Source: an uncultured Candidatus Saccharibacteria bacterium | GTDB taxonomy: Bacteria > Patescibacteriota > Saccharimonadia > Saccharimonadales > Saccharimonadaceae | Length of the DNA stretch: 64,000 nt | Assembly: GCA_963548065.1 (NCBI GenBank) | Contig: CAUUSZ010000001.1 | Span: 22,594-86,593, forward strand | Direction of reading: 5' to 3' | Shown here: positions 1 through 64,000 of the stretch, piece after piece | Numbering within the stretch: the first letter of the stretch is position 1 | How the letters are laid out: every line of letters starts with the position of its first letter | Translations under genes and position numbers: made by a program | Notes under the pieces: model-generated | Databases searched by the model: none | Told to the model about the DNA's origin: nothing | What the model saw: the letters and a program-made list of their open reading frames with translations, nothing else

Positions 1-349
1 TGCAAACAAATTGTTTCTTATTTTGTTTTTTTCTTAGTTATCCCTGTTATCTCGGTATCCCTCACCATTCTAGGGCAGCCCTTTGCTTGTTGTGTTATAT
101 GCCACCTCTCAGGTTATTTTTATTACCTCTGCCACGCGCTTACTTCTAAGTTATTCGCCAAGATGGCACGAGCCGTTGCTGACTACATCAGAGGTATGCA
201 CAGCGCTCACTGATTGATGCCTGAGGTGAGACTCTGATAACTCGCATAGCACTTATGGCACACTGCTAACCATCAGTGGTAGCGAGGCTAATAGGGTGCT
301 GAAACAAGCGCCAAACTTGTTCTTCTTTCCATCCTCCCAAGACACCAAA

Positions 350-374
350 GCAAAAACCCTACCGTGTGGTAGGG
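350..374 (-). terminator. Intrinsic terminator downstream of tRNA-Met
   Basis: On the minus strand the hairpin CCCTACC-acac-GGTAGGG (357..374) is followed by TTTTTG (351..356). It lies directly 3' of the minus-strand tRNA. Confidence 0.6.
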
Positions 375-382
375 TCCTTACC

Positions 383-461
<79 letters not shown>

Positions 462-544
462 TTACGGTTCTTATTCTACCAGTGATGAATGCCGATTGTC
501 AAGGATTTACCACCTGAATATCAAGATTTCCGCTCCCCCGCTTG

Positions 545-1003
545 TTATTTATCCTTTTGCTGGGCCTGCTCAGCTGCACCACCAAAGAGGAAGGTCACCC
601 ACTGCTCGAAGTTGCTACTCTGTGTATCGGGGTTGGTAGGCTTATCGGTTGGTGGGTCGTGCGCCTCAGAGCTATTCTTGGGTAGCACGATCACCTTCTC
701 GCCAGGCGCCACCAAGCCGAGTTTCTCACGAGCAGCAAGCTCTTTGTACTCGTCACTCTCGCGGAAGTTCTTTTGGTATTGCAGCGTTTGCGTCTCAAGC
801 TCGGTGAGGACAAGCTGCCGCCGTTTCGTCTCTAGCTCGCGCTGCTGCGTGTAGTTCTGCTGGAGACGTGCCACCGACTGCCAGGCAAGGTATGTCGCAA
901 TCACGAGCGCAAGCGCCAGCACAATGGTATTGAGCTGGAGGTAATCATGCTTGATCTTGTAGATGATATGGCGCTTGGTAGTGTCGCTGAACACAAACTT
1001 CAT
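545..1003 (-). CDS. Septum formation initiator family protein (FtsB/DivIC-like)
   Basis: The 152 aa ORF has an N-terminal TM helix (LNTIVLALALVIATYLAW) followed by a coiled-coil region (QQRELETKRRQLVLTELETQTLQYQ) and ESDEYKELAAREKLGLVAPGEKVIV, the typical DivIC/FtsB layout. A TATAAT sits 8 nt upstream of the ATG. Confidence 0.7.
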   Translation of the reverse strand: MKFVFSDTTKRHIIYKIKHDYLQLNTIVLALALVIATYLAWQSVARLQQNYTQQRELETKRRQLVLTELETQTLQYQKNFRESDEYKELAAREKLGLVAPGEKVIVLPKNSSEAHDPPTDKPTNPDTQSSNFEQWVTFLFGGAAEQAQQKDK

Positions 1004-1142
1004 AGGCTTCTATTATACCGTAGACCACGCAGTTGCTGCAAAAGCTGCGGCTAGCAAAAAACACGCTGCGCACCACAATTTTGGTTAAAAATTCGCTCAT
1101 AGACTTGCCAGGTGTCGACCTCTGTGCTATAACCAATGCAAG

Positions 1143-1769
1143 ATGACATACAAACAACCTTCTCAAGAGGCTGCTCGACAACACAGCCTGGAGTCTTCAA
1201 CGCCACCAAAAACGGTGGTTAGTGTTGCCACATACATGGTAGGTCAGATGGCAGTACAGGGTGAGCTATTTAGTGATGATAGCGTTATCTCTCATCCGGC
1301 CGATCATGAACAAACCGAGCCTATACCCGCAATACATCCCAACACTCATACCACAGGCGGCTCTACCTCTGAAACACAGCCAAAGAGGCCTACATTTGAT
1401 GATCTCCTTGCCCGACAACGCTCTGTTAATGCGCTTGAGCGCAAACGCACTCGTCGTTCCACCCCCGAACTCGTCAATGCTTGGCGAGAGCTCGATCACG
1501 CCATTGCCGACCATCTTTTTGGCATGTCGCCACAAGAATATGAAAAGTGCCGCACTGAGGCGACGGAGCAATTCTATGCAATCGTTGCATACCGCCGAAA
1601 AGTACGTGATGCCGCTAAAACCACTCACCCATCCCAAACCGCCGCTCAGCACAGCAATAGGCCAGAGCGAAGCGCACGAGAAAGATTTTTCAGCCCCCAG
1701 GATGCCGCCGCTGGAGAATATGTAGTGCGTCCAAAACTACCAAAAACCCCTAAGAAGCTCGACTACTAG
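1143..1769 (+). CDS. Hypothetical protein
   Basis: This is a 208 aa ORF in an otherwise unoccupied interval with a plausible charged, helical C-terminal half. No recognisable motif was found. Confidence 0.45.
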   Translation: MTYKQPSQEAARQHSLESSTPPKTVVSVATYMVGQMAVQGELFSDDSVISHPADHEQTEPIPAIHPNTHTTGGSTSETQPKRPTFDDLLARQRSVNALERKRTRRSTPELVNAWRELDHAIADHLFGMSPQEYEKCRTEATEQFYAIVAYRRKVRDAAKTTHPSQTAAQHSNRPERSARERFFSPQDAAAGEYVVRPKLPKTPKKLDY

Positions 1770-1813
1770 TAGCATATACACCAATAATACGGTATAATGT
1801 GGCAAGTGAATCT

Positions 1814-1889
1814 GGGGGCGTAGCTCAGTGGTCAGAGCAGCGGGCTCATAACCTGTTGGCCGCTGGTTCAAGTCCAGCCGCCCCCACCA
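1814..1889 (+). tRNA. tRNA with CAT anticodon (elongator Met or lysidine-modified Ile2)
   Basis: GGGGGCGTAGCTCAGTGGTCAGAGCAGCGGGCTCATAACCTGTTGGCCGCTGGTTCAAGTCCAGCCGCCCCCACCA. The acceptor GGGGGCG pairs with CGCCCCC, the anticodon loop is CTCATAA, the T-loop is TTCAAGT and CCA is encoded. A TATAAT at 1793..1798 lies about 15 nt upstream. Confidence 0.9.
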
Positions 1890-1908
1890 TTGCAAAGATT
1901 AGTCATAG

Positions 1909-1931
1909 CACGCCCATAGTGGCGTGTTTTT
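1909..1931 (+). terminator. Intrinsic terminator after tRNA
   Basis: The hairpin CACGCC-catagt-GGCGTG is followed by TTTTT. Confidence 0.7.
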
Positions 1932-2221
1932 AGTATATGCAAACGGTATAAAATTATTTACCTCTCAGTACGCAGCGCCACCAGCATCCAGTTCTACAAG
2001 TGCCTTTGCCTTGCTCACACTCCCTCTCGCACTCCTCTCGCTGCGAGAGGTACAAAATGAGAGAAAAGCCACAATTCATGCCAAACATCGCGCTCTAGCG
2101 CTCTGAGTGGTGCGAGAGCGTGCTTCTCCGTACGAGACTTAGTTTCTCGTCACGCGGTATAGGCTCGCAGCTCACTCCATCTCATACTCCGCTTACTTTG
2201 TAATCCTCGCATATACCAAGC

Positions 2222-2257
2222 CAACAAAAAGACCCTTCCGCTATAGAAAGGTCTTTT
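2222..2257 (-). terminator. Intrinsic terminator after the 82 aa gene
   Basis: The minus strand reads GAAAAGACCTTTC-tatagcg-GAAGGGTCTTTTTGTT: a roughly 10 bp stem with one mismatch, then a T-run, 20 nt past the stop at 2277. Confidence 0.6.
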
Positions 2258-2276
2258 CCATATACACGTGTCCGGG

Positions 2277-2525
2277 TTATTTGGCAGCTTTGGCAGCTTT
2301 TTTGGCGGGCTTTGCTGCATCTTTCTTGGCAGCAAAGGGGAACTTGTTGCGCGAGTGCTCCTTCACGTAGTAACCCTCAGGCATGTCGCACGGCTCACCT
2401 TTGCCGTTGTTTGGTGATTTGCAAAAGTAGTAAATCGTCCGTTTTACGCCACCGCGCAATACTGCATCTTTTTGCGTGTGCAAGTAGTATGTAGTACCAT
2501 TCGAACTAGTATATTTGTAAGCCAT
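2277..2525 (-). CDS. Small basic protein with Lys/Ala-rich tail (hypothetical)
   Basis: The 82 aa ORF has a strong SD (AGGAGGAGCACT-ATG) and its own terminator. The C-terminal AAKKDAAKPAKKAAKAAK resembles histone-H1-like AKKA tails. Confidence 0.7.
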   Translation of the reverse strand: MAYKYTSSNGTTYYLHTQKDAVLRGGVKRTIYYFCKSPNNGKGEPCDMPEGYYVKEHSRNKFPFAAKKDAAKPAKKAAKAAK

Positions 2526-2803
2526 AGTGCTCCTCCTATTTGATCTTACAAAACCTAGCCTACATGCTCATAAAATGGATGTCAACACTTTGGCAGCAAT
2601 TTTTTACAGAGATGGCGACCATAGACGCGCAATTTTGCTTTTTGCTTATGGTTATTGTGTATGATAGATGTTGGTACTATTTTTGTACGATAAACAGGGG
2701 TCAAGCATAAATTTTATGGAGCACCGAGCGAACGCTCGCTCAAGACCATCATGCGTGTTGTACGTGTTGTAAATTATGTTGTAGTTTTTTATTTTTTGGC
2801 TAT

Positions 2804-3439
2804 TTATTTCGCTGCTCGATACTGAATGCGCAGCATAATCCGCAAAATAATCATCCCCACAATACGCCCAAGAATGGCTGAGATGACCACGCCAGTGAGG
2901 AGAATCGTCCAGCCGGCGAAGTCGGGCGACCATAGTGGTGCGCTGAAGTTGTAGTGGTAGAGGCTGGTATCGGGCATCTTGGCAGTTTGGAGGCCAGCAT
3001 TGGTGCTGCTGAGCTTGCCCAGCTCTTCGTAGACGCAGCGTACATAGTCGATCGACCAGCTATGGAAGCGTGGCTTACACACTGCATCGGCCTTGGCGTT
3101 GGCGGTTTGGCCGGCGCGGTTGGTGGTGCTCATCGAGGCGTTGAGCGCGGCCTTGGCGTCGCGATTGTATTGCTCTTGTAGGTAGATAGGGCCAGTATCG
3201 GCATTCATATGCGCGGAGGCATATTGCTGGAGGTCGGCGATGCGCTGGCGAATCTGCTCCATATTGCCTGCCTTATCTGCCGAGAGCACTGCCCGCCGTC
3301 GCTCGGTCATCCCCACATTATTGAGCCGCAAGAAGGTCGCAGACAGCACAAGCAGCACCATAAGCAGTAGCACCAAGTGCCACATCTTGATGCGCCGGAG
3401 CCGCTTCATCGAGCGCTTGACTTGCTGTTTGTTTGCCAT
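2804..3439 (-). CDS. Hypothetical membrane protein (N- and C-terminal TM helices)
   Basis: The ORF is open to a GTG at 3463, and the first ATG is at 3439 (MANKQQ..). TM helices are WHLVLLLMVLLVLSATFL and GWTILLTGVVISAILGRIVGMIIL. The start is uncertain. Confidence 0.55.
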   Translation of the reverse strand: MANKQQVKRSMKRLRRIKMWHLVLLLMVLLVLSATFLRLNNVGMTERRRAVLSADKAGNMEQIRQRIADLQQYASAHMNADTGPIYLQEQYNRDAKAALNASMSTTNRAGQTANAKADAVCKPRFHSWSIDYVRCVYEELGKLSSTNAGLQTAKMPDTSLYHYNFSAPLWSPDFAGWTILLTGVVISAILGRIVGMIILRIMLRIQYRAAK

Positions 3440-3573
3440 GCTATGTACCCTGTGTATGCCCACTTATGCTTTGGCTCTAGTATAGCATAACCTCAATATT
3501 GCACCCAATGGCGCGAAGTGAAGTAATTATACTCACTAGCTACCTCTGGTGGTTTTGTGCCAGAGGCGGTACA

Positions 3574-4845
3574 ATGGAAGGTATGAATATCTACTTCTCT
3601 GGAATCGGCGGCGTGGGCCTGGGGCCATTGGCTGAGTTGGCACACGATGCAGGACACCATGTGCTTGGCTCGGATAGCCACATTGGACTCGAGACACAAG
3701 AGCTCGAGCAGCGTGGCATTTCCGTCTCACAAGACCAAACAGGCGAATACCTGGCCTATCGCCACGAGCAAACCCCCATCGATTGGTTTATCTATACAGC
3801 AGCTTTACCACCCGATCACCCCGAGCTCGTCTTAGCGCACCGACTTGGCATCTACACTGCTAAGCGCGATGAGCTCCTCACTTATCTCATCAACGAAAAA
3901 GACCTCCAGCTCATCGCCATCGCTGGCACCCACGGCAAGACGACGACAACTGGCCTGATGGTGTGGGCACTGCGCCAGCTGGGCGAGCCAGTAAGTTACT
4001 CGGTGGGTACAACATTGAGTTTTGGCCCCAGTGGGCATTATGTGCCAGGTAGTCGCTACTTTGTGTATGAGTGTGATGAGTTTGACCGCAACTTTTTGCA
4101 ATTCCACCCTTATCTCACGCTGCTTACCTCTGTTGACTACGACCACCCGGACACCTACCCTACCAAGCAGGATTACACCGATGCCTTCAGCCGCTTCCTC
4201 GAGCAGAGCGAATATACCATCATGTGGCAGCGCGATGCCGACGCAGGCGTTGTGCCACCACGGCGACGGGCGCGTGTCTTGGAAGATGAGGATGTGCAGC
4301 AATTTACCCTCGCAGGGGCCCACAACCGAGCAAACGCAACACTGGTGGCAACGGCGTGCAAGCAGCTCAGGCTTGGCTCACCCGAGCACATTCGAGCGGC
4401 TATCAATACCTTCCCGGGAGTGCAGCGACGCTTTGAGCGGCTTGGGCCTGGGCTGTATAGCGATTATGGCCACCACCCGGTAGAAATCGCCGCAACATTG
4501 CAAATGGCACGAGAATTGTCCGACCACGTTGTGCTGGTGTATCAGCCACATCAAAACGTCCGTCAGCATGAGATCCGCCAGCAATACACCGACTGTATGG
4601 AGCGCGCCGAGCAAATCTATTGGCTGCCAACCTACCTCAGCCGCGAAGACCCAGCCTTGCCTATTCTCACTCCACAGCAACTGACTGAGCAACTAACAAA
4701 CCGTAGTAGTGTTCACTATGCCGAGCTCGATGATGCCTTGTGGCACGTCATCCAAACTGCCCGCGCTGAGGGCAAGCTTGTGCTCTGCATGGGCGCAGGC
4801 ACGATTGATGGCTGGGTACGGCAGCGGCTCGCACAACAGGGGTAA
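3574..4845 (+). CDS. murC: Mur ligase, UDP-N-acetylmuramate--L-alanine ligase-like
   Basis: The N-terminus MNIYFSGIGGVGLGPLAELAHDAGHHVLGSD is a Rossmann-like MurC N-domain, and IAIAGTHGKTTTTGLM is the Mur ligase P-loop. The ATG at 3574 is preceded by GAGGCGG. An Mpl-type ligase cannot be excluded. Confidence 0.75.
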   Translation: MEGMNIYFSGIGGVGLGPLAELAHDAGHHVLGSDSHIGLETQELEQRGISVSQDQTGEYLAYRHEQTPIDWFIYTAALPPDHPELVLAHRLGIYTAKRDELLTYLINEKDLQLIAIAGTHGKTTTTGLMVWALRQLGEPVSYSVGTTLSFGPSGHYVPGSRYFVYECDEFDRNFLQFHPYLTLLTSVDYDHPDTYPTKQDYTDAFSRFLEQSEYTIMWQRDADAGVVPPRRRARVLEDEDVQQFTLAGAHNRANATLVATACKQLRLGSPEHIRAAINTFPGVQRRFERLGPGLYSDYGHHPVEIAATLQMARELSDHVVLVYQPHQNVRQHEIRQQYTDCMERAEQIYWLPTYLSREDPALPILTPQQLTEQLTNRSSVHYAELDDALWHVIQTARAEGKLVLCMGAGTIDGWVRQRLAQQG

Positions 4846-4945
4846 ATAAACACTTCAAAAGTATTGACGAGTTCTCACACCGCCACTGCTATCCGCGAGT
4901 GGTGGTGGTTGTGGTGAGTTGTAGTGGCCTCAGCCAGGGTGTGAC

Positions 4946-5287
4946 TTACCGATCATCCCCACTGCCCTGCAGCTGACCACGCTGCTGGCGGCTGGCCAGT
5001 TTGGCGTTGTTGCACCGGGCAACCTCCTCAAGGCTCGAACCAAGCAAGTGCGCCACCGCCGTCACATACCACAAAATATCGCCCAGTTCTTTGACAATCG
5101 CTTGCTTGTCTACCTCTGTTATCTCACCCTTCTGATCGCGCAGGATCTTCTTGAACTTCTCAAGCACCTCGCCCGATTCACCACCCAGACCTAGCACCAT
5201 ACCCATTAGTTGGGCATTGGCATCACCATAGGCATAGTCGCTGCTCAGGGTAGTGATTGCTTGCTGTGCGTAGTCGTCGATCTTCAT
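4946..5287 (-). CDS. MazG-like nucleotide pyrophosphohydrolase
   Basis: This 113 aa all-helical protein has GLGGESGEVLEKFKK and ELGDILWYV, the EXXE/D motifs of small MazG/NTP-PPase proteins. The SD is AAGGAGG. Confidence 0.8.
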   Translation of the reverse strand: MKIDDYAQQAITTLSSDYAYGDANAQLMGMVLGLGGESGEVLEKFKKILRDQKGEITEVDKQAIVKELGDILWYVTAVAHLLGSSLEEVARCNNAKLASRQQRGQLQGSGDDR

Positions 5288-5299
5288 ATATCCTCCTTA

Positions 5300-5977
5300 T
5301 TATTGATCTAAAACGTCGTCAAACTCCTCAAAAAAGTATGGATCGCGAAAGAATGCCCGCGCTACAATCTGCTCCACTGCTGGTGCAAGCGTGTACTGCG
5401 CCAGTTTGTGTGGGCGCGCCCAAACGAGCCGTTCGTGTGGAGTAATACCATCAGTCGCCCCATAAAACACATGAGCCAGTGTGGTTGAGAGAATTGCCTT
5501 GTCTACCCAAACACGAATATAGCATTCGCCCGCATGCTGCAGCGCGAGATCCACAGTGCCAAGCTTCTCCGCCGCTTCGCGCTGAGCTGCCGCTTGGATA
5601 GATCTGTCATCGATGTGGAGTTTGCCGTAAGGGAGCGTCCAAGTATCAATGTAGGGCTGCTTGGTGCGCTGTTGGAGTAAGACGTCTCCATTGCTATTTT
5701 GCACCACGAGCATGGTTACGATCTTGGGCTGGGTCCGAACCAGCATGGTGTCTGTACTAACTCGATCGACATACGCCAAACCACGTGGTGCCAAGCTATA
5801 GCCACCTGGCACTTTTTGGACAAGCTGGTGCTGCAGCAATACCTTGAGGTGGTAGCTAAAGAGATTGGTATCCACCCGTGGCGGGCGCAGATCACGAAAG
5901 CGAGCCATCTTGCGGTAGCACAGCACACTGAGAATTCGCCTTTGGATGTGGTGGTTAATCGTATCTTGCTCAAACAT
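5300..5977 (-). CDS. Winged-helix DNA-binding domain fused to NUDIX hydrolase domain
   Basis: The N-terminus (RRILSVLCYRKMARFRDLRPPRVDTNLFSYHLKVLLQHQLV) looks like an ArsR/MarR-type wHTH. The C-terminal half has a Nudix-like segment GKLHIDDRSIQAAAQREAAEKLG. Confidence 0.7.
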   Translation of the reverse strand: MFEQDTINHHIQRRILSVLCYRKMARFRDLRPPRVDTNLFSYHLKVLLQHQLVQKVPGGYSLAPRGLAYVDRVSTDTMLVRTQPKIVTMLVVQNSNGDVLLQQRTKQPYIDTWTLPYGKLHIDDRSIQAAAQREAAEKLGTVDLALQHAGECYIRVWVDKAILSTTLAHVFYGATDGITPHERLVWARPHKLAQYTLAPAVEQIVARAFFRDPYFFEEFDDVLDQ

Positions 5978-6034
5978 ATTTGACTCAAATTATCCTATCT
6001 ATCCATATTTACTATAGCACGCTATGGTAGTGAT

Positions 6035-7351
6035 ATGAATAACCTGCCATATAATAGTCACCACAATAATAACCAATATAATCACACGCCAACGACTTGG
6101 CTGCCAGAACACAATTATCCACTACACACGTCACACGAACGAGGTATCACACCATCACCAGTCCAAAGTCAGCTGTGCCATATTGCACTGCAGAGTATGG
6201 AGATAAGCTGTGATCTGGCCGATGTAGTGCGCGTGCCACGCCGGCCCGGTGGCGAGCGCGAGAATGACGCAGAGCATAGTTGGTCGCTTGCCGCCCTTGC
6301 GCCAGAATTACGTGCCTGTCTCTATCCGCGGTTGGATAATGATACGGTGCAGCAATTTGCAACTGTCCACGAGCTGCTCGAGATTGCCACTGGCGATGTC
6401 GCAACGTTCGACCTTACCCCTGTGCAACTTTCCATCAAACAACAAAACGAGCAGCAAGCAGCTCACACATTATTACAGCGTCTTCCGCCCGTTATGCGTC
6501 AGGGGTTAGAGCGCTATGAAGCACAAAACACACCCGAAGCACGCTTTGTACGAGCAGTCGATAAGATTCTTCCAGTAGCGATGGATATTGTTGGGCAAGG
6601 GGTGCGGGTAGTCGAAGAGGACTATGGCATTAAAAATCTTGCTGAATTGCAAGCAGCACACGACAAGCTCATTGAGAGCTTCACTCAGCGATTTGGCACA
6701 GAATTTCCTGAGCTTGCTGAGCTGTATGCAAACCTCGCTTATCATTTTGAGACATGCTATGCACAAGAAAAATCTGCCGACATGATGAGTTCTCACGTCC
6801 CTGAGCGCCCTAATCAGCTCAAAGAAGTTGAGCGTAAATTTTTAGTCAATCTTGATAAGATACCAGCAGATATTGACTCATATGATCATATCGACATCAG
6901 TCAGGGCTATCTCGCGCACAGCAGCGATGGATCGGAGACACGCGTCCGGCGTTTTGGTGATGGGCAACGTTTTGAGCTCACAGTAAAATCGGGTGGTACT
7001 GTCGTGCGAGATGAGCAAAATATCATTATTAATGAAGCAACCTTTGCTTCGCTATGGCCACTCACCAAGGGCAAGCGCATCGAGAAAACACGCTACTATG
7101 TACCCTACACCGACCCTGATAGTAACGAGCATACAATCGAGCTTGATATCTACCACGGCAACCTTGAGGGGAAGCTCATCACTGCTGAAGTTGAGTTTCG
7201 TGGCCGCGAGACCGAGGCAACACTACGTGCTGAAACATTCTGCCCTCCCGAGTGGTGCAGCACAGATATTAGTTATGATCAACGCTACAAAAATAACGCA
7301 CTAGCGAGCCAGCAACACGGCATGCTAGAGCTCAGTCAGGTGAGTATGTAA
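6035..7351 (+). CDS. HD-domain phosphohydrolase fused to CYTH (triphosphate tunnel) domain
   Basis: The N-terminal half has ENDAEHSW ... HELLEIATGDV, which is YfbR-type HD 5'-nucleotidase-like. The C-terminal half starts with EVERKFLV and continues with ETRVRRF, ELTVK, RIEKTRY, IELDIY and AEVEF, the alternating-charge beta strands of CYTH. Confidence 0.8.
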   Translation: MNNLPYNSHHNNNQYNHTPTTWLPEHNYPLHTSHERGITPSPVQSQLCHIALQSMEISCDLADVVRVPRRPGGERENDAEHSWSLAALAPELRACLYPRLDNDTVQQFATVHELLEIATGDVATFDLTPVQLSIKQQNEQQAAHTLLQRLPPVMRQGLERYEAQNTPEARFVRAVDKILPVAMDIVGQGVRVVEEDYGIKNLAELQAAHDKLIESFTQRFGTEFPELAELYANLAYHFETCYAQEKSADMMSSHVPERPNQLKEVERKFLVNLDKIPADIDSYDHIDISQGYLAHSSDGSETRVRRFGDGQRFELTVKSGGTVVRDEQNIIINEATFASLWPLTKGKRIEKTRYYVPYTDPDSNEHTIELDIYHGNLEGKLITAEVEFRGRETEATLRAETFCPPEWCSTDISYDQRYKNNALASQQHGMLELSQVSM

Positions 7352-7369
7352 TCCTGCCACGGAGCGGTA

Positions 7370-8041
7370 CTACTGGCCATTACCGGTCGTCGCTCGCACG
7401 CAGCCAATCGCTTTCCCCTCACTCATCCAGCGCTGTTCGTAGGCGGTGAGCGTCTTGTATTCATCAGGTAGTGACGACTCGTGGAGATCGAAGGATAATT
7501 CGCGAATCGACCACTCTTGAGTGACGAGCTGCTCCAGGCTCCAGCAAAAGAAATCACGGTCGTCGTGCTTGAGCAAAAGCGAGCCACCAGGCCGTAGCAG
7601 CTGCTCGTACTGGCGCAAGAATGTTGGGTGAGTAAGACGCCGGCCAGCGCTGCGTCGCTTGGGGAATGGATCAGGAAAGGTCACCCACAACTGCTTGAGC
7701 GAGTGAGCGGCAAAGAGCTCGCCAATCTGATCGGCCCGAGCCCGTACAAACAGCACATTGGTGATGCCACGCTCAAGCGCCGCGTACGCCCCTTTTTGCA
7801 AGCGATCACCCTTAACATCCAGTGCCACAAACACCTCATCTGGGTGCTGTGCCGCTAGTTCCACACTAAACATCCCGGTGCCAGCACCGACCTCGAGCAC
7901 CGTCGCACTCTGCCGCACCTCTGATGCTGCCTGGCACCATTCGTCGTACTCGTAGCAGTTAGTGGCGTTATGAAACTTAGCAAAGCGATATTTCTTGCGT
8001 TTGCGAGTGATGATAAATTGCTGAGGGTCAAGATACGTCAT
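7370..8041 (-). CDS. trmB: tRNA (guanine46-N7)-methyltransferase
   Basis: VLEVGAGTGMFSVELAAQHPD is the SAM motif I, and WVTFPDPFPKRR is the TrmB signature. The start was chosen at ATG 8041 (MTYLDP) because a TATAAT sits exactly 6 nt upstream. The ORF is open up to 8095. Confidence 0.85.
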   Translation of the reverse strand: MTYLDPQQFIITRKRKKYRFAKFHNATNCYEYDEWCQAASEVRQSATVLEVGAGTGMFSVELAAQHPDEVFVALDVKGDRLQKGAYAALERGITNVLFVRARADQIGELFAAHSLKQLWVTFPDPFPKRRSAGRRLTHPTFLRQYEQLLRPGGSLLLKHDDRDFFCWSLEQLVTQEWSIRELSFDLHESSLPDEYKTLTAYEQRWMSEGKAIGCVRATTGNGQ

Positions 8042-8238
8042 GAGTCTATTATACCTGAATTGCATAGTCTCTCTCGTGGCAGCCCTACATTCCACGTTGT
8101 TTGGGTGAGGTATAAGAATTCGCTATTAACTCTCACAAGTTTTTCACTCTGGCGCTGATGAGCCAGCAGTCTGGAGAAATACTGCAAGTCTTTATTTAAT
8201 CTGGCGAAATTCTTAAATTTGACTCAGCTTATTATAAC

Positions 8239-8772
8239 CTACCTGAGCCGCTCCACTCCCCCACCCGGCAACACTCGCACCAAGCGTGATGGTGGCGTAT
8301 CAGTCGGCACAGTGCCACCATCATAATAGTAATCGACACCATCGTCAAAGTACGCACGAGCTTCGGCAATAGTGCGGGCGGGCGGCTGCCCCTCGAGATT
8401 AGCGCTGGGAGCAATCAACGGGCCAGTCTGGCGCAAGACCGCCTGGAGCCACGGCAGCTGTGGCTGGCGATAGGCCAGCATATCATTAGCGCGGCGTAAC
8501 CACCGCGGAGCATGGGGCGAATCGAGCAAGATACTCGTGGGCTGAGAGGTATCAAGCGACGGTAAGGTGGGTACATCGGCATAGGTTTGGCTGGCATCAG
8601 CCACAAGGATGATGGATGATTTATTGCTATCACGCCGCTTAAGTCGATACACCCGCGCTACTGCCGCTTCGTTATCTGCTCGGGCAACAATGCCATACAG
8701 TGTATCAGTCCGGAGTACTGCCACGCCACCACGCTGCAAGGTAAGCACAAGCTGGTTTAATTCATCATTCAC
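8239..8772 (-). CDS. tsaC: L-threonylcarbamoyladenylate synthase (YrdC/TsaC family)
   Basis: AVLRTDTLYGIVARADNEAAVARVYRLKRRDSNKSSIILV and APSANLEGQPPA are YrdC-domain motifs. The start is GTG. Confidence 0.8.
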   Translation of the reverse strand: MNDELNQLVLTLQRGGVAVLRTDTLYGIVARADNEAAVARVYRLKRRDSNKSSIILVADASQTYADVPTLPSLDTSQPTSILLDSPHAPRWLRRANDMLAYRQPQLPWLQAVLRQTGPLIAPSANLEGQPPARTIAEARAYFDDGVDYYYDGGTVPTDTPPSRLVRVLPGGGVERLR

Positions 8773-8792
8773 ATCTGTTATACTACCATATT

Positions 8793-9626
8793 ATGAAGCC
8801 AATTACCTCACCTGAGATCACTACACTAGAGATTATCATTATTATTATCGTGGCGATTGCACTGTATTGGGTGGGGCCACGCGTAGTGATGTGGCTGACA
8901 CGGCATGCCTTCGTTACCACATATCAGCGTACGCTGCCTAAGAAGGATCTCGAGAAGCGGCACAAGACGCTGGGCGGGCTCTTTGCTAATGTATGGCGCA
9001 TTATTGTCGTGGTGATTGCGGGCTATGCTATCTTTACTCATTTTTTCAATAGTGCAGCTCTTGCACCACTGTTTGCGAGCGCAGGGATTATTGGTGTTGC
9101 CTTCGGGTTTGGCGCGCAGTCGCTCGTTAAGGATTTTCTCTCAGGGGTATTTATTATTAGCGAAAACCAGTATCGGGTAGGAGATATTATCGAGATCGAT
9201 GGCTTTGGCGGGACGGTCGAGCGGATCGGCGTGCGCTCCACAGTGATCCGCGATGTCGAGGGCAATGTCCACTTCTTCCCTAATGGTGTGGTGCAGCATG
9301 TCATCAACAAGACGATGGGCTATAGCAAAGTATACTTCACCATTACCGTTGCACCTGACACCAACATTAGTACCGCCAGCGATATCATCAATCGGATTGG
9401 TGAGGAAATTTCTGGCGAGGAAAAATGGCAGCGCAAAGTGATCGAGCCACCACATTTCGACATTCTTGGCGACTTCAATGCGTCGTCGATTAGCCTCGTT
9501 GTCTCCGGCAAGACCCAGCCATCCGACCAGTGGGCCCTCACGGCCGAGATGCGGCGACGGATTCTGCGTGAGTTTGAAAAAGAGCACATCGAGCTCGGCG
9601 CAGCCTCGCCAGGCAAGCACAAATAA
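8793..9626 (+). CDS. Mechanosensitive ion channel (MscS family)
   Basis: TM helices are followed by LVKDFLSGVFIISENQYRVGDIIEIDGFGGTVERIGVRSTVIRDVEGNVHFFPNG, the MscS beta-domain signature. Confidence 0.85.
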   Translation: MKPITSPEITTLEIIIIIIVAIALYWVGPRVVMWLTRHAFVTTYQRTLPKKDLEKRHKTLGGLFANVWRIIVVVIAGYAIFTHFFNSAALAPLFASAGIIGVAFGFGAQSLVKDFLSGVFIISENQYRVGDIIEIDGFGGTVERIGVRSTVIRDVEGNVHFFPNGVVQHVINKTMGYSKVYFTITVAPDTNISTASDIINRIGEEISGEEKWQRKVIEPPHFDILGDFNASSISLVVSGKTQPSDQWALTAEMRRRILREFEKEHIELGAASPGKHK

Positions 9627-9782
9627 CCTCTATTGCGTATGCATTGCTCCCGCCACAACAAAAATTCATTCTGCGTAGCGGATCTCCTGCTGGGCTATTA
9701 TGCTTTAATGAAGCTCTGATCTCAAGGTATATGACCTCTGTTAAGACACATCGCGTATTTACCAATATAGTATAATACTCTC

Positions 9783-10619
9783 ATGAATCAGCAATTTCCC
9801 TCTTATCCTTATGAATCACAGCCGGCAGCTCCACCTCAGGCTCAGCCTGTGCCGCCAGCTCCATATTATCCACAGCAGCCAGTGCAAGCACAGCCGCAGC
9901 AGCCACCGACATGGCCAGCCCAACAGCCCGAGCCTGCACCAACTCAGATACCACAACCGGCAACCCCAACACCCCCAAGTAACCCTGCGCAACCAGCCGA
10001 GCAATCACCCATTCAGCAGTCCGCACCCCTTGTTGTCCAGCCAGCAGCCCAGCCGGCGCCAGCAGCAATGGATGCCAACTATAGCAGTGTTTTTGACGGC
10101 ACACCACTCGTTATGGCAACGCTCGTCTCGCACTATCACAACCGCACCGTCTTTAGCCAAGTGCCCTGCATTCTTGAATGGACGACGACCAATCGCATCC
10201 GCGCCATCGACTTCGACTCCAAAACAAACCAAATGGTCGGCGTGGTGCTCGATATCGATCCACAGCAAATCACCAAAGCGGCCGTCGAGGTAAGCTTTAT
10301 CATCATATGGGTCAATGGCCAGCGCATCCAGTTCGACTTTGCTGGAGCGAGCACCCAGCTGCTAGCTGGCCTTGGCGCTGCAGTGTCACCTGGCATTGGT
10401 GGTATTCTCTATGGCCACAACATCGAGCGCGCACTCGACAACGACTACGACTGGTGGTGGGCCGCCCTTCAAGCCTACGCACCCTACGCTAAGATTGTTG
10501 ACGGCTTCGAGCGTGACGCGATGATTATTAACAGAGGAGTTAATATTGGTCTCATTATGGCCTTTGTGACACCGATCTTGGTGATACTTATCGCCTTTAT
10601 TATGGCATTATTATCATAA
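9783..10619 (+). CDS. Pro/Gln-rich tail-anchored protein, paralog 1 (hypothetical)
   Basis: This 278 aa protein has a roughly 95 aa P/Q low-complexity N-terminus, a conserved core (YSSVFDGTPL.. PC.LEWT.TNRIRAID .. DIDPQQITKA .. SFIIIW.NGQR.QF.FAGA) and a C-terminal TM helix. It is a paralog of 10820..11536. Confidence 0.65.
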   Translation: MNQQFPSYPYESQPAAPPQAQPVPPAPYYPQQPVQAQPQQPPTWPAQQPEPAPTQIPQPATPTPPSNPAQPAEQSPIQQSAPLVVQPAAQPAPAAMDANYSSVFDGTPLVMATLVSHYHNRTVFSQVPCILEWTTTNRIRAIDFDSKTNQMVGVVLDIDPQQITKAAVEVSFIIIWVNGQRIQFDFAGASTQLLAGLGAAVSPGIGGILYGHNIERALDNDYDWWWAALQAYAPYAKIVDGFERDAMIINRGVNIGLIMAFVTPILVILIAFIMALLS

Positions 10620-10819
10620 CGCAGAGTAACTCTAGAAAGCTGATTGATTGGTTAGCTTATTTCCTTGATAGCCAATAGCACCGCAAGACACTATGCATAG
10701 ATACAGCAAATGTAGACACCCTTCTACATTATTGCTTTTATAAATAGCCTGCAGCCAAAAAGATATCTATAAAACATATTCGTACTTATTAGGCTCAAGT
10801 TATATAGTATAATACTTCC

Positions 10820-11536
10820 ATGAATCAGCAGCCCACGACATCTGTATACCCGCAAACCACCTTATACTACCCACCAACACCAACTATGCAACCCGCACCA
10901 CCAATTGGCCGGACTCCTGTTGCAGCAAACCCTCTCCCTCAGCCCATTATGCAGCCAATGCAGTTACCTACTGCCCAATCATTGCAACCTACTATTGAGG
11001 CTAGTTATAGCAGCGTCTTTGATGGCACACCACTCATTGCAGCAACATTTGTCTGGTATAGCACTGGTTATTTCAATGAGACACCCTGTGTTCTCGAATG
11101 GACGAGCACCAACCGTATCCGTGCTATTGATGTAGATGCTTCGATGGGTCAATCAATCGGTGTTATCTTTGACATCGACCCACAGCAGATTACCAAAGCA
11201 AGAACTGAGTCAAGCTTCATTATTATCTGGATTAATGGTCAACGCAACCAATTTAACTTTGCCGGAGCGAACACGCGATTACTCAACGCCTTGAGCGCCG
11301 GTGTGTCACCTAGTATGGGAATCCTTTATTATTCCCATACCGTTCAAGATGCGCTCAATAATCACTACAACTGGTGGTGGTGGAATATTCAGACATACGC
11401 ACCATCTGCCAAATTCGTTGATGGTGATGACCAAGGATTCAAGATTGGCATTGCTATCAGTCTTGCAATACCTTTCATGGCTTTTGTTCTTGCAGTTATT
11501 GTAGTTGTTATACAGATGGCATCGCATCACCCCTAG
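10820..11536 (+). CDS. Pro/Gln-rich tail-anchored protein, paralog 2 (hypothetical)
   Basis: This 238 aa protein has the same architecture and core motifs as 9783..10619. Both genes begin ATGAATCAGCA directly 6 nt after (a)TAGTATAATAC. Confidence 0.65.
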   Translation: MNQQPTTSVYPQTTLYYPPTPTMQPAPPIGRTPVAANPLPQPIMQPMQLPTAQSLQPTIEASYSSVFDGTPLIAATFVWYSTGYFNETPCVLEWTSTNRIRAIDVDASMGQSIGVIFDIDPQQITKARTESSFIIIWINGQRNQFNFAGANTRLLNALSAGVSPSMGILYYSHTVQDALNNHYNWWWWNIQTYAPSAKFVDGDDQGFKIGIAISLAIPFMAFVLAVIVVVIQMASHHP

Positions 11537-11682
11537 AGAACTCCCGGGTTTTGCTCTGAACTTGAAGTTGCTAACACAAAATCTCAGTAAGGTGATAGCC
11601 GGAGTTGTACAAGAGAATGCATTTGGTTCGTCTAGCTAAAACTATTTGACCAATCTCCTCTGATGCGTCATAATGGGGAGCT

Positions 11683-12249
11683 ATGAAACGCACTTTTCTT
11701 GCTGCTGTTATGGTTGCTACTGCTGCATTTGGCGGTTCTCCGGCTTATGCCGAGCCTGCTGCACCACTCAGCAACGATCAGCTCACTCAAATAAAACAAA
11801 ATTGCGTCCGCGTCAAGTCTACCCTGCGGCGTATCCATGCTAACGATGGGCTCGTCCGGGTCAATCAAGGGCAGCAGTACGAGGTGATTGCCACCCGTCT
11901 GATGGCGCCACTCAATAGCCGCATTGCTCTCAACCGGCTCGACGGTGTGGAGCTTGCCAAGACAACGGTAGAGTATAATACTCAGCTTGCCGCCTTCCGC
12001 AGCGAATACCGCCAGTATGAGGAAAAACTATCTGAGCTGCTGCGTACTGATTGCACCGATCAGCCCGTCGAGTTTTATTACCTCATCAAGCCAGTGCGCG
12101 AGCGTCGCAAGCGAGTGGCCGATATTACACTACGGCTCAACCAGTTGCTCAGCCAGTACGGTTCGCAGTTTGATGTATTTTATAGCAAGCAATTCCCCGC
12201 CAAGAAGGAGGTGCCAAGTGCCCAGCAGCCAGCCCAGCCAGTCCAATAA
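11683..12249 (+). CDS. Secreted hypothetical protein
   Basis: The signal peptide is MKRTFLAAVMVATAAFGGSPAYA. The remainder is helical and charged. Confidence 0.6.
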   Translation: MKRTFLAAVMVATAAFGGSPAYAEPAAPLSNDQLTQIKQNCVRVKSTLRRIHANDGLVRVNQGQQYEVIATRLMAPLNSRIALNRLDGVELAKTTVEYNTQLAAFRSEYRQYEEKLSELLRTDCTDQPVEFYYLIKPVRERRKRVADITLRLNQLLSQYGSQFDVFYSKQFPAKKEVPSAQQPAQPVQ

Positions 12250-12643
12250 ACTCGACTTCGAGCACCAGCTGAGCAGTGTGCGCGAGCACCGTTTTTTGGT
12301 AATGATCTGCGGCGTGATCGCTATTGCGGGCATCATGGTGTGGGTTGCTATGGATATGTACAACACCAGCGGTGCAGCACAGGTCGACCTCAGCCGGCCT
12401 GGCTTCCAGGAGGTGCGCAAGCAAGCTGCTCGCGATGCTGAGCCCGAGACATACAAAACCGAAGGTAGCATCACGAAGCAATCGCTCGATGAGTTCAAAA
12501 AGATGTACCAACAGCGCCGTAGTAAGGTCGCCGATGGCACCTTTGACCCAAATGTCCTGAGTGACGAATCACTCCAGCTCTTCTCTACCAATAGCGACAC
12601 CGAGAATCAGCAACAAACGCAAACACCAGCCGAGCAGCAATAG
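12218..12643 (+). CDS. Hypothetical single-pass membrane protein
   Basis: An in-frame GTG at 12218 lies 6 nt after AAGGAGG (12205..12211). The TM helix is FLVMICGVIAIAGIMVWVAMDM. The 5' part of the longer track ORF (11987..) overlaps the previous gene and is probably not translated. Confidence 0.55.
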   Translation: MPSSQPSQSNKLDFEHQLSSVREHRFLVMICGVIAIAGIMVWVAMDMYNTSGAAQVDLSRPGFQEVRKQAARDAEPETYKTEGSITKQSLDEFKKMYQQRRSKVADGTFDPNVLSDESLQLFSTNSDTENQQQTQTPAEQQ

Positions 12644-12664
12644 CACCTCACGCTGACGGCACGC

Positions 12665-12699
12665 AAAACTCGCTTGGATAATAAGCGAGTTTTTGTTTT
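12665..12699 (+). terminator. Intrinsic terminator
   Basis: AAAACTCGCTT-ggataat-AAGCGAGTTTT is followed by TGTTTT. Confidence 0.8.
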
Positions 12700-12892
12700 C
12701 CGCCAATCAATTTCTACCCCTGTAAAAAACTAAATATTCTAGACAATTACTCAGTATTGTTCTGCTAATCTAAGAATCCAGCAAGAGATGGAGCGAGGAA
12801 GTGAGATTTTAATCAGTCGATAACAAGAACCACATAGCACAAGTCTCCATGGTTTAACATTTTTACTCCTTTCGTGATATAAGATAGTTACT

Positions 12893-14365
12893 ATGATTCT
12901 CTCAAAATCTGAAGTTACGCCAGATAGCTCAGCCCCAACATCGCGACATCTCTCGCGCCGCGAGGCGTTAGAAGCGGCTGGCTTAGGAGCACTGAGTGCT
13001 CTACTCAGCGGCGACACCCCTCAGCCTTCTGCAGAACAGCACCAAGACCACGAGAAAGATTCATTCCAGCCGGTTGTTGTCCGGCTTGGTGTTGTGGCGC
13101 TCAACGCCGCTGGCTTCGAGCCCGGCAAGACCAACGAAGAAATATATGAAGAAGTGCGCGTCCACACTGGCCGCATCACTCATACAACTCGTGGTGCGTA
13201 TGAGTTCCATATTACCGAGTTTGCAAGCAACATTGCGCCAGATAGCACCCGCACCAAAGAAGATGGCACAGTTGAGTACTATTACTCCAACGACCAGATC
13301 AAAAAGATCGCCGAAGAATACCGCGAGCAGCTCGATGTGCAGGATGGTGAGCATTCACTCATGCTGATGGCCGTTAATACCGCAGGTGTGGAGAATGATG
13401 TACTCGGCCTCGCCTTCCAGAACACCGACAAAGACAAAGCCAAGGGCGGCAACGGCCCAATGGTGCTTGTGCTGAGTAACAAGACTGGTGGCAACGTATA
13501 TAGTCATGAAATTGGGCACGTACTCTCACGAGATGAGTCAAACACCGACCCTAGCAAGGAAAAGCAGTTCGGCAAAGGTATGGGACACGAGATGGTGATG
13601 GACTGCCTCATCACCGACGCCGAGGGCAATATAACGCAGTATTGCGCGGTCGATACCATCCAGCAGCTGCTTGCTATGGGCTGTGGCCTCAGCAAGCGCG
13701 ATAAGTCTGATGCCGTGAACGAATACGCCTCCCCCGTCACTGTCATGGGTAATTCTATGGTCTACACAGATTCAGACACAAAAGTCAGCCAAGTGACGAA
13801 TGAAGTCACCGCAACAGAGGAGCGCAAACCAATCTACTCGCCCGCCGAGCTTGCCTTCCTCGATGGGCGCCACCAGGTTGAATACACTACGTCGACCGAT
13901 GGACGCTACCCACTCTCGTACGACTTTCGCAAGCGCTTTGCCCTGGCCTACTCGCTACCAAATGACCACGCACTCAAGACGATCCTTCCCAAGGCCGATA
14001 CGCTGGTCTTTGCGCCGATCATCGAGTATATCGATAAAGACACGCCATTTGACTCGACCGATCTAGATGCAGTGCAGCGCCGCATTGGTGTCTTTGCCAC
14101 GTGGGACAATGGCCGCGGTACGGCACTGCTAGATGTGAGCCTATTTAACAAAATCGACTACGCCGGCAAAGAAGAGAATGTTATTTACGCCGATGGGCAG
14201 CTTGGCTTCGTTGCTGTCTCGGGCTACGACAAGAATACCAAGAGCGAGTATGTGCGGATCGTTAGCCTCAGCTCGCAAGAAGGTATCACTCTGCTAGATG
14301 AGGCGCGGACGCGCACTGCCGAGCGCAATCAGCTCCTCCTCAAGCCTAAGCAACCAAACGAATAG
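12893..14365 (+). CDS. Putative secreted zinc metalloprotease (HExxH), Tat-type signal
   Basis: The N-terminal SRREALEAAGLGALSALL is a twin-arginine-like signal. SHEIGHVLSRDE contains HExxH. No further family assignment is possible. Confidence 0.55.
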   Translation: MILSKSEVTPDSSAPTSRHLSRREALEAAGLGALSALLSGDTPQPSAEQHQDHEKDSFQPVVVRLGVVALNAAGFEPGKTNEEIYEEVRVHTGRITHTTRGAYEFHITEFASNIAPDSTRTKEDGTVEYYYSNDQIKKIAEEYREQLDVQDGEHSLMLMAVNTAGVENDVLGLAFQNTDKDKAKGGNGPMVLVLSNKTGGNVYSHEIGHVLSRDESNTDPSKEKQFGKGMGHEMVMDCLITDAEGNITQYCAVDTIQQLLAMGCGLSKRDKSDAVNEYASPVTVMGNSMVYTDSDTKVSQVTNEVTATEERKPIYSPAELAFLDGRHQVEYTTSTDGRYPLSYDFRKRFALAYSLPNDHALKTILPKADTLVFAPIIEYIDKDTPFDSTDLDAVQRRIGVFATWDNGRGTALLDVSLFNKIDYAGKEENVIYADGQLGFVAVSGYDKNTKSEYVRIVSLSSQEGITLLDEARTRTAERNQLLLKPKQPNE

Positions 14366-14428
14366 TGACCAGCTAAACCTTGCAGTTTCTCGCTCCGCCT
14401 CTTGCTGGCTTCTTTTCCTATTGTATTA

Positions 14429-14458
14429 TTATGAATATATTTTCTAACTATTCATTGT
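14429..14458 (+). repeat. Copy 1 of conserved 30-nt element TTATGAATATATTT..T..TTCAT..TTGT
   Basis: The element recurs at 15328..15360. Both copies lie about 65-70 nt downstream of a plus-strand stop codon, and both open a tiny ORF starting MNIFS. Confidence 0.6.
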
Positions 14459-14713
14459 CCATATCAGTGATCATGTGCCCTACATTGGCATTGTAAGCTA
14501 TTCACTTTATCCCCACCAGTCACTCGTTTTTTGCGTCTTACTTGATGATTGCGCTGATGATTTTCTCGCTCATCCTAGGGGAGCTATCTCCCGTAATCAC
14601 CAATTTTATAGCACGAAGAATCTATAGTACGGGAGGCTGTAACACCAAAGCATTCACCTATCCATAGCACAATTTTTTGCATTTGTACCACACTATGCTA
14701 TACTAACCAAGTT

Positions 14714-15256
14714 ATGAATATGAAACCTGTCCTCAAACGTTATATTTCTGAATTTGTCTATGGTGCAGTCGATGGTACCGTTACGACCTTTGCTGTAGTA
14801 GCAGCCAGTGCTGGCGCGGGTATCTCGAGTGCAATTATCTTGGTGCTGGGCGCAGCTAACCTTATTGCCGATGGCTTCTCGATGGGTGCCAGTGCCTACC
14901 TCGCGGCTAGTGCCGAGCACGACGAGTCGGCGCGGAGTACAAGCAAACGCGCCTCACCAAAAATCATCGGCCTCATGACCTTCGCTGCCTTTGTCGTTGT
15001 TGGTAGTGTGCCTGTCATCCCCTATCTTGCCCATGTCCTGGCACGCGGCTCAAGCGCGGCCCACCCTCTGCTGTTTTATATAAGCTCGGGAGCGACGGCA
15101 CTCACCTTTGTAGCAATTGGCTACGTCAAAGGCAAGGTTGGCGGTGAGAATCCATTCGTTGCCGCTCTGCAGACTCTCGCACTCGGTGCTATTGCTGCTG
15201 CCCTGGCCTATGGTGCTGGGACAGTACTCGCTGGGTGGCTGGGTGTGCAGCTGTAA
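14714..15256 (+). CDS. VIT1/CCC1 family iron/manganese transporter
   Basis: EFVYGAVDGTVTTFAVVAASAGAG is followed by multiple TM helices and a C-terminal GAIAAALAYGAG, the VIT family pattern. This is the short form without a ferritin-like domain. Confidence 0.8.
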   Translation: MNMKPVLKRYISEFVYGAVDGTVTTFAVVAASAGAGISSAIILVLGAANLIADGFSMGASAYLAASAEHDESARSTSKRASPKIIGLMTFAAFVVVGSVPVIPYLAHVLARGSSAAHPLLFYISSGATALTFVAIGYVKGKVGGENPFVAALQTLALGAIAAALAYGAGTVLAGWLGVQL

Positions 15257-15327
15257 GAGCTGCACACAATTCTAATGATTCTACCTCTGTTATTTATCTT
15301 TCTTCTATAACTTACTAAGCTTTGTGG

Positions 15328-15360
15328 TTATGAATATATTTAGTAAATGTTCATCATTGT
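15328..15360 (+). repeat. Copy 2 of conserved 30-nt element
   Basis: TTATGAATATATTTAGTAAATGTTCATCATTGT; compare 14429..14458. Confidence 0.6.
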
Positions 15361-15430
15361 TTATGGCATAGTCATTAAGCCATAATGGCTGGTTTCGTCA
15401 CACTCTAAGAAATAAGCTTGGCATCTCTGC

Positions 15431-15733
15431 TCATTTTGCCGCACCATTCTTTGGTAGCTGGTCGATCAGCTCCAGTAGCTTCTCCCAATCAGCTCGCCGG
15501 GTGTGGTCGATATCAACATCGACCGCATGGTCGCGAATCGCCCAGAGGAGCGGCTCGGCCTCTGGCGTGATCCATGGCTGCATCTCGAGCGGATAGGCTA
15601 GCTGGTCAGACATAAGCACTCCATCGCCATAGTCACTCACCAGCGTGTCGATCGTATACTCTCGGCGAAGCATCCGCGCCCATGTGTGACATAGCGCGAT
15701 AGCCTCTGCTCGCGTGAGTACCAACTCACTCAT
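15431..15733 (-). CDS. Hypothetical protein
   Basis: This 100 aa ORF overlaps the upstream glycosylase gene by 4 nt (ATGA-type coupling). Confidence 0.5.
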   Translation of the reverse strand: MSELVLTRAEAIALCHTWARMLRREYTIDTLVSDYGDGVLMSDQLAYPLEMQPWITPEAEPLLWAIRDHAVDVDIDHTRRADWEKLLELIDQLPKNGAAK

Positions 15734-16485
15734 ACCAACCCATCCTTCTGCAGCCCACTAAGCGCAGCAACAAAACGCGGATCGCCGTGCAGCTCCTGGG
15801 TAATGGCGCTCAGTGGTTGCCCCTGCGCCATGCGCCGCACAATCTCGCCCCGCATTTGGCGCAGGCTGCCAGCAAAGCGCGACTGCCGTGTGTAGTGCCG
15901 GCTAGTGCCGAGCTGACCCTTGCCCGCCGCCTTCAGCTCAGCGCCGTAGTCCATCAGCGCCCAGAACCACTGGCGGGGCTGCTCTTTATCCATCGTCTGC
16001 GTCACCAGCGCCAGCACCTCCTCATCTGCCACGCGCTCCTGCCCAGCAAAAAAGTGGTTAAAATATACCGTGCGGATATTGGTCTCTACAAAGGCGGTCG
16101 GGATTTGATGCACGTAATTCATGATAGCTCCAGCCGTGTTAGCACCAATGCCAGGCAGCGCCATCAAATCAGCCTGCGTCACAATAGGCGCACCAGCAGC
16201 AATCGCCTGCGCCACGCTGTGGAGGTACTTGGCCCGGCGATTATACCCCAAGCCCTGCCAGGCCTGCAGCACCACTGGCAGCTGAGCCGCCGCCAAGGCC
16301 TCGATGGTCGGGAACTGCGCGGTAAACTCGGCAAACTTAGGCAGCACCCGCGCCACCTGCGTCTGCTGCAGCATCAGCTCACTCACCAGCACATAGTATA
16401 GCGTCGGCTGGCTGCGCCACGGCATGGGGCGGTAGAGCTGCTCGGCTTTGTGCCATATCATGGCTTGGAATTGTGCTGTGTCCAT
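15730..16485 (-). CDS. HhH-GPD DNA glycosylase, MutY/Nth-like, cysteine-free
   Basis: LVSELMLQQTQVARVLPKFAEF..GLGYNRRAKYLH..LPGIGANTAGAIMNY is the MutY-type HhH-GPD core. The whole 251 aa protein contains no Cys, so the 4Fe-4S loop is absent. Confidence 0.8.
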   Translation of the reverse strand: MDTAQFQAMIWHKAEQLYRPMPWRSQPTLYYVLVSELMLQQTQVARVLPKFAEFTAQFPTIEALAAAQLPVVLQAWQGLGYNRRAKYLHSVAQAIAAGAPIVTQADLMALPGIGANTAGAIMNYVHQIPTAFVETNIRTVYFNHFFAGQERVADEEVLALVTQTMDKEQPRQWFWALMDYGAELKAAGKGQLGTSRHYTRQSRFAGSLRQMRGEIVRRMAQGQPLSAITQELHGDPRFVAALSGLQKDGLV

Positions 16486-16505
16486 AAGTATAGTATACTA
16501 AAAGG

Positions 16506-16682
16506 ATGAAACTATCTCGACTTATTCTCACAATCGCTATTGTCATTATTGCCGCGTGGCTACTTGGTGTTGTACTGAAGCTAGCCGCATGGGTTATCAA
16601 CGGGCTGCTCTCGCTCGCCGCAATCGTCGTCATTATCTGGCTTATTATGATGTTCATCGAGAGCCGCAAGAAGCAGAAATAA
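16506..16682 (+). CDS. Small two-helix membrane protein (58 aa)
   Basis: This ORF falls below the 60 aa track cutoff. It reads ATG at 16506 to TAA at 16680..16682, giving MKLSRLILTIAIVIIAAWLLGVVLKLAAWVINGLLSLAAIVVIIWLIMMFIESRKKQK. There is an AAAGG just upstream. It resembles the widespread small lmo0937/DUF-type membrane peptides. Confidence 0.5.
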   Translation: MKLSRLILTIAIVIIAAWLLGVVLKLAAWVINGLLSLAAIVVIIWLIMMFIESRKKQK

Positions 16683-17024
16683 TTTTCTGAGCTACGCCGC
16701 TCTGTTATATTAGCTTATCGTGACAGCTGGGCCAAGGACAGCTGGCATTGTCCATTTTGTCAAATCTCTCCTTCTTCGTCTTCGCTATGCTCTTGTGTGA
16801 GGCAATACAGTGTGTAGGAGCTATGCGTCATTTTTCCTTTAGTCCTATGCAAAAGGTTAGGTTTTATTCGCCTCCGCAGATGTTTTCTTGCGGAGTAGAA
16901 GCAAGTCGCATGAAACACCAGCCAAGCAATACACAATGCATCGCTTAGCTATAAGCACACTCCACCTCTGTTACTATGTTTTCACTCGTCGACCGTGCCT
17001 AGCTCATGCGCTATACTAAGAACA

Positions 17025-17291
17025 ATGGATGACGAACTATATCTTGATGAAGTCGTGGAGGTGGTAGCGATTTTTCGGCGTGGGCACCAGCCATGTCAAC
17101 CAGTCAAATTTCGGCGTAGTAATGGCCAGGAAGTGACGATCAGGCGAATCGGCCTGGGCTTCGAGCATCAGCGCGGTGCACGCACGGTGCATATCTTCGA
17201 TGTAACAGATGAGCAGGCTGATTACCGCCTGGAGTTTGACAGCATCACACTGGTATGGCGGCTCACACGCGAGGCCGATCATGTCTCATAG
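17025..17291 (+). CDS. Hypothetical protein upstream of dinB
   Basis: The 88 aa product runs from ATG 17025 (MDDELY), with a TATACT 7 nt upstream. Its stop overlaps the dinB start by 11 nt. Confidence 0.5.
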   Translation: MDDELYLDEVVEVVAIFRRGHQPCQPVKFRRSNGQEVTIRRIGLGFEHQRGARTVHIFDVTDEQADYRLEFDSITLVWRLTREADHVS

Positions 17292-18513
17292 CAATATCAA
17301 TCCCGCCCCACCACTGATGATGCATATCGATCTCAATAGCTGCTTTGCCACAATCGAGCAGCAATCTCGGCCGTTGCTCCGCCACCGCCCAGTTGTCATC
17401 GTCAATCGGCGCAACCAGCATGCGGCTATCGTCACCGCAAGCTACGAAGCCAAAGCGCGTGGTGTCCGCACTGGCATGCGCTTACCCGCAGCGCGGCTTC
17501 TCTGCCCCAATATCGTCCCGCTAGAAAGCGATCCACCCAAGTATCGCTATGTCTACCACCGACTTGCAACCATCCTCAGCGACTACTCACCCAGTGCCAC
17601 CATGAAAAGCATCGACGAAGGGGTAGTCGACCTCAGCCAAAGCCCACCCGACATCCGAGCACGCGGCGCACTGGCGATTGGCCAAGAGATCAAGCAGCGC
17701 CTCCGTAGCGAAGTTGGCGACTACATGCGCTGCAATGTTGGCATCGGCACCAACCGCTGGCTAGCTAAGATTGCTGCCGGTATCAATAAACCCGATGGCC
17801 TGACTTGCATCACTGCAGATAATCTCCACGCAGTACTCGCTACGCTATCGCTCGAAGACCTCACTGGTATTGCCACTGGCTACAGCAAGCGCCTCCACCA
17901 GGTTGGTATCCAGACACCACTGGACTTTCTGACCGCAGACGAAGCAACGCTCGAGCACATGGTATTTCATGGCAAGCCAGGGCGCGACTGGTATAAGCGG
18001 CTGCGTGGTTGGGAGGTAGATAATGATGAGCGCCCACTCAAGACAGTCGGGCGGCAGTTCGTCCTCGATCAGCCAAATCTCAATTACGATCAAGTCTTGC
18101 GCCGCTTCCACGTCCTGTGCGAAGACATCGCGGCTGCGCTCCGGCAACAATACGTGCGCGCCCGTGGTGTACGTCTCTATGTCAAAAACTATCAAATAGG
18201 CCGCTGGCACAACCACGAGCGCCGCGAGTATCCGTTGTGTGATGGCACTACGCTCTTCCAGATCGTCAAGCGACTCACCCAATCGATGCCACTGCCCGCC
18301 TATGAGATTGGTATGTCGTGTTATCTTCTTACAAGCGAGACAGACGCACAGCTCGCGCTCTTCGACGACCCATCAGCTCGCCAGGCTCTCACCGTCGCAA
18401 TCGACGAGATCAACCAATTCTACGGCCCACACACCGTCCAGCCAGCCGATACTCTCGGCATCGCCACGCAGATGAAGCGCAAAATACCGTTTGGTAGCGT
18501 GCGGTATTTATGA
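17281..18513 (+). CDS. dinB: DNA polymerase IV (Y-family)
   Basis: MMHIDLNSCFATIEQQ...PVVIV, SIDEGVVDL and the HhH/little-finger regions are typical DinB/UmuC family motifs. Confidence 0.9.
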   Translation: MSHSNINPAPPLMMHIDLNSCFATIEQQSRPLLRHRPVVIVNRRNQHAAIVTASYEAKARGVRTGMRLPAARLLCPNIVPLESDPPKYRYVYHRLATILSDYSPSATMKSIDEGVVDLSQSPPDIRARGALAIGQEIKQRLRSEVGDYMRCNVGIGTNRWLAKIAAGINKPDGLTCITADNLHAVLATLSLEDLTGIATGYSKRLHQVGIQTPLDFLTADEATLEHMVFHGKPGRDWYKRLRGWEVDNDERPLKTVGRQFVLDQPNLNYDQVLRRFHVLCEDIAAALRQQYVRARGVRLYVKNYQIGRWHNHERREYPLCDGTTLFQIVKRLTQSMPLPAYEIGMSCYLLTSETDAQLALFDDPSARQALTVAIDEINQFYGPHTVQPADTLGIATQMKRKIPFGSVRYL

Positions 18514-19287
18514 GCACTCATTGTGCACTATTGCCATCAACTCATCGTGCACAGCGCCATTAGACACAAGTGCACCACAAAACGGCCGCGTATAATCAAG
18601 CGGCTGGCCCGATACACTCGTAATCTTACCGCCAGCCTCCTCAACAATAACGTGCACCGCTGCCATATCATACGCATTCACCTTCTCGGCATAATACCCA
18701 ACGAAGCGCCCCTCAGCCACGCGAACACTCTTGGCTACTGCGCCACTAATGCTTGCCGTGCTCACCTTGCGTTCGATCAGCTTATCATAATATTTATGGC
18801 GGCGGATATTCGCATAGCTGCACGACGCCGCAAAGATCCCCTCCGCAAGCGTCTGGCGGTTCACCTGCAGCCGCGTACCGTTGCAAAAGGCACCATGGCC
18901 ACGCACTGCCCAGTAGAGCCGATCTGTCATTGGTTCATAGCCAACGCCAATAGTTGGCACGCCATCAACCACCAGTGCCAGCGAAAACATTGCTGTGGGC
19001 ACACCCCAGGTAAAGGCCTTCGTGCCGTCGACTGGGTCGCACAGCCACTTTCGCCCAAGGCCATAACTCGCCGTGCTCTCCTCTTCGCCAATGACGCCAT
19101 CGTCCGGGAAGGTCTCGTGGAGGCGTTGGATCACCAGCGAGTTGATTGTTGTATCGGCAATTGTCACTGGCGTGCCATCCGCCTTGGTCTGGCGCTGTTG
19201 GTCGCCATCAAAATAGCGGCGCATAACACCGCCCGCCTCGCGAGCAATCCGCTGCGCGGTATGAAGTTCTTGTTCGTACATGCTCAT
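18508..19287 (-). CDS. Inositol monophosphatase family protein
   Basis: GEEE...WLCDPVDGTKAF and WDMAAV-like (YDMAAVHVIVEEAGG) are IMPase motifs. Confidence 0.85.
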   Translation of the reverse strand: MSMYEQELHTAQRIAREAGGVMRRYFDGDQQRQTKADGTPVTIADTTINSLVIQRLHETFPDDGVIGEEESTASYGLGRKWLCDPVDGTKAFTWGVPTAMFSLALVVDGVPTIGVGYEPMTDRLYWAVRGHGAFCNGTRLQVNRQTLAEGIFAASCSYANIRRHKYYDKLIERKVSTASISGAVAKSVRVAEGRFVGYYAEKVNAYDMAAVHVIVEEAGGKITSVSGQPLDYTRPFCGALVSNGAVHDELMAIVHNECS

Positions 19288-19489
19288 CAGTATATACCGT
19301 TGGCTCTTGTGAGTGCAATACTGAGACGCTCCATTACCATAGCTGGAAGGATATCGGCCATGCTATCTCCTATCCGCAAAACCAAAATATACAGCGAAAA
19401 AGTAATCACTCTCCCCTTGTCATTACTATACACTCGGTGTATAGTAGATAATATCACTAGTATTATTTTAACCGAATGAGGATAAAGCA

Positions 19490-20437
19490 ATGACAAAAAA
19501 GCTTCTGAAAATTCTGGGTATCATCATAGCAATACTCTTAGTATGCTTTGTGTTGCTTGTGCTTTATATGAATTACCTCAACCAAAGCATCACCGGCGAC
19601 GATGGTGTGGCAAAGGGTTACGCTGCAAAGCTAAGCCCCAGTGGCACGCTAGAGCAGCGTTATACTAAGCCAGGCCCCTACCGCGTCGCGCACCACACTC
19701 ATCGCAGCGATAGCACAGCCATCAAAGAGTATCATATCTATGCCCCGCAACGCACTTCTCCAAACCAGACTTTTCCGCTTGTACTGATGGTCAATGGCAC
19801 CGCCACCTACGCATCTACTTATGCGCCAATATTCGAGCATTTGGCCAGCTGGGGTTTTGTTGTCATTGGCAATGAGGACGGCTGGCCAGGCACTGGTGCA
19901 ACGACATCGACCATGCTTGACACTGCGCTAGAGCTCAACACTGCCGAGAGCAGCCCCATCAAGGGATTCGTCAATACAAGCAAAATCGGCATCGCCGGGC
20001 ATTCCCAAGGCGGAGCTGGTGCTATCAATGCCGCCACAAAATACGGTAACAGTAGCCGTTATGCCTCCCTCTACACTGCTAGCGCTGTTGGCCATGGCAC
20101 CGCAAACAGCAACAACTGGCACTACGACACCAGCAAGCTCAAGACAGCCACCTACATGATGGCTGGCACTGGCCCAAGCGACAACCTCGCCATTAGCCCA
20201 CTGGGCGACTTACAGCAGAATTTCCGCGCTCTTAATACAGACAAACCAAGCGTCATCGCGCGGCGCAAGACCGTTGGTCACAAAGATGTCCTCGAATATG
20301 GCGATGCCTACATGACCGCCTGGTTCCTCTGGACGCTGAGCGACAATACTGAAGCAAAAGCGGTCTTCGCTGGTGATAATGCCGAGCTTCGGCACAACAG
20401 CGACTGGCAGGATGTCGAGACAAAGCACATACAATAA
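19490..20437 (+). CDS. Membrane-anchored alpha/beta hydrolase (lipase/esterase-like)
   Basis: It has an N-terminal TM helix and the nucleophile elbow IGIAGHSQGGAGA. The fold resembles dienelactone hydrolase, chlorophyllase or cutinase. The SD is GAGGA. Confidence 0.7.
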   Translation: MTKKLLKILGIIIAILLVCFVLLVLYMNYLNQSITGDDGVAKGYAAKLSPSGTLEQRYTKPGPYRVAHHTHRSDSTAIKEYHIYAPQRTSPNQTFPLVLMVNGTATYASTYAPIFEHLASWGFVVIGNEDGWPGTGATTSTMLDTALELNTAESSPIKGFVNTSKIGIAGHSQGGAGAINAATKYGNSSRYASLYTASAVGHGTANSNNWHYDTSKLKTATYMMAGTGPSDNLAISPLGDLQQNFRALNTDKPSVIARRKTVGHKDVLEYGDAYMTAWFLWTLSDNTEAKAVFAGDNAELRHNSDWQDVETKHIQ

Positions 20438-20450
20438 AGCTAAAGCTCAC

Positions 20451-20481
20451 GCTACGCTAGCCAAGAAACGGCTAGCGTAGC
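20451..20481. terminator. Bidirectional hairpin between convergent genes
   Basis: A perfect 12 bp stem GCTACGCTAGCC-aagaaac-GGCTAGCGTAGC has T-rich flanks on both strands. Confidence 0.75.
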
Positions 20482-20506
20482 TCTTATTATTGCTATTATT
20501 GCTTAC

Positions 20507-20743
20507 TTAATCTTCCTGACGTAGTGCTCGCAAAACCCTCTCTTCTTCGCCTGGTGCAAATACCGTCATCGTCCCGCCAATCACATCAATAGGCGTCGTC
20601 TTGCTGATATTTGGAATAATCCCATCAGTTTTTGACAAGTCATAGGCTGCATTATCATCAAACACAGTGAAGCGCGTTATCGGGTCTCCAGGCTTCCAAT
20701 AGCTATCCTCAACACGATGAAGTGCCCACTTGATTGCAGCCAC
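20507..20743 (-). CDS. Hypothetical protein
   Basis: This 78 aa ORF has no motif. Confidence 0.4.
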   Translation of the reverse strand: MAAIKWALHRVEDSYWKPGDPITRFTVFDDNAAYDLSKTDGIIPNISKTTPIDVIGGTMTVFAPGEEERVLRALRQED

Positions 20744-20854
20744 ACCAAAGTGGCGAACCTTCTCTTTTACCCCCCTAGAAGGTCAAAATGTTCTTCAGGT
20801 TTTTGCGGTAAGGTGTCGTGTGTTCTCGTCATAATTGCCTATATTATACCACAG

Positions 20855-21436
20855 TTATCGCTCTATTGCGTCGCACACTGCTGCCACATACCGTGGGTCA
20901 TCAACCGCATGCCCAGCGCCTTTTACCACTGTGCCATGAACGGTGGGGATATGTTGCACGGCGGTATCAAAGACAAGTTTCATCTCTGGCCACTTAATAA
21001 ACTCCTCGGAGCCAACGAAAATCTGCACAGGGCAGGCGATACGCTGCGCAGCCGCTACCAAGCTCACCTGCTTGGCATATTCGAGCCGTCGCTTGCCAAT
21101 AGTGCGCCAATTACGCTTAGACCAATACTCCGCGCACTCTGCAAACGATGGCGACAGCGAAAAGAGCCATAGCTCACTCGGTGCCTGCTCACACGCCGCT
21201 AAGAACGCAATGCATGCCCCAAACGAGAAACCAGCCAGGATGGTCTCAGCTGGATCATACTGCCGATACCGCTCATGTAGCGTCTGCAACCACTGTTTTT
21301 GCATAGTGCGATGCCACTGGATTGGCACAAATTCTACCGCGTAGCCCATTGCTCGCCAGCGGTTCATCAGTGTATCGTAATCACGGTTGGCGCGCCCTTC
21401 TTGGAAGCCCGGCACAAAGAGAATTGTCTTGTTCAT
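20855..21436 (-). CDS. Alpha/beta hydrolase (YdeN-like serine hydrolase)
   Basis: ILFVPGFQEG and the elbow LAGFSFGA are present, and the size is about 190 aa. The start was taken at ATG 21436 (MNKTILF). The ORF is open to a GTG at 21469. Confidence 0.65.
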   Translation of the reverse strand: MNKTILFVPGFQEGRANRDYDTLMNRWRAMGYAVEFVPIQWHRTMQKQWLQTLHERYRQYDPAETILAGFSFGACIAFLAACEQAPSELWLFSLSPSFAECAEYWSKRNWRTIGKRRLEYAKQVSLVAAAQRIACPVQIFVGSEEFIKWPEMKLVFDTAVQHIPTVHGTVVKGAGHAVDDPRYVAAVCDAIER

Positions 21437-21720
21437 ACAGCTATGATGCCATATTTCTGGTGGTAGCACAATAGTTTCCTAGCTTGCTTTCAGAACCATC
21501 TCCCTCCTGTCTACTGTTTTGTCTGTGAAATATCAGAAATTGCTACTACGCCATAGTTATGCTTTTCAGCTCCCGCACTAGGAAGCGATTTTTGAGCGTA
21601 CATATGTATCTTTACTATAGTGAGCCCTATAGTTACTGACACCAGTCAAATATTCTTAACCAATACCACGCGGCAAGAAGCAACCTACCGCTTCACCCTC
21701 TTCTTCGCTATACTAGATAT

Positions 21721-22395
21721 ATGACAACACTAACGAAATTTGCCCACTCTTGCTTTACTATTACAATTGACGGCCAAAGCTTGGTCGTCGACCCAGGTGT
21801 ATACACCGATGACTTTGCTATGCCGCAGCAGGTAGCGGTAGTCCTCATTACCCATGCGCATCCCGACCATTATAGCCCTGCGCTCATCAAGCGTATTATA
21901 CAGGCATTTCCTGAGGCGGAGATTATAAGTGTTCATGATATTATTGTGGATAGTACAACGATATCTTTGCCAGAAGGCACACTCTCTGTCTGCCATGCAA
22001 TAGCCGCGGTGCCTGGTGATACGCTCCAGATCGGGCCATTCACGCTTGAGTTCTTTGGCGGTGAGCACGCCGTGGTGAGCCCAGACATTCCGCGCCTCCA
22101 CAACCTTGCCGTGCTCATCAACAATCGCATCTACTACCCTGGCGATTCCTTCGCTTTGCCTCAGCGTCCCATCGACGTCCTTGCCCTGCCTGTAGCCGCA
22201 CCATGGCTCAAGTTCTCCGAGGCACGCAGCTTCTTGCAGGCCGTCGCCCCGCGCCTCGCCTTCCCTGTTCATGACGCCATCTTGAGTGATGCTGGCAAGG
22301 GATTGATTGATACACTGTGCACAGCAGCGGCGGCGGAGGTTGGAGTAGAATATCAGCGATTTAATATAACAACATTACCTCAAAAGGATACGTAA
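21721..22395 (+). CDS. MBL-fold metallo-hydrolase
   Basis: VLITHAHPDHY is the HxHxDH motif. A TATACT lies 6 nt upstream of the ATG. Confidence 0.8.
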   Translation: MTTLTKFAHSCFTITIDGQSLVVDPGVYTDDFAMPQQVAVVLITHAHPDHYSPALIKRIIQAFPEAEIISVHDIIVDSTTISLPEGTLSVCHAIAAVPGDTLQIGPFTLEFFGGEHAVVSPDIPRLHNLAVLINNRIYYPGDSFALPQRPIDVLALPVAAPWLKFSEARSFLQAVAPRLAFPVHDAILSDAGKGLIDTLCTAAAAEVGVEYQRFNITTLPQKDT

Positions 22396-22526
22396 TCATT
22401 ATACCTTCTTGATAATTAATCGATATATTATCGTTCTTGGAGCCATCAAGCCTGATTGCTCTAGCCGCATATGCGGTTTCGTTATGCAGTGGCATCCTGC
22501 CCTGCAGCTATCTTCGAGGAGAAGAT

Positions 22527-22745
22527 ATGGCGACTGGCCGCCCCCAGAAGGGTATGACCAGAAAGAACCACCACGATTCGCTGTCTCAGTCGGGACAGCA
22601 GCGCTACACAAGCGGTAACAGTACGTCGCCGCGAACGACATACAGTAGCGCTCCCACGCCGAAGGATACGCCGTCGAAGGCGAGCACACCGCGGATGGGG
22701 CGTGGCGGTAACACGAACAGCAAGGCTCCCTACAAGAGCTTCTAG
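22527..22745 (+). CDS. Small basic Ser/Thr-rich protein (hypothetical, likely disordered)
   Basis: The ATG at 22527 is preceded by GAGGAGAAGAT. The 72 aa ORF is followed by a strong hairpin. It was preferred over the antisense 96 aa ORF, which has an implausible composition. Confidence 0.4.
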   Translation: MATGRPQKGMTRKNHHDSLSQSGQQRYTSGNSTSPRTTYSSAPTPKDTPSKASTPRMGRGGNTNSKAPYKSF

Positions 22746-22755
22746 GCCGTTCGCT

Positions 22756-22793
22756 GCCACCTCCCTTCTCATTATCACAAGGAGGGAGGTGGC
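22756..22793 (+). terminator. Hairpin after the small basic ORF
   Basis: An 11 bp stem GCCACCTCCCT / AGGGAGGTGGC has a 16 nt loop. There is no clear T-run. Confidence 0.45.
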
Positions 22794-22831
22794 TCTATCC
22801 CTGTCATCGGTGATATATTAGATATGACATT

Positions 22832-23701
22832 ATGATTACTCATCTCTATTCATTCTATGATCTACCGTTTGATCATGATGTATGTCATGTGTATGAACAC
22901 CTGGTTTTACAGCGGTTCCTAGCACTCCTCGAAAATCATGGTTTGTGTCGAGCATTTGTCGGCAATGTACACGGGCAAACAATTGAATCTACGATATTTT
23001 TTGAGCTAGAAGTCTACACTGCCCATAGTAAACAACTATTTGAAACAGCACTAAAAGAGACCAAACCATTAAGTTCTGCGGCCACCCAGCGAGTACTTGG
23101 GCATATTGAAGCAGAAATGCAAACAACCATAGTAGTTGACCAGCCCGTACTTGATATACAGCTCACTGCATTAGCAAAACACATCAACGGCGCAACGCAG
23201 ACATCCACTATCACACCCCCAAGTCCACTGAGCATAACTGAGTCACCACACGTATTTGACAATATCACGCTCAGCATTGAAGCACCAGACGCAAGCGACG
23301 ACGCGACACGCGCTTTCTTTTGTTTCTACCCAGCTTTGCTGGATATTGCCCGTGATGGGCTACAAGATCTGGCCATCTACCCAGCTAAAAATGGCACATT
23401 TACTGCCTACTACGATGGCAATGCGGTAGCGCAGCAATTTACTATCAAAAAGAATGTACCATCATCGCTCACTGCGTTAGTAGAAAATATACTTCGCACT
23501 TTTCCAGTACATCAGCATCATCACGCAATCGCACACATGGCGAAGGTATTTGCCACCGATCCAACGTATTTTTCTATACCACTCCACTTTTATGAAACGA
23601 CAAATACTCAAGCAACGTGTGAAATGCTTGCTCGGTCTATCACACCAGCACACCTCCATACTATTCTAAGCACAGCAACGGTGACGGTTAGTAGATCGTA
23701 G
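22832..23701 (+). CDS. Hypothetical protein with HxxEH motif
   Basis: This is a 289 aa ORF. The N-terminal CHVYEHLVL matches the inverted zinc motif HxxEH of M16-type peptidases, but the protein is far shorter than a pitrilysin. The assignment is weak. Confidence 0.45.
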   Translation: MITHLYSFYDLPFDHDVCHVYEHLVLQRFLALLENHGLCRAFVGNVHGQTIESTIFFELEVYTAHSKQLFETALKETKPLSSAATQRVLGHIEAEMQTTIVVDQPVLDIQLTALAKHINGATQTSTITPPSPLSITESPHVFDNITLSIEAPDASDDATRAFFCFYPALLDIARDGLQDLAIYPAKNGTFTAYYDGNAVAQQFTIKKNVPSSLTALVENILRTFPVHQHHHAIAHMAKVFATDPTYFSIPLHFYETTNTQATCEMLARSITPAHLHTILSTATVTVSRS

Positions 23702-23712
23702 AACAGTAGTAC

Positions 23713-24126
23713 CTACTTATTCTCTCGAGTCAGCACCCGATCACTCCACTCCTGCCAGCGGCCGAAGCTGCTCTGCTTTGATAGATCCAAGAACTCGCCA
23801 GTGCTCCATTCCACCAGCCGCATGCCAAGCTCCTGGATGAGATACGCAAATACCTCCGTTGGCTCCCTACTACCCCTGACGCGCAGCCCCATCGTGATGA
23901 GTTGCTCCCTATGTTTGCTCAGGCTACATTCAATCAGCCACTCTTTCTTCTCCATAACAAGCCACGACGGGTCGCGCGTGTCTAGCTGCGCATCGCATGC
24001 TTTGGCAGCCTTTTCGAGCTCAGCAATCATCTGCTGGTGCACGAGCGGCACGCAGTCTTCTTCCGTCAGGTCGTCGACCGACTGGACATGACGTTTTGTT
24101 TTGATTGCGGTGAGATCCCAGCTCAT
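23713..24126 (-). CDS. Hypothetical protein
   Basis: This 137 aa ORF has an AAGGAGA SD about 11 nt upstream. Confidence 0.5.
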   Translation of the reverse strand: MSWDLTAIKTKRHVQSVDDLTEEDCVPLVHQQMIAELEKAAKACDAQLDTRDPSWLVMEKKEWLIECSLSKHREQLITMGLRVRGSREPTEVFAYLIQELGMRLVEWSTGEFLDLSKQSSFGRWQEWSDRVLTRENK

Positions 24127-24202
24127 AGGGTCACCGTCTCCTTGTGCACTTTTGTTTCATTTGCACCAGATTCGTAACGATAGCTAGCACTTGCTCATCT
24201 GT

Positions 24203-25981
24203 TTACAACCCCAACTCCTTCAGCTGCCCGGGTTCTACCTGCGCGGGTGAGTCCATCATGACGTCGACACCGCTGCCGTTTTTGGGGAAGGCGAGAGTTT
24301 CGCGGACGTTGTGCTCGCCGGTTAGCTCCATCAGGATGCGGTCAATGCCAAAGGCGCAGCCCGCGTGTGGCGGCGCACCGTAGGTAAAGGCCCGCAGCAT
24401 AGCGCCAAACTTCTCTTCCACATACTGCCGGCTATAGCCCAGCAGCCCGAATACTTCGTACAGCACGGCCGGGTTGTGGTTGCGTACACCGCCGCTGCAG
24501 ATTTCGTAGCCGTTCATCACCATATCGAACTGGTCGGCTAGGATAGCTAACTTTTCGTCATCGGTCTGGGCGGCTTGCAGGGTGCTGAGCCCACCCTTTG
24601 GCATACTAAAGGGATTGTGGCCAAAGTCGAGCTTACGGGCATGCTCGTCCCACTCGTAGAATGGGAAATCGATAATCCAGGCCAGCGCCACCGCCTGCGG
24701 ATCCTTCAGGCCAAAGTGCTCGGCAAACTCACTACGCAGCCGCCCTAGCACTGCATTGACCACCGGGCGCCTATCGGCCCCAAAGAAGACCGCATCGCCG
24801 TCCTTGGCCCCTGTTTTGGCTTGGATGGCGACGAGCTCATCCTCACTCAAAAACTTAGCAATTGGACTCTTGGCCGCGCCGTCCTGGTAGGTAATGTAGG
24901 CCAGGCCGCCTGCGCCCTCAGCTTTGGCGATGTGGGTAAAGCCATCGATTTGCTTGCGGCTGAGCGACGCGCCGTTTGTGACGCAGATTGCCTTGATACA
25001 TTCAGCGTTTTTGAACACGCCAAATTCGGTGTTGGCAAACACGTCCGTTAGCTCGACCAGCTCCATGCCAAAGCGCAGGTCTGGCTTGTCGCTACCATAG
25101 GTTTCCATGGCGGTTTGGTACGGGATGCGCGGGATGGGTTGGCCATCACCGGCCGGCAGATCACTCAGATCCAGCAGCGTCTTGCCAGCAAAATCCGTCA
25201 CCAGCTGCTGCATCAGTGGCTCCATCATCTGGCGGACTTGCTCGCCATCCTCCACAAAGCTCATCTCGAGATCCAGCTGGTAAAACTCACCATACAGGCG
25301 ATCGGCGCGCGGGTCTTCATCGCGGAAACAAGCGGCCAGCTGATAGTAGCGCGGCACGCCGCCAACCATCAGCAGCTGCTTAAACTGCTGCGGTGCTTGT
25401 GGCAGAGCGTAGAACTTACCTTCTTGCAAGCGGCTGGGGATCAGGAAGTCGCGCGCACCCTCGGGGCTGGAATTTGCAAGGATTGGCGTTTGGATTTCGA
25501 TGAAATCATGCTCGTCCATATACTGGCGCATGCGGCGGTACATATCGGCGCGGCGGCGCAGCATCGTTTGCAGCTTGGGGCGGCGCAGATCCAGGTAGCG
25601 GTAGGCAAAGCGCAGATCTTCACCCGCTTGGTTGGTCTCGCTAAAGGGCTGGATGGGCAGGGTCTCGGCTTTATTGAGCACCTCTAGCTCGCTTACCACA
25701 AGCTCGATGCTACCACTGGCAATGTTGGGGTTGGCCAGACCCTCACCACGCTGGCGCACCTCGCCGCGGGCGCGCAGGACGTACTCGTCGCGGGCATGCT
25801 CTGCCAGGGCAAAGGCGGCGGTTCGCTCAGGGCTAACGACCAGCTGCACCAGGCCAGTGTGGTCGCGCAGGTCGATGAAAATCAGGCCACCATGGTCGCG
25901 CCGTGCATGCACCCAGCCGGCCACAGTGATGGTTTGGCCGGTGTAATCCGGCGTTTGGTTGGCAAGTATTCGTTGTGTCAT
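24203..25981 (-). CDS. aspS: Aspartate--tRNA ligase
   Basis: It has an OB-fold N-domain (VAGWVHARRDHGGLIFIDLRD), class II motifs (FRDEDPRADR, QLDLEMSF, GGVRNH.. , GAPPHAGCAFGIDR) and the bacterial insertion domain. The start is at MTQRIL (25981). Confidence 0.95.
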   Translation of the reverse strand: MTQRILANQTPDYTGQTITVAGWVHARRDHGGLIFIDLRDHTGLVQLVVSPERTAAFALAEHARDEYVLRARGEVRQRGEGLANPNIASGSIELVVSELEVLNKAETLPIQPFSETNQAGEDLRFAYRYLDLRRPKLQTMLRRRADMYRRMRQYMDEHDFIEIQTPILANSSPEGARDFLIPSRLQEGKFYALPQAPQQFKQLLMVGGVPRYYQLAACFRDEDPRADRLYGEFYQLDLEMSFVEDGEQVRQMMEPLMQQLVTDFAGKTLLDLSDLPAGDGQPIPRIPYQTAMETYGSDKPDLRFGMELVELTDVFANTEFGVFKNAECIKAICVTNGASLSRKQIDGFTHIAKAEGAGGLAYITYQDGAAKSPIAKFLSEDELVAIQAKTGAKDGDAVFFGADRRPVVNAVLGRLRSEFAEHFGLKDPQAVALAWIIDFPFYEWDEHARKLDFGHNPFSMPKGGLSTLQAAQTDDEKLAILADQFDMVMNGYEICSGGVRNHNPAVLYEVFGLLGYSRQYVEEKFGAMLRAFTYGAPPHAGCAFGIDRILMELTGEHNVRETLAFPKNGSGVDVMMDSPAQVEPGQLKELGL

Positions 25982-26004
25982 ATCTGTTAGATTATACCAC
26001 AATT

Positions 26005-27027
26005 TCAGGCATCATTCTGCTCGCCCATGGGGAGGGCACGCGGCTGCGTGGGTTCGGGCAATGCTACTGGCTGGCTATATACCTCGTCATCATCCGCTGC
26101 GGGAGCATGACCAAGCAAAGCTTCGATGCAATCGTCCAACGTCACCATCCCCACCGTCTCACGATACGTATTGACGACAATGAAGACCTGTTGGCGCGTC
26201 TTAATAAATGCACCCAAGGCTTGCTCGAGTGACTGTGCCCCGTCGATGTAGTACACATTTGGGTCCATCACCGTTTGCACCTGAGCCGACACTGCCTCCT
26301 TAAGCGACATAAAGTCGCGGGTGTGTAGCACGCCAATAATATGATCAATGTCGCCATCCACCACTGGGAAGCGGCTATGCCCGGTGCGGTGCAACTCATC
26401 GAGTAACAGCGGCCCCACCATAGCGTCTTGCTCAACTGTCTTGATGGCTTGGCGCGGCACCATGACTGCCTCGACCGTCTTGCGCGCAAAGGTCAAACTC
26501 CCCAGCGCTTGCTCACGCTCGACTGGTGGCAAGACTGATGGCCGAGCATGACGTACCAGATGCTCAAGCTCAGCCCGCGACCCCAGGCGAAGATTCGTCT
26601 CTACCGGTGGCACAAACGAACGGACAATGCGCACCACTCGCGGGAACCGCCCAGCAAAGCTCACGAAGCTCGGCTCAACTGCATTATAAAAGCGCTGGGC
26701 AATCGCATGCACCCAACCAATCCGCCCCACGCCACCGTGGAGCAGTGCTACCGCGAGCGCCACCAGCACACCGCCACCAAAGTCAAACGCGCCAATGCTT
26801 GCCATCACCATCAGCACTAGCAATAGCGCCACCACGCAGCGCTGAAGCGAGACGAGATCATCATAGACGGCAATGCGCCGCAACTGGTGGATCGCTGTGC
26901 GATTATTCTGCTGGCGACGGCGCTCAAGCTCGTATTGGCTCACTGGTGGTATATCGGGCCATGCACTGCCAGCCAGGATGAGGGCAATCACAAAGATACC
27001 AAAGATGATGATCATGAGCGTTTCCAT
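26005..27027 (-). CDS. DUF21/CNNM-type membrane protein with CBS pair (HlyC/CorC-like transporter)
   Basis: N-terminal TM helices are followed by two CBS-like repeats (VMVPRQAI..., IGVLHTRD..., VVNTYRETVGMVTLDD). The start is ATG 27027 (METLMII), with a TACAAT 6 nt upstream. Confidence 0.8.
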   Translation of the reverse strand: METLMIIIFGIFVIALILAGSAWPDIPPVSQYELERRRQQNNRTAIHQLRRIAVYDDLVSLQRCVVALLLVLMVMASIGAFDFGGGVLVALAVALLHGGVGRIGWVHAIAQRFYNAVEPSFVSFAGRFPRVVRIVRSFVPPVETNLRLGSRAELEHLVRHARPSVLPPVEREQALGSLTFARKTVEAVMVPRQAIKTVEQDAMVGPLLLDELHRTGHSRFPVVDGDIDHIIGVLHTRDFMSLKEAVSAQVQTVMDPNVYYIDGAQSLEQALGAFIKTRQQVFIVVNTYRETVGMVTLDDCIEALLGHAPAADDDEVYSQPVALPEPTQPRALPMGEQNDA

Positions 27028-27151
27028 GCCATCATTGTAGCGCACTCCCCTGATCGGCTCAATGCTTTAGCCCTACGCAGTACCTCTGTCAGCTTGATTC
27101 GGCCACTCGAGCACGATATAATATGCAAGAATAAGGAGGAATGTTTCGTTT

Positions 27152-27919
27152 ATGACAAAAAAATCATGGCTGATCTTTGCAGTGCTCTGCCTCTCAATCT
27201 TAGGTGGGCTCGTGTGGCTGTCGCGCCAAGGTGAGTCGATCAATCTGTCGGGTGTCGACCCGTTGCAGGTACAAAGCGCCAGTAGCCAAAATGGCGACAT
27301 CGCCGACCATACCCACGGGAGCAAATCACCCAAGGTAACAATCATCGAATATGGAGACTTCCAGTGCCCTGGCTGTTCGCAGGCCTCGCCCGCCCTCAAG
27401 GCAGTCACTGAGAAATACAAGGACCACGTGCAGCTCATCTTCCGCAACAACCCTCTCTCGTCTATCCACCCCAATGCACTCGCGGCAGCGGCGGCAGTTG
27501 AGTCGGCTGGCTTCCAAGGTAAATATTGGGAGATGCACGACAAAGTCTACACCGAACAAAATTCGTGGCAGTCACTCGACGGTACAGAACGCACCAACTA
27601 CTTCGCCACCACTGCACAGGGGCTTGGCCTCGACGTCGACCGCTTTAAGACCGACCTCGCTGAGGCCGACCGCTCAGGTGCCCGGATTAAGAAAAAGATC
27701 GCCTTCGATAAATCCCTGGCTGGTGCCCAAAATGCCGCCAGTGCCACACCAGCTATTCTCGTCAATGGCAAGAATGTGACCAACCAATACGTCAAGGACG
27801 GCAAACTCACCACCTCAGGCAGCTCAGATGCGCGCCAAGTGTGGGCCGATGCAGATGCCTTTGGTAAGCTCGTCATTGAGCCAGCGCTCAAAGAAAAGGG
27901 TGTCTCCTTGCCACAATAG
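27152..27919 (+). CDS. DsbA-family thiol:disulfide oxidoreductase
   Basis: It has a signal-anchor, the motif YGDFQCPGC (CxxC) and the thioredoxin-fold context. The SD is AAGGAGG. Confidence 0.8.
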   Translation: MTKKSWLIFAVLCLSILGGLVWLSRQGESINLSGVDPLQVQSASSQNGDIADHTHGSKSPKVTIIEYGDFQCPGCSQASPALKAVTEKYKDHVQLIFRNNPLSSIHPNALAAAAAVESAGFQGKYWEMHDKVYTEQNSWQSLDGTERTNYFATTAQGLGLDVDRFKTDLAEADRSGARIKKKIAFDKSLAGAQNAASATPAILVNGKNVTNQYVKDGKLTTSGSSDARQVWADADAFGKLVIEPALKEKGVSLPQ

Positions 27920-27937
27920 CCCTTGCTCTAGCAAGCC

Positions 27938-27972
27938 AAAAAAACCACCTCATATCAGAGGTGGTTTTATTA
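27938..27972. terminator. Intrinsic (bidirectional) terminator
   Basis: AAAAACCACCTC-atatca-GAGGTGGTTTTATT. Confidence 0.8.
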
Positions 27973-28097
27973 TCAGTATTAGGTATTCTTGGTCGTATCT
28001 TGCGTAGTTTGCTGGGTGGTGCCTTGCTGGGTTTGCGTAGTAGTGTTTGCTCCGTTTGATGGTATATTCGGCTGGGTGTATCGTGTATAATTGGTCT

Positions 28098-28775
28098 ATG
28101 GGCAACGCAAAAAACGTGGTAATATTCGACTTTGATGGAGTCATTGCAATCAGCGACGATGCACGATTCAAAATCCTCAAAGAACAAGCTTTACGATACA
28201 ATGTGGTAATATCAGATTCTTTGTATAAAGCAACCATCGGGCAAACAACCGCCAACTTCTTCAAAAAGCACTTCTCTCACCTAAATCCAGACACCACTCA
28301 TAGCATAATTGAAAACTACACAAAAATATACAGAAGTAATATCCTGCAGTATAGCAAAGAGGTCAAGTCGGTGACCAACTTCATTAAGAAACACAACGCT
28401 GAATACACCTTTGCGATTGCATCAACGAATACCATTATCAATATAGAAGCGATTCTCAAGAAATTTGACATCATTAATTTTTTCTCATGTATCATTGCTC
28501 GAGAAGATGTATGTAAGAAAAAACCAGATCCATCCGCGTATTTGAAGGTGATCGATAAATTAAATGTGCATAAGTCACAATGTATTGCAGTCGAAGATTC
28601 AGTAATTGGAGCCCAGGCCGCAATTAACGCAGGAATACCAGTCATTGGATTGTTGAATGGTTCGAATACCGTTCATGATTTCGACAACCTACCTTTAGCA
28701 GATGTTGTATCTACAGAAGCAGAACTTGCTGATGCGATACATTCCTATAAAAATCATGACACGCACAGTACTTAA
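28098..28775 (+). CDS. HAD-superfamily hydrolase (beta-phosphoglucomutase-like subfamily IA)
   Basis: VVIFDFDGVIA is the DxDG motif I, ASTN is motif II, and KKKPDP..VEDSVIGAQAAINAG covers motifs III and IV. The gene is visibly AT-rich relative to its neighbours. A TATAAT lies 6 nt upstream of the ATG. Confidence 0.8.
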   Translation: MGNAKNVVIFDFDGVIAISDDARFKILKEQALRYNVVISDSLYKATIGQTTANFFKKHFSHLNPDTTHSIIENYTKIYRSNILQYSKEVKSVTNFIKKHNAEYTFAIASTNTIINIEAILKKFDIINFFSCIIAREDVCKKKPDPSAYLKVIDKLNVHKSQCIAVEDSVIGAQAAINAGIPVIGLLNGSNTVHDFDNLPLADVVSTEAELADAIHSYKNHDTHST

Positions 28776-29173
28776 CATAGCAACCGAATAAGCACCATGA
28801 ACAGTGCCTCACTATTCATGCCCAACATATCATACACCTTTGCCGCTATATATACCTGGAGCCGCCGCACTGCTCTTCTCCGCCGCAAAACCATCTTCTA
28901 TGTTCATGCATACTCCTTTCGTTATTATGGTTCGAATATAGAGAGCAGGCGTTAAAAGAAGCTTAAAGTGAAATCTTGCAGAGTCCAACTAGTCAATGGC
29001 CTGAGTAAGCCTTTTAACTCTGCCGAAGATTTTTTAGCTGATCTCAAAAAGTAATACAACTCATGTGCCCTACTACTCCAGCTACTCCAAACCCAGTTTG
29101 ATACGCGTCTTTGCTTGTTTATCAAGCATCCGCTCTTTATATTGCCACCACAGGACGTTATCTACTGCGTACT

Positions 29174-29356
29174 CTACCTACCAGCAAGGCGCAGCCCCAC
29201 TGTAAAGGTCGTGCCAGTGCCGGGCGTGCTGTCGACAGTAATTTTGCCGCCATGCTCGTTGATCTGCTGCAAAACGAGAGCTTCGTCTGTGGTGAGAGTT
29301 GGTTGCTGTGCCATTGTCGTATACTCCTTGTTTATAGTTGTATCTGTAGTATGCAC
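29174..29356 (-). pseudogene. Remnant of a sensor histidine kinase (C-terminal HATPase_c piece only)
   Basis: LVLQQINEHGGKITVDSTPGTGTTFTVGL matches the G2-box and C-terminus of HATPase_c. There is no DHp/H-box, N-box or TM region upstream, and no response regulator nearby. Confidence 0.55.
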
Positions 29357-29570
29357 GACATGGCTTAGGGCTATCTTAAATCATCGCTTTTTACCAATTT
29401 TCTTCGCATGCCTGCACTAATCTCCGCTCTTCATATCTCCTTGAACCCCTCTCCTCTTTGCTTATCTCACCCTAGAGTTAGAGAGCCACTGTCTTGGGTT
29501 TATACTCTTAGTCCGTTCTGGTTTGCTCATTATCTACCCCTGTTCATTCCTCTTATGCTATACTAATCAT

Positions 29571-30071
29571 ATGAATCCGCTTGCGATGATTGCCTACCAG
29601 ACCAAAGACTATCCACGCCTGCCCAATGGAAGGATCGACTACACTGGTCAACTCATCTGTTTTGTCTTTAATTGCGTGGTATGCTATGGTGATGAGATTT
29701 TGCTAGCCCGGCGGAGCCAGCAAGAGGTTGAGCAGCCACGTATGCTCAATGGCGTCTCTGGCTTCATTGACCGGACTGATACGAGCATTACGGTACTGGC
29801 CGGGCAAGAATTGGCCGAGGAGTTGGGCATTGACCCGCGAGATACGACTATCGTGGTGGCACGGCAACCCCTGATGCAGATTGATGCAGCGCATAGCCGT
29901 CAGTGGTATGTGTATCCGGTGCTCGTTGAGTGTGCGCAGCGCATAACACCTCGGCTTAATGCCGAAAATAGCGCAGCAGCGTGGTATCCACTCACCGAGA
30001 TCGATGCCTTGCCACTGCTACCGTTTTATCACGAGACGCTTCACGCTGGCCTAGCAATGCGCCACAAGTAG
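29571..30071 (+). CDS. NUDIX hydrolase
   Basis: The Nudix box-like segment is GFIDRTDTSITVLAGQELAEELGI. The start ATG 29571 has a TATACT 6 nt upstream. Confidence 0.7.
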   Translation: MNPLAMIAYQTKDYPRLPNGRIDYTGQLICFVFNCVVCYGDEILLARRSQQEVEQPRMLNGVSGFIDRTDTSITVLAGQELAEELGIDPRDTTIVVARQPLMQIDAAHSRQWYVYPVLVECAQRITPRLNAENSAAAWYPLTEIDALPLLPFYHETLHAGLAMRHK

Positions 30072-30097
30072 GCTTTGCGTAATTGAAGAAATAATAA

Positions 30098-30126
30098 AGA
30101 GCCAGCCCAACGACTGGCTCTTTGTC
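30098..30126. terminator. Intrinsic terminator
   Basis: AGAGCCAG-cccaacga-CTGGCTCT is followed by TTGTCT, and an A-rich tract on the other side makes it potentially bidirectional. Confidence 0.7.
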
Positions 30127-30519
30127 TCTGTTACGATGCTATCTACACTGCCTGCGAGAGATCGTACACGGTGTATTGCGTGCCACCGTAGTCAACCTTG
30201 GTGCCAGCACTCGCCGCCCAGGTAGCGATGGCGGAGTTACCACCCGGCCCACCATGATGGGTAGTTTGTGTTTGGGCTGATGAGGATTTTACAGGAGAGA
30301 GATGAAAGCTAACTTAAAGAAACTCCTGCAGAAGCGACGTGCTCGTATCAGCCCATTTATTACTTCTCGCTGTCTTATTCTTCCTCTAGGAAGTTATGAA
30401 AGCTAGTATTTTGCCTAAGCACCAATATTGAGAAAGTAGCCCAAACTATCTAGCCTATTAGTATAAAGGCAATAAACCTAATACAACAGGGTATATGGAA
30501 CCAAGACAGAAGTTATACA

Positions 30520-33108
30520 CTATTCACTCGTGTGCTCTGCGAGCATTTGTGCAATCATCTCCGGTGTCCATACCGTGCCATCAGCAAAAACCACTTTTTC
30601 GATCTGCTGGCTTGTGCTCTCATGCAGTCCGTCGTATGAGTACGAGCCAAAATATCCTTGGATAATGATTTTATCACCTGTACCCGTGATAGCAAGCTCG
30701 AGACTTTCATATGATGAAAGGTTGATGCGTCGAACAGTCACATCACGCGGATTAATGTCTTCGCCAAACTGCAGTGTGTCAACGCCGTCATCATCACTTA
30801 TCGTGTCAACACCATCCCCTCGCTTGAAGGTATAGATATCGTTGCCGCCTGCACCATACAACACATCATTACCCTGCCCACCAGTCAGCATATCATCTTT
30901 CTCACCACCAATGAGGCTGTCATCACCGTCGTCCCCATAGAGCACATTTGCGTCTTGCCTCGCGCCACGCACCGTGTCGTTACCAGCTCCACTATGTACC
31001 GTGATACCATCATCATCAAAGGCGTCAATAGAATCATCGTCAGCTGTGCCTTGTAAGTGATGCGTCATAGTGCGGATTGCCTGCTCATCCCACACGGTGC
31101 CATCTGCAAAGACAAAGCGCTCGACACGATGACCTGGCACGGGACGGTTCCGTCCTGTCCAGTCACTCGAACCATAATAGTCTTTGATGCGAATACTACC
31201 AGAGCCCTTTATGTCTAAGACAAGATCATAGTCATTGCCTGGCGTGCCATACGGGCGACTCTCATAGCGTGCCATTACATCGCTTGGCACGATACCCGCA
31301 CCAAACCGTACAGTGTCAATGCCACCAAAGTCGCTAATCGTGTCATTACCATCACCACGGTTATAGATATATGTATCGTCCCCAAATTGAGAGTTGATCC
31401 GGTCATCACCTGCGCCGCCAACAATCAACCCGGAACCATTTATTCCATCATCACCTGCGCCACCATAGAGCTTATTAGAATCACCTTCTGAACCATTAAG
31501 GTTGTCATCGCCAGCACCGCCAAAAATTGTATCACTACCACCATCACCATATAGAGAATCGTCACCATCGCCGCCAAAAATCATATCATTACCACCTTTG
31601 CCCATGATGGTGTCATTCCCTGCATCACCCATCAATGTATCATCAGAATTCGTTCCTGTTACGTAATCATTCCCTTCTCGGCCCTCGACATAGACCGCAC
31701 GCTTCGTCACGCCATAGTCTGGGACGTGATCATAACCATCAATAGAATCGTCTGCTGCTGTACCAACGACATGTGCACTTGCACCAAAGACTATCTGCAG
31801 CCAACGCGCCATCGCATCAGGCGTCTCTACTATAGCAGCAAGTGTATCACGCGTTATTCTAGCTGCACCACTCAGTACACTCAGCACGGCAATGTCGAGA
31901 CGGAGCGAAGTTGTCCATTGCGTAGCCCCAGCAAGTTGTGCCATCAGCACACGAGCAAAGGCATCAGCTTGCTCACCCATAATCCGGCTTGTTTCATATA
32001 CACTAGAGGTAAGGATATTCACCTGATCGCGAATCACCTGTGCTACATCGACTATGATCTTCTTACCACTTTCAGCGACAGAGAGTGTTATTCGCACAAG
32101 CTCTTCAGCTGTAGCACTTGGAATCTCAACAACGATGAAATGAACACCATTGGCAATACCGGTATATACTTCCAGTGTTGTACGAAGTGCGCCAGCCAAT
32201 GTATTCGTGATGGAGTCTCCCTGCGGTACAGTGGCTGCTAGCGTACCATCATCAGTTAATAAACTACTTGGACGATGTGCATCGAAAGCTAGCTCTTGGC
32301 TAGTGCGATTCACTGCATACCCGAGCGATGCTATGCTTGCAGCTGCCATCCACCCCATAGCTGAGGCATGCTCGCCATTGCGTGCCGCCACAGCAATGGC
32401 ACCCTGCGCATACTGCAGTATTGTCACATAGTCACGGTCCTTCTTACGCAGCTCATCACTGTTCATATCCTTAATGTACACTGTGCAGCCCAGCTGCACA
32501 CCATACATACCAATGATATCGTGCTCATTGGTGTAGTCCGTTACTGAGGTATCATAGTCCCGCGGGTTGACATTCTTCAGCACTTGGCCAATCCCTACCG
32601 CGTCGAAGGTGACCGTCTTATATGCACCACCAGTTTTATACGCCATATACTGTGCCAGTCCACCACCGAGTGAATGACCGGTGAAGCTCTTGGTGCCCAC
32701 ATGAGCACCGCCACCAACTTTCTTGATCGTCTCGGTATAGAAGGTGTAGGCATCGTGGAATTGGTTCAGCCCATCCTGCACAAAAACATTTCCACTCGAT
32801 GCAATCGCAATATCCGACTCAATATCTTTCATCGCTTCCCAGATATTCTTATCAATATCTGTCCCGCGGTAGGCAAAGACAATGTCCTTGGTGGCTGGAT
32901 CTTGCACAGCAATAGCCGACATGCCAGATGAAGTGGTTGTAGTGTTGATGAGGTGCCAGGATGCGAGGGAGGAGAGGGGTTTAAGTTCAAGACGGTTGTT
33001 TCTAGGTACTTTCTTAATAATTTCTTTTAAAGATTTGTTGATATCATTATCAGAAAACGGCTCATATGCCAATGAGCTCAAAGTTAAAAACTGTTCGTCT
33101 TTTACCAT
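30520..33108 (-). CDS. Class-3 lipase domain fused to two RTX (hemolysin-type Ca-binding) repeat modules
   Basis: The N-terminal third carries FTGHSLGGGLAQYMAY (GxSxG elbow of lipase_3). The C-terminal half has two blocks of GGxGxDxUx nonapeptides (GKGGNDMIFGGDGDDSLYGDGGSDTIFGGAGDDNLNG; GGEKDDMLTGGQGNDVLYGAGGNDIY). Each block is followed by an HCBP-related segment ending VERFVFADGTVWD or IEKVVFADGTVWT. The start lies 2 nt after the upstream gene's stop. Confidence 0.85.
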   Translation of the reverse strand: MVKDEQFLTLSSLAYEPFSDNDINKSLKEIIKKVPRNNRLELKPLSSLASWHLINTTTTSSGMSAIAVQDPATKDIVFAYRGTDIDKNIWEAMKDIESDIAIASSGNVFVQDGLNQFHDAYTFYTETIKKVGGGAHVGTKSFTGHSLGGGLAQYMAYKTGGAYKTVTFDAVGIGQVLKNVNPRDYDTSVTDYTNEHDIIGMYGVQLGCTVYIKDMNSDELRKKDRDYVTILQYAQGAIAVAARNGEHASAMGWMAAASIASLGYAVNRTSQELAFDAHRPSSLLTDDGTLAATVPQGDSITNTLAGALRTTLEVYTGIANGVHFIVVEIPSATAEELVRITLSVAESGKKIIVDVAQVIRDQVNILTSSVYETSRIMGEQADAFARVLMAQLAGATQWTTSLRLDIAVLSVLSGAARITRDTLAAIVETPDAMARWLQIVFGASAHVVGTAADDSIDGYDHVPDYGVTKRAVYVEGREGNDYVTGTNSDDTLMGDAGNDTIMGKGGNDMIFGGDGDDSLYGDGGSDTIFGGAGDDNLNGSEGDSNKLYGGAGDDGINGSGLIVGGAGDDRINSQFGDDTYIYNRGDGNDTISDFGGIDTVRFGAGIVPSDVMARYESRPYGTPGNDYDLVLDIKGSGSIRIKDYYGSSDWTGRNRPVPGHRVERFVFADGTVWDEQAIRTMTHHLQGTADDDSIDAFDDDGITVHSGAGNDTVRGARQDANVLYGDDGDDSLIGGEKDDMLTGGQGNDVLYGAGGNDIYTFKRGDGVDTISDDDGVDTLQFGEDINPRDVTVRRINLSSYESLELAITGTGDKIIIQGYFGSYSYDGLHESTSQQIEKVVFADGTVWTPEMIAQMLAEHTSE

Positions 33109-33110
33109 GA

Positions 33111-33872
33111 CTATATCCTCCCTTTACTCTTTTTAAAGCAATCCTTAGAAGTTTCTTGCGCCGTTTTCTCGCTTATACCTCCATACTCCTGACAAATATA
33201 TCGTGCATCTTCAGTTCTGCTATTTACAACATATCTCACAGCATAACTTTTCGGGTTTTTTGATTGGACATACTCCACAAGTTTTCTTACGTTTTGGACA
33301 TCTTCTTCTTTTACCTGATCCCCTACTACAACAATAGATACTTCATATATAATATGGTCCCCATACTTTCGCAACATCTCAGCAAAAGCTGGTGTGCCCT
33401 GTATCTCATCAGCTACGTCAGGAGCAATTGTAATATCTGGCATATATTTTACTGCAGGTATAGACAACTTTTTAACCATCTTGGTAAGATCTTTTTCTTC
33501 CTGCTCATTGTAAAGCGCTGAGAGGTAGTTATCACGGTAGAGCCGGTGATCTTTCTCTAAAACACGAAAGGTATAAGAGCTACCCTCTCTATGTGCATCT
33601 GCAACTTTGCCGCCACTTCTTGCAAATCCACCTCCTTCAATTCGATAGTTCTTGATAATAAAGTGCTGGTGATATTTTTTCTCTAGATAGGCGCGCATTT
33701 CAGCCTGAGCTTGATGAGCCTCTACAAGATACTTAATATGAAATATACCGATTAATGTACCAGTTAATAGAAGTATGACGCATGTCGGAATAATGATAAC
33801 GCGGAGGATACCACGAAAAAGAATGGTGCGGAAGCTTAGCCTATTATTCTCGTTTGGTTCTTTCTTGTGCAT
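33111..33872 (-). CDS. Membrane-anchored partner protein of the lipase (paralog A2; candidate immunity/accessory)
   Basis: This 253 aa protein has an N-terminal TM helix (ILRVIIIPTCVILLLTGTLIGIF) and is homologous along its length to 34132..34887. The SD is GGAGGAGG. It is AT-rich. Confidence 0.7.
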   Translation of the reverse strand: MHKKEPNENNRLSFRTILFRGILRVIIIPTCVILLLTGTLIGIFHIKYLVEAHQAQAEMRAYLEKKYHQHFIIKNYRIEGGGFARSGGKVADAHREGSSYTFRVLEKDHRLYRDNYLSALYNEQEEKDLTKMVKKLSIPAVKYMPDITIAPDVADEIQGTPAFAEMLRKYGDHIIYEVSIVVVGDQVKEEDVQNVRKLVEYVQSKNPKSYAVRYVVNSRTEDARYICQEYGGISEKTAQETSKDCFKKSKGRI

Positions 33873-33930
33873 ATTTTCTAGCCTCCTCCACTTTCTACTC
33901 TGTGACTATTCTTACATTAATATAGAACTT
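33873..33930 (-). promoter_or_regulatory. Duplicated promoter/leader, copy 2
   Basis: About 60 nt upstream of A2 is nearly identical to 34888..34948. Read on the minus strand the shared sequence is AAGTTCTATATT..TG..AGAATAGTCACAGAG.AGAAAGT.G.GG.G.G.TAGAAAAT-ATG. Confidence 0.6.
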
Positions 33931-34135
33931 TCAGGTTATTCCTCTTCTGAAAGTTGTTTAATTGATGAAGCGCCATGAGGAGAGGAGATTTAAGTTCAAG
34001 CAAGTTAGTTCTTGCAGTCAAGTGAGAGACAATTTCTTTAAGGGTTTGTTTTGATACATCATCTAACAAACTATTTGGTATTACTTGATAAGCAAGCGAT
34101 GACAATGCAAGATACTGTTCAGTTTTCAAATTCAT
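33917..34135 (-). pseudogene. Truncated N-terminal stub of a second lipase
   Basis: The 72 aa product MNLKTEQYLALSSLAYQ...LLELKSPLLMALHQL aligns with residues 1-62 of the 862 aa lipase (MVKDEQFLTLSSLAYE...RLELKPLSSLASWHL). It then runs into the duplicated leader and stops. It overlaps the A1 stop by 4 nt. Confidence 0.7.
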
Positions 34136-34887
34136 TTTTTCTCCTTAACTATTTCTTTATCATATATACGAATATCTTGGTTTTCGTGAAGTATTTTTGC
34201 TATTTCATCTTCTAAGAGCACTATGCTGTGCTTGGTACCATTTTCGTACCATCGGTATATCAGTTTAGTCTCAGCAGGAACATCCTTAATAATCTGCAAC
34301 AACTGCTTGACTCGCTCATAGTGCACCAACGAAGGAGCATCGTTTTGCGCAGTTACTTCTAGCTTATAGAGTATACTTTGGCTATGCTTATGTGCTACCT
34401 CTTGAAATAACGGCAAAGCCTTAGTGTCTGTAACAGCATTGCCAATTTCGCCCGTTGCTATATCCACAGTAGACGCGTACGATCCAGTCATTATTTTATC
34501 GACCATCGGTTTTATTCTTGCCATTTCTTGCATACCCCATAGTGCATCTACATAATCATCCCATGAGTCTGAAAGTGACATCATCACCTTAAAGAGAAGT
34601 TTTTTGTTCGCCACAGGATAAGCTACCGCCTCAAACCACCCCCGCACCGCGAACCCACTTCCGTTTCGTATTGGTTTCTCGACAACGAATTCTTCTTTAT
34701 ACTTGTTACGTAAATACGTCTTCATTGTCGCTTGAGCTTGGCCAGCCTCGATATCTAACTTAAGATAAAAACCACCAACGAGGAGAAGCATAATGGTTGT
34801 TGGAATAATGATGACATAGAGGATACCGCGGAAGACGATAGTGCGAAGGCTTAGTGTGCCGTTGTCACTTAGTTTCTTTTTGCGCAT
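34132..34887 (-). CDS. Membrane-anchored partner protein (paralog A1; now orphan)
   Basis: This 251 aa protein starts at ATG 34887 (MRKKKLSDNG). It has the same N-terminus and TM pattern (LRTIVFRGILYVIIIPTTIMLLL; EAGQAQATMKTYLRNKY) as A2. Confidence 0.7.
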   Translation of the reverse strand: MRKKKLSDNGTLSLRTIVFRGILYVIIIPTTIMLLLVGGFYLKLDIEAGQAQATMKTYLRNKYKEEFVVEKPIRNGSGFAVRGWFEAVAYPVANKKLLFKVMMSLSDSWDDYVDALWGMQEMARIKPMVDKIMTGSYASTVDIATGEIGNAVTDTKALPLFQEVAHKHSQSILYKLEVTAQNDAPSLVHYERVKQLLQIIKDVPAETKLIYRWYENGTKHSIVLLEDEIAKILHENQDIRIYDKEIVKEKK

Positions 34888-34948
34888 ATTTTCTACCCTC
34901 ACCCCCTACTTTCTGCTCTGTGACTATTCTAGCACGAATATAGAACTT
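34888..34948 (-). promoter_or_regulatory. Duplicated promoter/leader, copy 1
   Basis: See 33873..33930. Confidence 0.6.
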
Positions 34949-35035
34949 CTGATTTCCCCTTTTATGCGCTATATCAGTCTAGATACCACATCGATAAACA
35001 ATCTCCATCCTGCTCCTCATTCCTTATCAATCACC

Positions 35036-35635
35036 TCAACCATTAGTTTGCTTTTTCAATACCTGGTTTACTATCCCAGACTTATGTCTCTTCATGTTAT
35101 CGCCCCCTTCTAAGGCCATCCAACCTGCTGCTACGGATGCTGCCACAGATAGCTCATTGTTCATGAGCATACCTCGTAACTCGTCAGGTGTTACATGCAT
35201 TACCTCAATATCCTCAGTATCATCAAGGTGTTGCCTATGCTTTATAGTGACATTATCAGCAAAGACGATCGCTATCTTGACACGGCTATTCGTAGGGTCC
35301 TCAAAAAATGTAGGTCCCTCTACAAAGAGACTGGAGGTGCCTCCAGTCTCTTCATATAATTCCCTTTTTGCAGCAATTAAAGCAGATTCACCCGCATCGA
35401 TCTTACCCGCAGGAAATTCTATAACACTTTGCTGCGCTCCGTGTTTATACTGACGCACCAGTAAAAATTTGCCTTCATGAGTGCGTGGAACAATCAAAAC
35501 GGCGTTCATACCCTCTCGCACGTAATAATCATCGAGGACTTTGCCCGACGGGAGCCTGACGGTTTCAATATTGAGCTTGTACCACGGTGAGTCGACTAAC
35601 TTCTTTTGACTTATAACGTTCCATTCTTGATTCAT
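35036..35635 (-). CDS. NUDIX hydrolase (ADP-ribose pyrophosphatase-like)
   Basis: VIEFPAGKIDAGESALIAAKRELYEETGG is a canonical Nudix box. The start is ATG 35635 (MNQEWNV), with a TACAAT 6 nt upstream. Confidence 0.8.
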   Translation of the reverse strand: MNQEWNVISQKKLVDSPWYKLNIETVRLPSGKVLDDYYVREGMNAVLIVPRTHEGKFLLVRQYKHGAQQSVIEFPAGKIDAGESALIAAKRELYEETGGTSSLFVEGPTFFEDPTNSRVKIAIVFADNVTIKHRQHLDDTEDIEVMHVTPDELRGMLMNNELSVAASVAAGWMALEGGDNMKRHKSGIVNQVLKKQTNG

Positions 35636-35848
35636 AGTATTATTGTAGTGTATCTTCAGATCTAGCACTACCATCAACTGTAGCATAAGTAGTATAAGCG
35701 ATGTCATACATCTATGTATAAACAAGACATTTACACGCTCGCAGTTCCCTTTCACATTGTACATCATAGGACTCCAGCGGCACACAACAAGTGATCTCAA
35801 GGCATGTTCAGTTTTTTATCCTTTCTCGTATGTAGTAAAATACTATAC

Positions 35849-37084
35849 ATGAATACTCAAGCGCACCACGTTATTACCGACGAACACTTGATCGATGAAG
35901 CGCTATCTCGCTCAGTTGCCGAAATTCTTCCGAGCAAAGATAGTCTCAAAAAGGAGCTACAAAGTGGCCGCCGCCTCACATTCTATCTTGGTATTGACCC
36001 AACTGCGAACTATGTTCATCTCGGGCATTCAACAAATTATCTGATGCTCGAACGGTTCCACGCTCTTGGCCACCGGATTATTGTACTAATTGGCGACTTT
36101 ACCGCCATGATCGGTGATCCGAGCGATAAAACTTCGATGCGTGTGCAGCTAACACGTGAACAAGTGCTGGAGAACCTGCAGACATTTAAGGCGCAAATAG
36201 GCAAGATTCTAGACTTTAACGATATCGACAACCCGATAGAATTCCAGTTTAATTCGGAGTGGCTCTCCAAGCTAACATTTGAAGACTCTGTGGAGCTTGC
36301 CTCCAACTTTACCGTGCAGCAGATGCTAGAGCGCGATGCGTTCAAAAAGCGAGTCGCTGCCGAGAAGCCACTCTTCGTCCATGAGTTCTTCTATCCGCTG
36401 ATGCAGGGCTACGATTCTGTGGCAATGGATGTTGATGTAGAGATTGGTGGCACCGACCAAACATTCAATATGCTGGCTGGCCGTACATTGCTCAAGCGCT
36501 ACAAGCAAAAAGAAAAGTTTGTCATGACAACCACACTGCTCGAAAACCCAGAAACTGGCGAAAAATTAATGAGCAAAAGCCTTGGCACCGGTGTGGGTCT
36601 CGATCTGAATGCCAAAGATATGTTCTTTAAAATCATGCAGCTGGCGGATGCGGGTATTTACCAGTGTTTTATGGATTGTACGCGCCTGCCTATGAGTGAG
36701 ATTGCTGTAATTAAAAATCGACTCAACGACGGAGAAAACCCACGCGATATCAAAAAGGATCTTGCCCGAGAGATAGTGTCAATGTACCACGGAGCGAGCG
36801 CCGCCGTTGATGCTGAGCAGCAACGGGTCTCTGAGGTGAGCCAGAAGAATCTTGCTAAGGATATTGACATCATTCAGGTAGATGCCCATGAGTCAATTAT
36901 CGATATCATTGTTCGACTGGGCATCACAAAAAGTCGCGGCGAGGCCAGACGGCTCATTAAGCAAAATGCCGTGAAGATCAATGACTCCAAAATTTCCAGC
37001 GAAGATACACCACTTACTAACGGTGACATTTTGCGCATTGGCAAGAAACACACCCTCAAGGTAGCCTTGCACCCAAATCAATAG
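35849..37084 (+). CDS. tyrS: Tyrosine--tRNA ligase
   Basis: GIDPTANYVHLGH is the HIGH motif, LMSKSLG is the KMSKS motif, and there is a C-terminal S4 domain (SRGEARRLIKQNAVKINDSKI). A TAAAAT lies 7 nt upstream of the ATG. Confidence 0.95.
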   Translation: MNTQAHHVITDEHLIDEALSRSVAEILPSKDSLKKELQSGRRLTFYLGIDPTANYVHLGHSTNYLMLERFHALGHRIIVLIGDFTAMIGDPSDKTSMRVQLTREQVLENLQTFKAQIGKILDFNDIDNPIEFQFNSEWLSKLTFEDSVELASNFTVQQMLERDAFKKRVAAEKPLFVHEFFYPLMQGYDSVAMDVDVEIGGTDQTFNMLAGRTLLKRYKQKEKFVMTTTLLENPETGEKLMSKSLGTGVGLDLNAKDMFFKIMQLADAGIYQCFMDCTRLPMSEIAVIKNRLNDGENPRDIKKDLAREIVSMYHGASAAVDAEQQRVSEVSQKNLAKDIDIIQVDAHESIIDIIVRLGITKSRGEARRLIKQNAVKINDSKISSEDTPLTNGDILRIGKKHTLKVALHPNQ

Positions 37085-37211
37085 CATGGTGCGGAAAACT
37101 GGTATTATTATGTCTACTACGGCAAGATGAATAATGTATAAGAGTGAGCTTACCTTCATGTAGTCATCTTTCAATCTTACTATCATCGATAGGTGATAAG
37201 ATATTACTAGT

Positions 37212-37787
37212 ATGTACACCCGCACCATCGCCATACCATCCTCCAGCCAGACTCAAACATTGCGCCTGGTTAAGCCAAGCCCAGCTTATGCGCCAATTAC
37301 CATCCAGTGGATTCATCGGCCAGAGGTGACACAGTACTTGGGTGCGGATTTTTCGCAGATGACTGAGGAAGACGAAGTAGCACACCTCCAGAATATGCTT
37401 GATGATGACGATCGGTACAGCTGGATGATCGAGCGCAACGGTGAGATCGTTGGCAATATTGAAATCAACGATATAAGAAAACTTAGCCACAAATACGGCG
37501 TCACAGCTGGGGCATTTTGTACACTGATTGGCGATCCGAAAAACTGGGGTCAAGGCCTTGGGAGTTGTGCCAAGCAAGCAGCTTGCAATTGGGCGTTTTC
37601 TGAAGGTGGTTTTGCAATAATTGAGGCAAAGGCCTACATGCAAAACGTCCGCAGCTGGAATGCGCTCGAGAGGCTTGGCTATCGGTACACAGGAATCGAG
37701 CAAGGTGAAGTTGCGGGCGAGGCAGTGAAATGGAGGGTGTACACACTGGCAAGGGCTGATTGGGAGGAGCTGAGTTGGGCGAAGTAA
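37212..37787 (+). CDS. GNAT family N-acetyltransferase (RimJ/RimL-like)
   Basis: The acetyl-CoA motif region is TLIGDPKNWGQGLGSCAKQAACNWAF, and the size is typical. Confidence 0.8.
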   Translation: MYTRTIAIPSSSQTQTLRLVKPSPAYAPITIQWIHRPEVTQYLGADFSQMTEEDEVAHLQNMLDDDDRYSWMIERNGEIVGNIEINDIRKLSHKYGVTAGAFCTLIGDPKNWGQGLGSCAKQAACNWAFSEGGFAIIEAKAYMQNVRSWNALERLGYRYTGIEQGEVAGEAVKWRVYTLARADWEELSWAK

Positions 37788-38045
37788 CGACTATCTTATT
37801 TCTCTTACTGAAGATTTGTGGCATTTCATGTCTTTTGTAACGTTCTTCAGTCTTTCTCGTGTGCCCAGCCTATTTCTCTTCTAACCCCGCTCACGAATCG
37901 TCGTCTTCTCATAGCATATCAGATGATTCACATCACGATTCTGCATCAATCGCTGCAACCAGTGCAGCAATAGACGTATACTGCGGCTGCGTGCCATCCA
38001 TCATAGCACGCGCCTGAGCAATAGCGCGTTCAGTCTCCTGGTTAG

Positions 38046-39056
38046 CTATTCATAGCCCAGCATATCATATGCCGTGGCCGCCATATAGGCCTGGAGCCGC
38101 CGCACTGCTTGAGCTGCCTCAGGAGCGGGCTGAGCGCTACACACGGCATAATACCCTACTAGGCCAGCAAGCAGCGGCCGGTTCAGCTCAGCCTGCCAGG
38201 CCTGCACATCATAACCGCGGCGCGCCATATCGAGCAAGAACTCGGTTGCACTCCACCGCCTTGGCACATAGGCTGCCCACTGCCAATCAATTAGCTTCAC
38301 GTTATCTTGAGCGGCATGGTAGGCAATTGTCTCGCTCCGCACATCACCGTGGCTCAAGCGGTCACACGGCTGGTTAGCCACCTGCTGAGCCAGCATGGCG
38401 AGATCAGCTAAGCGCTCGGTATTATCAAGCACGGCGCAAAACTGCTCGTAGCGCCGGCGAATCACTGGCTTGCTGGCTTGCTCAGCCCAGGAGCGGTACG
38501 TCTGCTGGAGCTCTTCACGCCGCGTCGCATCATCGCAAAGTAGCCGAAGCCCCTGACACTGCACGACTCGGTCAAACGCCGTGGCATGTAGCGTAAGCGT
38601 CTCAGCTGCCGCCGCAGGCAGCTTGGTCTGCTCAAGCTGGCCAATCGCCCGCAGCACCGCCGCTATATAGCGCTGACTAGCCAGCTTATTCGCCACATCA
38701 GGCGGCTGCCACTGCCAGCCATCCTTAGCAATATACGCCTGGCTCAGCATGATCACCCGCTCATCATCATACTGAACAAACTCCGTCACTAGAGGCGAAC
38801 CGGCCTGCTGCAGCGCCCGAATCACCGCATCATCTTTGCTCAGAGCCGCCGCTAATGCAGCGTGGTTCGAAGCTTCTGGATCGGCCTCCTTGACAAACAC
38901 CCACTGCGCTCCAGCCAGTGCAACAGCTCGCCGGCACCCGGTTGACGCGCCCTCAATTGGCACCACCCGCACCTGATCACGCGCCACTTTGCAGTGCTGC
39001 GCTACCATCGCAAGTGCCGATGGACTCAAAATCTGGGAAGACGACGGCTGACTCAT
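38046..39056 (-). CDS. Phosphotransferase (APH/choline-kinase-like kinase fold)
   Basis: LSHGDVRSETIAY is the HxD catalytic loop, and KLIDWQWA is the DxD/W motif. A TATACT lies 6 nt upstream of the ATG. Confidence 0.7.
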   Translation of the reverse strand: MSQPSSSQILSPSALAMVAQHCKVARDQVRVVPIEGASTGCRRAVALAGAQWVFVKEADPEASNHAALAAALSKDDAVIRALQQAGSPLVTEFVQYDDERVIMLSQAYIAKDGWQWQPPDVANKLASQRYIAAVLRAIGQLEQTKLPAAAAETLTLHATAFDRVVQCQGLRLLCDDATRREELQQTYRSWAEQASKPVIRRRYEQFCAVLDNTERLADLAMLAQQVANQPCDRLSHGDVRSETIAYHAAQDNVKLIDWQWAAYVPRRWSATEFLLDMARRGYDVQAWQAELNRPLLAGLVGYYAVCSAQPAPEAAQAVRRLQAYMAATAYDMLGYE

Positions 39057-39139
39057 ACCTCTAGTATAGCAAAGGTATCATAAATCACCATACTGACGAA
39101 GACGCGGCCCATCGCACGCTTCTCTGCTTCCCCTCTATA

Positions 39140-39181
39140 CAAGAACAAAAACACACTAAGACCCGCTCATCCAAGCGGGTC
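39140..39181 (-). terminator. Intrinsic terminator after the PspC gene
   Basis: The minus strand reads GACCCGC-ttggatga-GCGGGTC followed by TTAGTGTGTTTTTGTT. Confidence 0.65.
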
Positions 39182-39204
39182 ATTAGTGCCTATCCTCACC
39201 GCAG

Positions 39205-40491
39205 CTACGACCGATCAGTCACCACATCAGGGCGATGGTCCACCTCCATCATCTGTGGTGATGGCCCATAGACGCGGATGCTGACATAATCCTTGGGTGA
39301 GTAGGTACACGTCGAGAAGAGGTTGTGGCGATCACGGCAGGCATCATGCTGCACGGTCACAATAGCCCGGCTGCCTTCCTTAGCAATCGTCGCTGTTGGC
39401 TCTTTGACACCCTTCATCTGCAGGTAATCTATCTCAACACGCGGTTTTTCAGCATAACCCCCATAGCTTACCCTGGCGGTGCCATCGACACGCACTGTAG
39501 TGGCATCGGCGACGTCAACTACCTTGGTGCGCTGCACGTCGCGCATCTGGCGGTCGAGACTCATCCCCGCATTCATGCCACCAACCGCTAGGCCAGAGAT
39601 AGCAACCGCCCCAACGAGGAGCATCGCTAGCATCGCAATACCAACCGGCCGCTTCAGCCGCCAGGCAAAGATACTCCATGCACCAAGTGAGAGCAAAGCA
39701 GTCAGAGCGACGCCGCCGAGCACTGCACAGCCATATGCCAACCACAGCCAGCTCTGCGCAGCAAAGTCGCCCATGCTTGAGACCATAGTCGCGCTCATTA
39801 CGCCACCGACCATCAGTGCGACGAGTGCACCCAGCGCCATCATCAAGACCCCACAGCCGATCATAATGCGCAGCACCTTCGCAGCAGTCTGGGCCGCTTG
39901 GCTACCGCTGGCAGGCTCGGCAGCGGCTTTTTTTAAGCTATCAAACGTCACTGGCTTACCTGCCATACGCAGCTTATCCGACGCCGTGACGGCTGGTGGA
40001 ACAGAAAGCCACATCACGATATAGATCAGCAGCGCCGTCCCAAACGTCATAAAAGGTGAGACGATTGCCAGGAGACGAATCCACAGCGGGCTAATTCCAA
40101 AGTATGCCGCTACCCCAGCACATACCCCACCGATCAACGCATGATTTGTATCGCGCATCAGCTGCTTGGGTGCCCCATCCGCGAGAGCCGCCTCAGCTGC
40201 ATCTCGCAGCGCAGCATCGTCATCTCCTGCCTCGGCTTCACTGGCAAACTCCCGAGGTTCGCCCATCTGACCGCGCAGCGCCGTGACGTCCTCAGTAGTC
40301 ACCACACCATCGCGCGTCACACCGCGCTCGGCCAGCAGCTCGACCATCCGCGCTTCGATCTCGCGCATTGCTTCTGGTTCGGCATGCATCCGCTGCTGAA
40401 TCGACGCCAGATACTCTCCCAGCGCGTGCTTCGCCTCGACCTCAACACGAAACGGTGTCTTGGCGAGGTGGATATTGGTAATTTCCTTCAT
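39205..40491 (-). CDS. PspC domain-containing membrane protein
   Basis: LMRDTNHALIGGVCAGVAAYFGISPLWIRLLAIV is the PspC domain signature, followed by several TM helices. The SD is AAGGAGG. Confidence 0.8.
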   Translation of the reverse strand: MKEITNIHLAKTPFRVEVEAKHALGEYLASIQQRMHAEPEAMREIEARMVELLAERGVTRDGVVTTEDVTALRGQMGEPREFASEAEAGDDDAALRDAAEAALADGAPKQLMRDTNHALIGGVCAGVAAYFGISPLWIRLLAIVSPFMTFGTALLIYIVMWLSVPPAVTASDKLRMAGKPVTFDSLKKAAAEPASGSQAAQTAAKVLRIMIGCGVLMMALGALVALMVGGVMSATMVSSMGDFAAQSWLWLAYGCAVLGGVALTALLSLGAWSIFAWRLKRPVGIAMLAMLLVGAVAISGLAVGGMNAGMSLDRQMRDVQRTKVVDVADATTVRVDGTARVSYGGYAEKPRVEIDYLQMKGVKEPTATIAKEGSRAIVTVQHDACRDRHNLFSTCTYSPKDYVSIRVYGPSPQMMEVDHRPDVVTDRS

Positions 40492-40503
40492 GACATGTCC
40501 TCC

Positions 40504-40833
40504 TTACAACTTCTCTATTGTACTACTTAGTGCCGCAATATTGTGTTTGAGCTGCTTGGTCACCTCTGCGCCAAATGGTGTGGCCGTATAGTATTTGCGT
40601 GGTGGCCCTTGCTCACTTTCTTTCCATTCGTGTTGCAAGAGCCCGTCCTTTTGCAAGCGACTCAGTAATGGGTAGATCGTCCCCTCCACCACCATCAGGT
40701 CAGCCTGACGGAGCTGCTGGATGATCTCGCTGGTGTAGCGCGGCTCCTTAGCACACACCACCAGCACGCAGTACGATAAGAAGCCTTTGCGCAGCTGTGT
40801 CGTCAGCGCCTCGGCATAGTCAGTTGCATTCAT
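40504..40833 (-). CDS. PadR family transcriptional regulator
   Basis: LRKGFLSYCVLVVCAKEPRYTSEIIQQL....VVEGTIYPLLSRLQKDGLL is the PadR wHTH signature. Confidence 0.85.
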   Translation of the reverse strand: MNATDYAEALTTQLRKGFLSYCVLVVCAKEPRYTSEIIQQLRQADLMVVEGTIYPLLSRLQKDGLLQHEWKESEQGPPRKYYTATPFGAEVTKQLKHNIAALSSTIEKL

Positions 40834-41519
40834 CAGTGTCCCCCTGGGATGTTATGGCGTGTGACACGCCCGTCTTTGATCACCACTTGGTAATCACATT
40901 GCTTAGCTAGATCCGCATCGTGCGTCACAATAATCAGCGTTGTGCCGTGCTCGCGCTGCTGGCGAAAGAGTAGCTCCTCGATCTGGGTACCCGTCTCGCT
41001 ATCCAGGTTGCCAGTTGGCTCATCAGCAAATAGGATCTTCGGCTCGCCCACGATTGCCCGGGCAATCGCCAGACGCTGCTTCTGCCCACCAGACAAATCC
41101 TTGGCCTTATTGTGCTTTTTGCTGGCCAGGCCGACCGCCTCGAGCGCCTGGTTTACCTTGGCACTGCGCTGCGCCCGCGGCACACCAGCGATCTCCAGCG
41201 GTAGCATCACGTTACTCACCACGCTATCGTTACCCTCGACAAAGAAACTCTGGAAGATGAAGCTGATCGTCCGTGCCCGGAAGGCATCAACCTGCCGCGG
41301 CTTCATCTGCAGGATATCTCGCCCGCCGATCACTACCTGCCCTGTCTGTGGCCGGTCGAGACCAGAGATCGCGTGCATCAAGGTAGACTTACCCGAGCCG
41401 GACTTGCCGAGGATAGCTACACTCGCGCCTCCAGGGATGGTGAGGTTGATATCATTAAGTGCCTTAAATTGGTTGTGCTTTTTGCCATAGGTTTTGGTAA
41501 TATGCCGTAGTTCAATCAT
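40833..41519 (-). CDS. ABC transporter ATP-binding protein (MacB/LolD/FtsE-like)
   Basis: Walker A is GKSGSGKST, the signature is LSGGQKQR and Walker B is ILFADEPT. Confidence 0.9.
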   Translation of the reverse strand: MIELRHITKTYGKKHNQFKALNDINLTIPGGASVAILGKSGSGKSTLMHAISGLDRPQTGQVVIGGRDILQMKPRQVDAFRARTISFIFQSFFVEGNDSVVSNVMLPLEIAGVPRAQRSAKVNQALEAVGLASKKHNKAKDLSGGQKQRLAIARAIVGEPKILFADEPTGNLDSETGTQIEELLFRQQREHGTTLIIVTHDADLAKQCDYQVVIKDGRVTRHNIPGGH

Positions 41520-41534
41520 GTCCTTCTCCTTATT

Positions 41535-42809
41535 CTATTCTGTCCTTAGTGCCTCGATTGGGTCAAGCTTGGTTGCTTTGCGGCTTGGCAAGTAGCTGGC
41601 AATAATACCCAGGATGGCCAGCAGCAATACCAGGGCGATCATCTGCCAAGCTTCAGGCAAAAGCACCTGCATACCCTGCTCGAATTTGAGCTTTTCGACG
41701 ATCCATGGGTTAAGCAAGCTCAGCAGACTGGCCCCACCTGCGCCAATCACCCCACCGATGACGCCGATCAGCGCCGCCTCGTAGCGGAAGAGCTTACCAA
41801 CATCGCGGCTGCGCATCCCCAGCGCCTTCATCAGGCCAATCTGCTGCGTTCGCTCCAGCACCGAGATGTACATGGTGTTAATAATCCCAAACATACTGGC
41901 CAGCAACGCCAGGGCACCAAAGGCGAGCAGAGCATACTGCGCCCCATTGATGAGACTGAGCATACCTTCCTTTGCTTCAGTAAAGGTCTGGGCTTGGTAG
42001 TCGCCACCACCCAGCTTGACGACGGCGTCTTTGACGGCAGCGGCGTGCTCGTCGCCATCTGCCCGCACCACCACGCTAAAGTACTGGTTGGCTTTGCCGG
42101 GGGCTTTGGTTTTGTTGTTAATCAGCATGGCGTCATCGGTGGTAATCGTCACACCGGGCTGGTAGCCAATTGATGCCATACCGGCTGTCTCGACCGCCAC
42201 GATCGTGAGCTGTTTGTCATGCACGCCACCCGGCCCCTCGGCGTGCAATGTGATGGTTTTGCCCACGGCATCCTGGGCCGTACCAAAGCCAAAGTCTGCT
42301 AGATATTCCTTGGCCAGGATGGCTTGGCCGGGCGCCAGGTCGGTGCCATCATCAGTCTTTGTCAACTCACCAGCCACAATCTTGGATGATTTACCCTCAT
42401 TCTTGACGTTGATGGAGGCAATCAGCCGCTTGTGGTTAGCCGGGCTCTCCACATAGCGCACCGCCTGGGTCACATTGACATACGGCCGCACTGCCTTGAC
42501 GTGATCGAGCTTGCTGAGCTTGGCGACATCGTCATCACTCAGCATCACAGCACCAGTCTCGCTGATGGCCTTGTTCTGGCCGTATTCAGGCAGCTTGGTT
42601 TCGTCACGGGCGTGCGTCACATACACCGTCGAGGCACTACCGGCACTATCAATCACCGAGGTCAAGAAAGCCCGGCCGCCATTGCCCAGCATCAGCGCCA
42701 AACCAATTGTAAATGCTCCCACTGACATCGCCAGTGCTGTTAGTGCTGTGCGAGCCTTGGCTTGGCGCAGGTTCCGCCCTGCTCGCTTGATTATATCGAT
42801 TCTCCTCAT
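41535..42809 (-). CDS. ABC transporter permease (FtsX/MacB-type)
   Basis: An N-terminal TM helix, a large extracytoplasmic domain and a C-terminal FtsX 3-TM bundle are present, and the protein ends KLDPIEALRTE. Confidence 0.85.
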   Translation of the reverse strand: MRRIDIIKRAGRNLRQAKARTALTALAMSVGAFTIGLALMLGNGGRAFLTSVIDSAGSASTVYVTHARDETKLPEYGQNKAISETGAVMLSDDDVAKLSKLDHVKAVRPYVNVTQAVRYVESPANHKRLIASINVKNEGKSSKIVAGELTKTDDGTDLAPGQAILAKEYLADFGFGTAQDAVGKTITLHAEGPGGVHDKQLTIVAVETAGMASIGYQPGVTITTDDAMLINNKTKAPGKANQYFSVVVRADGDEHAAAVKDAVVKLGGGDYQAQTFTEAKEGMLSLINGAQYALLAFGALALLASMFGIINTMYISVLERTQQIGLMKALGMRSRDVGKLFRYEAALIGVIGGVIGAGGASLLSLLNPWIVEKLKFEQGMQVLLPEAWQMIALVLLLAILGIIASYLPSRKATKLDPIEALRTE

Positions 42810-43332
42810 TCGATACTCCTTACTATATTATTGTTATTGCCTGGTACTATGCTATACAAGGTATATTGAAATGTCAAGTAGTTTGAGAAATAAAGTACTA
42901 AATACTTAGCTCTTCTTCCACTCACTGCCTATATTGTCCAGCCGAGGAACGATTTATATTTCACTGTCACGCTTCGCAGCTTGCCGCACCACACTTACTG
43001 TGTACCCATGTAAAAGTATTATTTATAGTCAGATACTAAGGCACCAAGTATTTCACTGACTGGTAACTCTGTATTTTTCAGCGTTAGGTCTTACCCCTAT
43101 AGTATATTACTTAACATGAGTTCTCTTGTTTAGAGATATAAATAAACGAGCTCCTCGTCTATATTTCTTGGTGGTGTTCACGGTTGATTATTAAATATAA
43201 TACATTGAATGTCACCAACATTATTTGCGCCCAGCGCAAGCCATATCTCAGCTTTTGCCCTATACTTGTCTACGGAAGATATTACCTGCAATCTAGATAT
43301 AACATCATATGCACTGCTGCCAATAACATACG

Positions 43333-45216
43333 TTATACCCCCCAAGGTTTTTCGTTGTTTGTGATCTGAATTGAGAAGTCATGTAGCCTACCATCATCTT
43401 TATTAGTTTGAGTATTAACTTTCTTTATCTGCTTCATCAGAGCGTCTATAACATTGTGAGGTATCGTCATTAGAAAGAAAATAGCATCAGTTACCGAGGG
43501 ATTATTGATCTGCTTGATCATGTCGATAAGTTGTTTAAAATCTTTATTCTGCCAAGGATCAAGTAAGGCATCTTCCTTTTTAGGTTTTGGTGCACCCATT
43601 TTCCTATGATAGTAATCTGCATCAAGAGCCTGACTAAAAGACTGATCTAGCAGAAGCATGTCAGAATTTTTAGGCATAAATAGTCCATGTCGCAGATGAT
43701 ATGCGAGGTGAACAACCTCATTTGACGATACTATGTCTTTGTGGTTTTCAAGGCGCTGTTTAATGTAAAAAACAAACTCGTAGGGATCTTTGAAATACTC
43801 AGCCATCAAATCAAGGTCAAACAGGCTGAGTTGTATTGGCGGGAATTGGTTGACATCAGCCAAAAACACGCGTATTTGATCCATTGCCGCCGGGTATGGC
43901 TCGTTTGATACGCATAATATATACGCGTGCTTTATACTTTCCGGTGGTATAATTTGGTTGCCAGACTTATCAACTAATTTGTAGGGCTCATTACTCAGAA
44001 TTGTGTCGCGTGCTTTTATGCCTTGCTTGTAAGGGTCAATGACTGCCTTCTGAAAATCGGATTTAATCGCTTCAACATCACCATTGAGTGCAGAAGCCGT
44101 CATTTTTTTACTTTTGTTCTGGGCAATAATAGCTGTATTACCAACTATCCCCATAACATCAATATCGGTCAAGGTATTCTTTCCTTTAACTATCTTCGTA
44201 GCTTTATATGTATTCGTCTCGCCAAATATACTTTTGAAGTAGTCATATGTTATATCTTCGGCTACCTCACCAATATGTCTGTTAACAGTATTGACATATT
44301 GCTTATCTTGACGCATCCAATACAAAGGGCTTTTGTATATAGCTGAGGCTAACGTCATCATGTTCGGGAAGAAGTAGATGTCGTTTCCTAGGTTAATAAT
44401 AGGTTTGTAAGTGAATATACTCTCATTGCCAGGCTCATTGAATGTTTCTAGCTGATCACCAAACGAACAGTTAAACAAGTCAAGAAATACTTGAATGTCT
44501 TCTTTTGTAATTTTTTTGTCTGTGGCTTGTACAATTTTAACGATATAGTCGAGAGGAAATGCCATTTCGTCTATTGCACGTAAGGATTTTGCCTGCTCAT
44601 GGGTAGATATCGAGCGAGCAAGGTGTATACTATTAAACATATTCTTTAAGGCGAAAAAAATAGTCTTTGCCTTTGTGATGTTAAACTTCGTATTTGCTTC
44701 AATCCAATCTTTATCCTGTGCATATAGTCGTTGTGCTATCTCGAATGACTGTATATCATAAAACCCTGTATCACCATAAAAAGTAGTTTCTATAATCATC
44801 TCTTTACTACCAAAGATCTCTCGAAACTCTTTTTCTTTCTCTTCATCGCTCATAGCCTTGATCTGTTCTGATGAGTGTTTCATTATAGCTTCGTCAAAAT
44901 TATACATATAAGTACTATGAAGCTCATCGAGTAATAACCTGGTGTATTTGATTGCTTCATCGATTTGTTCCTTGTTAATCTCATTAAAACTGACTGCTTC
45001 ATTTTTAAGCATTAGACCCATAAGAAATGCTACCTCATTGCTATGCAATCTCGCACGCCAGTCAATATTAGCTACATTTTGTACATCTACAAAGAAATCT
45101 TTTGAAATAGCCTCTGCAAAGGCAAATATATAACCTTTTGTTGCTAAAAGTAGTTCTATATCAGATATAATATCCTCTCGCGAGCGTTTCTCTGCTATAC
45201 TCTCACTATCTCTCAT
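43333..45216 (-). CDS. Large hypothetical protein with central Mrr/NERD-like PD-(D/E)xK nuclease motif
   Basis: The 627 aa product runs from ATG 45216 (MRDSES), with a TATAAT (45229..45224) 7 nt upstream. The central segment is HIGEVAEDITYDYFKSIF...TLTDIDVMGIVGNTAIIAQNKSKK. It fits the E...D(I/G)D...(E/Q)xK pattern of Mrr_cat/NERD restriction-endonuclease-fold domains. Confidence 0.65.
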   Translation of the reverse strand: MRDSESIAEKRSREDIISDIELLLATKGYIFAFAEAISKDFFVDVQNVANIDWRARLHSNEVAFLMGLMLKNEAVSFNEINKEQIDEAIKYTRLLLDELHSTYMYNFDEAIMKHSSEQIKAMSDEEKEKEFREIFGSKEMIIETTFYGDTGFYDIQSFEIAQRLYAQDKDWIEANTKFNITKAKTIFFALKNMFNSIHLARSISTHEQAKSLRAIDEMAFPLDYIVKIVQATDKKITKEDIQVFLDLFNCSFGDQLETFNEPGNESIFTYKPIINLGNDIYFFPNMMTLASAIYKSPLYWMRQDKQYVNTVNRHIGEVAEDITYDYFKSIFGETNTYKATKIVKGKNTLTDIDVMGIVGNTAIIAQNKSKKMTASALNGDVEAIKSDFQKAVIDPYKQGIKARDTILSNEPYKLVDKSGNQIIPPESIKHAYILCVSNEPYPAAMDQIRVFLADVNQFPPIQLSLFDLDLMAEYFKDPYEFVFYIKQRLENHKDIVSSNEVVHLAYHLRHGLFMPKNSDMLLLDQSFSQALDADYYHRKMGAPKPKKEDALLDPWQNKDFKQLIDMIKQINNPSVTDAIFFLMTIPHNVIDALMKQIKKVNTQTNKDDGRLHDFSIQITNNEKPWGV

Positions 45217-45464
45217 GTATAACATTATACCGTTAGACTTATTTATTAGATTAATATAATATTTTCAACAACACCATAGCTATATCGCCTAGGCGAAATC
45301 TCAATACCTCTGCCACACCTACTAACAAACACACCGGAAAGAATCGCTCTATGACGGCATAACAAAAGATGACACCCACTTCTGTATCCAAATCAAAGAG
45401 GATAAGCACAGCGATCGCCAAGACTTCATGTCAATGTTTGAGCGTCGACCACGATAATTACTCT

Positions 45465-45543
45465 AAAATAAAAATCTCCCGCGGTGCAGCCTAGAAACTA
45501 CTTACCGGAGATTTTAAGCAACACAGCGATTAACTATGTCTAG
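45465..45543 (-). ncRNA. Candidate small RNA, unit 1
   Basis: This is the predicted transcript between the promoter at 45550..45577 and the hairpin plus T-run at 45465..45512. There is no SD or meaningful ORF. It is homologous to unit 2. Confidence 0.45.
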
Positions 45544-45549
45544 TTATAG

Positions 45550-45577
45550 ACTATATGCCTTTCGGCAGTCATGTCAA
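45550..45577 (-). promoter_or_regulatory. Sigma70-type promoter of unit 1
   Basis: The minus strand carries TTGACA (45577..45572), a 16 nt spacer, then TATAGT (45555..45550). Confidence 0.55.
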
Positions 45578-45611
45578 TGGCTATTTTCATAATTTTCATC
45601 AAAATACGCCA

Positions 45612-45686
45612 ACAAAAAATCTCCCGCTGTGTGACCTGAAAACCACCCGCCGGAGATTAGAGTGACACGGCGTTAGCCTGTATCTG
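45612..45686 (-). ncRNA. Candidate small RNA, unit 2
   Basis: This is the predicted transcript between the promoter at 45693..45720 and the hairpin (45619..45657) plus T6 run. It is homologous to unit 1. Confidence 0.45.
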
Positions 45687-45692
45687 CCTATA

Positions 45693-45720
45693 ATTATATG
45701 TCTTTTGATACCATTGTCAA
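45693..45720 (-). promoter_or_regulatory. Consensus sigma70-type promoter of unit 2
   Basis: The minus strand carries TTGACA (45720..45715), a 16 nt spacer, then TATAAT (45698..45693). Both hexamers match the consensus perfectly. Confidence 0.6.
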
Positions 45721-45799
45721 CAGCAACTCTGGAATTTACGTCCGACTTTACTTCGAAATTCTCTCAACATTTATCTTTTTTGTTTATCCTGCATATTTT

Positions 45800-46035
45800 C
45801 TACTACTTTTATCATGAAGATTAATAGACAGACAAAAACAATATTGAGAAGTTTGAAGGCGAAGATTTTATGTTCCAATTAACTGATGAGGAAATATCTG
45901 CACTTTCAAGGTCGCAAAATGTGACCTTGAACAAAGGAGCAGGGTATTTATATGCTTATGACTGTATTAAGGGGAGAACGTGCTATTAAGCAAAGGAGAG
46001 CCTTAATGAGAACATTTAAGCAGATGAAAAATGGA
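45800..46035 (+). pseudogene. Decayed, internally deleted fragment of an ORF6N-type gene (inverted relative to the intact copy)
   Basis: The plus strand reads ..GAAGATTTTATGTTCCAATTAACTGATGAGGAA..TCGCAAAATGTGACCTTGAACAAAGGAGCAGGGTATTTATATGCTTATGAC..TTTAAGCAGATGAAAAA. This matches the reverse complement of about 46855..47115 inside the intact gene, with a roughly 57 nt deletion and frame disruption. Confidence 0.6.
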
Positions 46036-46219
46036 CAATCTCACCTCATACGTAGTCTTTCTGATCTTCTTTGTCGTCTTTGTTACTATTGTTTGTTTAT
46101 TTTTATTTTCTCTTGCATATAGTTTTTCTTCTATTTGTTGCACATAAAAAGACGTTAGATTGTTACTTCTACCGCCCTACGTAAAGCTTATATAACTGCC
46201 TCATCTGTTATTGACATAG

Positions 46220-47233
46220 TTAAATTTTCAAATTCTTATTGTGTAGCATTCCACCAAACATCGTATGATACATGTCTTTTGATGATTCTTCTATCTTAGT
46301 AATACTTGATATTTTATTTCCGGCATCTTTTGATGATGCTCCACAAAGATAAAAGGCTTCATGTTCTGTCCCATAGTCTATCGCAATATACCGATCGTGA
46401 TACTTTTTACCTGCAATCTTCATTTTTACGTTGATGGTAGGGTAGTCTCTTATAAAATCATGGAGAATATTTCTTGTAAGCATATCTTTATGTCTTACAT
46501 TATCGCTAAATATAATGACTTCAACACTATCTTTTGCAGCTCTTAGCAGCTCTAATGTTTTTAAGCCTATATAGTTATCTATGACATAAATGCTTTTCTT
46601 GGCAGACTTATATAGCTTAGTATAGGCAACATCAGCTTCTATCTTATCTCCATTCATCAAGAGGAAGTGTTTATAGGTATCCGGATCTATAAAATTATCC
46701 ATCACTTTTTTCAAATCCTCTTTTGTTGCTAAGGTGCTTATTGTATCATTTATCTTTGCTATATCATGTGTGTTCTTATTAGTCTGTATAGCTATTTGGA
46801 CTAATTCTTTTGAGCCGATAAAATCTTGATTTTCAATCATAAAGTCTTTCATCTGCTTAAACAAGCGTATTAAGGCCTTGCTCTGTTTAACTGCCAGGTC
46901 TCCCCTCAATACGGTCATAAGCATATAAATACCCTGCTCCGTAAAGGCATAGGGATTGTACTTTATATTGCTTCCTCTGCCTGTTCCTTTGTTCAAGGTC
47001 ACATTTTGTGATCTTGAAAGTTCGTCCACTTCCTCATCAGTCAATTGGAACATAAAATCTTCATCAAATTTTTCATTATTTCTTTTTACCTGTTGATTAA
47101 ACGCTCTTGTTTCATACCCATAAATTTCAGCAAGTTCAAAATCAAGCATAACCTTTTGATTTCTTATATAGTGAATCTTGCTTTTAATTGTCGTTTCATC
47201 TATTACCACAATCTCTTTATTTTCTTCTGTCAT
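46220..47233 (-). CDS. ORF6N (KilA-N-like) domain protein with conserved C-terminal domain
   Basis: IRNQKVMLDFELAEIYGYETRAFNQQVKRNNEKFDEDFMFQLTDEEVDELSRSQNVT....YNPYAFTEQGIYMLMTVLRGDLAVKQSKALIRLFKQMK is the ORF6N signature. The C-terminal ...VIDNYIGLKTLELL...KKYHDRYIAIDY...YLCGASSKDAGNK is the domain commonly fused to it. The start is ATG 47233 after GGAGGTG. Confidence 0.8.
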   Translation of the reverse strand: MTEENKEIVVIDETTIKSKIHYIRNQKVMLDFELAEIYGYETRAFNQQVKRNNEKFDEDFMFQLTDEEVDELSRSQNVTLNKGTGRGSNIKYNPYAFTEQGIYMLMTVLRGDLAVKQSKALIRLFKQMKDFMIENQDFIGSKELVQIAIQTNKNTHDIAKINDTISTLATKEDLKKVMDNFIDPDTYKHFLLMNGDKIEADVAYTKLYKSAKKSIYVIDNYIGLKTLELLRAAKDSVEVIIFSDNVRHKDMLTRNILHDFIRDYPTINVKMKIAGKKYHDRYIAIDYGTEHEAFYLCGASSKDAGNKISSITKIEESSKDMYHTMFGGMLHNKNLKI

Positions 47234-47306
47234 GAAATGCACCTCCACAATTATCTCAATATCTTTTCCAATCTGATACGCACTACATAGCTTTTTGAAA
47301 TTAATA

Positions 47307-47630
47307 TCATGTCCTTTTGTATTTTTCTATTCCACCTTCAGCTTTTCCGATGTGTTCCACATTCTTTACAAGTCCATTATTTACATTTTCATAAAACCAT
47401 CTACCTATCAAAGCTGGCGGTGTTGCGATTAACTCTCTTAAAACAAACTCTTTCCCCTTCGGCAAGGAGCTTATTGTATTGAGTAAGGCAGTATACAGTG
47501 TGACATAGCTTGTATTTTCTTGTAGACTGCTGCACTTACAATATTCACTCACACTTGGGTAATTACCCTCTATTGCTTTTTTCATTAAAGTTTTCAGTTC
47601 TTCATCGGTTACGGTAAATTGAATTCGCAT
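47307..47630 (-). CDS. Hypothetical protein (possible RHH-like N-terminus)
   Basis: This 107 aa ORF is AT-rich and lies upstream of, and co-oriented with, the ORF6N gene. Confidence 0.5.
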   Translation of the reverse strand: MRIQFTVTDEELKTLMKKAIEGNYPSVSEYCKCSSLQENTSYVTLYTALLNTISSLPKGKEFVLRELIATPPALIGRWFYENVNNGLVKNVEHIGKAEGGIEKYKRT

Positions 47631-47931
47631 TTATATATTCTCTCTTTATAACTGAGATTATTACAATATCAATATCATTTTATCATACATACAATGATTT
47701 TTCTCATACTACAATTTTAATCCTTACATGATGTTTTTACGCTTCGCCATAATCTGACACCACGTTTCCCATTACTGCTCTAAAAACGCCTTTCACTTAC
47801 TTTTAGGATAGCTATACATGTTTTCCCTTATCATAATCTTCACGCGTTGGAATCTTGCCGGTCTTTTTCTGAGATAGCCTATCCTTATCTTGTTCATACC
47901 AGGTACAGATCGTTACATCCGTCGTCTCGAT

Positions 47932-48306
47932 ATGTCTTTTCAGACGACCCGACTAACGCAGCGCCGGATAGCCGAGCTGTTCGACGTCGATGTGCGCACC
48001 ATCAGCGAGCACCTCGGGAATGTCTTCTCTTCTGGTGAACTGGAGCGTGATTCAGTTATCCGGAAATTCCGGATAACTGCAAGTGACGGTAAGCGATACG
48101 CGGTTCAGCACTACAACCTCGACGCCATCATCTCGGTCGGTTACCGCGTCAACTCGGTGCGTGCTACCCAGTTCCGTCAGTGGGGTACGAGTGTGCTGCG
48201 CGACTTTGCTATTCGGGGCTATGTTATAGACCGCCAACGTTTAGAGCAGCCCTCTCAAGCCGCCTGGCACAAGCGCCGCGCACAAGTAAGTGAGTCAACG
48301 AAATGA
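47932..48306 (+). pseudogene. Truncated RhuM-family gene
   Basis: LTQRRIAELFDVDVRTISEHLGNVFSSGEL...RKFRITASDGKRYAVQHYNLDAIISVGYRVNSVRATQFRQWGTSVLRDFAIRGYVIDRQRLE matches the N-terminal third or so of RhuM-family proteins. It then ends, whereas full-length members as I recall them are roughly 300+ aa. Confidence 0.65.
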
Positions 48307-48345
48307 GACACTGGCTTCTCTATACCAGTGTCTCATTATCTTTTC
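48303..48345. terminator. Bidirectional terminator between the RhuM remnant and arcC
   Basis: A perfect 12 bp stem ATGAGACACTGG-cttctctata-CCAGTGTCTCAT is followed by TATCTTTT. Confidence 0.75.
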
Positions 48346-48356
48346 CCTTGCGACGC

Positions 48357-49298
48357 TTATGATACAATAATCGTCCCCTGCTCACCCGCCACAGCGGCAG
48401 CAGCATGCTCTAGGTTGGCAATGATGGCGCGCCGACCAGGCTTTGCCACGAAATTAAGCGCGGCCTGCACCTTCGGTAGCATACTACCCGACGCAAACTG
48501 CCCCTGCTCAGCATAAGCCTGCATCTCCTGGCTGGTCGTCCGGCCAATCGCACGGGCCTGCGGCGTGCCATAGTCGACCATCGCGTTATCGACGGCCGTG
48601 AGAATTACCAAAGCTTCAGCATCAACCGCATCAGCCACCACTGCAGCGGTAAAGTCCTTATCAATCACCGCCTCGACGCCAGCCATGCCCCGCGCTTCAT
48701 TCTCAACCACCGGAATTCCGCCACCGCCCGCTGTCACAACGGTCAAGCCAGCATCAAGCAAGGCACGCACCGCACCTTCTTCGACTACGCGCTGCGGCCG
48801 TGGCGATGGCACAACGCGGCGCCAGCCTCGCCCCGCATCTTCTTTGAAGACGAAATCGCGCCCAGCCGCCGACTGCTGCGCCTCGGCCTCAGAGGCATAA
48901 AAGACCCCGATTGGCTTGGTAGGATTCGCAAACGCCGGGTCATTCGCATCCACCACCGTTTGTGTCACCATCGTCACGGCGTGGTTTGGCATGCCACGGC
49001 GAGCAAACTCGTTCGTCAGCGCCTGCTGCAGCCAGTAGCCGATCTCCCCCTGGCTCATCGCGCCGCACGTATCAAGCGGCATCGTTGGCACCTCAGGGGT
49101 ATTAATCGCCTCCTCATGGAGGACAATATTCCCCACCTGTGGCCCATTGCCGTGAACGATCACCAGCCGATGCCCAGCCGCAATCAGCGGCACCAGCTGA
49201 GCCGCTGTCTCGCTCGCCACTCGCTGCTGCGCAGCCGCACTTGCTTCACCTTGTCTTTGGAGGGCGTTACCACCCAATGCAATCACAATTGTACTCAT
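48357..49298 (-). CDS. arcC: Carbamate kinase
   Basis: MSTIVIALGGNAL..., VIVHGNGPQVG and GGGGIPV are carbamate kinase motifs. It is the last gene of the arc operon. Confidence 0.95.
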   Translation of the reverse strand: MSTIVIALGGNALQRQGEASAAAQQRVASETAAQLVPLIAAGHRLVIVHGNGPQVGNIVLHEEAINTPEVPTMPLDTCGAMSQGEIGYWLQQALTNEFARRGMPNHAVTMVTQTVVDANDPAFANPTKPIGVFYASEAEAQQSAAGRDFVFKEDAGRGWRRVVPSPRPQRVVEEGAVRALLDAGLTVVTAGGGGIPVVENEARGMAGVEAVIDKDFTAAVVADAVDAEALVILTAVDNAMVDYGTPQARAIGRTTSQEMQAYAEQGQFASGSMLPKVQAALNFVAKPGRRAIIANLEHAAAAVAGEQGTIIVS

Positions 49299-49299
49299 C

Positions 49300-50073
49300 C
49301 TAAAACCTCAACGACATGCAGGTCAAACTGCCGGTTATTTTTTCAAATTCACTGGTATCGATTAGTTCCACGCGGTAGCCACAGTCACGGATCTGCTGCT
49401 CGATTTTGGGAAAGCCCTGCGGCACGATCACCGTGCCATTAATCCACAAACTATTCACCGCATAGTACTCATCGTCATCCACCACCAGCTTGTTAAATGG
49501 TGCAAAAGCTGGGTGGTGCTCATAGGCCTTGGCAACGATCAGATTGTTGTTGTCCAAGTAGACCACGTCATCCTTGAGGTGCAGAATCCCTGTCACCTCA
49601 ACCGTCTCGGCTGTCATGCCGTAGCGCTCAAGGATAGCAGTGATCTGCTCGGCCGCTGCTTGGTTGGTGCGGTGGCTTAGGCCAATGTAGTAGTGGTCGC
49701 CCACCATCATAATATCGCCGGGGTCGACGGTGCCGGGTGCTTCGACCTGCTCGATGGTATCATAATGCTGGCTCAGTGCCTGGCGCAAATCGGGCAAGCT
49801 CGCCTCGCCGCGCCGGCTCTCCGCCCCAGGCCGCGACAAAATCGCCACCCCATGCGGCGTACACAGCGCATTATCCTCAATAAAGACGCTATCTGGATAC
49901 TCCTCATTGGGCTCCAAGACTGTCACCTCAAGGCCACACTGACGCAGCAACGCAACATACTGATCGTACTGCTGCATTGCCCGCTCATAGTCTGGCTTCC
50001 CCTTCTCCGGTGTTTGGCTAATACCGTTGATCAAGCTACGGCTTGGCCGACGGGTAATCGCGTAGCGAAACAT
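49300..50073 (-). CDS. Amidinotransferase-fold enzyme, DDAH (dimethylarginine dimethylaminohydrolase)-like
   Basis: The 257 aa product runs from ATG 50073 (SD AAAGGAG). It has MFRYAITRRPS... and ends ...FEKITGSLTCMSLRF, the catalytic Cys context typical of DDAH and arginine deiminase-fold enzymes. It is inserted between arcD and arcC. Confidence 0.75.
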   Translation of the reverse strand: MFRYAITRRPSRSLINGISQTPEKGKPDYERAMQQYDQYVALLRQCGLEVTVLEPNEEYPDSVFIEDNALCTPHGVAILSRPGAESRRGEASLPDLRQALSQHYDTIEQVEAPGTVDPGDIMMVGDHYYIGLSHRTNQAAAEQITAILERYGMTAETVEVTGILHLKDDVVYLDNNNLIVAKAYEHHPAFAPFNKLVVDDDEYYAVNSLWINGTVIVPQGFPKIEQQIRDCGYRVELIDTSEFEKITGSLTCMSLRF

Positions 50074-50133
50074 CACACTCCTTTCTCTTATGCAATGTGG
50101 TGCGCCTTTCTCGGCGCACCACATGATTACTTG

Positions 50134-51609
50134 TTAGTTAAACAGCTTTGGCATCGTAATACCAAGTGTCTTATCCAGCCCGCCAGTCAGCAGCTGGAAT
50201 AGCGCATAGGCCAGCGCCACCAGTAGTGCTGCGACAAGCAGCCACTCAAGCGTCGTAAATGGCTTCTTGCCTTGCTGCTTGCGCATCAGGCCATAAACCA
50301 CAATGCCCGGCACATACAAGAACACCGTCACCAGCAGGTTCTCTACTCCGGCGGCATAGACCAGCCAGACGCTATAGACACTAGCCATCACACCAATCAA
50401 GATATTAGCTGCCCGGCCCTTCGTCTCTGGCTTCTCGAGAGCCGAGTACTTCAGCTGGTAAAAGGCCGTCAAGGCATAGGGCACGAGAATTGCTGATGTC
50501 GCAATCGCAATACCAATGTTATACACCGAGCCACTTGTCAGCGGTATCGTCAGGATAAAGAACTGCACCAAAGCGTTCGTCACCAGCAGCGAGTTCTTTG
50601 GCACGCCAACCTTATTCTCTTTGGCAAAAAACGTCGGAAAAGTGCCAACCTTTGCCGCCTGGTAGGGCAGCTCAGCTGCAAACATCGTCCAGGCCAGCCA
50701 GCCACCAAGCACCGCAATGATTAAGCCAATATTAACTAGCCAGGCACCCCACGGCCCAACCACCTTCTCAAGCAAGAGCGCCATCGCTGGGTCTTTGAGG
50801 CCAGCCAGCTCCGGCTGCGTTGCCACGCCGAAGGCCAGGACGGTCATCAAGACATAGAGCGCAAGCACAGCCGCAAAGCCAATGAAGGTCGCCTTGACGA
50901 CGTCGCTGCGCTGCTTAGCTCGGCCAGAGAACACAACCGCACCCTCGATACCAATGAACACCCAGACAGTGACGATCATCATATTCTTGATCTGCCGCAG
51001 AACAACGTCAAGACTCAGATTACTCCCAGCCAGGCCCCAGAGATCCTTCGAGAAGATATCGAGCTTAAAGGCAGCAATAATTGCCACAAGGAAGATAATC
51101 AGTGGAACAATCTTGGCAATCGTGATGAGCAAGTTCACTACACTCGCCGTGCGCACACCACGGAGAATCAGGCAGTGCACGCCCCAGAGCAAAATCGACA
51201 TACCAATCACCGAAGCCCAGTTTTGACCATCAGCAAACAGCTGCGGGAAGAAATAGCCAAGTGCCGAAAAGGCCGTTACAGCATAGGCGATGTTGCCAAT
51301 CCAGGCCGAGATCCAATACCCCCAAGCCGAGTTGAACCCGACATATTTGCCAAACCCTGCCTCAGCATAGCTATAGATACCGGCGTCAAGGTCGGGGCGC
51401 TTCTCGGCAAGGTTACGAAAACTCAGGACGAGGAAGACCATCCCCACCCCAGTGACGAGCCAGGCAATGATGGTTGCCAGTGGTCCAGCCGATTCTGCAG
51501 TATTACGGACAAGATTGAAGATACCAGCCCCAATCATACTGCCGATAACAAGCCCGGTGAGTGATCGCCACCCCAGCTTGCTTTCTTGTTGTGTTTGTTG
51601 TGTTGTCAT
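50134..51609 (-). CDS. arcD: Arginine/ornithine antiporter (APC superfamily)
   Basis: KLGWRSLTGLVIGSMIGAGIFNL..., about 12-13 TM helices, the size and the operon position fit an ArcD-type basic amino acid antiporter. Confidence 0.85.
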   Translation of the reverse strand: MTTQQTQQESKLGWRSLTGLVIGSMIGAGIFNLVRNTAESAGPLATIIAWLVTGVGMVFLVLSFRNLAEKRPDLDAGIYSYAEAGFGKYVGFNSAWGYWISAWIGNIAYAVTAFSALGYFFPQLFADGQNWASVIGMSILLWGVHCLILRGVRTASVVNLLITIAKIVPLIIFLVAIIAAFKLDIFSKDLWGLAGSNLSLDVVLRQIKNMMIVTVWVFIGIEGAVVFSGRAKQRSDVVKATFIGFAAVLALYVLMTVLAFGVATQPELAGLKDPAMALLLEKVVGPWGAWLVNIGLIIAVLGGWLAWTMFAAELPYQAAKVGTFPTFFAKENKVGVPKNSLLVTNALVQFFILTIPLTSGSVYNIGIAIATSAILVPYALTAFYQLKYSALEKPETKGRAANILIGVMASVYSVWLVYAAGVENLLVTVFLYVPGIVVYGLMRKQQGKKPFTTLEWLLVAALLVALAYALFQLLTGGLDKTLGITMPKLFN

Positions 51610-51639
51610 ACGTGAGGCCCCCTATGCCTCAGTTAGTTG

Positions 51640-52635
51640 TTATAACGTCAGTGCCATCACTGCCTTAATCGTGTGCATGCGGTTCTCCGCTTCGTCGAAG
51701 ACCACACTGTGCTCACTCCGGAACACTTCGTCCGTCACTTCCATACTCTCAAGGCCATAGTCTTGGTAGATCTTCAGCCCCGTCTCGGTGTTCAGATCGT
51801 GGAAGGCCGGCAAGCAGTGCAAGAACTTAACCTGTGGATTGTGTGTCTCATCAAGCATCGCGCGGTTCACCTGGTAGGGCTTAAGTAAAGCAATCCGCTC
51901 AGCGAACTGCGCCTCCTCACCCATCGACACCCACACGTCGGTGTAGATTGCGTCTGCCCCCTCCAGAGCCGTGGCGCGATCATCCGTCACGGTAATCTGT
52001 GCGCCAGTCTCGGCGGCAATTGCCCGAGCGAGATCAACCAGCTCACTGCTCGGGTGCAGCTCAGCTGGCGCTAAGATACGGAAGTCAACACCCATCTTGG
52101 CCGAGCCAATCATCAAGCTGTTCGCCATATTGTTGCGCCCATCACCAACAAAGACCAGCTTCGTGCCAGCCAGCGGCCCAACGTGCTCCTCAAGCGTCAT
52201 AAAGTCGGCCAAAATCTGCGTCGGGTGGAACTGGTCGGTCAAACCATTCCACACGGGTACGCCAGCGTGCTTGGCCAAGTCTTCCACCGTCGAGTGCTTA
52301 AAGCCGCGGAATTCAATCCCATCAAACATCCGGCCCAGCACCTTCGCGGTATCTTCAACCGATTCCTTTTTGCCAAGCTGAATGTCATCTTTACCGAGAA
52401 ACTCTGGCGCAACGCCAAGGTCATTGGCTGCCACGGTAAAGGCGCAGCGTGTACGGGTCGAGTTCTTCTCAAACAAGAGCGCGACCTGCTTACCCTCATG
52501 CAAGCGGTGCGGCACGCCCTCGCGCTTAAGCTTCTTGAGCTCGTGCGCCAGGTCGAGCATCTGCCGAATTTCCTCTGACGAAAAGTCCTTGAGGGCTAAG
52601 AACGAGCGGTTTTTTAGATTGGTTGGTAGGTTCAT
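51640..52635 (-). CDS. arcB: Ornithine carbamoyltransferase (catabolic context)
   Basis: [26 protein letters not shown] and HCLPA are OTCase motifs. Confidence 0.95.
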
Positions 52636-53871
52636 TTACACATCCTCTCGTATTAATGGCATACTCATGCAGCGTGGCCCGCCACGGCCCCGGCCAAGCT
52701 CCGAGCCAGTAATCTCCAGCACTTCGACGCCTGCCTCACGCAGTTTTTGGTTGGTGACGTAGTTGCGGTCGTAGGTGACCACCACCCCAGGAGCAATCGC
52801 CAAGGTATTGCTCCCGTCATTCCACTGCTCGCGCGCTGCAGCGATATCATCACCGCCACCGCATTCGATCAAGGTAATCGACGGCACGCCAAGGGCTTGG
52901 CTGAGCACCTGCTCAAGATTATGTTCTTTGGTAATAGTTGGGTAGGCCTGCCCGTCTACCTTATGCAAGACGAAGATATTCATCCGCCCCTCAAAGCCTC
53001 GAATCTCGGGGTGGATGGTGAATTTGTCGTGGTCAATCATCGTAAAGACAGTATCCAGATGCATAAAGGCGTGACTCTTAGGAATCTCAAGCGCAATCAC
53101 CGTGTCAAAATTCGACTCGGCAAAGAGCTTCGTCGCCATCAGCTCAATCGCCTCTGGTGAGGTGCGCTCACTAATACCAATCGCCATCGTATGGTTATTA
53201 AGCACCAGCTCATCACCGCCCTCAATTGAAAATGGTTGGCTGCGATCATACCAAACCGGTACGTTCTTGCCAGCAAAGCGTGGATGGAAGTCGATAATAT
53301 AGCGTATAAAGAGCGACTCACGCCGCCGAGCTGGCCAGTGCATCTTGTTGATCGTCAAACCTTGACCAATCGCCGCTGCCGGGTCGCGCGTAAAGTAGAG
53401 GTTCGGCATTGGGTCGAGATAAAACGGATATTGCTCATGCGCCACCATCGTGTGAAGTTGCTGCTGCTCAGGTGGCAGGCTAATCTCATCTTTGCGCACC
53501 CCCGCCATCAGCTTGCGCACCATCTGGCGCGGCTCCATGCTCAGTAAATACTCGGCAAGCGTCCGTGATGCCCGCTGGTTGTCTTGTTTTGACGCCACCA
53601 GCATCTCAACAACAAATTGCCGCCGCACTGCTTCGTCAGCGAGCGCCTCGGCGGCAAGTTCATCCAAGTACAACACTTCGACCCCACGCGAACGGAGCAG
53701 CTCCGCAAAGCGGTCATGCTCCTCCTGCGCAACCTTGAGATACGGAATATCGTCAAACAATAGGCGTTGCAAATGTTCTGGCGTGAGATGCTCGAGCTCC
53801 TCACCCGGCCGATGCAAGAGCACTGTCTTCAACCGGCCAATTTCTGATGTAATATGAATTGGATCGTCCAC
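52636..53871 (-). CDS. arcA: Arginine deiminase
   Basis: [29 protein letters not shown] and a C-terminal [12 protein letters not shown] (catalytic Cys) are present. The start is GTG after AGGGGGAAAAG. Confidence 0.95.
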
Positions 53872-53960
53872 CTTTTCCCCCTGTGTGGCTTATAGTTGAT
53901 GCTTTCATTGTAGCATGTTCTGAGGTAAGTGCAATGGATAACAGGTGTCACGAATATGAA

Positions 53961-53978
53961 ACTGAATAATGAATCACA
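53961..53978 (-). promoter_or_regulatory. Candidate ARG box (ArgR/AhrC operator) upstream of arcA
   Basis: The minus strand TGTGATTCATTATTCAGT matches the ARG-box consensus TNTGAATWWWWATTCANW at 16 of 18 positions. It lies about 50 nt upstream of a TACAAT -10 (53912..53907). Confidence 0.4.
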
Positions 53979-54026
53979 AAAGCTTATTTTTGCTATTATT
54001 ACCATAATAGTCTATCATGGTTTTGT

Positions 54027-54407
54027 ATGAGGCAGGGGTCCATCACAACAAATGGAGTTATTCTTCATCACCACGAGAATGCAACTATTGTCTATCTTAC
54101 ACAACAAGGCTATGATATTACAATCATTCCACCCGATCAACGAAAAGGAGTCCATACACCAGACATCATCATGCTCAACAAGCGGTGGGAGATGAAATGT
54201 CCAATCGGCCGAAGTCCACACACTATCAAACGCGCATTTAAGGTTGCGATTCATCAATCTGAGTACATTATTTTTGACCTTCGTCGATCGAAAATAACCG
54301 ATGCAGTTAATATTGCCCGACTTAAGAAAGAATTTCATGATATCAAGCGAGCCAAACGGCTGATTATTATTCCAAAATCAAAGAAGATTATTGACATCAG
54401 TAAATAA
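54027..54407 (+). CDS. Stand-alone restriction-endonuclease-fold domain resembling polymorphic-toxin C-terminal nucleases
   Basis: In this 126 aa protein, ENATIVYLTQQGYDITIIPPDQRKGVHTPDIIMLNKRWEMKCPIG...AIHQSEYIIFDLRRSKI gives E...PD...ExK with the spacing seen in CdiA-CT/Tox-REase-type toxin domains. This rests on recollection of the family pattern. Confidence 0.5.
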   Translation: MRQGSITTNGVILHHHENATIVYLTQQGYDITIIPPDQRKGVHTPDIIMLNKRWEMKCPIGRSPHTIKRAFKVAIHQSEYIIFDLRRSKITDAVNIARLKKEFHDIKRAKRLIIIPKSKKIIDISK

Positions 54408-54497
54408 TTCCGCTACTATTTAGATACGGGGTGGCGTCACCGTGGTTCTGCGGAGACGACACCCCTACCTTGATAGCATCATTACTCTACCAACCGC

Positions 54498-55136
54498 TTA
54501 CCAGCCGTTGGTTATTTTTTTTGCGGTCATAACCGCCAAGCTCGCCTCCACCCGGCAACGGAATCTAGGGTGCGCCTGTAGCCACGCATCGACCGCCCGG
54601 GCCGCGCCAGGCAGCGCTTCATTGGCATAATCATCCACCACCAGCACCGCATCAGGAGTCAGCTTCGGCGTCACAAGCCGGAGCGAGTCCATAATCGACT
54701 GGTAATAGTCGCCATCGAGAAAGGCAAACATAATATCCTCCGGCACATCGTGCGGCATAAGCTCAGCAAACCAGCCCTTATGCACCACTGGTGGGCGCAG
54801 CCCGGCTTTCTTAAACTGCTGGAGAAATCCCTTGCGCGTTGCAGCAAGCTCCCCTGTCACAAACTGCTCACCAGCTGCGCTCGCATCCTGCGCCGTCTTC
54901 TCTGGCAAGCCAGCAAACGAATCATAGACGTGAAAGGCTCCCGCGTGCTGATACGCATCAAGCAAGCGCCGAATAAACAAACTCGTCGTCCCCACATAAC
55001 AACCAAATTCAACAACCGACCCCTGGCAGCCAGCTCTCAGAAGCCGCTCAAGCTCACGCAGCAAAACCCGCAGCTCACGCTCATCCACTTGGTCGGAGAT
55101 GATTGGGTAAGTGCGGAGAAGTTGGTCGGTGATCAT
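54498..55136 (-). CDS. Class I SAM-dependent methyltransferase (TylF/MycF-like)
   Basis: VVEFGCYVGTTS is motif I-like, and FAFLDGDYYQSIMDSLRLVTPKLTPDAVLVVDDY is typical of the TylF O-methyltransferase family. Confidence 0.7.
   Translation of the reverse strand: MITDQLLRTYPIISDQVDERELRVLLRELERLLRAGCQGSVVEFGCYVGTTSLFIRRLLDAYQHAGAFHVYDSFAGLPEKTAQDASAAGEQFVTGELAATRKGFLQQFKKAGLRPPVVHKGWFAELMPHDVPEDIMFAFLDGDYYQSIMDSLRLVTPKLTPDAVLVVDDYANEALPGAARAVDAWLQAHPRFRCRVEASLAVMTAKKITNGW

Positions 55137-64000: not shown

Follow-up and report, generated by a model that had tools for sequence, protein, structure and literature searches.

The locus at 30520..34948 of the window (the whole 64,000-nucleotide stretch of Saccharibacteria DNA that was analysed) encodes, with a probability of about 0.6, a secreted lipase toxin together with cognate and orphan immunity proteins, whose specificity would lie within lipase residues 1-39. 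In oral Saccharibacteria, a shuffled cassette array placed before one Ca-binding lipase gene looks like a toxin with its collection of antidotes. A literature search retrieved no report of such an antidote-array lipase weapon in episymbiotic Saccharibacteria. The target of the toxin is most likely other Saccharibacteria, and possibly the host bacterium too.

Organization of the locus

The lipase-RTX gene, the two A genes (A1 and A2) and the lipase stub lie where the earlier note had placed them (Table 1), with the same coupling distances: the lipase ATG is found 2 nt past the A2 stop, while the A1 stop and the stub ATG overlap by 4 nt (ATGA). An alternative GTG start of A1 occurs at 34902. Both A genes possess a promoter-like leader in front and a tightly adjoining lipase reading frame. 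The leaders, described in the earlier note as nearly identical, are only similar (85% over 46 nt, 33885-33930 versus 34903-34948), and the likeness runs on into the 5' part of each A gene (71% for 124 nt). In the cassette 1 leader, the Shine-Dalgarno sequence GGGGGTGAGGG stands 7 nt ahead of the A1 ATG. The leader core, TGTGCTATAAT / TGCTAGAAT, is also present in other genomes, where it precedes A genes belonging to several types. Inspection of the leaders by eye suggests a promoter function; a scan for canonical -35/-10 elements did not flag the cassette 1 leader.

Table 1. Features of the A/lipase-RTX locus (positions in the window)
Feature	Position	Strand	Description
Lipase-RTX gene	30520..33108	-	862 aa
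C-terminal carrier, aa 456-862	30520..31743	-	Two RTX nonapeptide repeat modules, each followed by HCBP_related
Linker, aa 301-455	31744..32208	-	Predicted mix of helices and strands, low confidence (pLDDT ~30)
Constant lipase core, aa 40-300	32209..32991	-	Class-3 alpha/beta-hydrolase fold
Junction	32969..32991	-	CTTGAACTTAAA..., encodes LELKPLSS
Lipase codons 1-39, type-2 variable N-terminal segment	32992..33108	-	Cassette-borne part of the lipase
A2	33111..33872	-	253 aa, A family type a; cognate partner of the putatively expressed lipase
Leader, cassette 2	33873..33930	-	AATGTAAGAAT, -10-like element; GGAGGAGG, Shine-Dalgarno
Lipase stub, type-1 variable N-terminus	33917..34135	-	72 codons
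A1	34132..34887	-	251 aa from ATG, A family type d
Leader, cassette 1	34888..34948	-	CGTGCTAGAAT, resembles an extended -10 element

The earlier reading was of a whole module present twice, with decay of one of the lipases. The actual arrangement is an array of cassettes, each composed of a leader, an A gene and lipase codons 1-39, followed by one lipase body that stays constant; the stub is what is left of one of these cassettes. Its homology to lipase aa 2-55 is far beyond chance (45% identity, E 2e-8). Down to 33977, the stub exhibits ~93% DNA identity to the start of type-1 full-length lipases; past this position its sequence decays and then enters the next leader. BLASTN aligns window 34947-33977 with positions 8889-9860 of a related locus (L021), sets the variable/constant breakpoint at window 32991, and yields overlapping segments at L021 9838-9860, in the junction region. 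The junction is common to all cassette types, with a decayed copy in the stub (~33977-33999, repeat D8), and is likely the recombination site at which a cassette would be joined to the constant body. The earlier doubt that the stub might be an assembly artefact is dispelled, as the unit formed by a type d A gene and the 72-codon stub recurs in at least 10 independent other MAG assemblies, as well as in further metagenome contigs.

The lipase-RTX protein

As a toxin, the 862-aa protein would be secreted and act as a lipase or phospholipase: the class-3 lipase domain at its N-terminus would be the warhead, and the RTX/HCBP part at its C-terminus a Ca2+-dependent carrier like those of type I secretion. 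Of the domains first proposed, the RTX/HCBP part is strongly matched in Pfam/NCBIfam (HemolysinCabind, E 3e-21; HCBP_related, E 9e-28, two stretches), while Lipase_3 scores 17.3 bits, under the gathering score of 22, and the lipase fold is established by structure prediction and Foldseek. The AlphaFold2 core (pLDDT ~90) matches Yarrowia Lip2 (E 1e-6) and other class-3 lipases, as well as the T6SS lipase effector 9cys_A (E 2e-4). The catalytic triad Ser146/Asp197/His278 is complete and conserved, Ser146 being contained in GHSLGG (aa 144-149). The carrier harbors internal DNA repeats (D2-D5 and D7).

The linker has no Pfam match and lacks the self-processing module of distant homologues (PF26745 in precomputed Pfam annotations); the near-identical fragments P0009 and P0010 likewise match RTX and HCBP families only. 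In the distant relatives, this FrpC-type module, located between lipase and carrier, would free the lipase outside the cell; the version in the window has lost it. No signal peptide was found in the 862-aa protein. As first noticed, no type I secretion genes adjoin the locus, and none was identified within the window; a generic ABC exporter gene pair is located ~24 kb away. Saccharibacteria are thought to be devoid of an outer membrane.

The A proteins

A1 and A2 are homologous far beyond chance (BLASTP, 33% identity over 206 aa, E 3e-31). The AlphaFold2 model of A2 (pLDDT 84, pTM 0.73) comprises a long helix (aa 14-67), the predicted membrane anchor and stalk, followed by a folded alpha/beta ectodomain, in line with the membrane protein first proposed. 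A1 likewise consists of a membrane anchor at the N-terminus and an ectodomain of alpha/beta type, and the C-terminal domain of the A proteins contains a conserved Cys pair. A is accordingly an N-terminally signal-anchored, probably extracytoplasmic alpha/beta protein. The impression that it belongs to no recognised family was borne out: a Pfam search returned no match, the lipase-chaperone family included, and Foldseek and profile comparisons matched no known immunity family, the only relative being a remote one, a DUF5037 protein (PDB 4gl6).

Pairing of A types with lipase N-termini

The comparison set consisted of 120 related loci, among them those of 35 close Saccharibacteria genomes. In the latter, five A types, 27-44% identical among each other, are associated strictly one to one with five types of lipase N-terminus (46/46 adjacencies; 13/13 for type a with type 2), a strictness that is partly trivial since A and lipase are 2-4 nt apart and the variable regions are without homology. 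Over the full set of loci, different A clusters have no N-terminus cluster in common, and six departures from the majority partner were observed versus 85 expected by permutation. The boundary between variable and constant parts is sharp: codons 1-39 display 31-44% identity between types, and the sequence from codon 40 onward 97-100% irrespective of type. The number and order of cassettes vary among genomes. The dS of the lipase body (0.12) equals the synonymous divergence within A types, which is, as judged from the sequences, the signature of a long-lived polymorphism beside a shared gene. The occurrence of five ancient discrete types beside a shared body suggests balancing or frequency-dependent selection.

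Conservation, decay and selection

A and lipase have stayed linked in diverged lineages: A genes with only 44-48% identity are still found directly upstream of lipase-RTX genes. Arrays of 1-6 A genes occur in 38/38 genome loci, 36 of which contain a lipase or lipase stub as well; among 66 informative metagenome loci, a lipase or stub is in array with A in 52, directly after A in nearly all, and A is without any lipase remnant in 14. These counts do not represent independent events, many of the loci being from MAGs of related populations. The idea that A-family proteins generally occur without lipases, which the earlier note held to be fatal to a toxin-immunity reading, thus finds little support. 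In a Lihuaxuella (Bacillota) genome, a secreted Mbeg1-like lipase is paired with an A-like membrane protein.

The retention of the partner after loss of the enzyme, first seen in this single locus, extends to the 35 close genomes, in which 132/134 A ORFs are full-length; only 11 of these genomes have an intact lipase. The A genes are under purifying selection (dN/dS 0.17-0.29 over the five types, 0.29 for type d), and these values are unchanged in orphan copies and in genomes without an intact lipase. A1 is an orphan in the source genome, as its cognate type-1 lipase N-terminus is present only as the stub.

Proposed mechanism and alternative explanations

Anchored in the cytoplasmic membrane by their N-terminal helix, with the alpha/beta domain exposed outside the cell, the A proteins would bind the lipase and thereby protect the membrane of the producer from attack. 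As the types do not differ in the catalytic domain, immunity specific to a type would have to act via the 39-residue segment, used as an exosite, and not via the active site. This weighs against the toxin-immunity reading, as do the lack of adjacent type I secretion genes, the dissimilarity of the A fold to any known immunity family and the 14 metagenome loci in which A has no lipase remnant. Residues 1-39 exist as discrete ancient types, and each type would be passed on together with its own A type in a single cassette. The source genome would express a lipase of type 2 along with A2 (type a), its cognate partner, while A1 (type d) and the type-1 start remnant would be kept as orphan immunity against the type-1 lipases of neighbouring cells. 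Cassettes would be reshuffled, deleted and swapped by recombination within conserved sequence, namely the junction (codon 40 onward) and the leaders and A 5' ends, so that related strains would differ in displayed toxin types and immunity repertoires.

That A is an immunity protein is what we infer, and a tethering or capturing partner would produce a similar genomic pattern. The secreted lipase would then dock by its N-terminal segment on the matching A and be displayed at the surface, with a possible role in adhesion or in taking lipids from host membranes; orphan A types would capture the lipases of neighbours, a public-good piracy. The frpDC-like gene order, the co-variation of the partner type with the RTX protein N-terminus and the FrpC-type module of distant homologues are in favor of such a tether. 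In receptor piracy, too, many receptor types are retained once the producer gene is gone, and Saccharibacteria rely on their host for lipids. This explanation is nevertheless unlikely: Foldseek of the A model against the PDB library did not return FrpD, expected there as its structure is crystallographic; the self-processing module is absent from the window's protein; the partners in the experimentally tested lipase-effector arrays known to us (Tle/Tli, TslA/TilA, TslM/TilM) are all immunity proteins; and an active phospholipase displayed on the producer's own membrane would still require neutralising.

It is rather improbable that the lipase is mainly host-directed or nutritional, attacking the actinobacterial host membrane, with A providing self-protection only and the diversity being a by-product of recombination or drift. 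The episymbiotic lifestyle of Saccharibacteria, the strong conservation of the lipase core (dN/dS 0.07) and the invariance of the catalytic domain over cassette types would suit it. However, an essential host-exploitation factor should not vanish as often as a lipase broken in 24/35 close genomes, self-protection alone does not explain purifying selection on orphan A genes in genomes without an intact lipase, and the selection regime suggested by the five ancient types also speaks against it.

A role of A as a lipase-specific foldase or export helper devoid of protective function, comparable to Lif for family I.1/I.2 lipases, is very improbable. Tight translational coupling, a membrane anchor with an extracytoplasmic domain and type-specific pairing with the lipase N-terminus would all be expected of it, but A lacks a match to the lipase-chaperone family, its predicted alpha/beta fold differs from that of Lif, which is all-helical, and clientless helpers should decay, whereas nearly all A genes are intact and selected even if lipase-less or non-cognate. 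Hardly credible at all is a neutral, decaying tandem duplication or an assembly artefact, with a functionally meaningless stub and second A gene: the stub is short, with a degenerate 3' part, and MAG assemblies may collapse or mis-join repeats, but the units recur in dozens of independent assemblies, A1 and A2 are too divergent to be recent duplicates, the A genes are under purifying selection, and the sequences flanking the locus run in the same order as in related genomes, at 92-97% identity.

Comparison with known systems

[quoted passage not shown] The self-processing module of FrpC (PMC5233953) is shared with the distant lipase-RTX homologues and not with the window's protein. The gene order is as in frpDC, with a surface-anchored partner directly upstream of an RTX protein.

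To our knowledge, in all experimentally tested lipase effectors with an arrayed adjacent extracytoplasmic partner (Tle/Tli, TslA/TilA, TslM/TilM), this partner is an immunity protein. The TilA immunity proteins are DUF576-family lipoproteins. In the staphylococcal TslM/TilM and TslA/TilA systems, the toxin combines an N-terminal lipase with a C-terminal secretion domain, the immunity genes form non-identical arrays with orphan copies, the toxin genes are often lost or frameshifted, and the TilM proteins are signal-anchored and extracellular (PMC13560087). The A/lipase-RTX locus follows the TslM/TilM logic, the difference on the Saccharibacteria side being the RTX carrier.

Organisation of the locus

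The ORF calls and the homology E values bear out the ORFs of 30520..34948, their order and their coupling distances as the earlier note had described them. The two membrane-anchored partner proteins, A1 and A2, are distant homologues (33% identity, E 3e-31), and the stub, a lipase 5' fragment, matches the first 55 residues of the 862-aa protein (45% identity, E 2e-8). The leaders preceding the two A genes do resemble each other, but "nearly identical" is too strong a description, as they share 85% identity over 46 nt and a similarity of 71% that goes on through the initial 124 nt of the repeat unit. Read by eye, they carry an extended -10-like TGnTAnAAT. A scan for sigma-70 and terminator consensus sequences found no enrichment (10 sites versus 11.5 expected) and did not flag the leaders, while an Rfam scan of 29500..36000 returned chance matches below threshold only, none of them in the leaders. 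The locus is AT-rich, with a GC content of 42-44% as compared to ~52% for the whole window.

Features of the locus and of other parts of the window (positions in the window)
Feature	Position	Strand	Description
Leader 1		minus	upstream of A1; first element in transcription order
A1	34132..34887	minus	251 aa
Stub ORF	33917..34135	minus	72 codons; 4-nt overlap with the A1 stop
Leader 2		minus	between stub and A2
A2	33111..33872	minus	253 aa
Lipase-RTX ORF	30520..33108	minus	862 aa; starts 2 nt past A2
Neighbour genes of the locus			NUDIX, HAD, TyrRS, acetyltransferase-like gene
AT-rich island	43333-48000		35-37% GC
Protein gene in the island	43333..45225	minus	630 aa; no Pfam match
ORF6N-domain protein gene in the island	46220..47248	minus	phage antirepressor kind
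ABC exporter pair	56124..59926		generic
tRNA-Met (CAT)	384-461	minus
tRNA-Met (CAT)	1814-1889	plus

In related genomes, a gene of ~2.8 kb lies between the lipase and the NUDIX gene (10108-12918 of locus L009, 11581-14252 of locus L040). Its product, 936 aa long in L009, belongs to the glycosyltransferase-2 and PMT families. Only a truncated copy is found in locus L001 and the gene is wholly absent from the window (30072-30519), which makes the downstream flank a deletion hotspot as well. Elsewhere in the window, the strongly AT-rich island, whose GC content contrasts with the ~52% of the whole, may be a mobile or phage-derived insertion. At the start of the window, the two tRNA-Met genes have opposite orientations and are no more than 1.5 kb apart.

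The lipase-RTX protein

The 862-aa protein had been annotated from its sequence as a class-3 lipase followed by RTX/HCBP modules. The latter domain calls stand, the HemolysinCabind (E 3e-21, three stretches) and HCBP_related matches being strong. The Lipase_3 Pfam match is below threshold and a PDB sequence search with the lipase yields marginal class-3 lipase matches only, so the fold had to be decided by a structural search. The AlphaFold2 model of residues 1-469 has a confident core (pLDDT ~90 for residues 1-220), which Foldseek matches to class-3 lipases such as Yarrowia Lip2 (E 1e-6), confirming the assignment at the level of the fold; the matches also include 9cys_A, a T6SS lipase effector bound to its immunity protein. 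The catalytic triad Ser146 (GHSLGG), Asp197 and His278 is conserved in an alignment with 17 homologues. The domains follow in the order lipase, linker and RTX, the linker being modelled with low confidence and hence unreliable. Three NCBIfam matches remain under the cut-off of their families: RTX_toxin (E 7.7e-51), the staphylococcal SA1320 family (E 6.7e-15, 54.6 bits versus a cut-off of 230) and PueAB (78 bits versus 670), the last confined to residues 703-781 in the RTX part. An exact-sequence look-up of the 862-aa lipase found no record.

The N-terminus, MVKDEQFLTLSSLAYEPFSD, is non-hydrophobic and thus no N-terminal signal peptide is present. The second HCBP_related domain lies directly at the C-terminal end of the protein; C-terminal type I secretion signals are not conserved in sequence. 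With its Gly- and Asp-rich nonapeptide repeats, the RTX/HCBP part has the sequence features of an RTX substrate and probably forms a type I secretion-style carrier. No dedicated ABC transporter or membrane-fusion genes are found among the neighbours of the locus, and the only ABC exporters within the window are the generic pair.

Distant homologues of the lipase harbour an FrpC-type self-processing module (SPM) between the lipase and the RTX repeats, as judged from precomputed Pfam matches (PF26745) and a motif like RID-PIVLDISGQGITT. They are found in loci L003 (5825-12502, 2225 aa), L002 (5506-8893) and L005, and among the proteins P0012, P0014, P0023, P0030 and P0032. Such a module implies that the lipase domain of these proteins would undergo Ca2+-triggered release and possibly covalent linking. 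The window lipase contains a single Asp-Pro, at residue 70, outside any self-processing-module context, and PF26745 is not on record for near-identical fragments of it; the protein has lost the FrpC-type SPM. Protein P0021 (739 aa, NCBI source) combines a homologous lipase domain with a long C-terminal region, judged only by eye to be similar to phage baseplate or late-control-D-like sequence. If true, the same lipase warhead would be mounted on another delivery scaffold.

The A family

The AlphaFold2 model of A2 (pLDDT 84, pTM 0.73) exhibits a single long helix spanning residues 14-67, the predicted membrane anchor and stalk, and then a domain of mixed alpha/beta structure. The hydrophobic stretch of A proteins has basic residues ahead of it, and many members possess a C-terminal Cys pair, features that fit a domain facing outside. 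When the A2 model is submitted to Foldseek, the sole significant match in the PDB is 4gl6 (E 6e-5, TM 0.41-0.43), the DUF5037 protein RUMGNA_01148 of Ruminococcus gnavus; no known immunity family is retrieved, and no similarity to FrpD. The A profile matches the 4gl6 sequence with an E value of 4e-4 over 88 positions, at an identity of only 13-14%, and shares with it the motif K-x-E-x-YL-x-E-x-YG-x-EF-x-V. The Pfam DUF5037 model matches neither A1, A2 nor 51 other members, and DUF5037 is at best a remote relative of the A ectodomain. A literature search on DUF5037 found no papers.

Pfam and NCBIfam contain no family for A1 and A2 (Pfam E<=0.1), and Pfam none for 53 diverse members sampled (E<=0.01); identities as a Lif-like foldase, DUF1433 or DUF576 are therefore unsupported. 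PADLOC defence models match neither the lipase nor A1 or A2. A profile search of 1.84 billion representatives gathered 497 A-family clusters, nearly all of 200-280 aa.

An array of cassettes upstream of a constant lipase body

Scanning one genome per species with the A-family alignment as query yielded 38 loci, 37 of which belong to Candidatus Saccharibacteria MAGs, mostly human oral, several being collinear with the window at 92-97% DNA identity. At all loci, ORFs were called and then scored with HMMs representing A and the parts of the lipase gene (lipase domain, linker, RTX). One to six A genes in tandem are found at every locus. At most loci, lipase 5' stubs of 40-198 codons lie among them, and in most the array ends with a lipase-RTX gene that is intact, truncated or frameshifted. 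Two genome loci are devoid of any lipase or stub.

Within the close clade of 35 genomes, which includes that of the window, the A proteins fall into five types (at least 75% identity within, 27-44% between), of which A1 represents type d and A2 type a. The lipase starts also fall into five types, and the pairing between the two is strict at all 46 adjacencies: a-2, b-3, c-4, d-1 and e-5. Full-length lipases of types 1, 2, 3 and 4 are 31-44% identical between types over their first 39 codons and 97-100% identical from L40 (LELKPLSSLASW...) to the end; the type 5 start is known only from stubs. The BLASTN breakpoint falls exactly at window position 32991, the first base of codon 40, and a 23-nt junction in the lipase body has a decayed copy in the stub. 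From the type pairing and this breakpoint, it follows that the unit of variation is a cassette composed of the leader, the A gene and lipase codons 1-39, while the constant lipase body is present once per genome.

This organisation replaces the duplication of a whole module proposed in the earlier note: since types 1-4 share one body at 97-100% identity, duplication of whole diverged lipase genes is rejected. To judge from its sequence, the window stub is the type-1 variable segment left ahead of the cassette currently joined to the body (type a/type 2). The order of the cassettes varies widely among genomes; as compared to L040, the window has one cassette fewer, type b being missing. The A-stub-A-lipase arrangement also occurs in other lineages, at L003, L010, L043, L044, L049, L054 and L059.

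The pairing extends beyond the close clade. Over all 121 loci compared, no lipase N-terminus cluster is common to different A clusters among 139 adjacencies, and departures from the majority partner number 6 versus 85 expected by permutation, a co-variation to be read with the caveat that the A gene and the lipase N-terminus are physically contiguous and that the counts are not independent events, the loci being related MAGs that partly overlap between collections. No relatives turned up in a scan of viral contigs with the A alignment, which gives no evident sign of phage-borne cassettes.

Type-a A2 (window 33111-33872) is 93-97% identical across 29 GTDB species-representative genomes (L014-L042), a uniformity unusual for a variable island that may stem from a recent spread through recombination or natural transformation. 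Two loci, L032 (10969-13371) and L045 (8968-11370), encode 800-aa lipases starting at the Met equivalent to window residue 62 and preceded, after a gap of ~215 nt, by a type-c A gene; their variable start is missing or disrupted.

Conservation of the A genes and decay of the lipase

Full-length A ORFs account for 132 of the 134 found in the close clade, one of the two exceptions being cut by a contig end, and the lipase is intact (>=850 aa) in only 11 of the 35 genomes. Recurrent lipase lesions remove Asp197 and His278, as in a 168-aa form that ends just past GHSLGG and is followed by a deletion. The five A types have dN/dS values of 0.17-0.29, the same for non-cognate copies and in genomes lacking an intact lipase. 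Intact lipase cores have a dN/dS of 0.07 and a dS of 0.12, comparable to the dS within an A type, which indicates that the lipase body is an ordinary orthologue and the cassettes ancient alleles or paralogues kept side by side. Orphan A genes are kept by selection where the lipase is lost, as would be expected of a toxin-immunity locus. The co-variation of A with the variable part of the lipase and the intact catalytic residues are likewise features that such a locus should display.

Linkage between A genes and lipases

The genes of distant A homologues (44-48% identity) immediately precede those of proteins 500 to 2225 aa long, which have precomputed Pfam matches to Phospholipase-like (PF26363), SPM (PF26745), HemolysinCabind and HCBP_related. 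The 53-sequence A alignment being too variable to seed a metagenome scan, a narrower alignment of a different A subgroup was used, which yielded 70 loci. The co-occurrence of A genes with lipases, on which the earlier reading had been made to depend, holds at 52 of them, where a lipase or stub is found in the array, nearly always immediately after an A gene; A stands alone with room for more at 14, and the remaining four end too soon.

Solitary A-family genes encoding 270 or 314 aa are found at L052, L053, L073, L077, L078, L118 and L119, with no lipase remnant in at least 1.6 kb downstream (4.5-5 kb in most). These are either fully orphaned immunity genes or family members with another role.

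Lihuaxuella thermophila, a member of the Bacillota, encodes a signal-peptide-bearing Mbeg1-like lipase followed by an A-like membrane protein (L051, 5956-11246). Two secreted proteins of this locus share a common signal peptide, PFPEAK repeats and a Trp-rich region and differ in their C-termini, one being the lipase, the other weakly EndoU-like (at a non-significant E of 0.11). A membrane protein comes after each of them, the A-like one after the lipase. In its sequence features, this layout resembles a polymorphic toxin locus.

A candidate type-switching toxin-immunity system

The effector-immunity reading of the earlier note is favoured by the comparative evidence of A retention, type pairing and linkage. 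A putative secreted lipase toxin accompanied by candidate cognate and orphan immunity proteins is the best-supported reading of the locus. Unusually, the catalytic domain does not vary and the differences are confined to residues 1-39. These residues would act as an exosite deciding which A protein can bind, and the codon-40 junction would let cassettes be exchanged by recombination, mirroring CDI/Rhs with reversed polarity. In the distant relatives, the FrpC-type SPM would free the lipase in the presence of Ca2+. Episymbiont populations sharing a host bacterium would keep toxin types and immunity repertoires in balanced polymorphism, for use in competition or kin discrimination. Taken as a whole, this would be a previously undescribed type-switching toxin-immunity system of Patescibacteria, in which immunity to an invariant secreted lipase would owe its specificity to a 39-residue N-terminal segment, supplied together with the matching anchored immunity gene by interchangeable upstream cassettes and switched by recombination at a short conserved junction, under balanced polymorphism. 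We give this complete proposal roughly one chance in three.

Alternatively, A may be a surface tether for the RTX lipase or a capture receptor. The former has a precedent in FrpD, a surface protein encoded upstream of frpC that binds the N-terminal domain of the RTX protein FrpC for tethering, not immunity (PMC5233953), and the latter would also account for the many A types kept in genomes without lipase. The other explanations, namely an A protein acting as foldase, a lipase directed purely at the host, and neutral decay or assembly artefact, are each hard to reconcile with the selection and distribution data.

Saccharibacteria and other Patescibacteria are abundant, mostly uncultured, and live attached to other bacteria. 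Literature searches found no paper on an interbacterial toxin-immunity system of their own, and nothing relevant on Saccharibacteria together with lipase, RTX, type I secretion, polymorphic toxin or immunity. The locus offers a concrete candidate that can be tested, namely an enzyme whose active site is recognisable, next to a partner family of at least ~500 sequence clusters without annotation. Its five putative specificity types, distributed in shuffled form over dozens of oral strains, amount to a natural experiment predicting which partner should neutralise which lipase. If the type-switching proposal is true, this would be the first interbacterial weapon known from these ultra-small cells, a mirror image of the CDI/Rhs orphan modules, with A as a new immunity family and fold. 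Confirmation would also bear on how epibionts compete for, or partition, host cells, would place immunity specificity in a short swappable N-terminal segment instead of the catalytic domain, and would extend the "reverse" architecture of staphylococcal T7SS lipases to RTX carriers. In practice, it would allow the annotation of a large family whose members in oral metagenomes are hypothetical proteins.

Comparison with known systems

The closest experimentally studied system is TslM/TilM (Tsl2/Til2) of S. aureus, with the related TslA/TilA. TslM is a lipase toxin and a "reverse" substrate of the T7SSb, neutralised by a DUF1433 protein, TilM, a signal-anchored extracellular immunity protein that occurs as rafts of non-identical copies and as orphans without toxin, the toxin being frequently frameshifted (PMC13560087). 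As in Tsl2, the window protein has an N-terminal class-3-like lipase resembling Yarrowia Lip2 and a C-terminal secretion part; as in Til2, A is predicted to keep its N-terminal membrane helix uncleaved and to have a globular domain outside the cell. Arrays of non-identical immunity genes, orphans and toxin genes often truncated or frameshifted are likewise common to both. The window carrier is of RTX/HCBP, type I style, whereas that of Tsl2 is an LXG-like helical domain with a WXG100 partner, and no small helical WXG100-like partner gene is found at the window locus. A, at ~250 aa, is unrelated to DUF1433 (~150 aa), and its gene is upstream of and translationally coupled to the lipase, while that of Til2 is divergent. 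Unlike in Tsl2/Til2, only lipase residues 1-39 vary, moving together with the putative immunity gene as one cassette, and the organism is a Saccharibacterium.

TslA/TilA, the Tsl1 family of S. aureus (PMC10730906), and the T6SS Tle/Tli pairs comprise phospholipase toxins acting from outside the cytoplasmic membrane and adjacently encoded extracytoplasmic, membrane- or lipid-anchored immunity proteins, as proposed here for the lipase and A. They differ in secretion route, T7SS for TslA and T6SS for Tle, and in immunity folds, which are DUF576 lipoproteins and the Tli families; an N-terminal specificity cassette is described for neither.

The frpDC locus of Neisseria meningitidis also encodes a surface-anchored protein of about 250-270 aa directly upstream of an RTX protein. 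The Ca2+-dependent SPM of FrpC has counterparts only in the distant homologues of the window lipase, the window protein itself having none. FrpD is a highly conserved outer-membrane lipoprotein of a different fold, whereas A is polymorphic and arrayed. [quoted passage not shown]

Family I.3 lipases and polyurethanases (LipA of Pseudomonas and Serratia, PueA/PueB) resemble the window protein in their C-terminal RTX repeats, lack of signal peptide, GHSLGG nucleophile motif and presumed type I secretion. The catalytic domain of the window protein stems from a different, class-3/Mbeg1-like lineage, and we know of no partner or immunity gene accompanying family I.3 lipases.

Finally, the cassettes are reminiscent of CDI (cdiA-CT/cdiI) and Rhs orphan modules, in which an arrayed immunity gene is associated with a toxin fragment keeping a short conserved stretch, at which recombination swaps the expressed toxin type. 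The polarity is mirrored here, the window modules being located ahead of the lipase body and bearing the 5' end of its gene, and the part that would be exchanged is a 39-residue segment whereas CDI and Rhs exchange the whole catalytic domain.

Follow-up and report, generated by a model that had tools for sequence, protein, structure and literature searches.

Upx is a single-protein PD-(D/E)xK anti-phage system for which defence has been shown, with a phage protein as the trigger (PMC13099982, PMC13601566). [quoted passage not shown] SEC-C also appears in the E2/E1-E2 and PDC-S12 defence models of PADLOC; what these systems have in common with the family described here is a motif of about 20 residues only. 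The NERD domain (PF08378) and the nuclease domain of Card1, Can2 and VC1899 (PF09002; PDB 6wxw, 8q3z and 1xmx) have the same fold, in which E, D and (E/Q)xK lie on alpha1, beta2 and beta3. Shedu SduA (PDB 8ps5), MspJI (4f0p), Nt.BspD6I and McrC share this nuclease fold as well, and are defence nucleases that work with no cognate methylase in their own polypeptide. A position inside a type I restriction-modification (R-M) operon is known for R-M-linked back-up defence nucleases. PrrC and RloC, which are ABC-ATPase anticodon nucleases, have genes of the type housed within such operons.

The window analysed here is a stretch of 64,000 nucleotides from an uncultured Candidatus Saccharibacteria bacterium. 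A preliminary description, made from the sequence alone, had proposed that a 627-aa protein encoded in it was an orphan with an embedded nuclease core and a candidate single-gene defence factor. The open frame was confirmed on the minus strand at 43333..45216, and the gene is AT-rich as described (GC 0.37, against 0.56 in both flanks). The TATAAT hexamer was located at 45229..45224, exactly the 7 nt ahead of the ATG that had been given for it. There is no Shine-Dalgarno-like sequence ahead of the ATG at 45216, and a promoter scan upstream of the hexamer found no good -35. From the sequence, a leaderless start at this ATG is plausible. The putative RNA run provided sparse contigs only, none spanning 44880-45255.

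A frameshift has truncated the gene to the 627-aa frame. Relatives range from 679 to 760 aa, and those of 679-682 aa are collinear with the full gene to its end. The window copy of that gene is broken by a 1-nt deletion: its codons at the break are ...CCT TGG GGG GTA TAA, where all intact close relatives have ...CCT TGG GGA GGT ATA ACG.... Past the break, the second frame is open for 52 codons, up to a TGA at 43180..43178. Contigs of runs X1 and X2 have one extra base at the site, and the X3 contig has G6, as the window does. A G7 allele exists there (run X2), so the apparently recent frameshift probably arose by slippage from G7 to G6. Since the loss of one nucleotide (GGGGAGG or GGGGGGG to GGGGGG) strips the last 52 conserved residues, the window copy is probably inactivated; being truncated, it may give no product at all in this genome. 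That programmed frameshifting or phase variation is the usual condition of the gene was rejected, because 8 of 8 related loci carry TGGGGAGGT at the site, in frame and with the interrupted run GGGGAGG. An alternative genetic code was likewise rejected as the source of the longer relatives, the difference being a 1-nt indel and not a read-through stop. In annotation, a frameshifted 679-aa gene should supersede the 627-aa call.

Table 1. Coordinates of the gene, its domains and its surroundings in the window.
Feature	Position	Strand	Remarks
AT-rich island, arcC to MacB-type ABC operon	42900..48294		5.4 kb
Insertion/deletion module of the gene itself, within the island	42901..45416		2.5 kb; blastn junctions in L061, L062 and L074
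Terminator-like hairpin and T-run	43142..43162	-	16 nt past the extended stop codon
Full-length gene as in intact relatives	43178..45216	-	679 aa from ATG 45216
Out-of-frame C-terminal 52 codons, ITYVIGSSAYDV...FNNQP	43181..43336	-	hold family-conserved K654 and W662 (P0002 numbering)
Truncated ORF of the preliminary description	43333..45216	-	627 aa
Frameshift site, G6 run of the window	43338..43343	-	GGGGAGG in intact relatives; GGGGGGG in one run
PD-(D/E)xK (NERD/Card1-like) nuclease domain, predicted	43795..44295	-	window residues about 308-474; from model topology, Foldseek and NERD matches in relatives
Q366-N-K368 codons (Q369-x-K371 in P0002), beta3 (E/Q)xK motif	44113..44121	-	Q in 179/181 members, K in 180/181
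D353 codon (D356 in P0002), beta2 catalytic aspartate	44158..44160	-	D in 181/181 members
E320 codon (E323 in P0002), helix-alpha1 acidic residue	44257..44259	-	E in 172/181 members
N-terminal all-helical domain	44467..45180	-	invariant E64, E146, Y150, Y168, D171, W174 (P0002 numbering)
TATAAT -10-like hexamer	45224..45229	-	7 nt upstream of ATG 45216; candidate leaderless start

The nuclease core had been read from an E / D-x-D / (E/Q)-x-K arrangement placed at about residues 325-390. The strings GEVAEDITYDYF, TDIDVMG and AQNKSKK do occur in the window protein, but the motif, with Q in the third element, occupies its residues 316-371. The residues of the arrangement are near-invariant in 181 full-length homologues, with further conservation at D/E354 (179) and K373 (177; P0002 numbering). 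The preliminary description had tied its reading to the conservation of the catalytic residues and to a restriction-endonuclease fold of the central segment; the residues are conserved, and an AlphaFold model and Foldseek agree on a NERD/Card1-like fold. The full-length model (pLDDT 86, pTM 0.86) is that of a soluble multi-domain protein, and its core has the topology alpha-beta-beta-beta-alpha-beta by DSSP (H311-334, E339-347, E350-361, E364-371, H384-410, E433-440). A model of the domain by itself repeats the H-E-E-E-H-E order.

At the level of the domain, nearly all Foldseek matches are restriction-fold nucleases or proteins containing one, at modest E-values of 1e-3 to 1e-1; Can2, VC1899, SduA, MspJI, Nt.BspD6I, Card1 and McrC are among them, and the high-probability matches are to nucleases of this fold alone. 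SduA is the top match by E-value (9.6e-4), and Can2 is the best structural match (prob 0.97-0.98, TMq about 0.4, rmsd about 5 A). The full-length model found Upx first (9wuf, E 7e-5), followed by Can2, VC1899 and Card1. In its topology, its conserved alpha1, beta2 and beta3 residues and its likeness to solved structures the segment agrees with the PD-(D/E)xK superfamily, and on the model and the alignment it is a NERD/Card1-like nuclease core of predicted activity.

The window protein has no usable match above threshold in Pfam, NCBIfam, PADLOC or PDB sequences. It does not match Pfam NERD even at E<=1, and the PADLOC run that had been suggested as a check returned 0 families for it, so the NERD assignment is made by homology transfer and fold. 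NERD (PF08378) is matched by 25 of 40 diverse members at E<=0.01 and Card1_endonuc by 2 of the 40; wherever the coordinates were checked, both kinds of match cover the segment equivalent to the motif of the window protein. Against a gathering score of 22.1 bits for NERD, P0083 (28.1 bits) and P0075 (24.5 bits) lie over the cutoff and P0133 and P0084 just under it. The PD_DExK, CARF_PDDEXK and Csx1 nuclease models of PADLOC match the same segment in members.

What surrounds the core sets the family apart from the known nucleases. Card1 and Can2 have an N-terminal CARF sensor of cyclic oligoadenylates, whereas 40 family members gave no CARF match in Pfam and no other cyclic-nucleotide sensor; the PADLOC CARF_PDDEXK models match the family in their nuclease part only. 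SduA and the type IV or IIS nucleases give low TM scores (0.25-0.29) and have different flanking domains, and no family member matches the DUF4263, Mrr_cat or MspJI-like Pfam models.

The architecture of the family consists of a helical N-domain, the central nuclease, a helical region with an invariant R and E, and a small alpha/beta C-terminal domain. The flanks had been described as holding nothing recognisable. Some of their residues are in fact invariant, and most relatives have a SEC-C zinc motif at the C-terminus: 23 of 40 members terminate in a canonical zinc knuckle, CxCGSGxKxKxC(C/H), and this tail was the sole match when profiles of 20 and 40 homologues were run against PDB sequences. 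The rest of the conserved flanks, about 250-310 aa on the N-terminal and about 200 aa on the C-terminal side, is absent from all libraries searched. The N-terminal helical domain, which has no Pfam or PDB sequence match, is proposed to be a sensor or regulatory domain. SEC-C (PF02810) is missing from the window protein even when the frameshift is read through, the tail ending in FNNQP. As far as their sequences go, the Saccharibacteria clade has lost the motif, and its proteins end in ...FNNQP or short tails. The combination of NERD and SEC-C was found in no paper in the literature.

Upx is the best full-length structural match (Foldseek prob 1.00 over 608 columns), but the match is weak, with a TMq of 0.37, an rmsd of 10.7 A and a different domain order. 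Upx has 1272 aa and its core at the extreme C-terminus (D1161/E1176/K1178), whereas the protein here has about 680 aa and a central core. Family profiles found no sequence homology to 9wuf, and there was no PADLOC match. What the two have in common is that a single gene gives a large, monomeric-type protein, in which one canonical PD-(D/E)xK core is joined to "sensor" regions that are mostly helical and unannotated. The likeness is one of kind and not of membership.

In the window, the gene sits in an AT-rich island (GC 0.37, flanks 0.56). Its immediate neighbours are ORF6N/DUF4783 and DUF1413 on the upstream side and, downstream, a MacB/FtsX ABC operon. Of the neighbours named previously, ORF6N and, past it, the arc operon were found in place, but no RhuM-type gene was seen adjoining. 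The island contains no recognised defence gene and no recombinase. Strains with a MacB at least 92% identical were compared. In 12 near-identical loci the site is empty, with about 187 bp separating arcC from MacB. Another 5 loci have ORF6N without the gene, and among these are sister strains in which blastn junctions delimit the missing module (L061, L062 and L074). The gene is present in 3 metagenome loci, in the window and in L001-L003/L013. Its retention at a cost of 1.9 kb had been thought telling for so small a genome; near-identical strains, however, differ in whether they have the gene at all, and here it is frameshifted. The gene probably arrived within a foreign AT-rich island of 5.4 kb, of which its own module makes up 2.5 kb, at a slot between arcC and the MacB-type ABC operon that varies from strain to strain.

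The protein is no orphan. It has 64 close relatives, and an exhaustive search found 1219 representatives of 50% identity clusters (384 at E<=1e-30), spread over many bacterial phyla; relatives already carry the PGAP names "NERD domain-containing" or "SEC-C metal-binding domain-containing" protein. Among plasmids, 32 records carry the family, and 22 of these are conjugative; phage-borne homologues were found in none of IMG/VR, the GenBank phages and the BFVD structures. An all-against-all clustering of neighbours revealed no partner gene shared across 54 loci, and a multi-gene system with a conserved partner was rejected because there is no common neighbour. PADLOC-DB (2.0.0, 2023) has no system model for the family, and the matches of members to its models are confined to generic nuclease or SEC-C segments. 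The family is one of widespread, uncharacterised stand-alone proteins of about 680-760 aa, and it is not a housekeeping family.

The neighbourhoods of homologues elsewhere are informative about its role. At one locus (L054) the homologue lies inside a type I R-M operon, in the order hsdM-hsdS-homologue-hsdR, and similar arrangements occur at three others (L027, L029 and L041). This placement is like that of PrrC/RloC-type genes, although PrrC and RloC have no sequence or fold relation to the family, which lacks an NTPase domain. On an Azonexus plasmid, Avs2 is directly downstream of the homologue and a tyrosine integrase upstream; the Azonexus gene was the 1 match, as Avs2, when ten unannotated neighbours were run through PADLOC. 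One setting combines an OLD-ATPase and UvrD (Gabija-like) with a recombinase. Other neighbours are MmeI R-M, PIN_12, Mrr_cat, patatin, E2-E1-JAB, SNF2/PLD with an Eco57I-type methylase, OLD-TOPRIM, SIR2_2 and DUF3800. Large serine recombinases are near the homologue in 8 loci. Some neighbourhoods are plain housekeeping (SHMT, FGGY kinase, alpha-amylase). The recurrence of R-M, Avs2, Gabija-like and recombinase neighbours supports the view that the family behaves as a stand-alone defence or mobile-element gene.

The family is widespread and unstudied, and its large stand-alone nuclease proteins are encoded amid mobile elements and anti-phage genes, so that it makes a good candidate for a new immune system of one gene. 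Context and architecture together favour, with moderate confidence, the reading that members of the family, each a single nuclease protein, defend against phages or against other DNA that invades the cell. The family, whose members are partner-less and found in defence and mobile-element settings, is in this sense a candidate for the single-gene defence factor of the preliminary description, while the window copy is probably inactivated. In such a scheme, the non-catalytic domains would keep a metal-dependent nuclease off, or direct it, and an infection cue would free the nuclease, which would then cut nucleic acid. This would be akin to sensor-plus-nuclease proteins such as Upx. The fuller proposal is evenly balanced in our judgement: an uncatalogued single-gene anti-phage or anti-plasmid system with a new helical sensor, a NERD-like nuclease and an ancestral SEC-C, spread horizontally over more than 10 bacterial phyla, including the ultra-small Patescibacteria, and possibly archaea.

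The same neighbourhoods could also house a type IV-like restriction endonuclease, modification-dependent or self-discriminating, that cuts foreign DNA constitutively, recognises it through the non-catalytic domains and needs no infection trigger. E. coli mrr and mcrBC adjoin type I R-M genes, and homologues are often beside or within type I R-M operons, as single genes with no conserved methyltransferase partner. Mrr-type enzymes are known to have the D...QxK variant of the catalytic motif that is seen here, and the domain-level fold matches include MspJI and McrC. In the model, residues 217-285 run through a helix, a strand, two helices and strands, a succession that may be compatible with a winged-helix DNA binder. 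However, neither the window protein nor the 40 members match Mrr_cat (PF04471), SRA, YTH or EVE, and the best fold matches are nucleases of the Can2/Card1/VC1899 type and not Mrr. On this evidence a type IV-like enzyme seems unlikely.

It is distinctly improbable that the nuclease serves mobile elements, in addiction, competitor exclusion or the processing of recombination intermediates, and not host phage defence. The large serine recombinases in 8 loci, the tyrosine integrase at one, the 32 mostly conjugative plasmid records and the absence of the family from phage collections are all consistent with such a role. Yet the distance (1 to 6 kb) and orientation of the recombinases vary, most loci have none, and the Saccharibacteria island has none either. 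Embedding in R-M operons or beside defence genes is a classic signature of defence cargo, and both the type I R-M embedding and the Avs2 and Gabija-like adjacency bear it. An RNA-targeting NERD nuclease like ZwsA, cutting phage or host RNA and not DNA, is very improbable: the best fold matches are of the Can2/Card1 type, whose nuclease domains are reported to cut DNA as well as RNA, but 0 of 40 members have S4, VHS, DUF647 or other RNA-binding domains, ZwsA's other domains share no sequence relation with the family, and DNA-targeting systems dominate the neighbourhoods.

If the family does defend, as the single-protein defence reading holds, it would be a large addition to the one-gene nuclease immune systems, with 1219 clusters and a presence on conjugative plasmids, in R-M operons and in Patescibacteria. 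It would also bring a strongly conserved new sensor-like domain, and standard phage-gene toxicity screens could identify its trigger. Saccharibacteria, with genomes of about 1 Mb, live in dependence on a host bacterium. The arcC-MacB locus shows a variable hotspot even in them, in which foreign cargo is gained, lost and inactivated among otherwise near-identical strains.

The nuclease gene was found on the minus strand at 43333..45216, as the preliminary description had it, with a translation of 627 aa and a TATAAT (45229..45224) placed 7 nt ahead of the ATG; no Shine-Dalgarno-like purine run precedes this start. Its GC content is 0.37, compared with 0.56 on either side. The protein had been described as an orphan, and this does not hold: when 1.84 billion cluster representatives were searched exhaustively with HMMER, 1219 matched at E<=1e-3 and 384 at E<=1e-30, and most matches are 650-780 aa long and align along their whole length. 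Scanning a single genome for each species gave 42 loci with a family member, in Saccharibacteria, other Patescibacteria, Acidobacteriota, Actinomycetes, Clostridia, Dehalococcoidia, Bdellovibrionales, Bacteroidota, Elusimicrobia, Alpha-, Beta- and Gammaproteobacteria, and Arcobacteraceae. An archaeal copy, 32-40% identical, lies on a Candidatus Altarchaeum MAG contig (L043 8001-9776). It consists of two pieces in the same frame, residues 197-262 have no match, and the copy is probably interrupted. Its GC content is 0.29 versus 0.34 in the remaining contig, and transfer, mis-binning or decay could be the cause.

The window protein reached no threshold against Pfam, NCBIfam, PADLOC or PDB sequences, so the evidence for a nuclease comes from homology and fold. 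Pfam NERD is matched by 25 of 40 diverse members and Card1_endonuc by 2/40; in the members with coordinates checked, the match falls in the segment corresponding to the window motif, and two are above the NERD gathering score. The PADLOC models PD_DExK(1XMX), CARF_PDDEXK, Csx1 and NERD match the same segment with their nuclease parts only. The reported strings GEVAEDITYDYF, TDIDVMG and AQNKSKK do occur, but at residues 316-371 of the window product, slightly N-terminal of where they had been placed.

A full-length AlphaFold2 model was built for a 682-aa relative, whose numbering is used below, from 20 homologues (pLDDT 86, pTM 0.86). It contains a helix at 311-334 (E323), strands at 339-347, 350-361 (D354, D356) and 364-371 (Q369, K371), a helix at 384-410 and a strand at 433-440, which in the model is a canonical restriction-endonuclease core. 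Foldseek with this model found Upx first (9wuf, E 7e-5), and then Can2, VC1899 and Card1. A domain-only model of residues 255-480, with a core pLDDT of ~90 and a poorly predicted N-terminal lead-in, matched SduA, R2 restriction-like endonucleases, VC1899, MspJI, Nt.BspD6I, Can2 (prob 0.98, TMq ~0.4, rmsd ~5 A), Card1, McrC and cap-snatching endonucleases. The E-values of this search were modest, and nearly all listed matches are nucleases of the PD-(D/E)xK fold or proteins containing one. Among 181 full-length members, D356 is conserved in 181, K371 in 180, Q369 in 179, D/E354 in 179, K373 in 177 and E323 in 172. The proposed nuclease core is thus borne out by the fold and by the conserved catalytic residues, and the family is not a housekeeping one; nothing that was named beforehand as evidence against it (another fold, a housekeeping family, unconserved catalytic residues) was encountered.

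The core is flanked by conserved domains on both sides. The N-terminal region is all-helical and ~250 aa long; it has near-invariant residues (E64, E146, Y150, Y168, D171, W174) and a motif that reads EPIFYxGxGAYDFQY. Between it and the core, residues 217-285 form a helix, a strand, two helices and strands, a modelled pattern that would fit a winged helix. C-terminal of the core comes a helical region in which Y487, R491 and E503 are invariant, followed at 615-679 by a beta-beta-alpha-beta-beta domain. Of the 40 members, 23 end in a canonical SEC-C zinc knuckle, and this motif accounts for the PADLOC matches named 'E2', 'E1-E2' and 'PDC-S12', whose coverage is limited to the final 20-30 residues. 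SEC-C is absent from the Saccharibacteria clade, and other Patescibacteria members end in a Lys/Arg-rich tail. The N- and C-terminal domains are described in no library, and neither they, nor the family, nor the NERD-plus-SEC-C combination are described in Pfam, PADLOC 2023 or the searchable literature.

Family members are stand-alone genes: all-against-all ORF clustering of 54 loci found no gene accompanying the family across taxa. Individual neighbourhoods show an association with defence islands. Four homologues lie inside type I R-M operons (see table), a position known for R-M-linked back-up nucleases. One lies between MmeI-type R-M and PIN_12 plus Mrr_cat genes; another adjoins an OLD-ATPase/UvrD pair (Gabija-like), Hypoth_Ymh and a recombinase; and another adjoins patatin, an E2-E1-JAB protein and an SNF2/PLD helicase with an Eco57I-type methylase. 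The Avs2 beside the Azonexus homologue is full-length (PADLOC 2412 bits) and annotated 'hypothetical protein'. OLD-TOPRIM, SIR2_2 and DUF3800 proteins are also neighbours, as are a KAP-type P-loop NTPase at one homologue and PLD and AAA proteins at another. Some loci have ordinary neighbours (SHMT, FGGY kinase, alpha-amylase).

The family is horizontally mobile. Large serine recombinases lie near the homologue in 8 loci, and homologues occur on 32 plasmid records, 22 of them predicted conjugative, where PGAP names them 'SEC-C metal-binding domain-containing protein' or 'NERD domain-containing protein'. Phage genomes, IMG/VR contigs and a viral structure library yielded no homologue.

The 627-aa ORF had been taken as the whole protein, and is instead a truncation. 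An initial homology search gave 64 relatives; all full-length ones measure 679-763 aa, more than the window ORF. Among these, the 682-aa protein that is nearly identical to the window product reads on ...KPWGGITYVIGSS... where the window has ...KPWGV and a stop. The window DNA is CCT TGG GGG GTA TAA, versus CCT TGG GGA GGT ATA ACG in 8/8 fetched related loci, so one nucleotide is missing. Past this site the alternative frame is open for 52 codons, to a TGA at 43180..43178. In X1, a putative RNA run, one contig stops at 43158 with adapter attached, within the terminator hairpin; this single contig end would fit a transcript whose 3' end lies past the extended 679-aa frame.

The missing base may be an assembly error at a homopolymer. 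Contigs of X1 and of a second public run, X2, have the extra base, in X2 as an uninterrupted G7; a contig of a third, X3, has G6 like the window, but this run may come from the very sample of the window and so does not count as independent. Slippage, from GGGGAGG through GGGGGGG to GGGGGG, is the simplest history. Because the lost tail holds family-conserved residues (G630 in 170/181 members, K654 in 160/181, W662 in 171/181), the window copy is considered probably inactive; it is probably a fresh pseudogene.

Through the adjacent MacB-type permease, 79 metagenome loci were fetched, and the slot between arcC and the MacB-type operon was compared in those of them with a MacB >=92% identical. 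Several states were found (see table), with ORF6N remnants alone in a few further loci. The five nuclease-less loci have ~0.4-0.8 kb in place of window 42901..~45416. This makes the nuclease gene a 2.5-kb presence/absence module in a 5.4-kb AT-rich island and contradicts the idea of a tiny genome 'retaining' it. No recombinase was found in the island.

Several smaller features were observed around the slot. In three of the five nuclease-less loci (L070, L072 and the ORF6N-remnant locus L065) the replacement segment carries a hydrophobic ORF of 68-78 aa (MEETMSKKKACTLTLALGIPYFF...) that matches nothing in the window; L061 showed no such ORF. Nuclease-less strains still have the tandem small-RNA-like cassettes that lie upstream of the nuclease gene (window 45416-45744; L061 8843-9513), and further diverged copies (75-77% identity) are present in them too. 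This places the cassettes with the ORF6N side of the island and not with the nuclease module. In sister genomes, ~6 kb past the MacB operon, a Replic_Relax (replication-relaxation) family gene (L001 16111-16959) hints at a mobile-element remnant in the wider region. A 336-aa ORF downstream of a PspC-domain gene (window 38046-39056) corresponds in one relative, L002, to two separate ORFs of 94 and 234 aa; its choline/ethanolamine-kinase-like match is sub-threshold, at 20 bits versus a cutoff of 29.

Coordinates of homologue neighbourhoods, slot states and associated features (X, homologue of the nuclease gene)
Feature	Location	Locus or count
Type I R-M operon, hsdM-hsdS-X-hsdR	543-8591	L054, Arcobacteraceae MAG
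Type I R-M operon, hsdM-BroN-X-hsdS-hsdR		L027
Type I R-M operon, homologue inside		L029 and L041
Homologue with Avs2 directly downstream, tyrosine integrase directly upstream	10500-14771	L056, Azonexus hydrophilus plasmid NZ_CP151407.1
Hairpin then T-run, downstream of the extended frame's TGA	43162..43142	window
Slot empty: arcC, then MacB after ~187 bp	junction window ~48294-48324 / 42899	12 loci
Slot with DUF1413 + ORF6N, without nuclease gene		5 loci
Slot with full arrangement, as window and L001-L003/L013		3 loci
Hydrophobic ORF	9404-9610	L070
Hydrophobic ORF	1544-1750	L065
Hydrophobic ORF	9374-9610	L072

Among experimentally understood systems, Upx is the closest analogue in kind: a monomeric protein that combines a sensor with a PD-(D/E)xK core, is triggered by a phage protein and is toxic once activated (PMC13099982, PMC13601566). 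The family does not belong to Upx, since sequence and domain order both differ. An alternative is a type IV-like enzyme that restricts directly; the QxK motif, the R-M neighbourhoods and the missing methylase speak for it, and the absence of Mrr_cat and modified-base reader domains speaks against it. The family could also serve the mobile element itself, or be an RNA-targeting NERD nuclease like ZwsA. Single-protein restriction-fold defence nucleases are a kind already known. As a defence protein of this kind, a family member would be a metal-dependent nuclease, its conserved non-catalytic domains would gate or direct that activity, and its target may be invading nucleic acid.

Follow-up and report, generated by a model that had tools for sequence, protein, structure and literature searches.

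Two candidate sibling small-RNA genes in an AT-rich island of a Saccharibacteria genome

What are two homologous, apparently non-coding units, each with its own promoter and hairpin, doing directly upstream of a nuclease-like gene in a Saccharibacteria genome? The original prediction for this locus, which lies within the 64,000-nucleotide stretch of DNA analysed here (the window), likened them to RNA antitoxins, regulatory RNAs or guide RNAs paired with the neighbouring protein. In Saccharibacteria epibionts genomes are tiny and recognisable regulators few, and a limited literature search found no Saccharibacteria small RNA (sRNA). The explanation we favour, with about even confidence, is that the units are two paralogous sibling sRNA genes, apparently autonomous minus-strand transcription units, which would belong to a lineage-specific island rather than being conserved partners of the nuclease.

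An AT-rich island and its two units

The AT-rich island described originally is evident in base composition, with a GC content of approximately 0.35 over 43000-48000 against approximately 0.55 in the flanks. Its layout is DUF1413, ORF6N, the units and a 682-aa NERD/Upx-like protein, and the features that surround the units are as follows.

46220..47248, minus strand: ORF6N/KilA-N-type gene, upstream of the units (Pfam ORF6N, 2.5e-33)
45821..46029, plus strand: inverted, frameshifted ORF6N fragment, just upstream of unit 2 and pointing away
45285..45296, no strand: palindrome TCGCCTAGGCGA, downstream of the units and ahead of the nuclease-like gene
43180..45225, minus strand: 682-aa NERD/Upx-like PD-(D/E)xK-type gene, downstream of the units and frameshifted in the window

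The downstream gene had been taken to encode 627 aa, whereas the 627/630-aa frame is in fact the frameshifted 682-aa gene (GGGGGG at 43338-43343 in the window versus GGGGAGG in the closest relative). The L172 allele is free of the frameshift, and homologs are 679–757 aa long. The gene's own TATAAT at 45229-45224 lies 7 nt ahead of the ATG at 45216 and there is no Shine-Dalgarno sequence, so the gene is probably leaderless. Its promoter combines a good -10 hexamer with a poor -35, and the homolog L003 has a similar start layout (TATAAT-N6-ATG). The 682-aa protein has no Pfam match of its own; the NERD domain is found in 4/20 of its homologs, and homologs also match the SEC-C family. An AlphaFold2 model (pLDDT 85.5) returned Upx (PDB 9wuf) as best Foldseek match (E 1.3e-4, probability 1.0), followed by Can2/Card1-type nuclease domains, and the catalytic triad reads D356...Q369-x-K371. 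Among islands, the central segment of this gene is hypervariable. The ORF6N gene matches the PADLOC phage-defence candidate PDC-S05 (8e-113), while the inverted fragment forms inverted repeats with 46847-47062 (81–88% complementarity) and matches ORF6N genes of related loci by blastn. The palindrome was originally reported as perfect over 12 bp, which is so in the window and in L154 and L157; in L001-type relatives, however, it reads TCGCTTAGGCGA, with one mismatch in L001, L166 and L168.

The coordinates first given for units 1 and 2 on the minus strand are all correct, and the two units contain the following.

45693..45720, minus strand: unit 2 promoter, TTGACA 45720..45715, 16-nt spacer, TATAAT 45698..45693 (12/12)
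45613..45686, minus strand: predicted sRNA 2, approximately 73 nt (covariance model match 101.5 bits)
45664-45684, minus strand: sRNA 2 5' hairpin, 5+3 bp with a bulged A and a UAAC loop
45618-45658, minus strand: sRNA 2 terminator hairpin, with a U-run at 45614-45619
45550..45577, minus strand: unit 1 promoter, TTGACA 45577..45572, 16-nt spacer, TATAGT 45555..45550 (11/12)
45465..45543, minus strand: predicted sRNA 1, approximately 75–79 nt (covariance model match 89.7 bits)
45520-45540, minus strand: sRNA 1 5' hairpin, 8 bp with a UAAUC loop
45473-45513, minus strand: sRNA 1 terminator hairpin, with a U-run at 45465-45474

Each unit appears to have the autonomous layout proposed for it: a promoter close to consensus, then a structured RNA of approximately 75 nt, then an intrinsic terminator. 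Measured against the sigma-70 consensus, the promoter calls stand, at 12/12 for unit 2 and 11/12 for unit 1. Sites with at least 11/12 matches number only three when both strands of the 64 kb are scanned: those of the two units, and one at 502(-) that lies directly upstream of a tRNA gene (387-461(-)). That tRNA gene also has a hairpin–T-run terminator, and so shares the promoter and terminator arrangement of the units. At 47930-47945, ahead of the island operon, 16 nt of the unit 2 promoter spacer recur and suggested a third promoter of this type, but the copy comes without a -10 or -35 hexamer and was set aside as a chance match.

Searched for as AATCTCCGG-N-GCGGGAGATTTTT, the hairpin described originally was found at two places only, 45615-45658 and 45470-45513, and gave no matches in shuffles. 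The T-runs at 45614..45619 and 45465..45474 are where they were said to be, and their conservation is restricted to the minus strand. A simple terminator scan did not flag the long, irregular terminator hairpins of either unit. Both RNAs are predicted to fold more stably than shuffled sequence. For sRNA 2 the energy is -26.7 kcal/mol (z -3.25), which 0/200 shuffles equalled; for sRNA 1 it is -24.8 kcal/mol (z -2.48), which 3/200 equalled. We infer that the units are transcribed. The near-consensus sigma-70 promoter would start each RNA (for sRNA 2 the start is placed approximately 7 nt past the -10 hexamer), giving a product of approximately 73–79 nt. In it, a hairpin at the 5' end would be joined by a short unpaired linker to a long, imperfect second hairpin, and transcription would end at the U-run that follows. 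The RNAs may act in trans, by base-pairing or by protein binding; the AAUCUCCGG/GCGGGAGAUU base is perfectly conserved down to its unpaired G·G, a hint that it is contacted in a sequence-specific way. Pairing of the 3' arm of the 5' hairpin with the 3' side of the terminator, as an antiterminator or pseudoknot, was set aside, the complementarity being weak and not antiterminator-placed.

The lack of coding potential claimed for the units is borne out by the list of open reading frames, which holds no minus-strand ORF of at least 30 aa in the transcribed parts. Starts within the transcripts open only 3 and 8 codons, which by inspection are not conserved between unit 1 and unit 2; with no conserved ORF in the minus-strand transcripts, a small-peptide or type I toxin-antitoxin reading was discarded. 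The ORF of approximately 36 codons mentioned earlier does exist, at 45555..45665, but it lies on the plus strand. Neither it nor the plus-strand ORF at 45698..45817 was retained as a peptide, both starting inside -10 regions and being homologous over only approximately 25 nt.

A decayed third unit had also been proposed, at 45395..45440 on the minus strand. What remains of it is an 11-nt match, CATTGACATGA, equalled or exceeded in score by 16/300 shuffles, and its TTGACA falls inside a 14-nt segment that is absent from 5/5 aligned variants (L001, L154, L157, L166 and L168). Being no better than chance and deleted in five relatives, this stretch was rejected as part of the feature.

Conservation and distribution of the units

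Unit 1 and unit 2, which repeat with a period of 145 nt, align locally with a score of 47 compared with 15.7±2.5 in shuffles (0/300 as high), and are 65% identical over 123 columns. This identity is unevenly spread, with 6/6 in the -35 hexamer, 5/6 in the -10 hexamer, 19/19 in the terminator base and approximately 50% in the rest. The earlier picture of a diverged 5' part beside a kept promoter and hairpin is upheld: since the duplication, conservation has centred on the hexamers of the promoter and on the base of the terminator. A diverged 5' third joined to identical promoter hexamers and terminator base would be the usual arrangement of sibling sRNAs, a shared scaffold with a differing specificity region. 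Selection after duplication is suggested by the fact that paralogs only 65% identical still keep promoter hexamers, fold and terminator.

In the consensus structure 95% of cells are paired, compared with 35–53% when partners are slid. Between unit 1 and unit 2 there is one compensatory G-C/A-U pair, in the upper terminator stem; among orthologs, 7/7 stem substitutions preserve pairing, and the 5' hairpin of unit 2 has a series G-C > G-U > A-U at 45678/45669. Because the orthologs all come from one close lineage, this covariation rests on very few events. Both hexamers of both unit promoters are unchanged across all island variants, and the indels that distinguish these variants sit between units, never within them. 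Conservation of the units does not measurably exceed that of the non-coding DNA beside them, island variants in so closely related a lineage being approximately 95% identical almost everywhere.

Both units were kept in 21/21 related loci with a complete intergenic region, all of one island lineage. They are intact in L155 despite a split ORF6N gene, and in the window despite the frameshifted nuclease gene. Pattern and covariance model agree on exactly two copies in the 64-kb window. Beyond the lineage, the covariance model found none in 34 loci homologous to that of the protein (290 kb; protein identity 24–82%; best E-value 1.4), and a generic promoter and terminator scan of the 1.2 kb upstream of those 34 homologs found no analogous cassette. 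The check proposed originally, whether homologs of the protein elsewhere are preceded by similar units, thus returned none outside one island lineage. An association with ORF6N instead of the nuclease was likewise rejected, six ORF6N loci from viral contigs (at most 77% identical) being without the unit.

Nor do the units belong to a catalogued family, one of the possibilities raised at the outset: Rfam gave no overlapping match over 44000-47000 even at E values up to 10, and at gathering score only two tRNAs in the whole window, while ARAGORN found no tRNA in 42000-49000. Searches of phage and plasmid collections with blastn gave no match. In viral contigs a loose hairpin pattern matched at least 120 stretches, which were taken as chance matches and make that scan uninformative; a stricter pattern gave 0 matches. 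Two exact-pattern matches in metagenome contigs, both to the same GC-rich sequence, were dismissed as chance by inspection. With two adjacent copies only in 64 kb and none in 290 kb of related loci, a dispersed repeat, MITE or IS end was also discarded. As no homolog was found outside the lineage, whether in the window, related loci, phage, plasmid, viral or metagenome sequence, there is no sign that the RNAs matter beyond it. Their origin would lie in a horizontally acquired, lineage-specific AT-rich island of oral Saccharibacteria.

Partners, targets and alternative explanations

The RNA–protein pairing suggested originally was to be doubted if homologs of the protein never co-occurred with such units, and outside one lineage this is what was found, the units being absent at 34 homolog loci (at most 82% identity). 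Given the distribution of the protein family, pairing with the nuclease-like protein, and the idea that the units are a conserved component of that family, are not supported. Co-variation is also missing, since in the same islands the RNAs are almost invariant while the central segment of the nuclease varies strongly. Type III toxin-antitoxin logic, also invoked at first, does not fit a locus with no short tandem array, one promoter per unit and a protein that is not ToxN-like; Tandem Repeats Finder (minimum score 30) found no array over 45000-46300, only a 10-nt, 2-copy repeat inside the gene. A CRISPR/TIGR-type guide array was rejected, there being only two units, each with a promoter, and no short repeat-spacer periodicity. 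When the 5' 36–38 nt of each RNA were compared with the whole window by RNAduplex, only self-antisense matches stood out, the next best (-34 and -30 kcal/mol) lying in the tail of the background (mean -16, sd 4–5, 6394 windows), and complementarity to island mRNAs did not rise above background.

A lineage-acquired partnership, in which the RNAs serve as antitoxin, inhibitor, regulator or guide of the NERD/Upx-like nuclease or of ORF6N/PDC-S05, is accordingly quite improbable. It draws on the position of the units, adjacent to, co-oriented with and 240 nt upstream of the protein gene, on the co-occurrence of RNAs and protein in every island variant, and on a defence-like setting (the PDC-S05 match, the Foldseek similarity to Upx and Can2, the hypervariable nuclease segment). 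Set against these are the 34 protein-homolog loci and six ORF6N loci that have neither the RNA nor an analogous cassette, the near-invariance of the RNAs beside so variable a nuclease, and the survival of intact units where the nuclease (in the window) or ORF6N (in L155) is disrupted. Type III systems as defined (PMC3401426) differ from this locus, no island mRNA is complementary to the RNAs above background, and Upx is presented as a single-protein system in the part of its description available (PMC13099982). One specific version, similarly doubtful, would have lineage-specific inhibitory or regulatory RNAs restrain the NERD/Upx-like nuclease or ORF6N/PDC-S05 until they are titrated when phage attack the Saccharibacteria cell; if true, a single-protein nuclease system would here be under RNA control, with each RNA made from its own promoter, an arrangement undescribed for type III toxin-antitoxin.

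Three further explanations leave the protein out of any partnership. Were the RNA product irrelevant, the units could be transcriptional insulators, whose terminators stop read-through from the DUF1413-ORF6N operon and whose promoters are incidental or keep the terminators occupied. That operon has no terminator of its own, the stretch from the ORF6N stop at 46220 to unit 2 containing no terminator-like site; the downstream gene, probably leaderless and with the layout seen also in L003, would be harmed by read-through; and the whole-window duplex search found no trans target. The sibling-sRNA explanation, too, would have the two terminators shield this gene from upstream transcription. As a full account insulation is somewhat unlikely, since two near-perfect promoters, a conserved 5' hairpin and 19/19 identity in the terminator base are unneeded for it, and the gene's homologs elsewhere do without such modules. 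Also unlikely is a non-functional relic, a promoter/terminator fragment duplicated in the rearrangements that left the inverted ORF6N fragment, its conservation reflecting only the youth of the island. The intergenic region does contain a pseudogene fragment and several indels, conservation of the units does not exceed that of the approximately 95%-identical background, and the family is confined to one lineage; yet paralogs this diverged retain promoter hexamers, fold and terminator, which requires selection after duplication, stem substitutions keep pairing, and indels avoid the units. Tandem attenuators, cis-regulatory leaders through which the strong promoters would drive the 682-aa gene only with the terminators overridden, are the most doubtful. 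The units are upstream of and co-oriented with a gene whose own -35 is poor, albeit with a good -10, but each terminator has a promoter to itself, and folds and inspection revealed no antiterminator pairing with the terminator 5' arm. Between units and gene lie 240 nt, and the gene has a -10 hexamer of its own and a leaderless-type start; the arrangement is missing at all other homologs, and no Rfam riboswitch or leader matches.

Comparison with known systems

Under the sibling-sRNA reading, the pair would be structured sRNA candidates with strong promoters, set in an island that was acquired horizontally and has a defence flavour, and so a concrete target for validation; a covariance model of the units is ready for wider searches. 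Phage immunity sRNAs offer one comparison. P22 sar and P1 c4 are encoded beside antirepressor (Ant/KilA-type) genes, are approximately 70–77 nt long, strongly expressed and terminator-ended, and act on the ant gene by way of antisense or complementary sites there. The present units resemble them in specifying short, terminator-ended RNAs, here predicted, on a mobile element with a gene for an ORF6N/KilA-N-type protein. Unlike sar and c4, the RNAs lie downstream of ORF6N rather than antisense to it, have no more complementarity than background, and are missing beside the ORF6N homologs of viral contigs.

Type III systems (ToxIN, CptIN, TenpIN) share with this locus repeated non-coding units upstream of, and co-oriented with, a nuclease-type gene, and a terminator in between. 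Their arrays consist, however, of near-identical tandem repeats of approximately 36–45 nt with a single promoter and one terminator between array and toxin gene, and their toxins are small endoribonucleases, ToxN/AbiQ, CptN or TenpN (PMC3401426). Here there are two units of 145-nt period and 65% identity with a promoter and terminator each, and the neighbouring gene, which has its own promoter, encodes a 682-aa NERD-like protein whose homologs lack the RNA. Upx is the closest structural match of that protein, not of the RNAs; it is a single-protein PD-(D/E)xK anti-phage nuclease (PDB 9wuf), for which the available part of the source describes no RNA component (PMC13099982). The match to the 682-aa protein is weak overall, with a query-normalised TM-score of 0.35 and 9% identity to a protein of 1212 aa.

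A layout of one promoter per unit was originally thought to match no class, whereas tandem sibling sRNAs have exactly this layout (PMC4211561). OmrA/OmrB of E. coli, PrrF1/PrrF2 of P. aeruginosa and AbcR1/AbcR2 of Agrobacterium and Sinorhizobium are tandem siblings with a promoter each (PMC4211561). The Saccharibacteria units differ from these in having no sequence or Rfam relationship to them and in being known from sequence alone, and also in their setting, a foreign AT-rich island in an epibiont of the candidate phyla radiation. In other respects they would be ordinary, the layout apparently being that of the well-known tandem siblings: two homologous genes of approximately 75–90 nt stand head-to-tail in one intergenic region, each with its own promoter and Rho-independent terminator (recognised here at the sequence level only), and conserved ends enclose a divergent internal or 5' segment, with 65% identity between the units compared with >65% between AbcR1 and AbcR2 (PMC4211561).

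Anatomy of the two units

Two homologous units lie on the minus strand at 45460-45725 spaced 145 nt from start to start, and the original prediction had placed both correctly. Each begins with a promoter:

Promoters of the two units
45720..45715 and 45698..45693, minus strand: unit 2 promoter, TTGACA, 16-nt spacer, TATAAT
45577..45572 and 45555..45550, minus strand: unit 1 promoter, TTGACA, 16-nt spacer, TATAGT

Weak promoter-like matches were not enriched in the AT-rich region (15 observed, 18.5 expected from shuffles), and only three sites on both strands of the 64 kb matched the sigma-70 consensus at ≥11/12 positions: those of unit 1, unit 2 and a site at 502 on the minus strand. The last of these (TTGACA-18-TAGAAT, 11/12), the sole other near-consensus promoter, stands directly upstream of a tRNA gene (387-461, minus strand) with a hairpin and T-run downstream, so that 387-502 provides an internal reference for the look of a stable-RNA gene. 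Each of the three best sigma-70-type promoters therefore precedes a short non-coding unit ending in a hairpin and T-run, and one of the three units is a genuine gene for a stable RNA. Shuffles gave 0 copies of the hairpin AATCTCCGG…GCGGGAGATTTTT, against exactly two in the window. Each RNA is predicted to fold into a 5′ hairpin and a long imperfect hairpin, then a U-run, and both folds are more stable than those of shuffles (z −3.25 at −26.7 kcal/mol and z −2.48 at −24.8 kcal/mol); since the T-run is retained on the minus strand only, orientation is fixed.

A third, decayed unit had also been proposed, but its basis is an 11-nt match that 16/300 shuffles score at least as highly, and the 14-nt segment that contains its TTGACA is absent from 5/5 other aligned island variants (relatives of the AT-rich island with the layout DUF1413 – ORF6N – units – 682-aa gene). 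A 12-bp palindrome singled out at the same time is indeed present in the window, but half of the variants show a mismatch within it.

Conservation and distribution

Identity between the paralogs was 65% overall. The -35 hexamer is unchanged (6/6), as is the terminator base with its unpaired G·G (19/19), and the -10 hexamer differs at one position (5/6); identity was 62% in the 5′ hairpin and ~50% in the promoter spacer, upper stem and flanks. In their shared structure 95% of pair cells were standard pairs, compared with 35–53% when partners were slid by 1–3 columns. Covariation evidence comprises very few events: one compensatory pair (G-C/A-U) between the paralogs in the upper terminator stem and, in the unit 2 5′ hairpin (45678/45669), G-C in the window, G-U in one related locus (L154) and A-U in another (L157). 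Among orthologs, 7/7 stem-position substitutions preserved pairing. Indels among island variants fell between units, never within one:

Indels among island variants
unit 2 promoter, upstream side: 65 nt inserted
unit 2 terminator to unit 1 promoter: 9 nt deleted
unit 1 terminator, downstream side: indel of 14 nt

Because these variants are ~95% identical nearly throughout, the units are not measurably more conserved than adjoining DNA.

Relatives of the 682-aa protein comprised 31 loci from species-representative genomes, plus further assemblies. A covariance model built from the units recovered both, without exception, across the loci of a single island lineage (protein identity at least 85% and the same flanks, MacB/FtsX – PadR), with 43 matches from 22 sources, the sole single match coming from a contig cut off upstream. 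The model gave no match in the remainder of the window, nor in 34 homolog loci in other contexts (290 kb; 24–82% protein identity). When the 1.2 kb preceding the other-context homologs was scanned, independently of unit sequence, for strong promoters with hairpin–T-run terminators, no analogous cassette was found; some homologs have a short upstream spacer (~150 nt in the L003 locus, for example). Units were also missing beside ORF6N homologs on viral contigs (identity up to 77%, ~30% GC), and searches of Rfam and of phage, plasmid, viral and metagenome collections returned nothing convincing, two metagenome matches falling in GC-rich sequence and looking like chance. On these searches, the units are thus lineage-specific to one island, and are a conserved partner of neither the 682-aa nor the ORF6N family.

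The island and its genes

The units sit within an AT-rich island (GC ~0.35 versus ~0.55).

Features of the island
Minus strand, in order: DUF1413 gene, ORF6N/KilA-N-type gene, inverted ORF6N fragment, two units, 682-aa gene
45821-46029, plus strand: inverted, frameshifted ORF6N fragment, pairing with 46847-47062; intergenic, just upstream of unit 2
43180-45225, minus strand: 682-aa NERD/Upx-like gene, frameshifted at 43338-43343

The ORF6N/KilA-N-type gene matched the PADLOC candidate PDC-S05 (8e-113). At 46146-47247 it has 75–78% DNA identity to a gene carried by IMG/VR viral contigs with ~30% GC (counterparts at ~3002-4079 in contigs L173 and L174), which suggests derivation from a low-GC phage or host; the similarity stops at the gene borders. 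In the related locus L155 (980-1994) the gene is split into ORFs of 141 and 161 aa, with both sRNA units intact. The ORF6N fragment yields small spurious plus-strand ORFs (e.g. 45952..46122), and in relatives such as L154 the gene caller annotated a 96-aa ORF there. A near-perfect palindrome, TTATCCGGAATTTCCGGATAA (48049-48069, minus strand), lies in GC-rich DNA just beyond the island's right edge (near 47930).

The downstream gene, originally taken to encode 627 aa, is a frameshifted 682-aa gene with homologs of 679–757 aa. One base is lost in a G-rich run (GGGGGG, compared with GGGGAGG in the closest relative, L172), removing the last 52 residues; pseudogene formation, phase variation or an assembly error could each account for this in the window copy. 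Pfam gave no match on the protein itself, while NERD was found in 4/20 homologs and SEC-C in 2/20. The closest structure to its AlphaFold2 model (pLDDT 85.5) is the anti-phage PD-(D/E)xK nuclease Upx (9wuf, E 1.3e-4), followed by Can2 nucleases, making 'nuclease-like' a reasonable label; Upx is described as a single-protein system (PMC13099982). A TATAAT (45229-45224) stands 7 nt before the ATG at 45216 (the MRDS start common to homologs), with no Shine-Dalgarno sequence before that ATG, so the gene is probably leaderless. A homolog in L003 (75% identical) has TATAAT-N6-ATG at 3988-4005, and Saccharibacteria may express this family from mRNAs that lack a leader. Centrally (~43550-44800), island variants show 54–86% identical columns per 50-nt block, with flanks at 95–100%; judged from this alignment, the segment is a mosaic or diversifying region. 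Such segments are often seen in recognition domains of defence proteins.

Interpretation and known systems

The prediction of independent small RNAs is supported at the sequence level for two units, and their best reading, of middling confidence, is as two tandem sibling sRNA genes whose expression we infer. Each unit would be autonomous, its promoter giving an RNA of ~75 nt that ends at an intrinsic terminator and presumably acts in trans; specificity would be carried by the divergent 5′ hairpin region, and the fully conserved base, AAUCUCCGG/GCGGGAGAUU, would serve both RNAs as a common scaffold or contact a protein. A duplex scan of the window for targets gave background only, with none nameable.

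Were the units instead a leader or attenuator, read-through from their promoters would enter a probably leaderless gene and be poorly translated, which speaks against such a role, an improbable one in our view; the same property makes a secondary role for the two terminators, as insulators, plausible. A functional link between the RNAs and the nuclease-like gene, as first proposed, lacks support, the units being absent near the 34 more distant homologs; within this lineage it keeps a small probability. Type III toxin-antitoxin fails on every testable defining feature (criteria in PMC3401426): the units form no short tandem array (Tandem Repeats Finder) and have no single promoter, the neighbouring protein is not a ToxN-type toxin, and RNA–protein co-occurrence is absent across homologs. 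Guide-array, MITE and riboswitch readings fail or are without support.

A limited literature search found no Saccharibacteria sRNA, and it is mainly on this that the modest interest of the units rests. Their predicted layout matches the one described for OmrA/OmrB, PrrF1/PrrF2 and AbcR1/AbcR2 (PMC4211561), tandem sRNAs that each have a promoter and a terminator of their own, with ends that are conserved and a segment that diverges; the units make up a candidate sRNA pair, new and unannotated, of this well-known kind.
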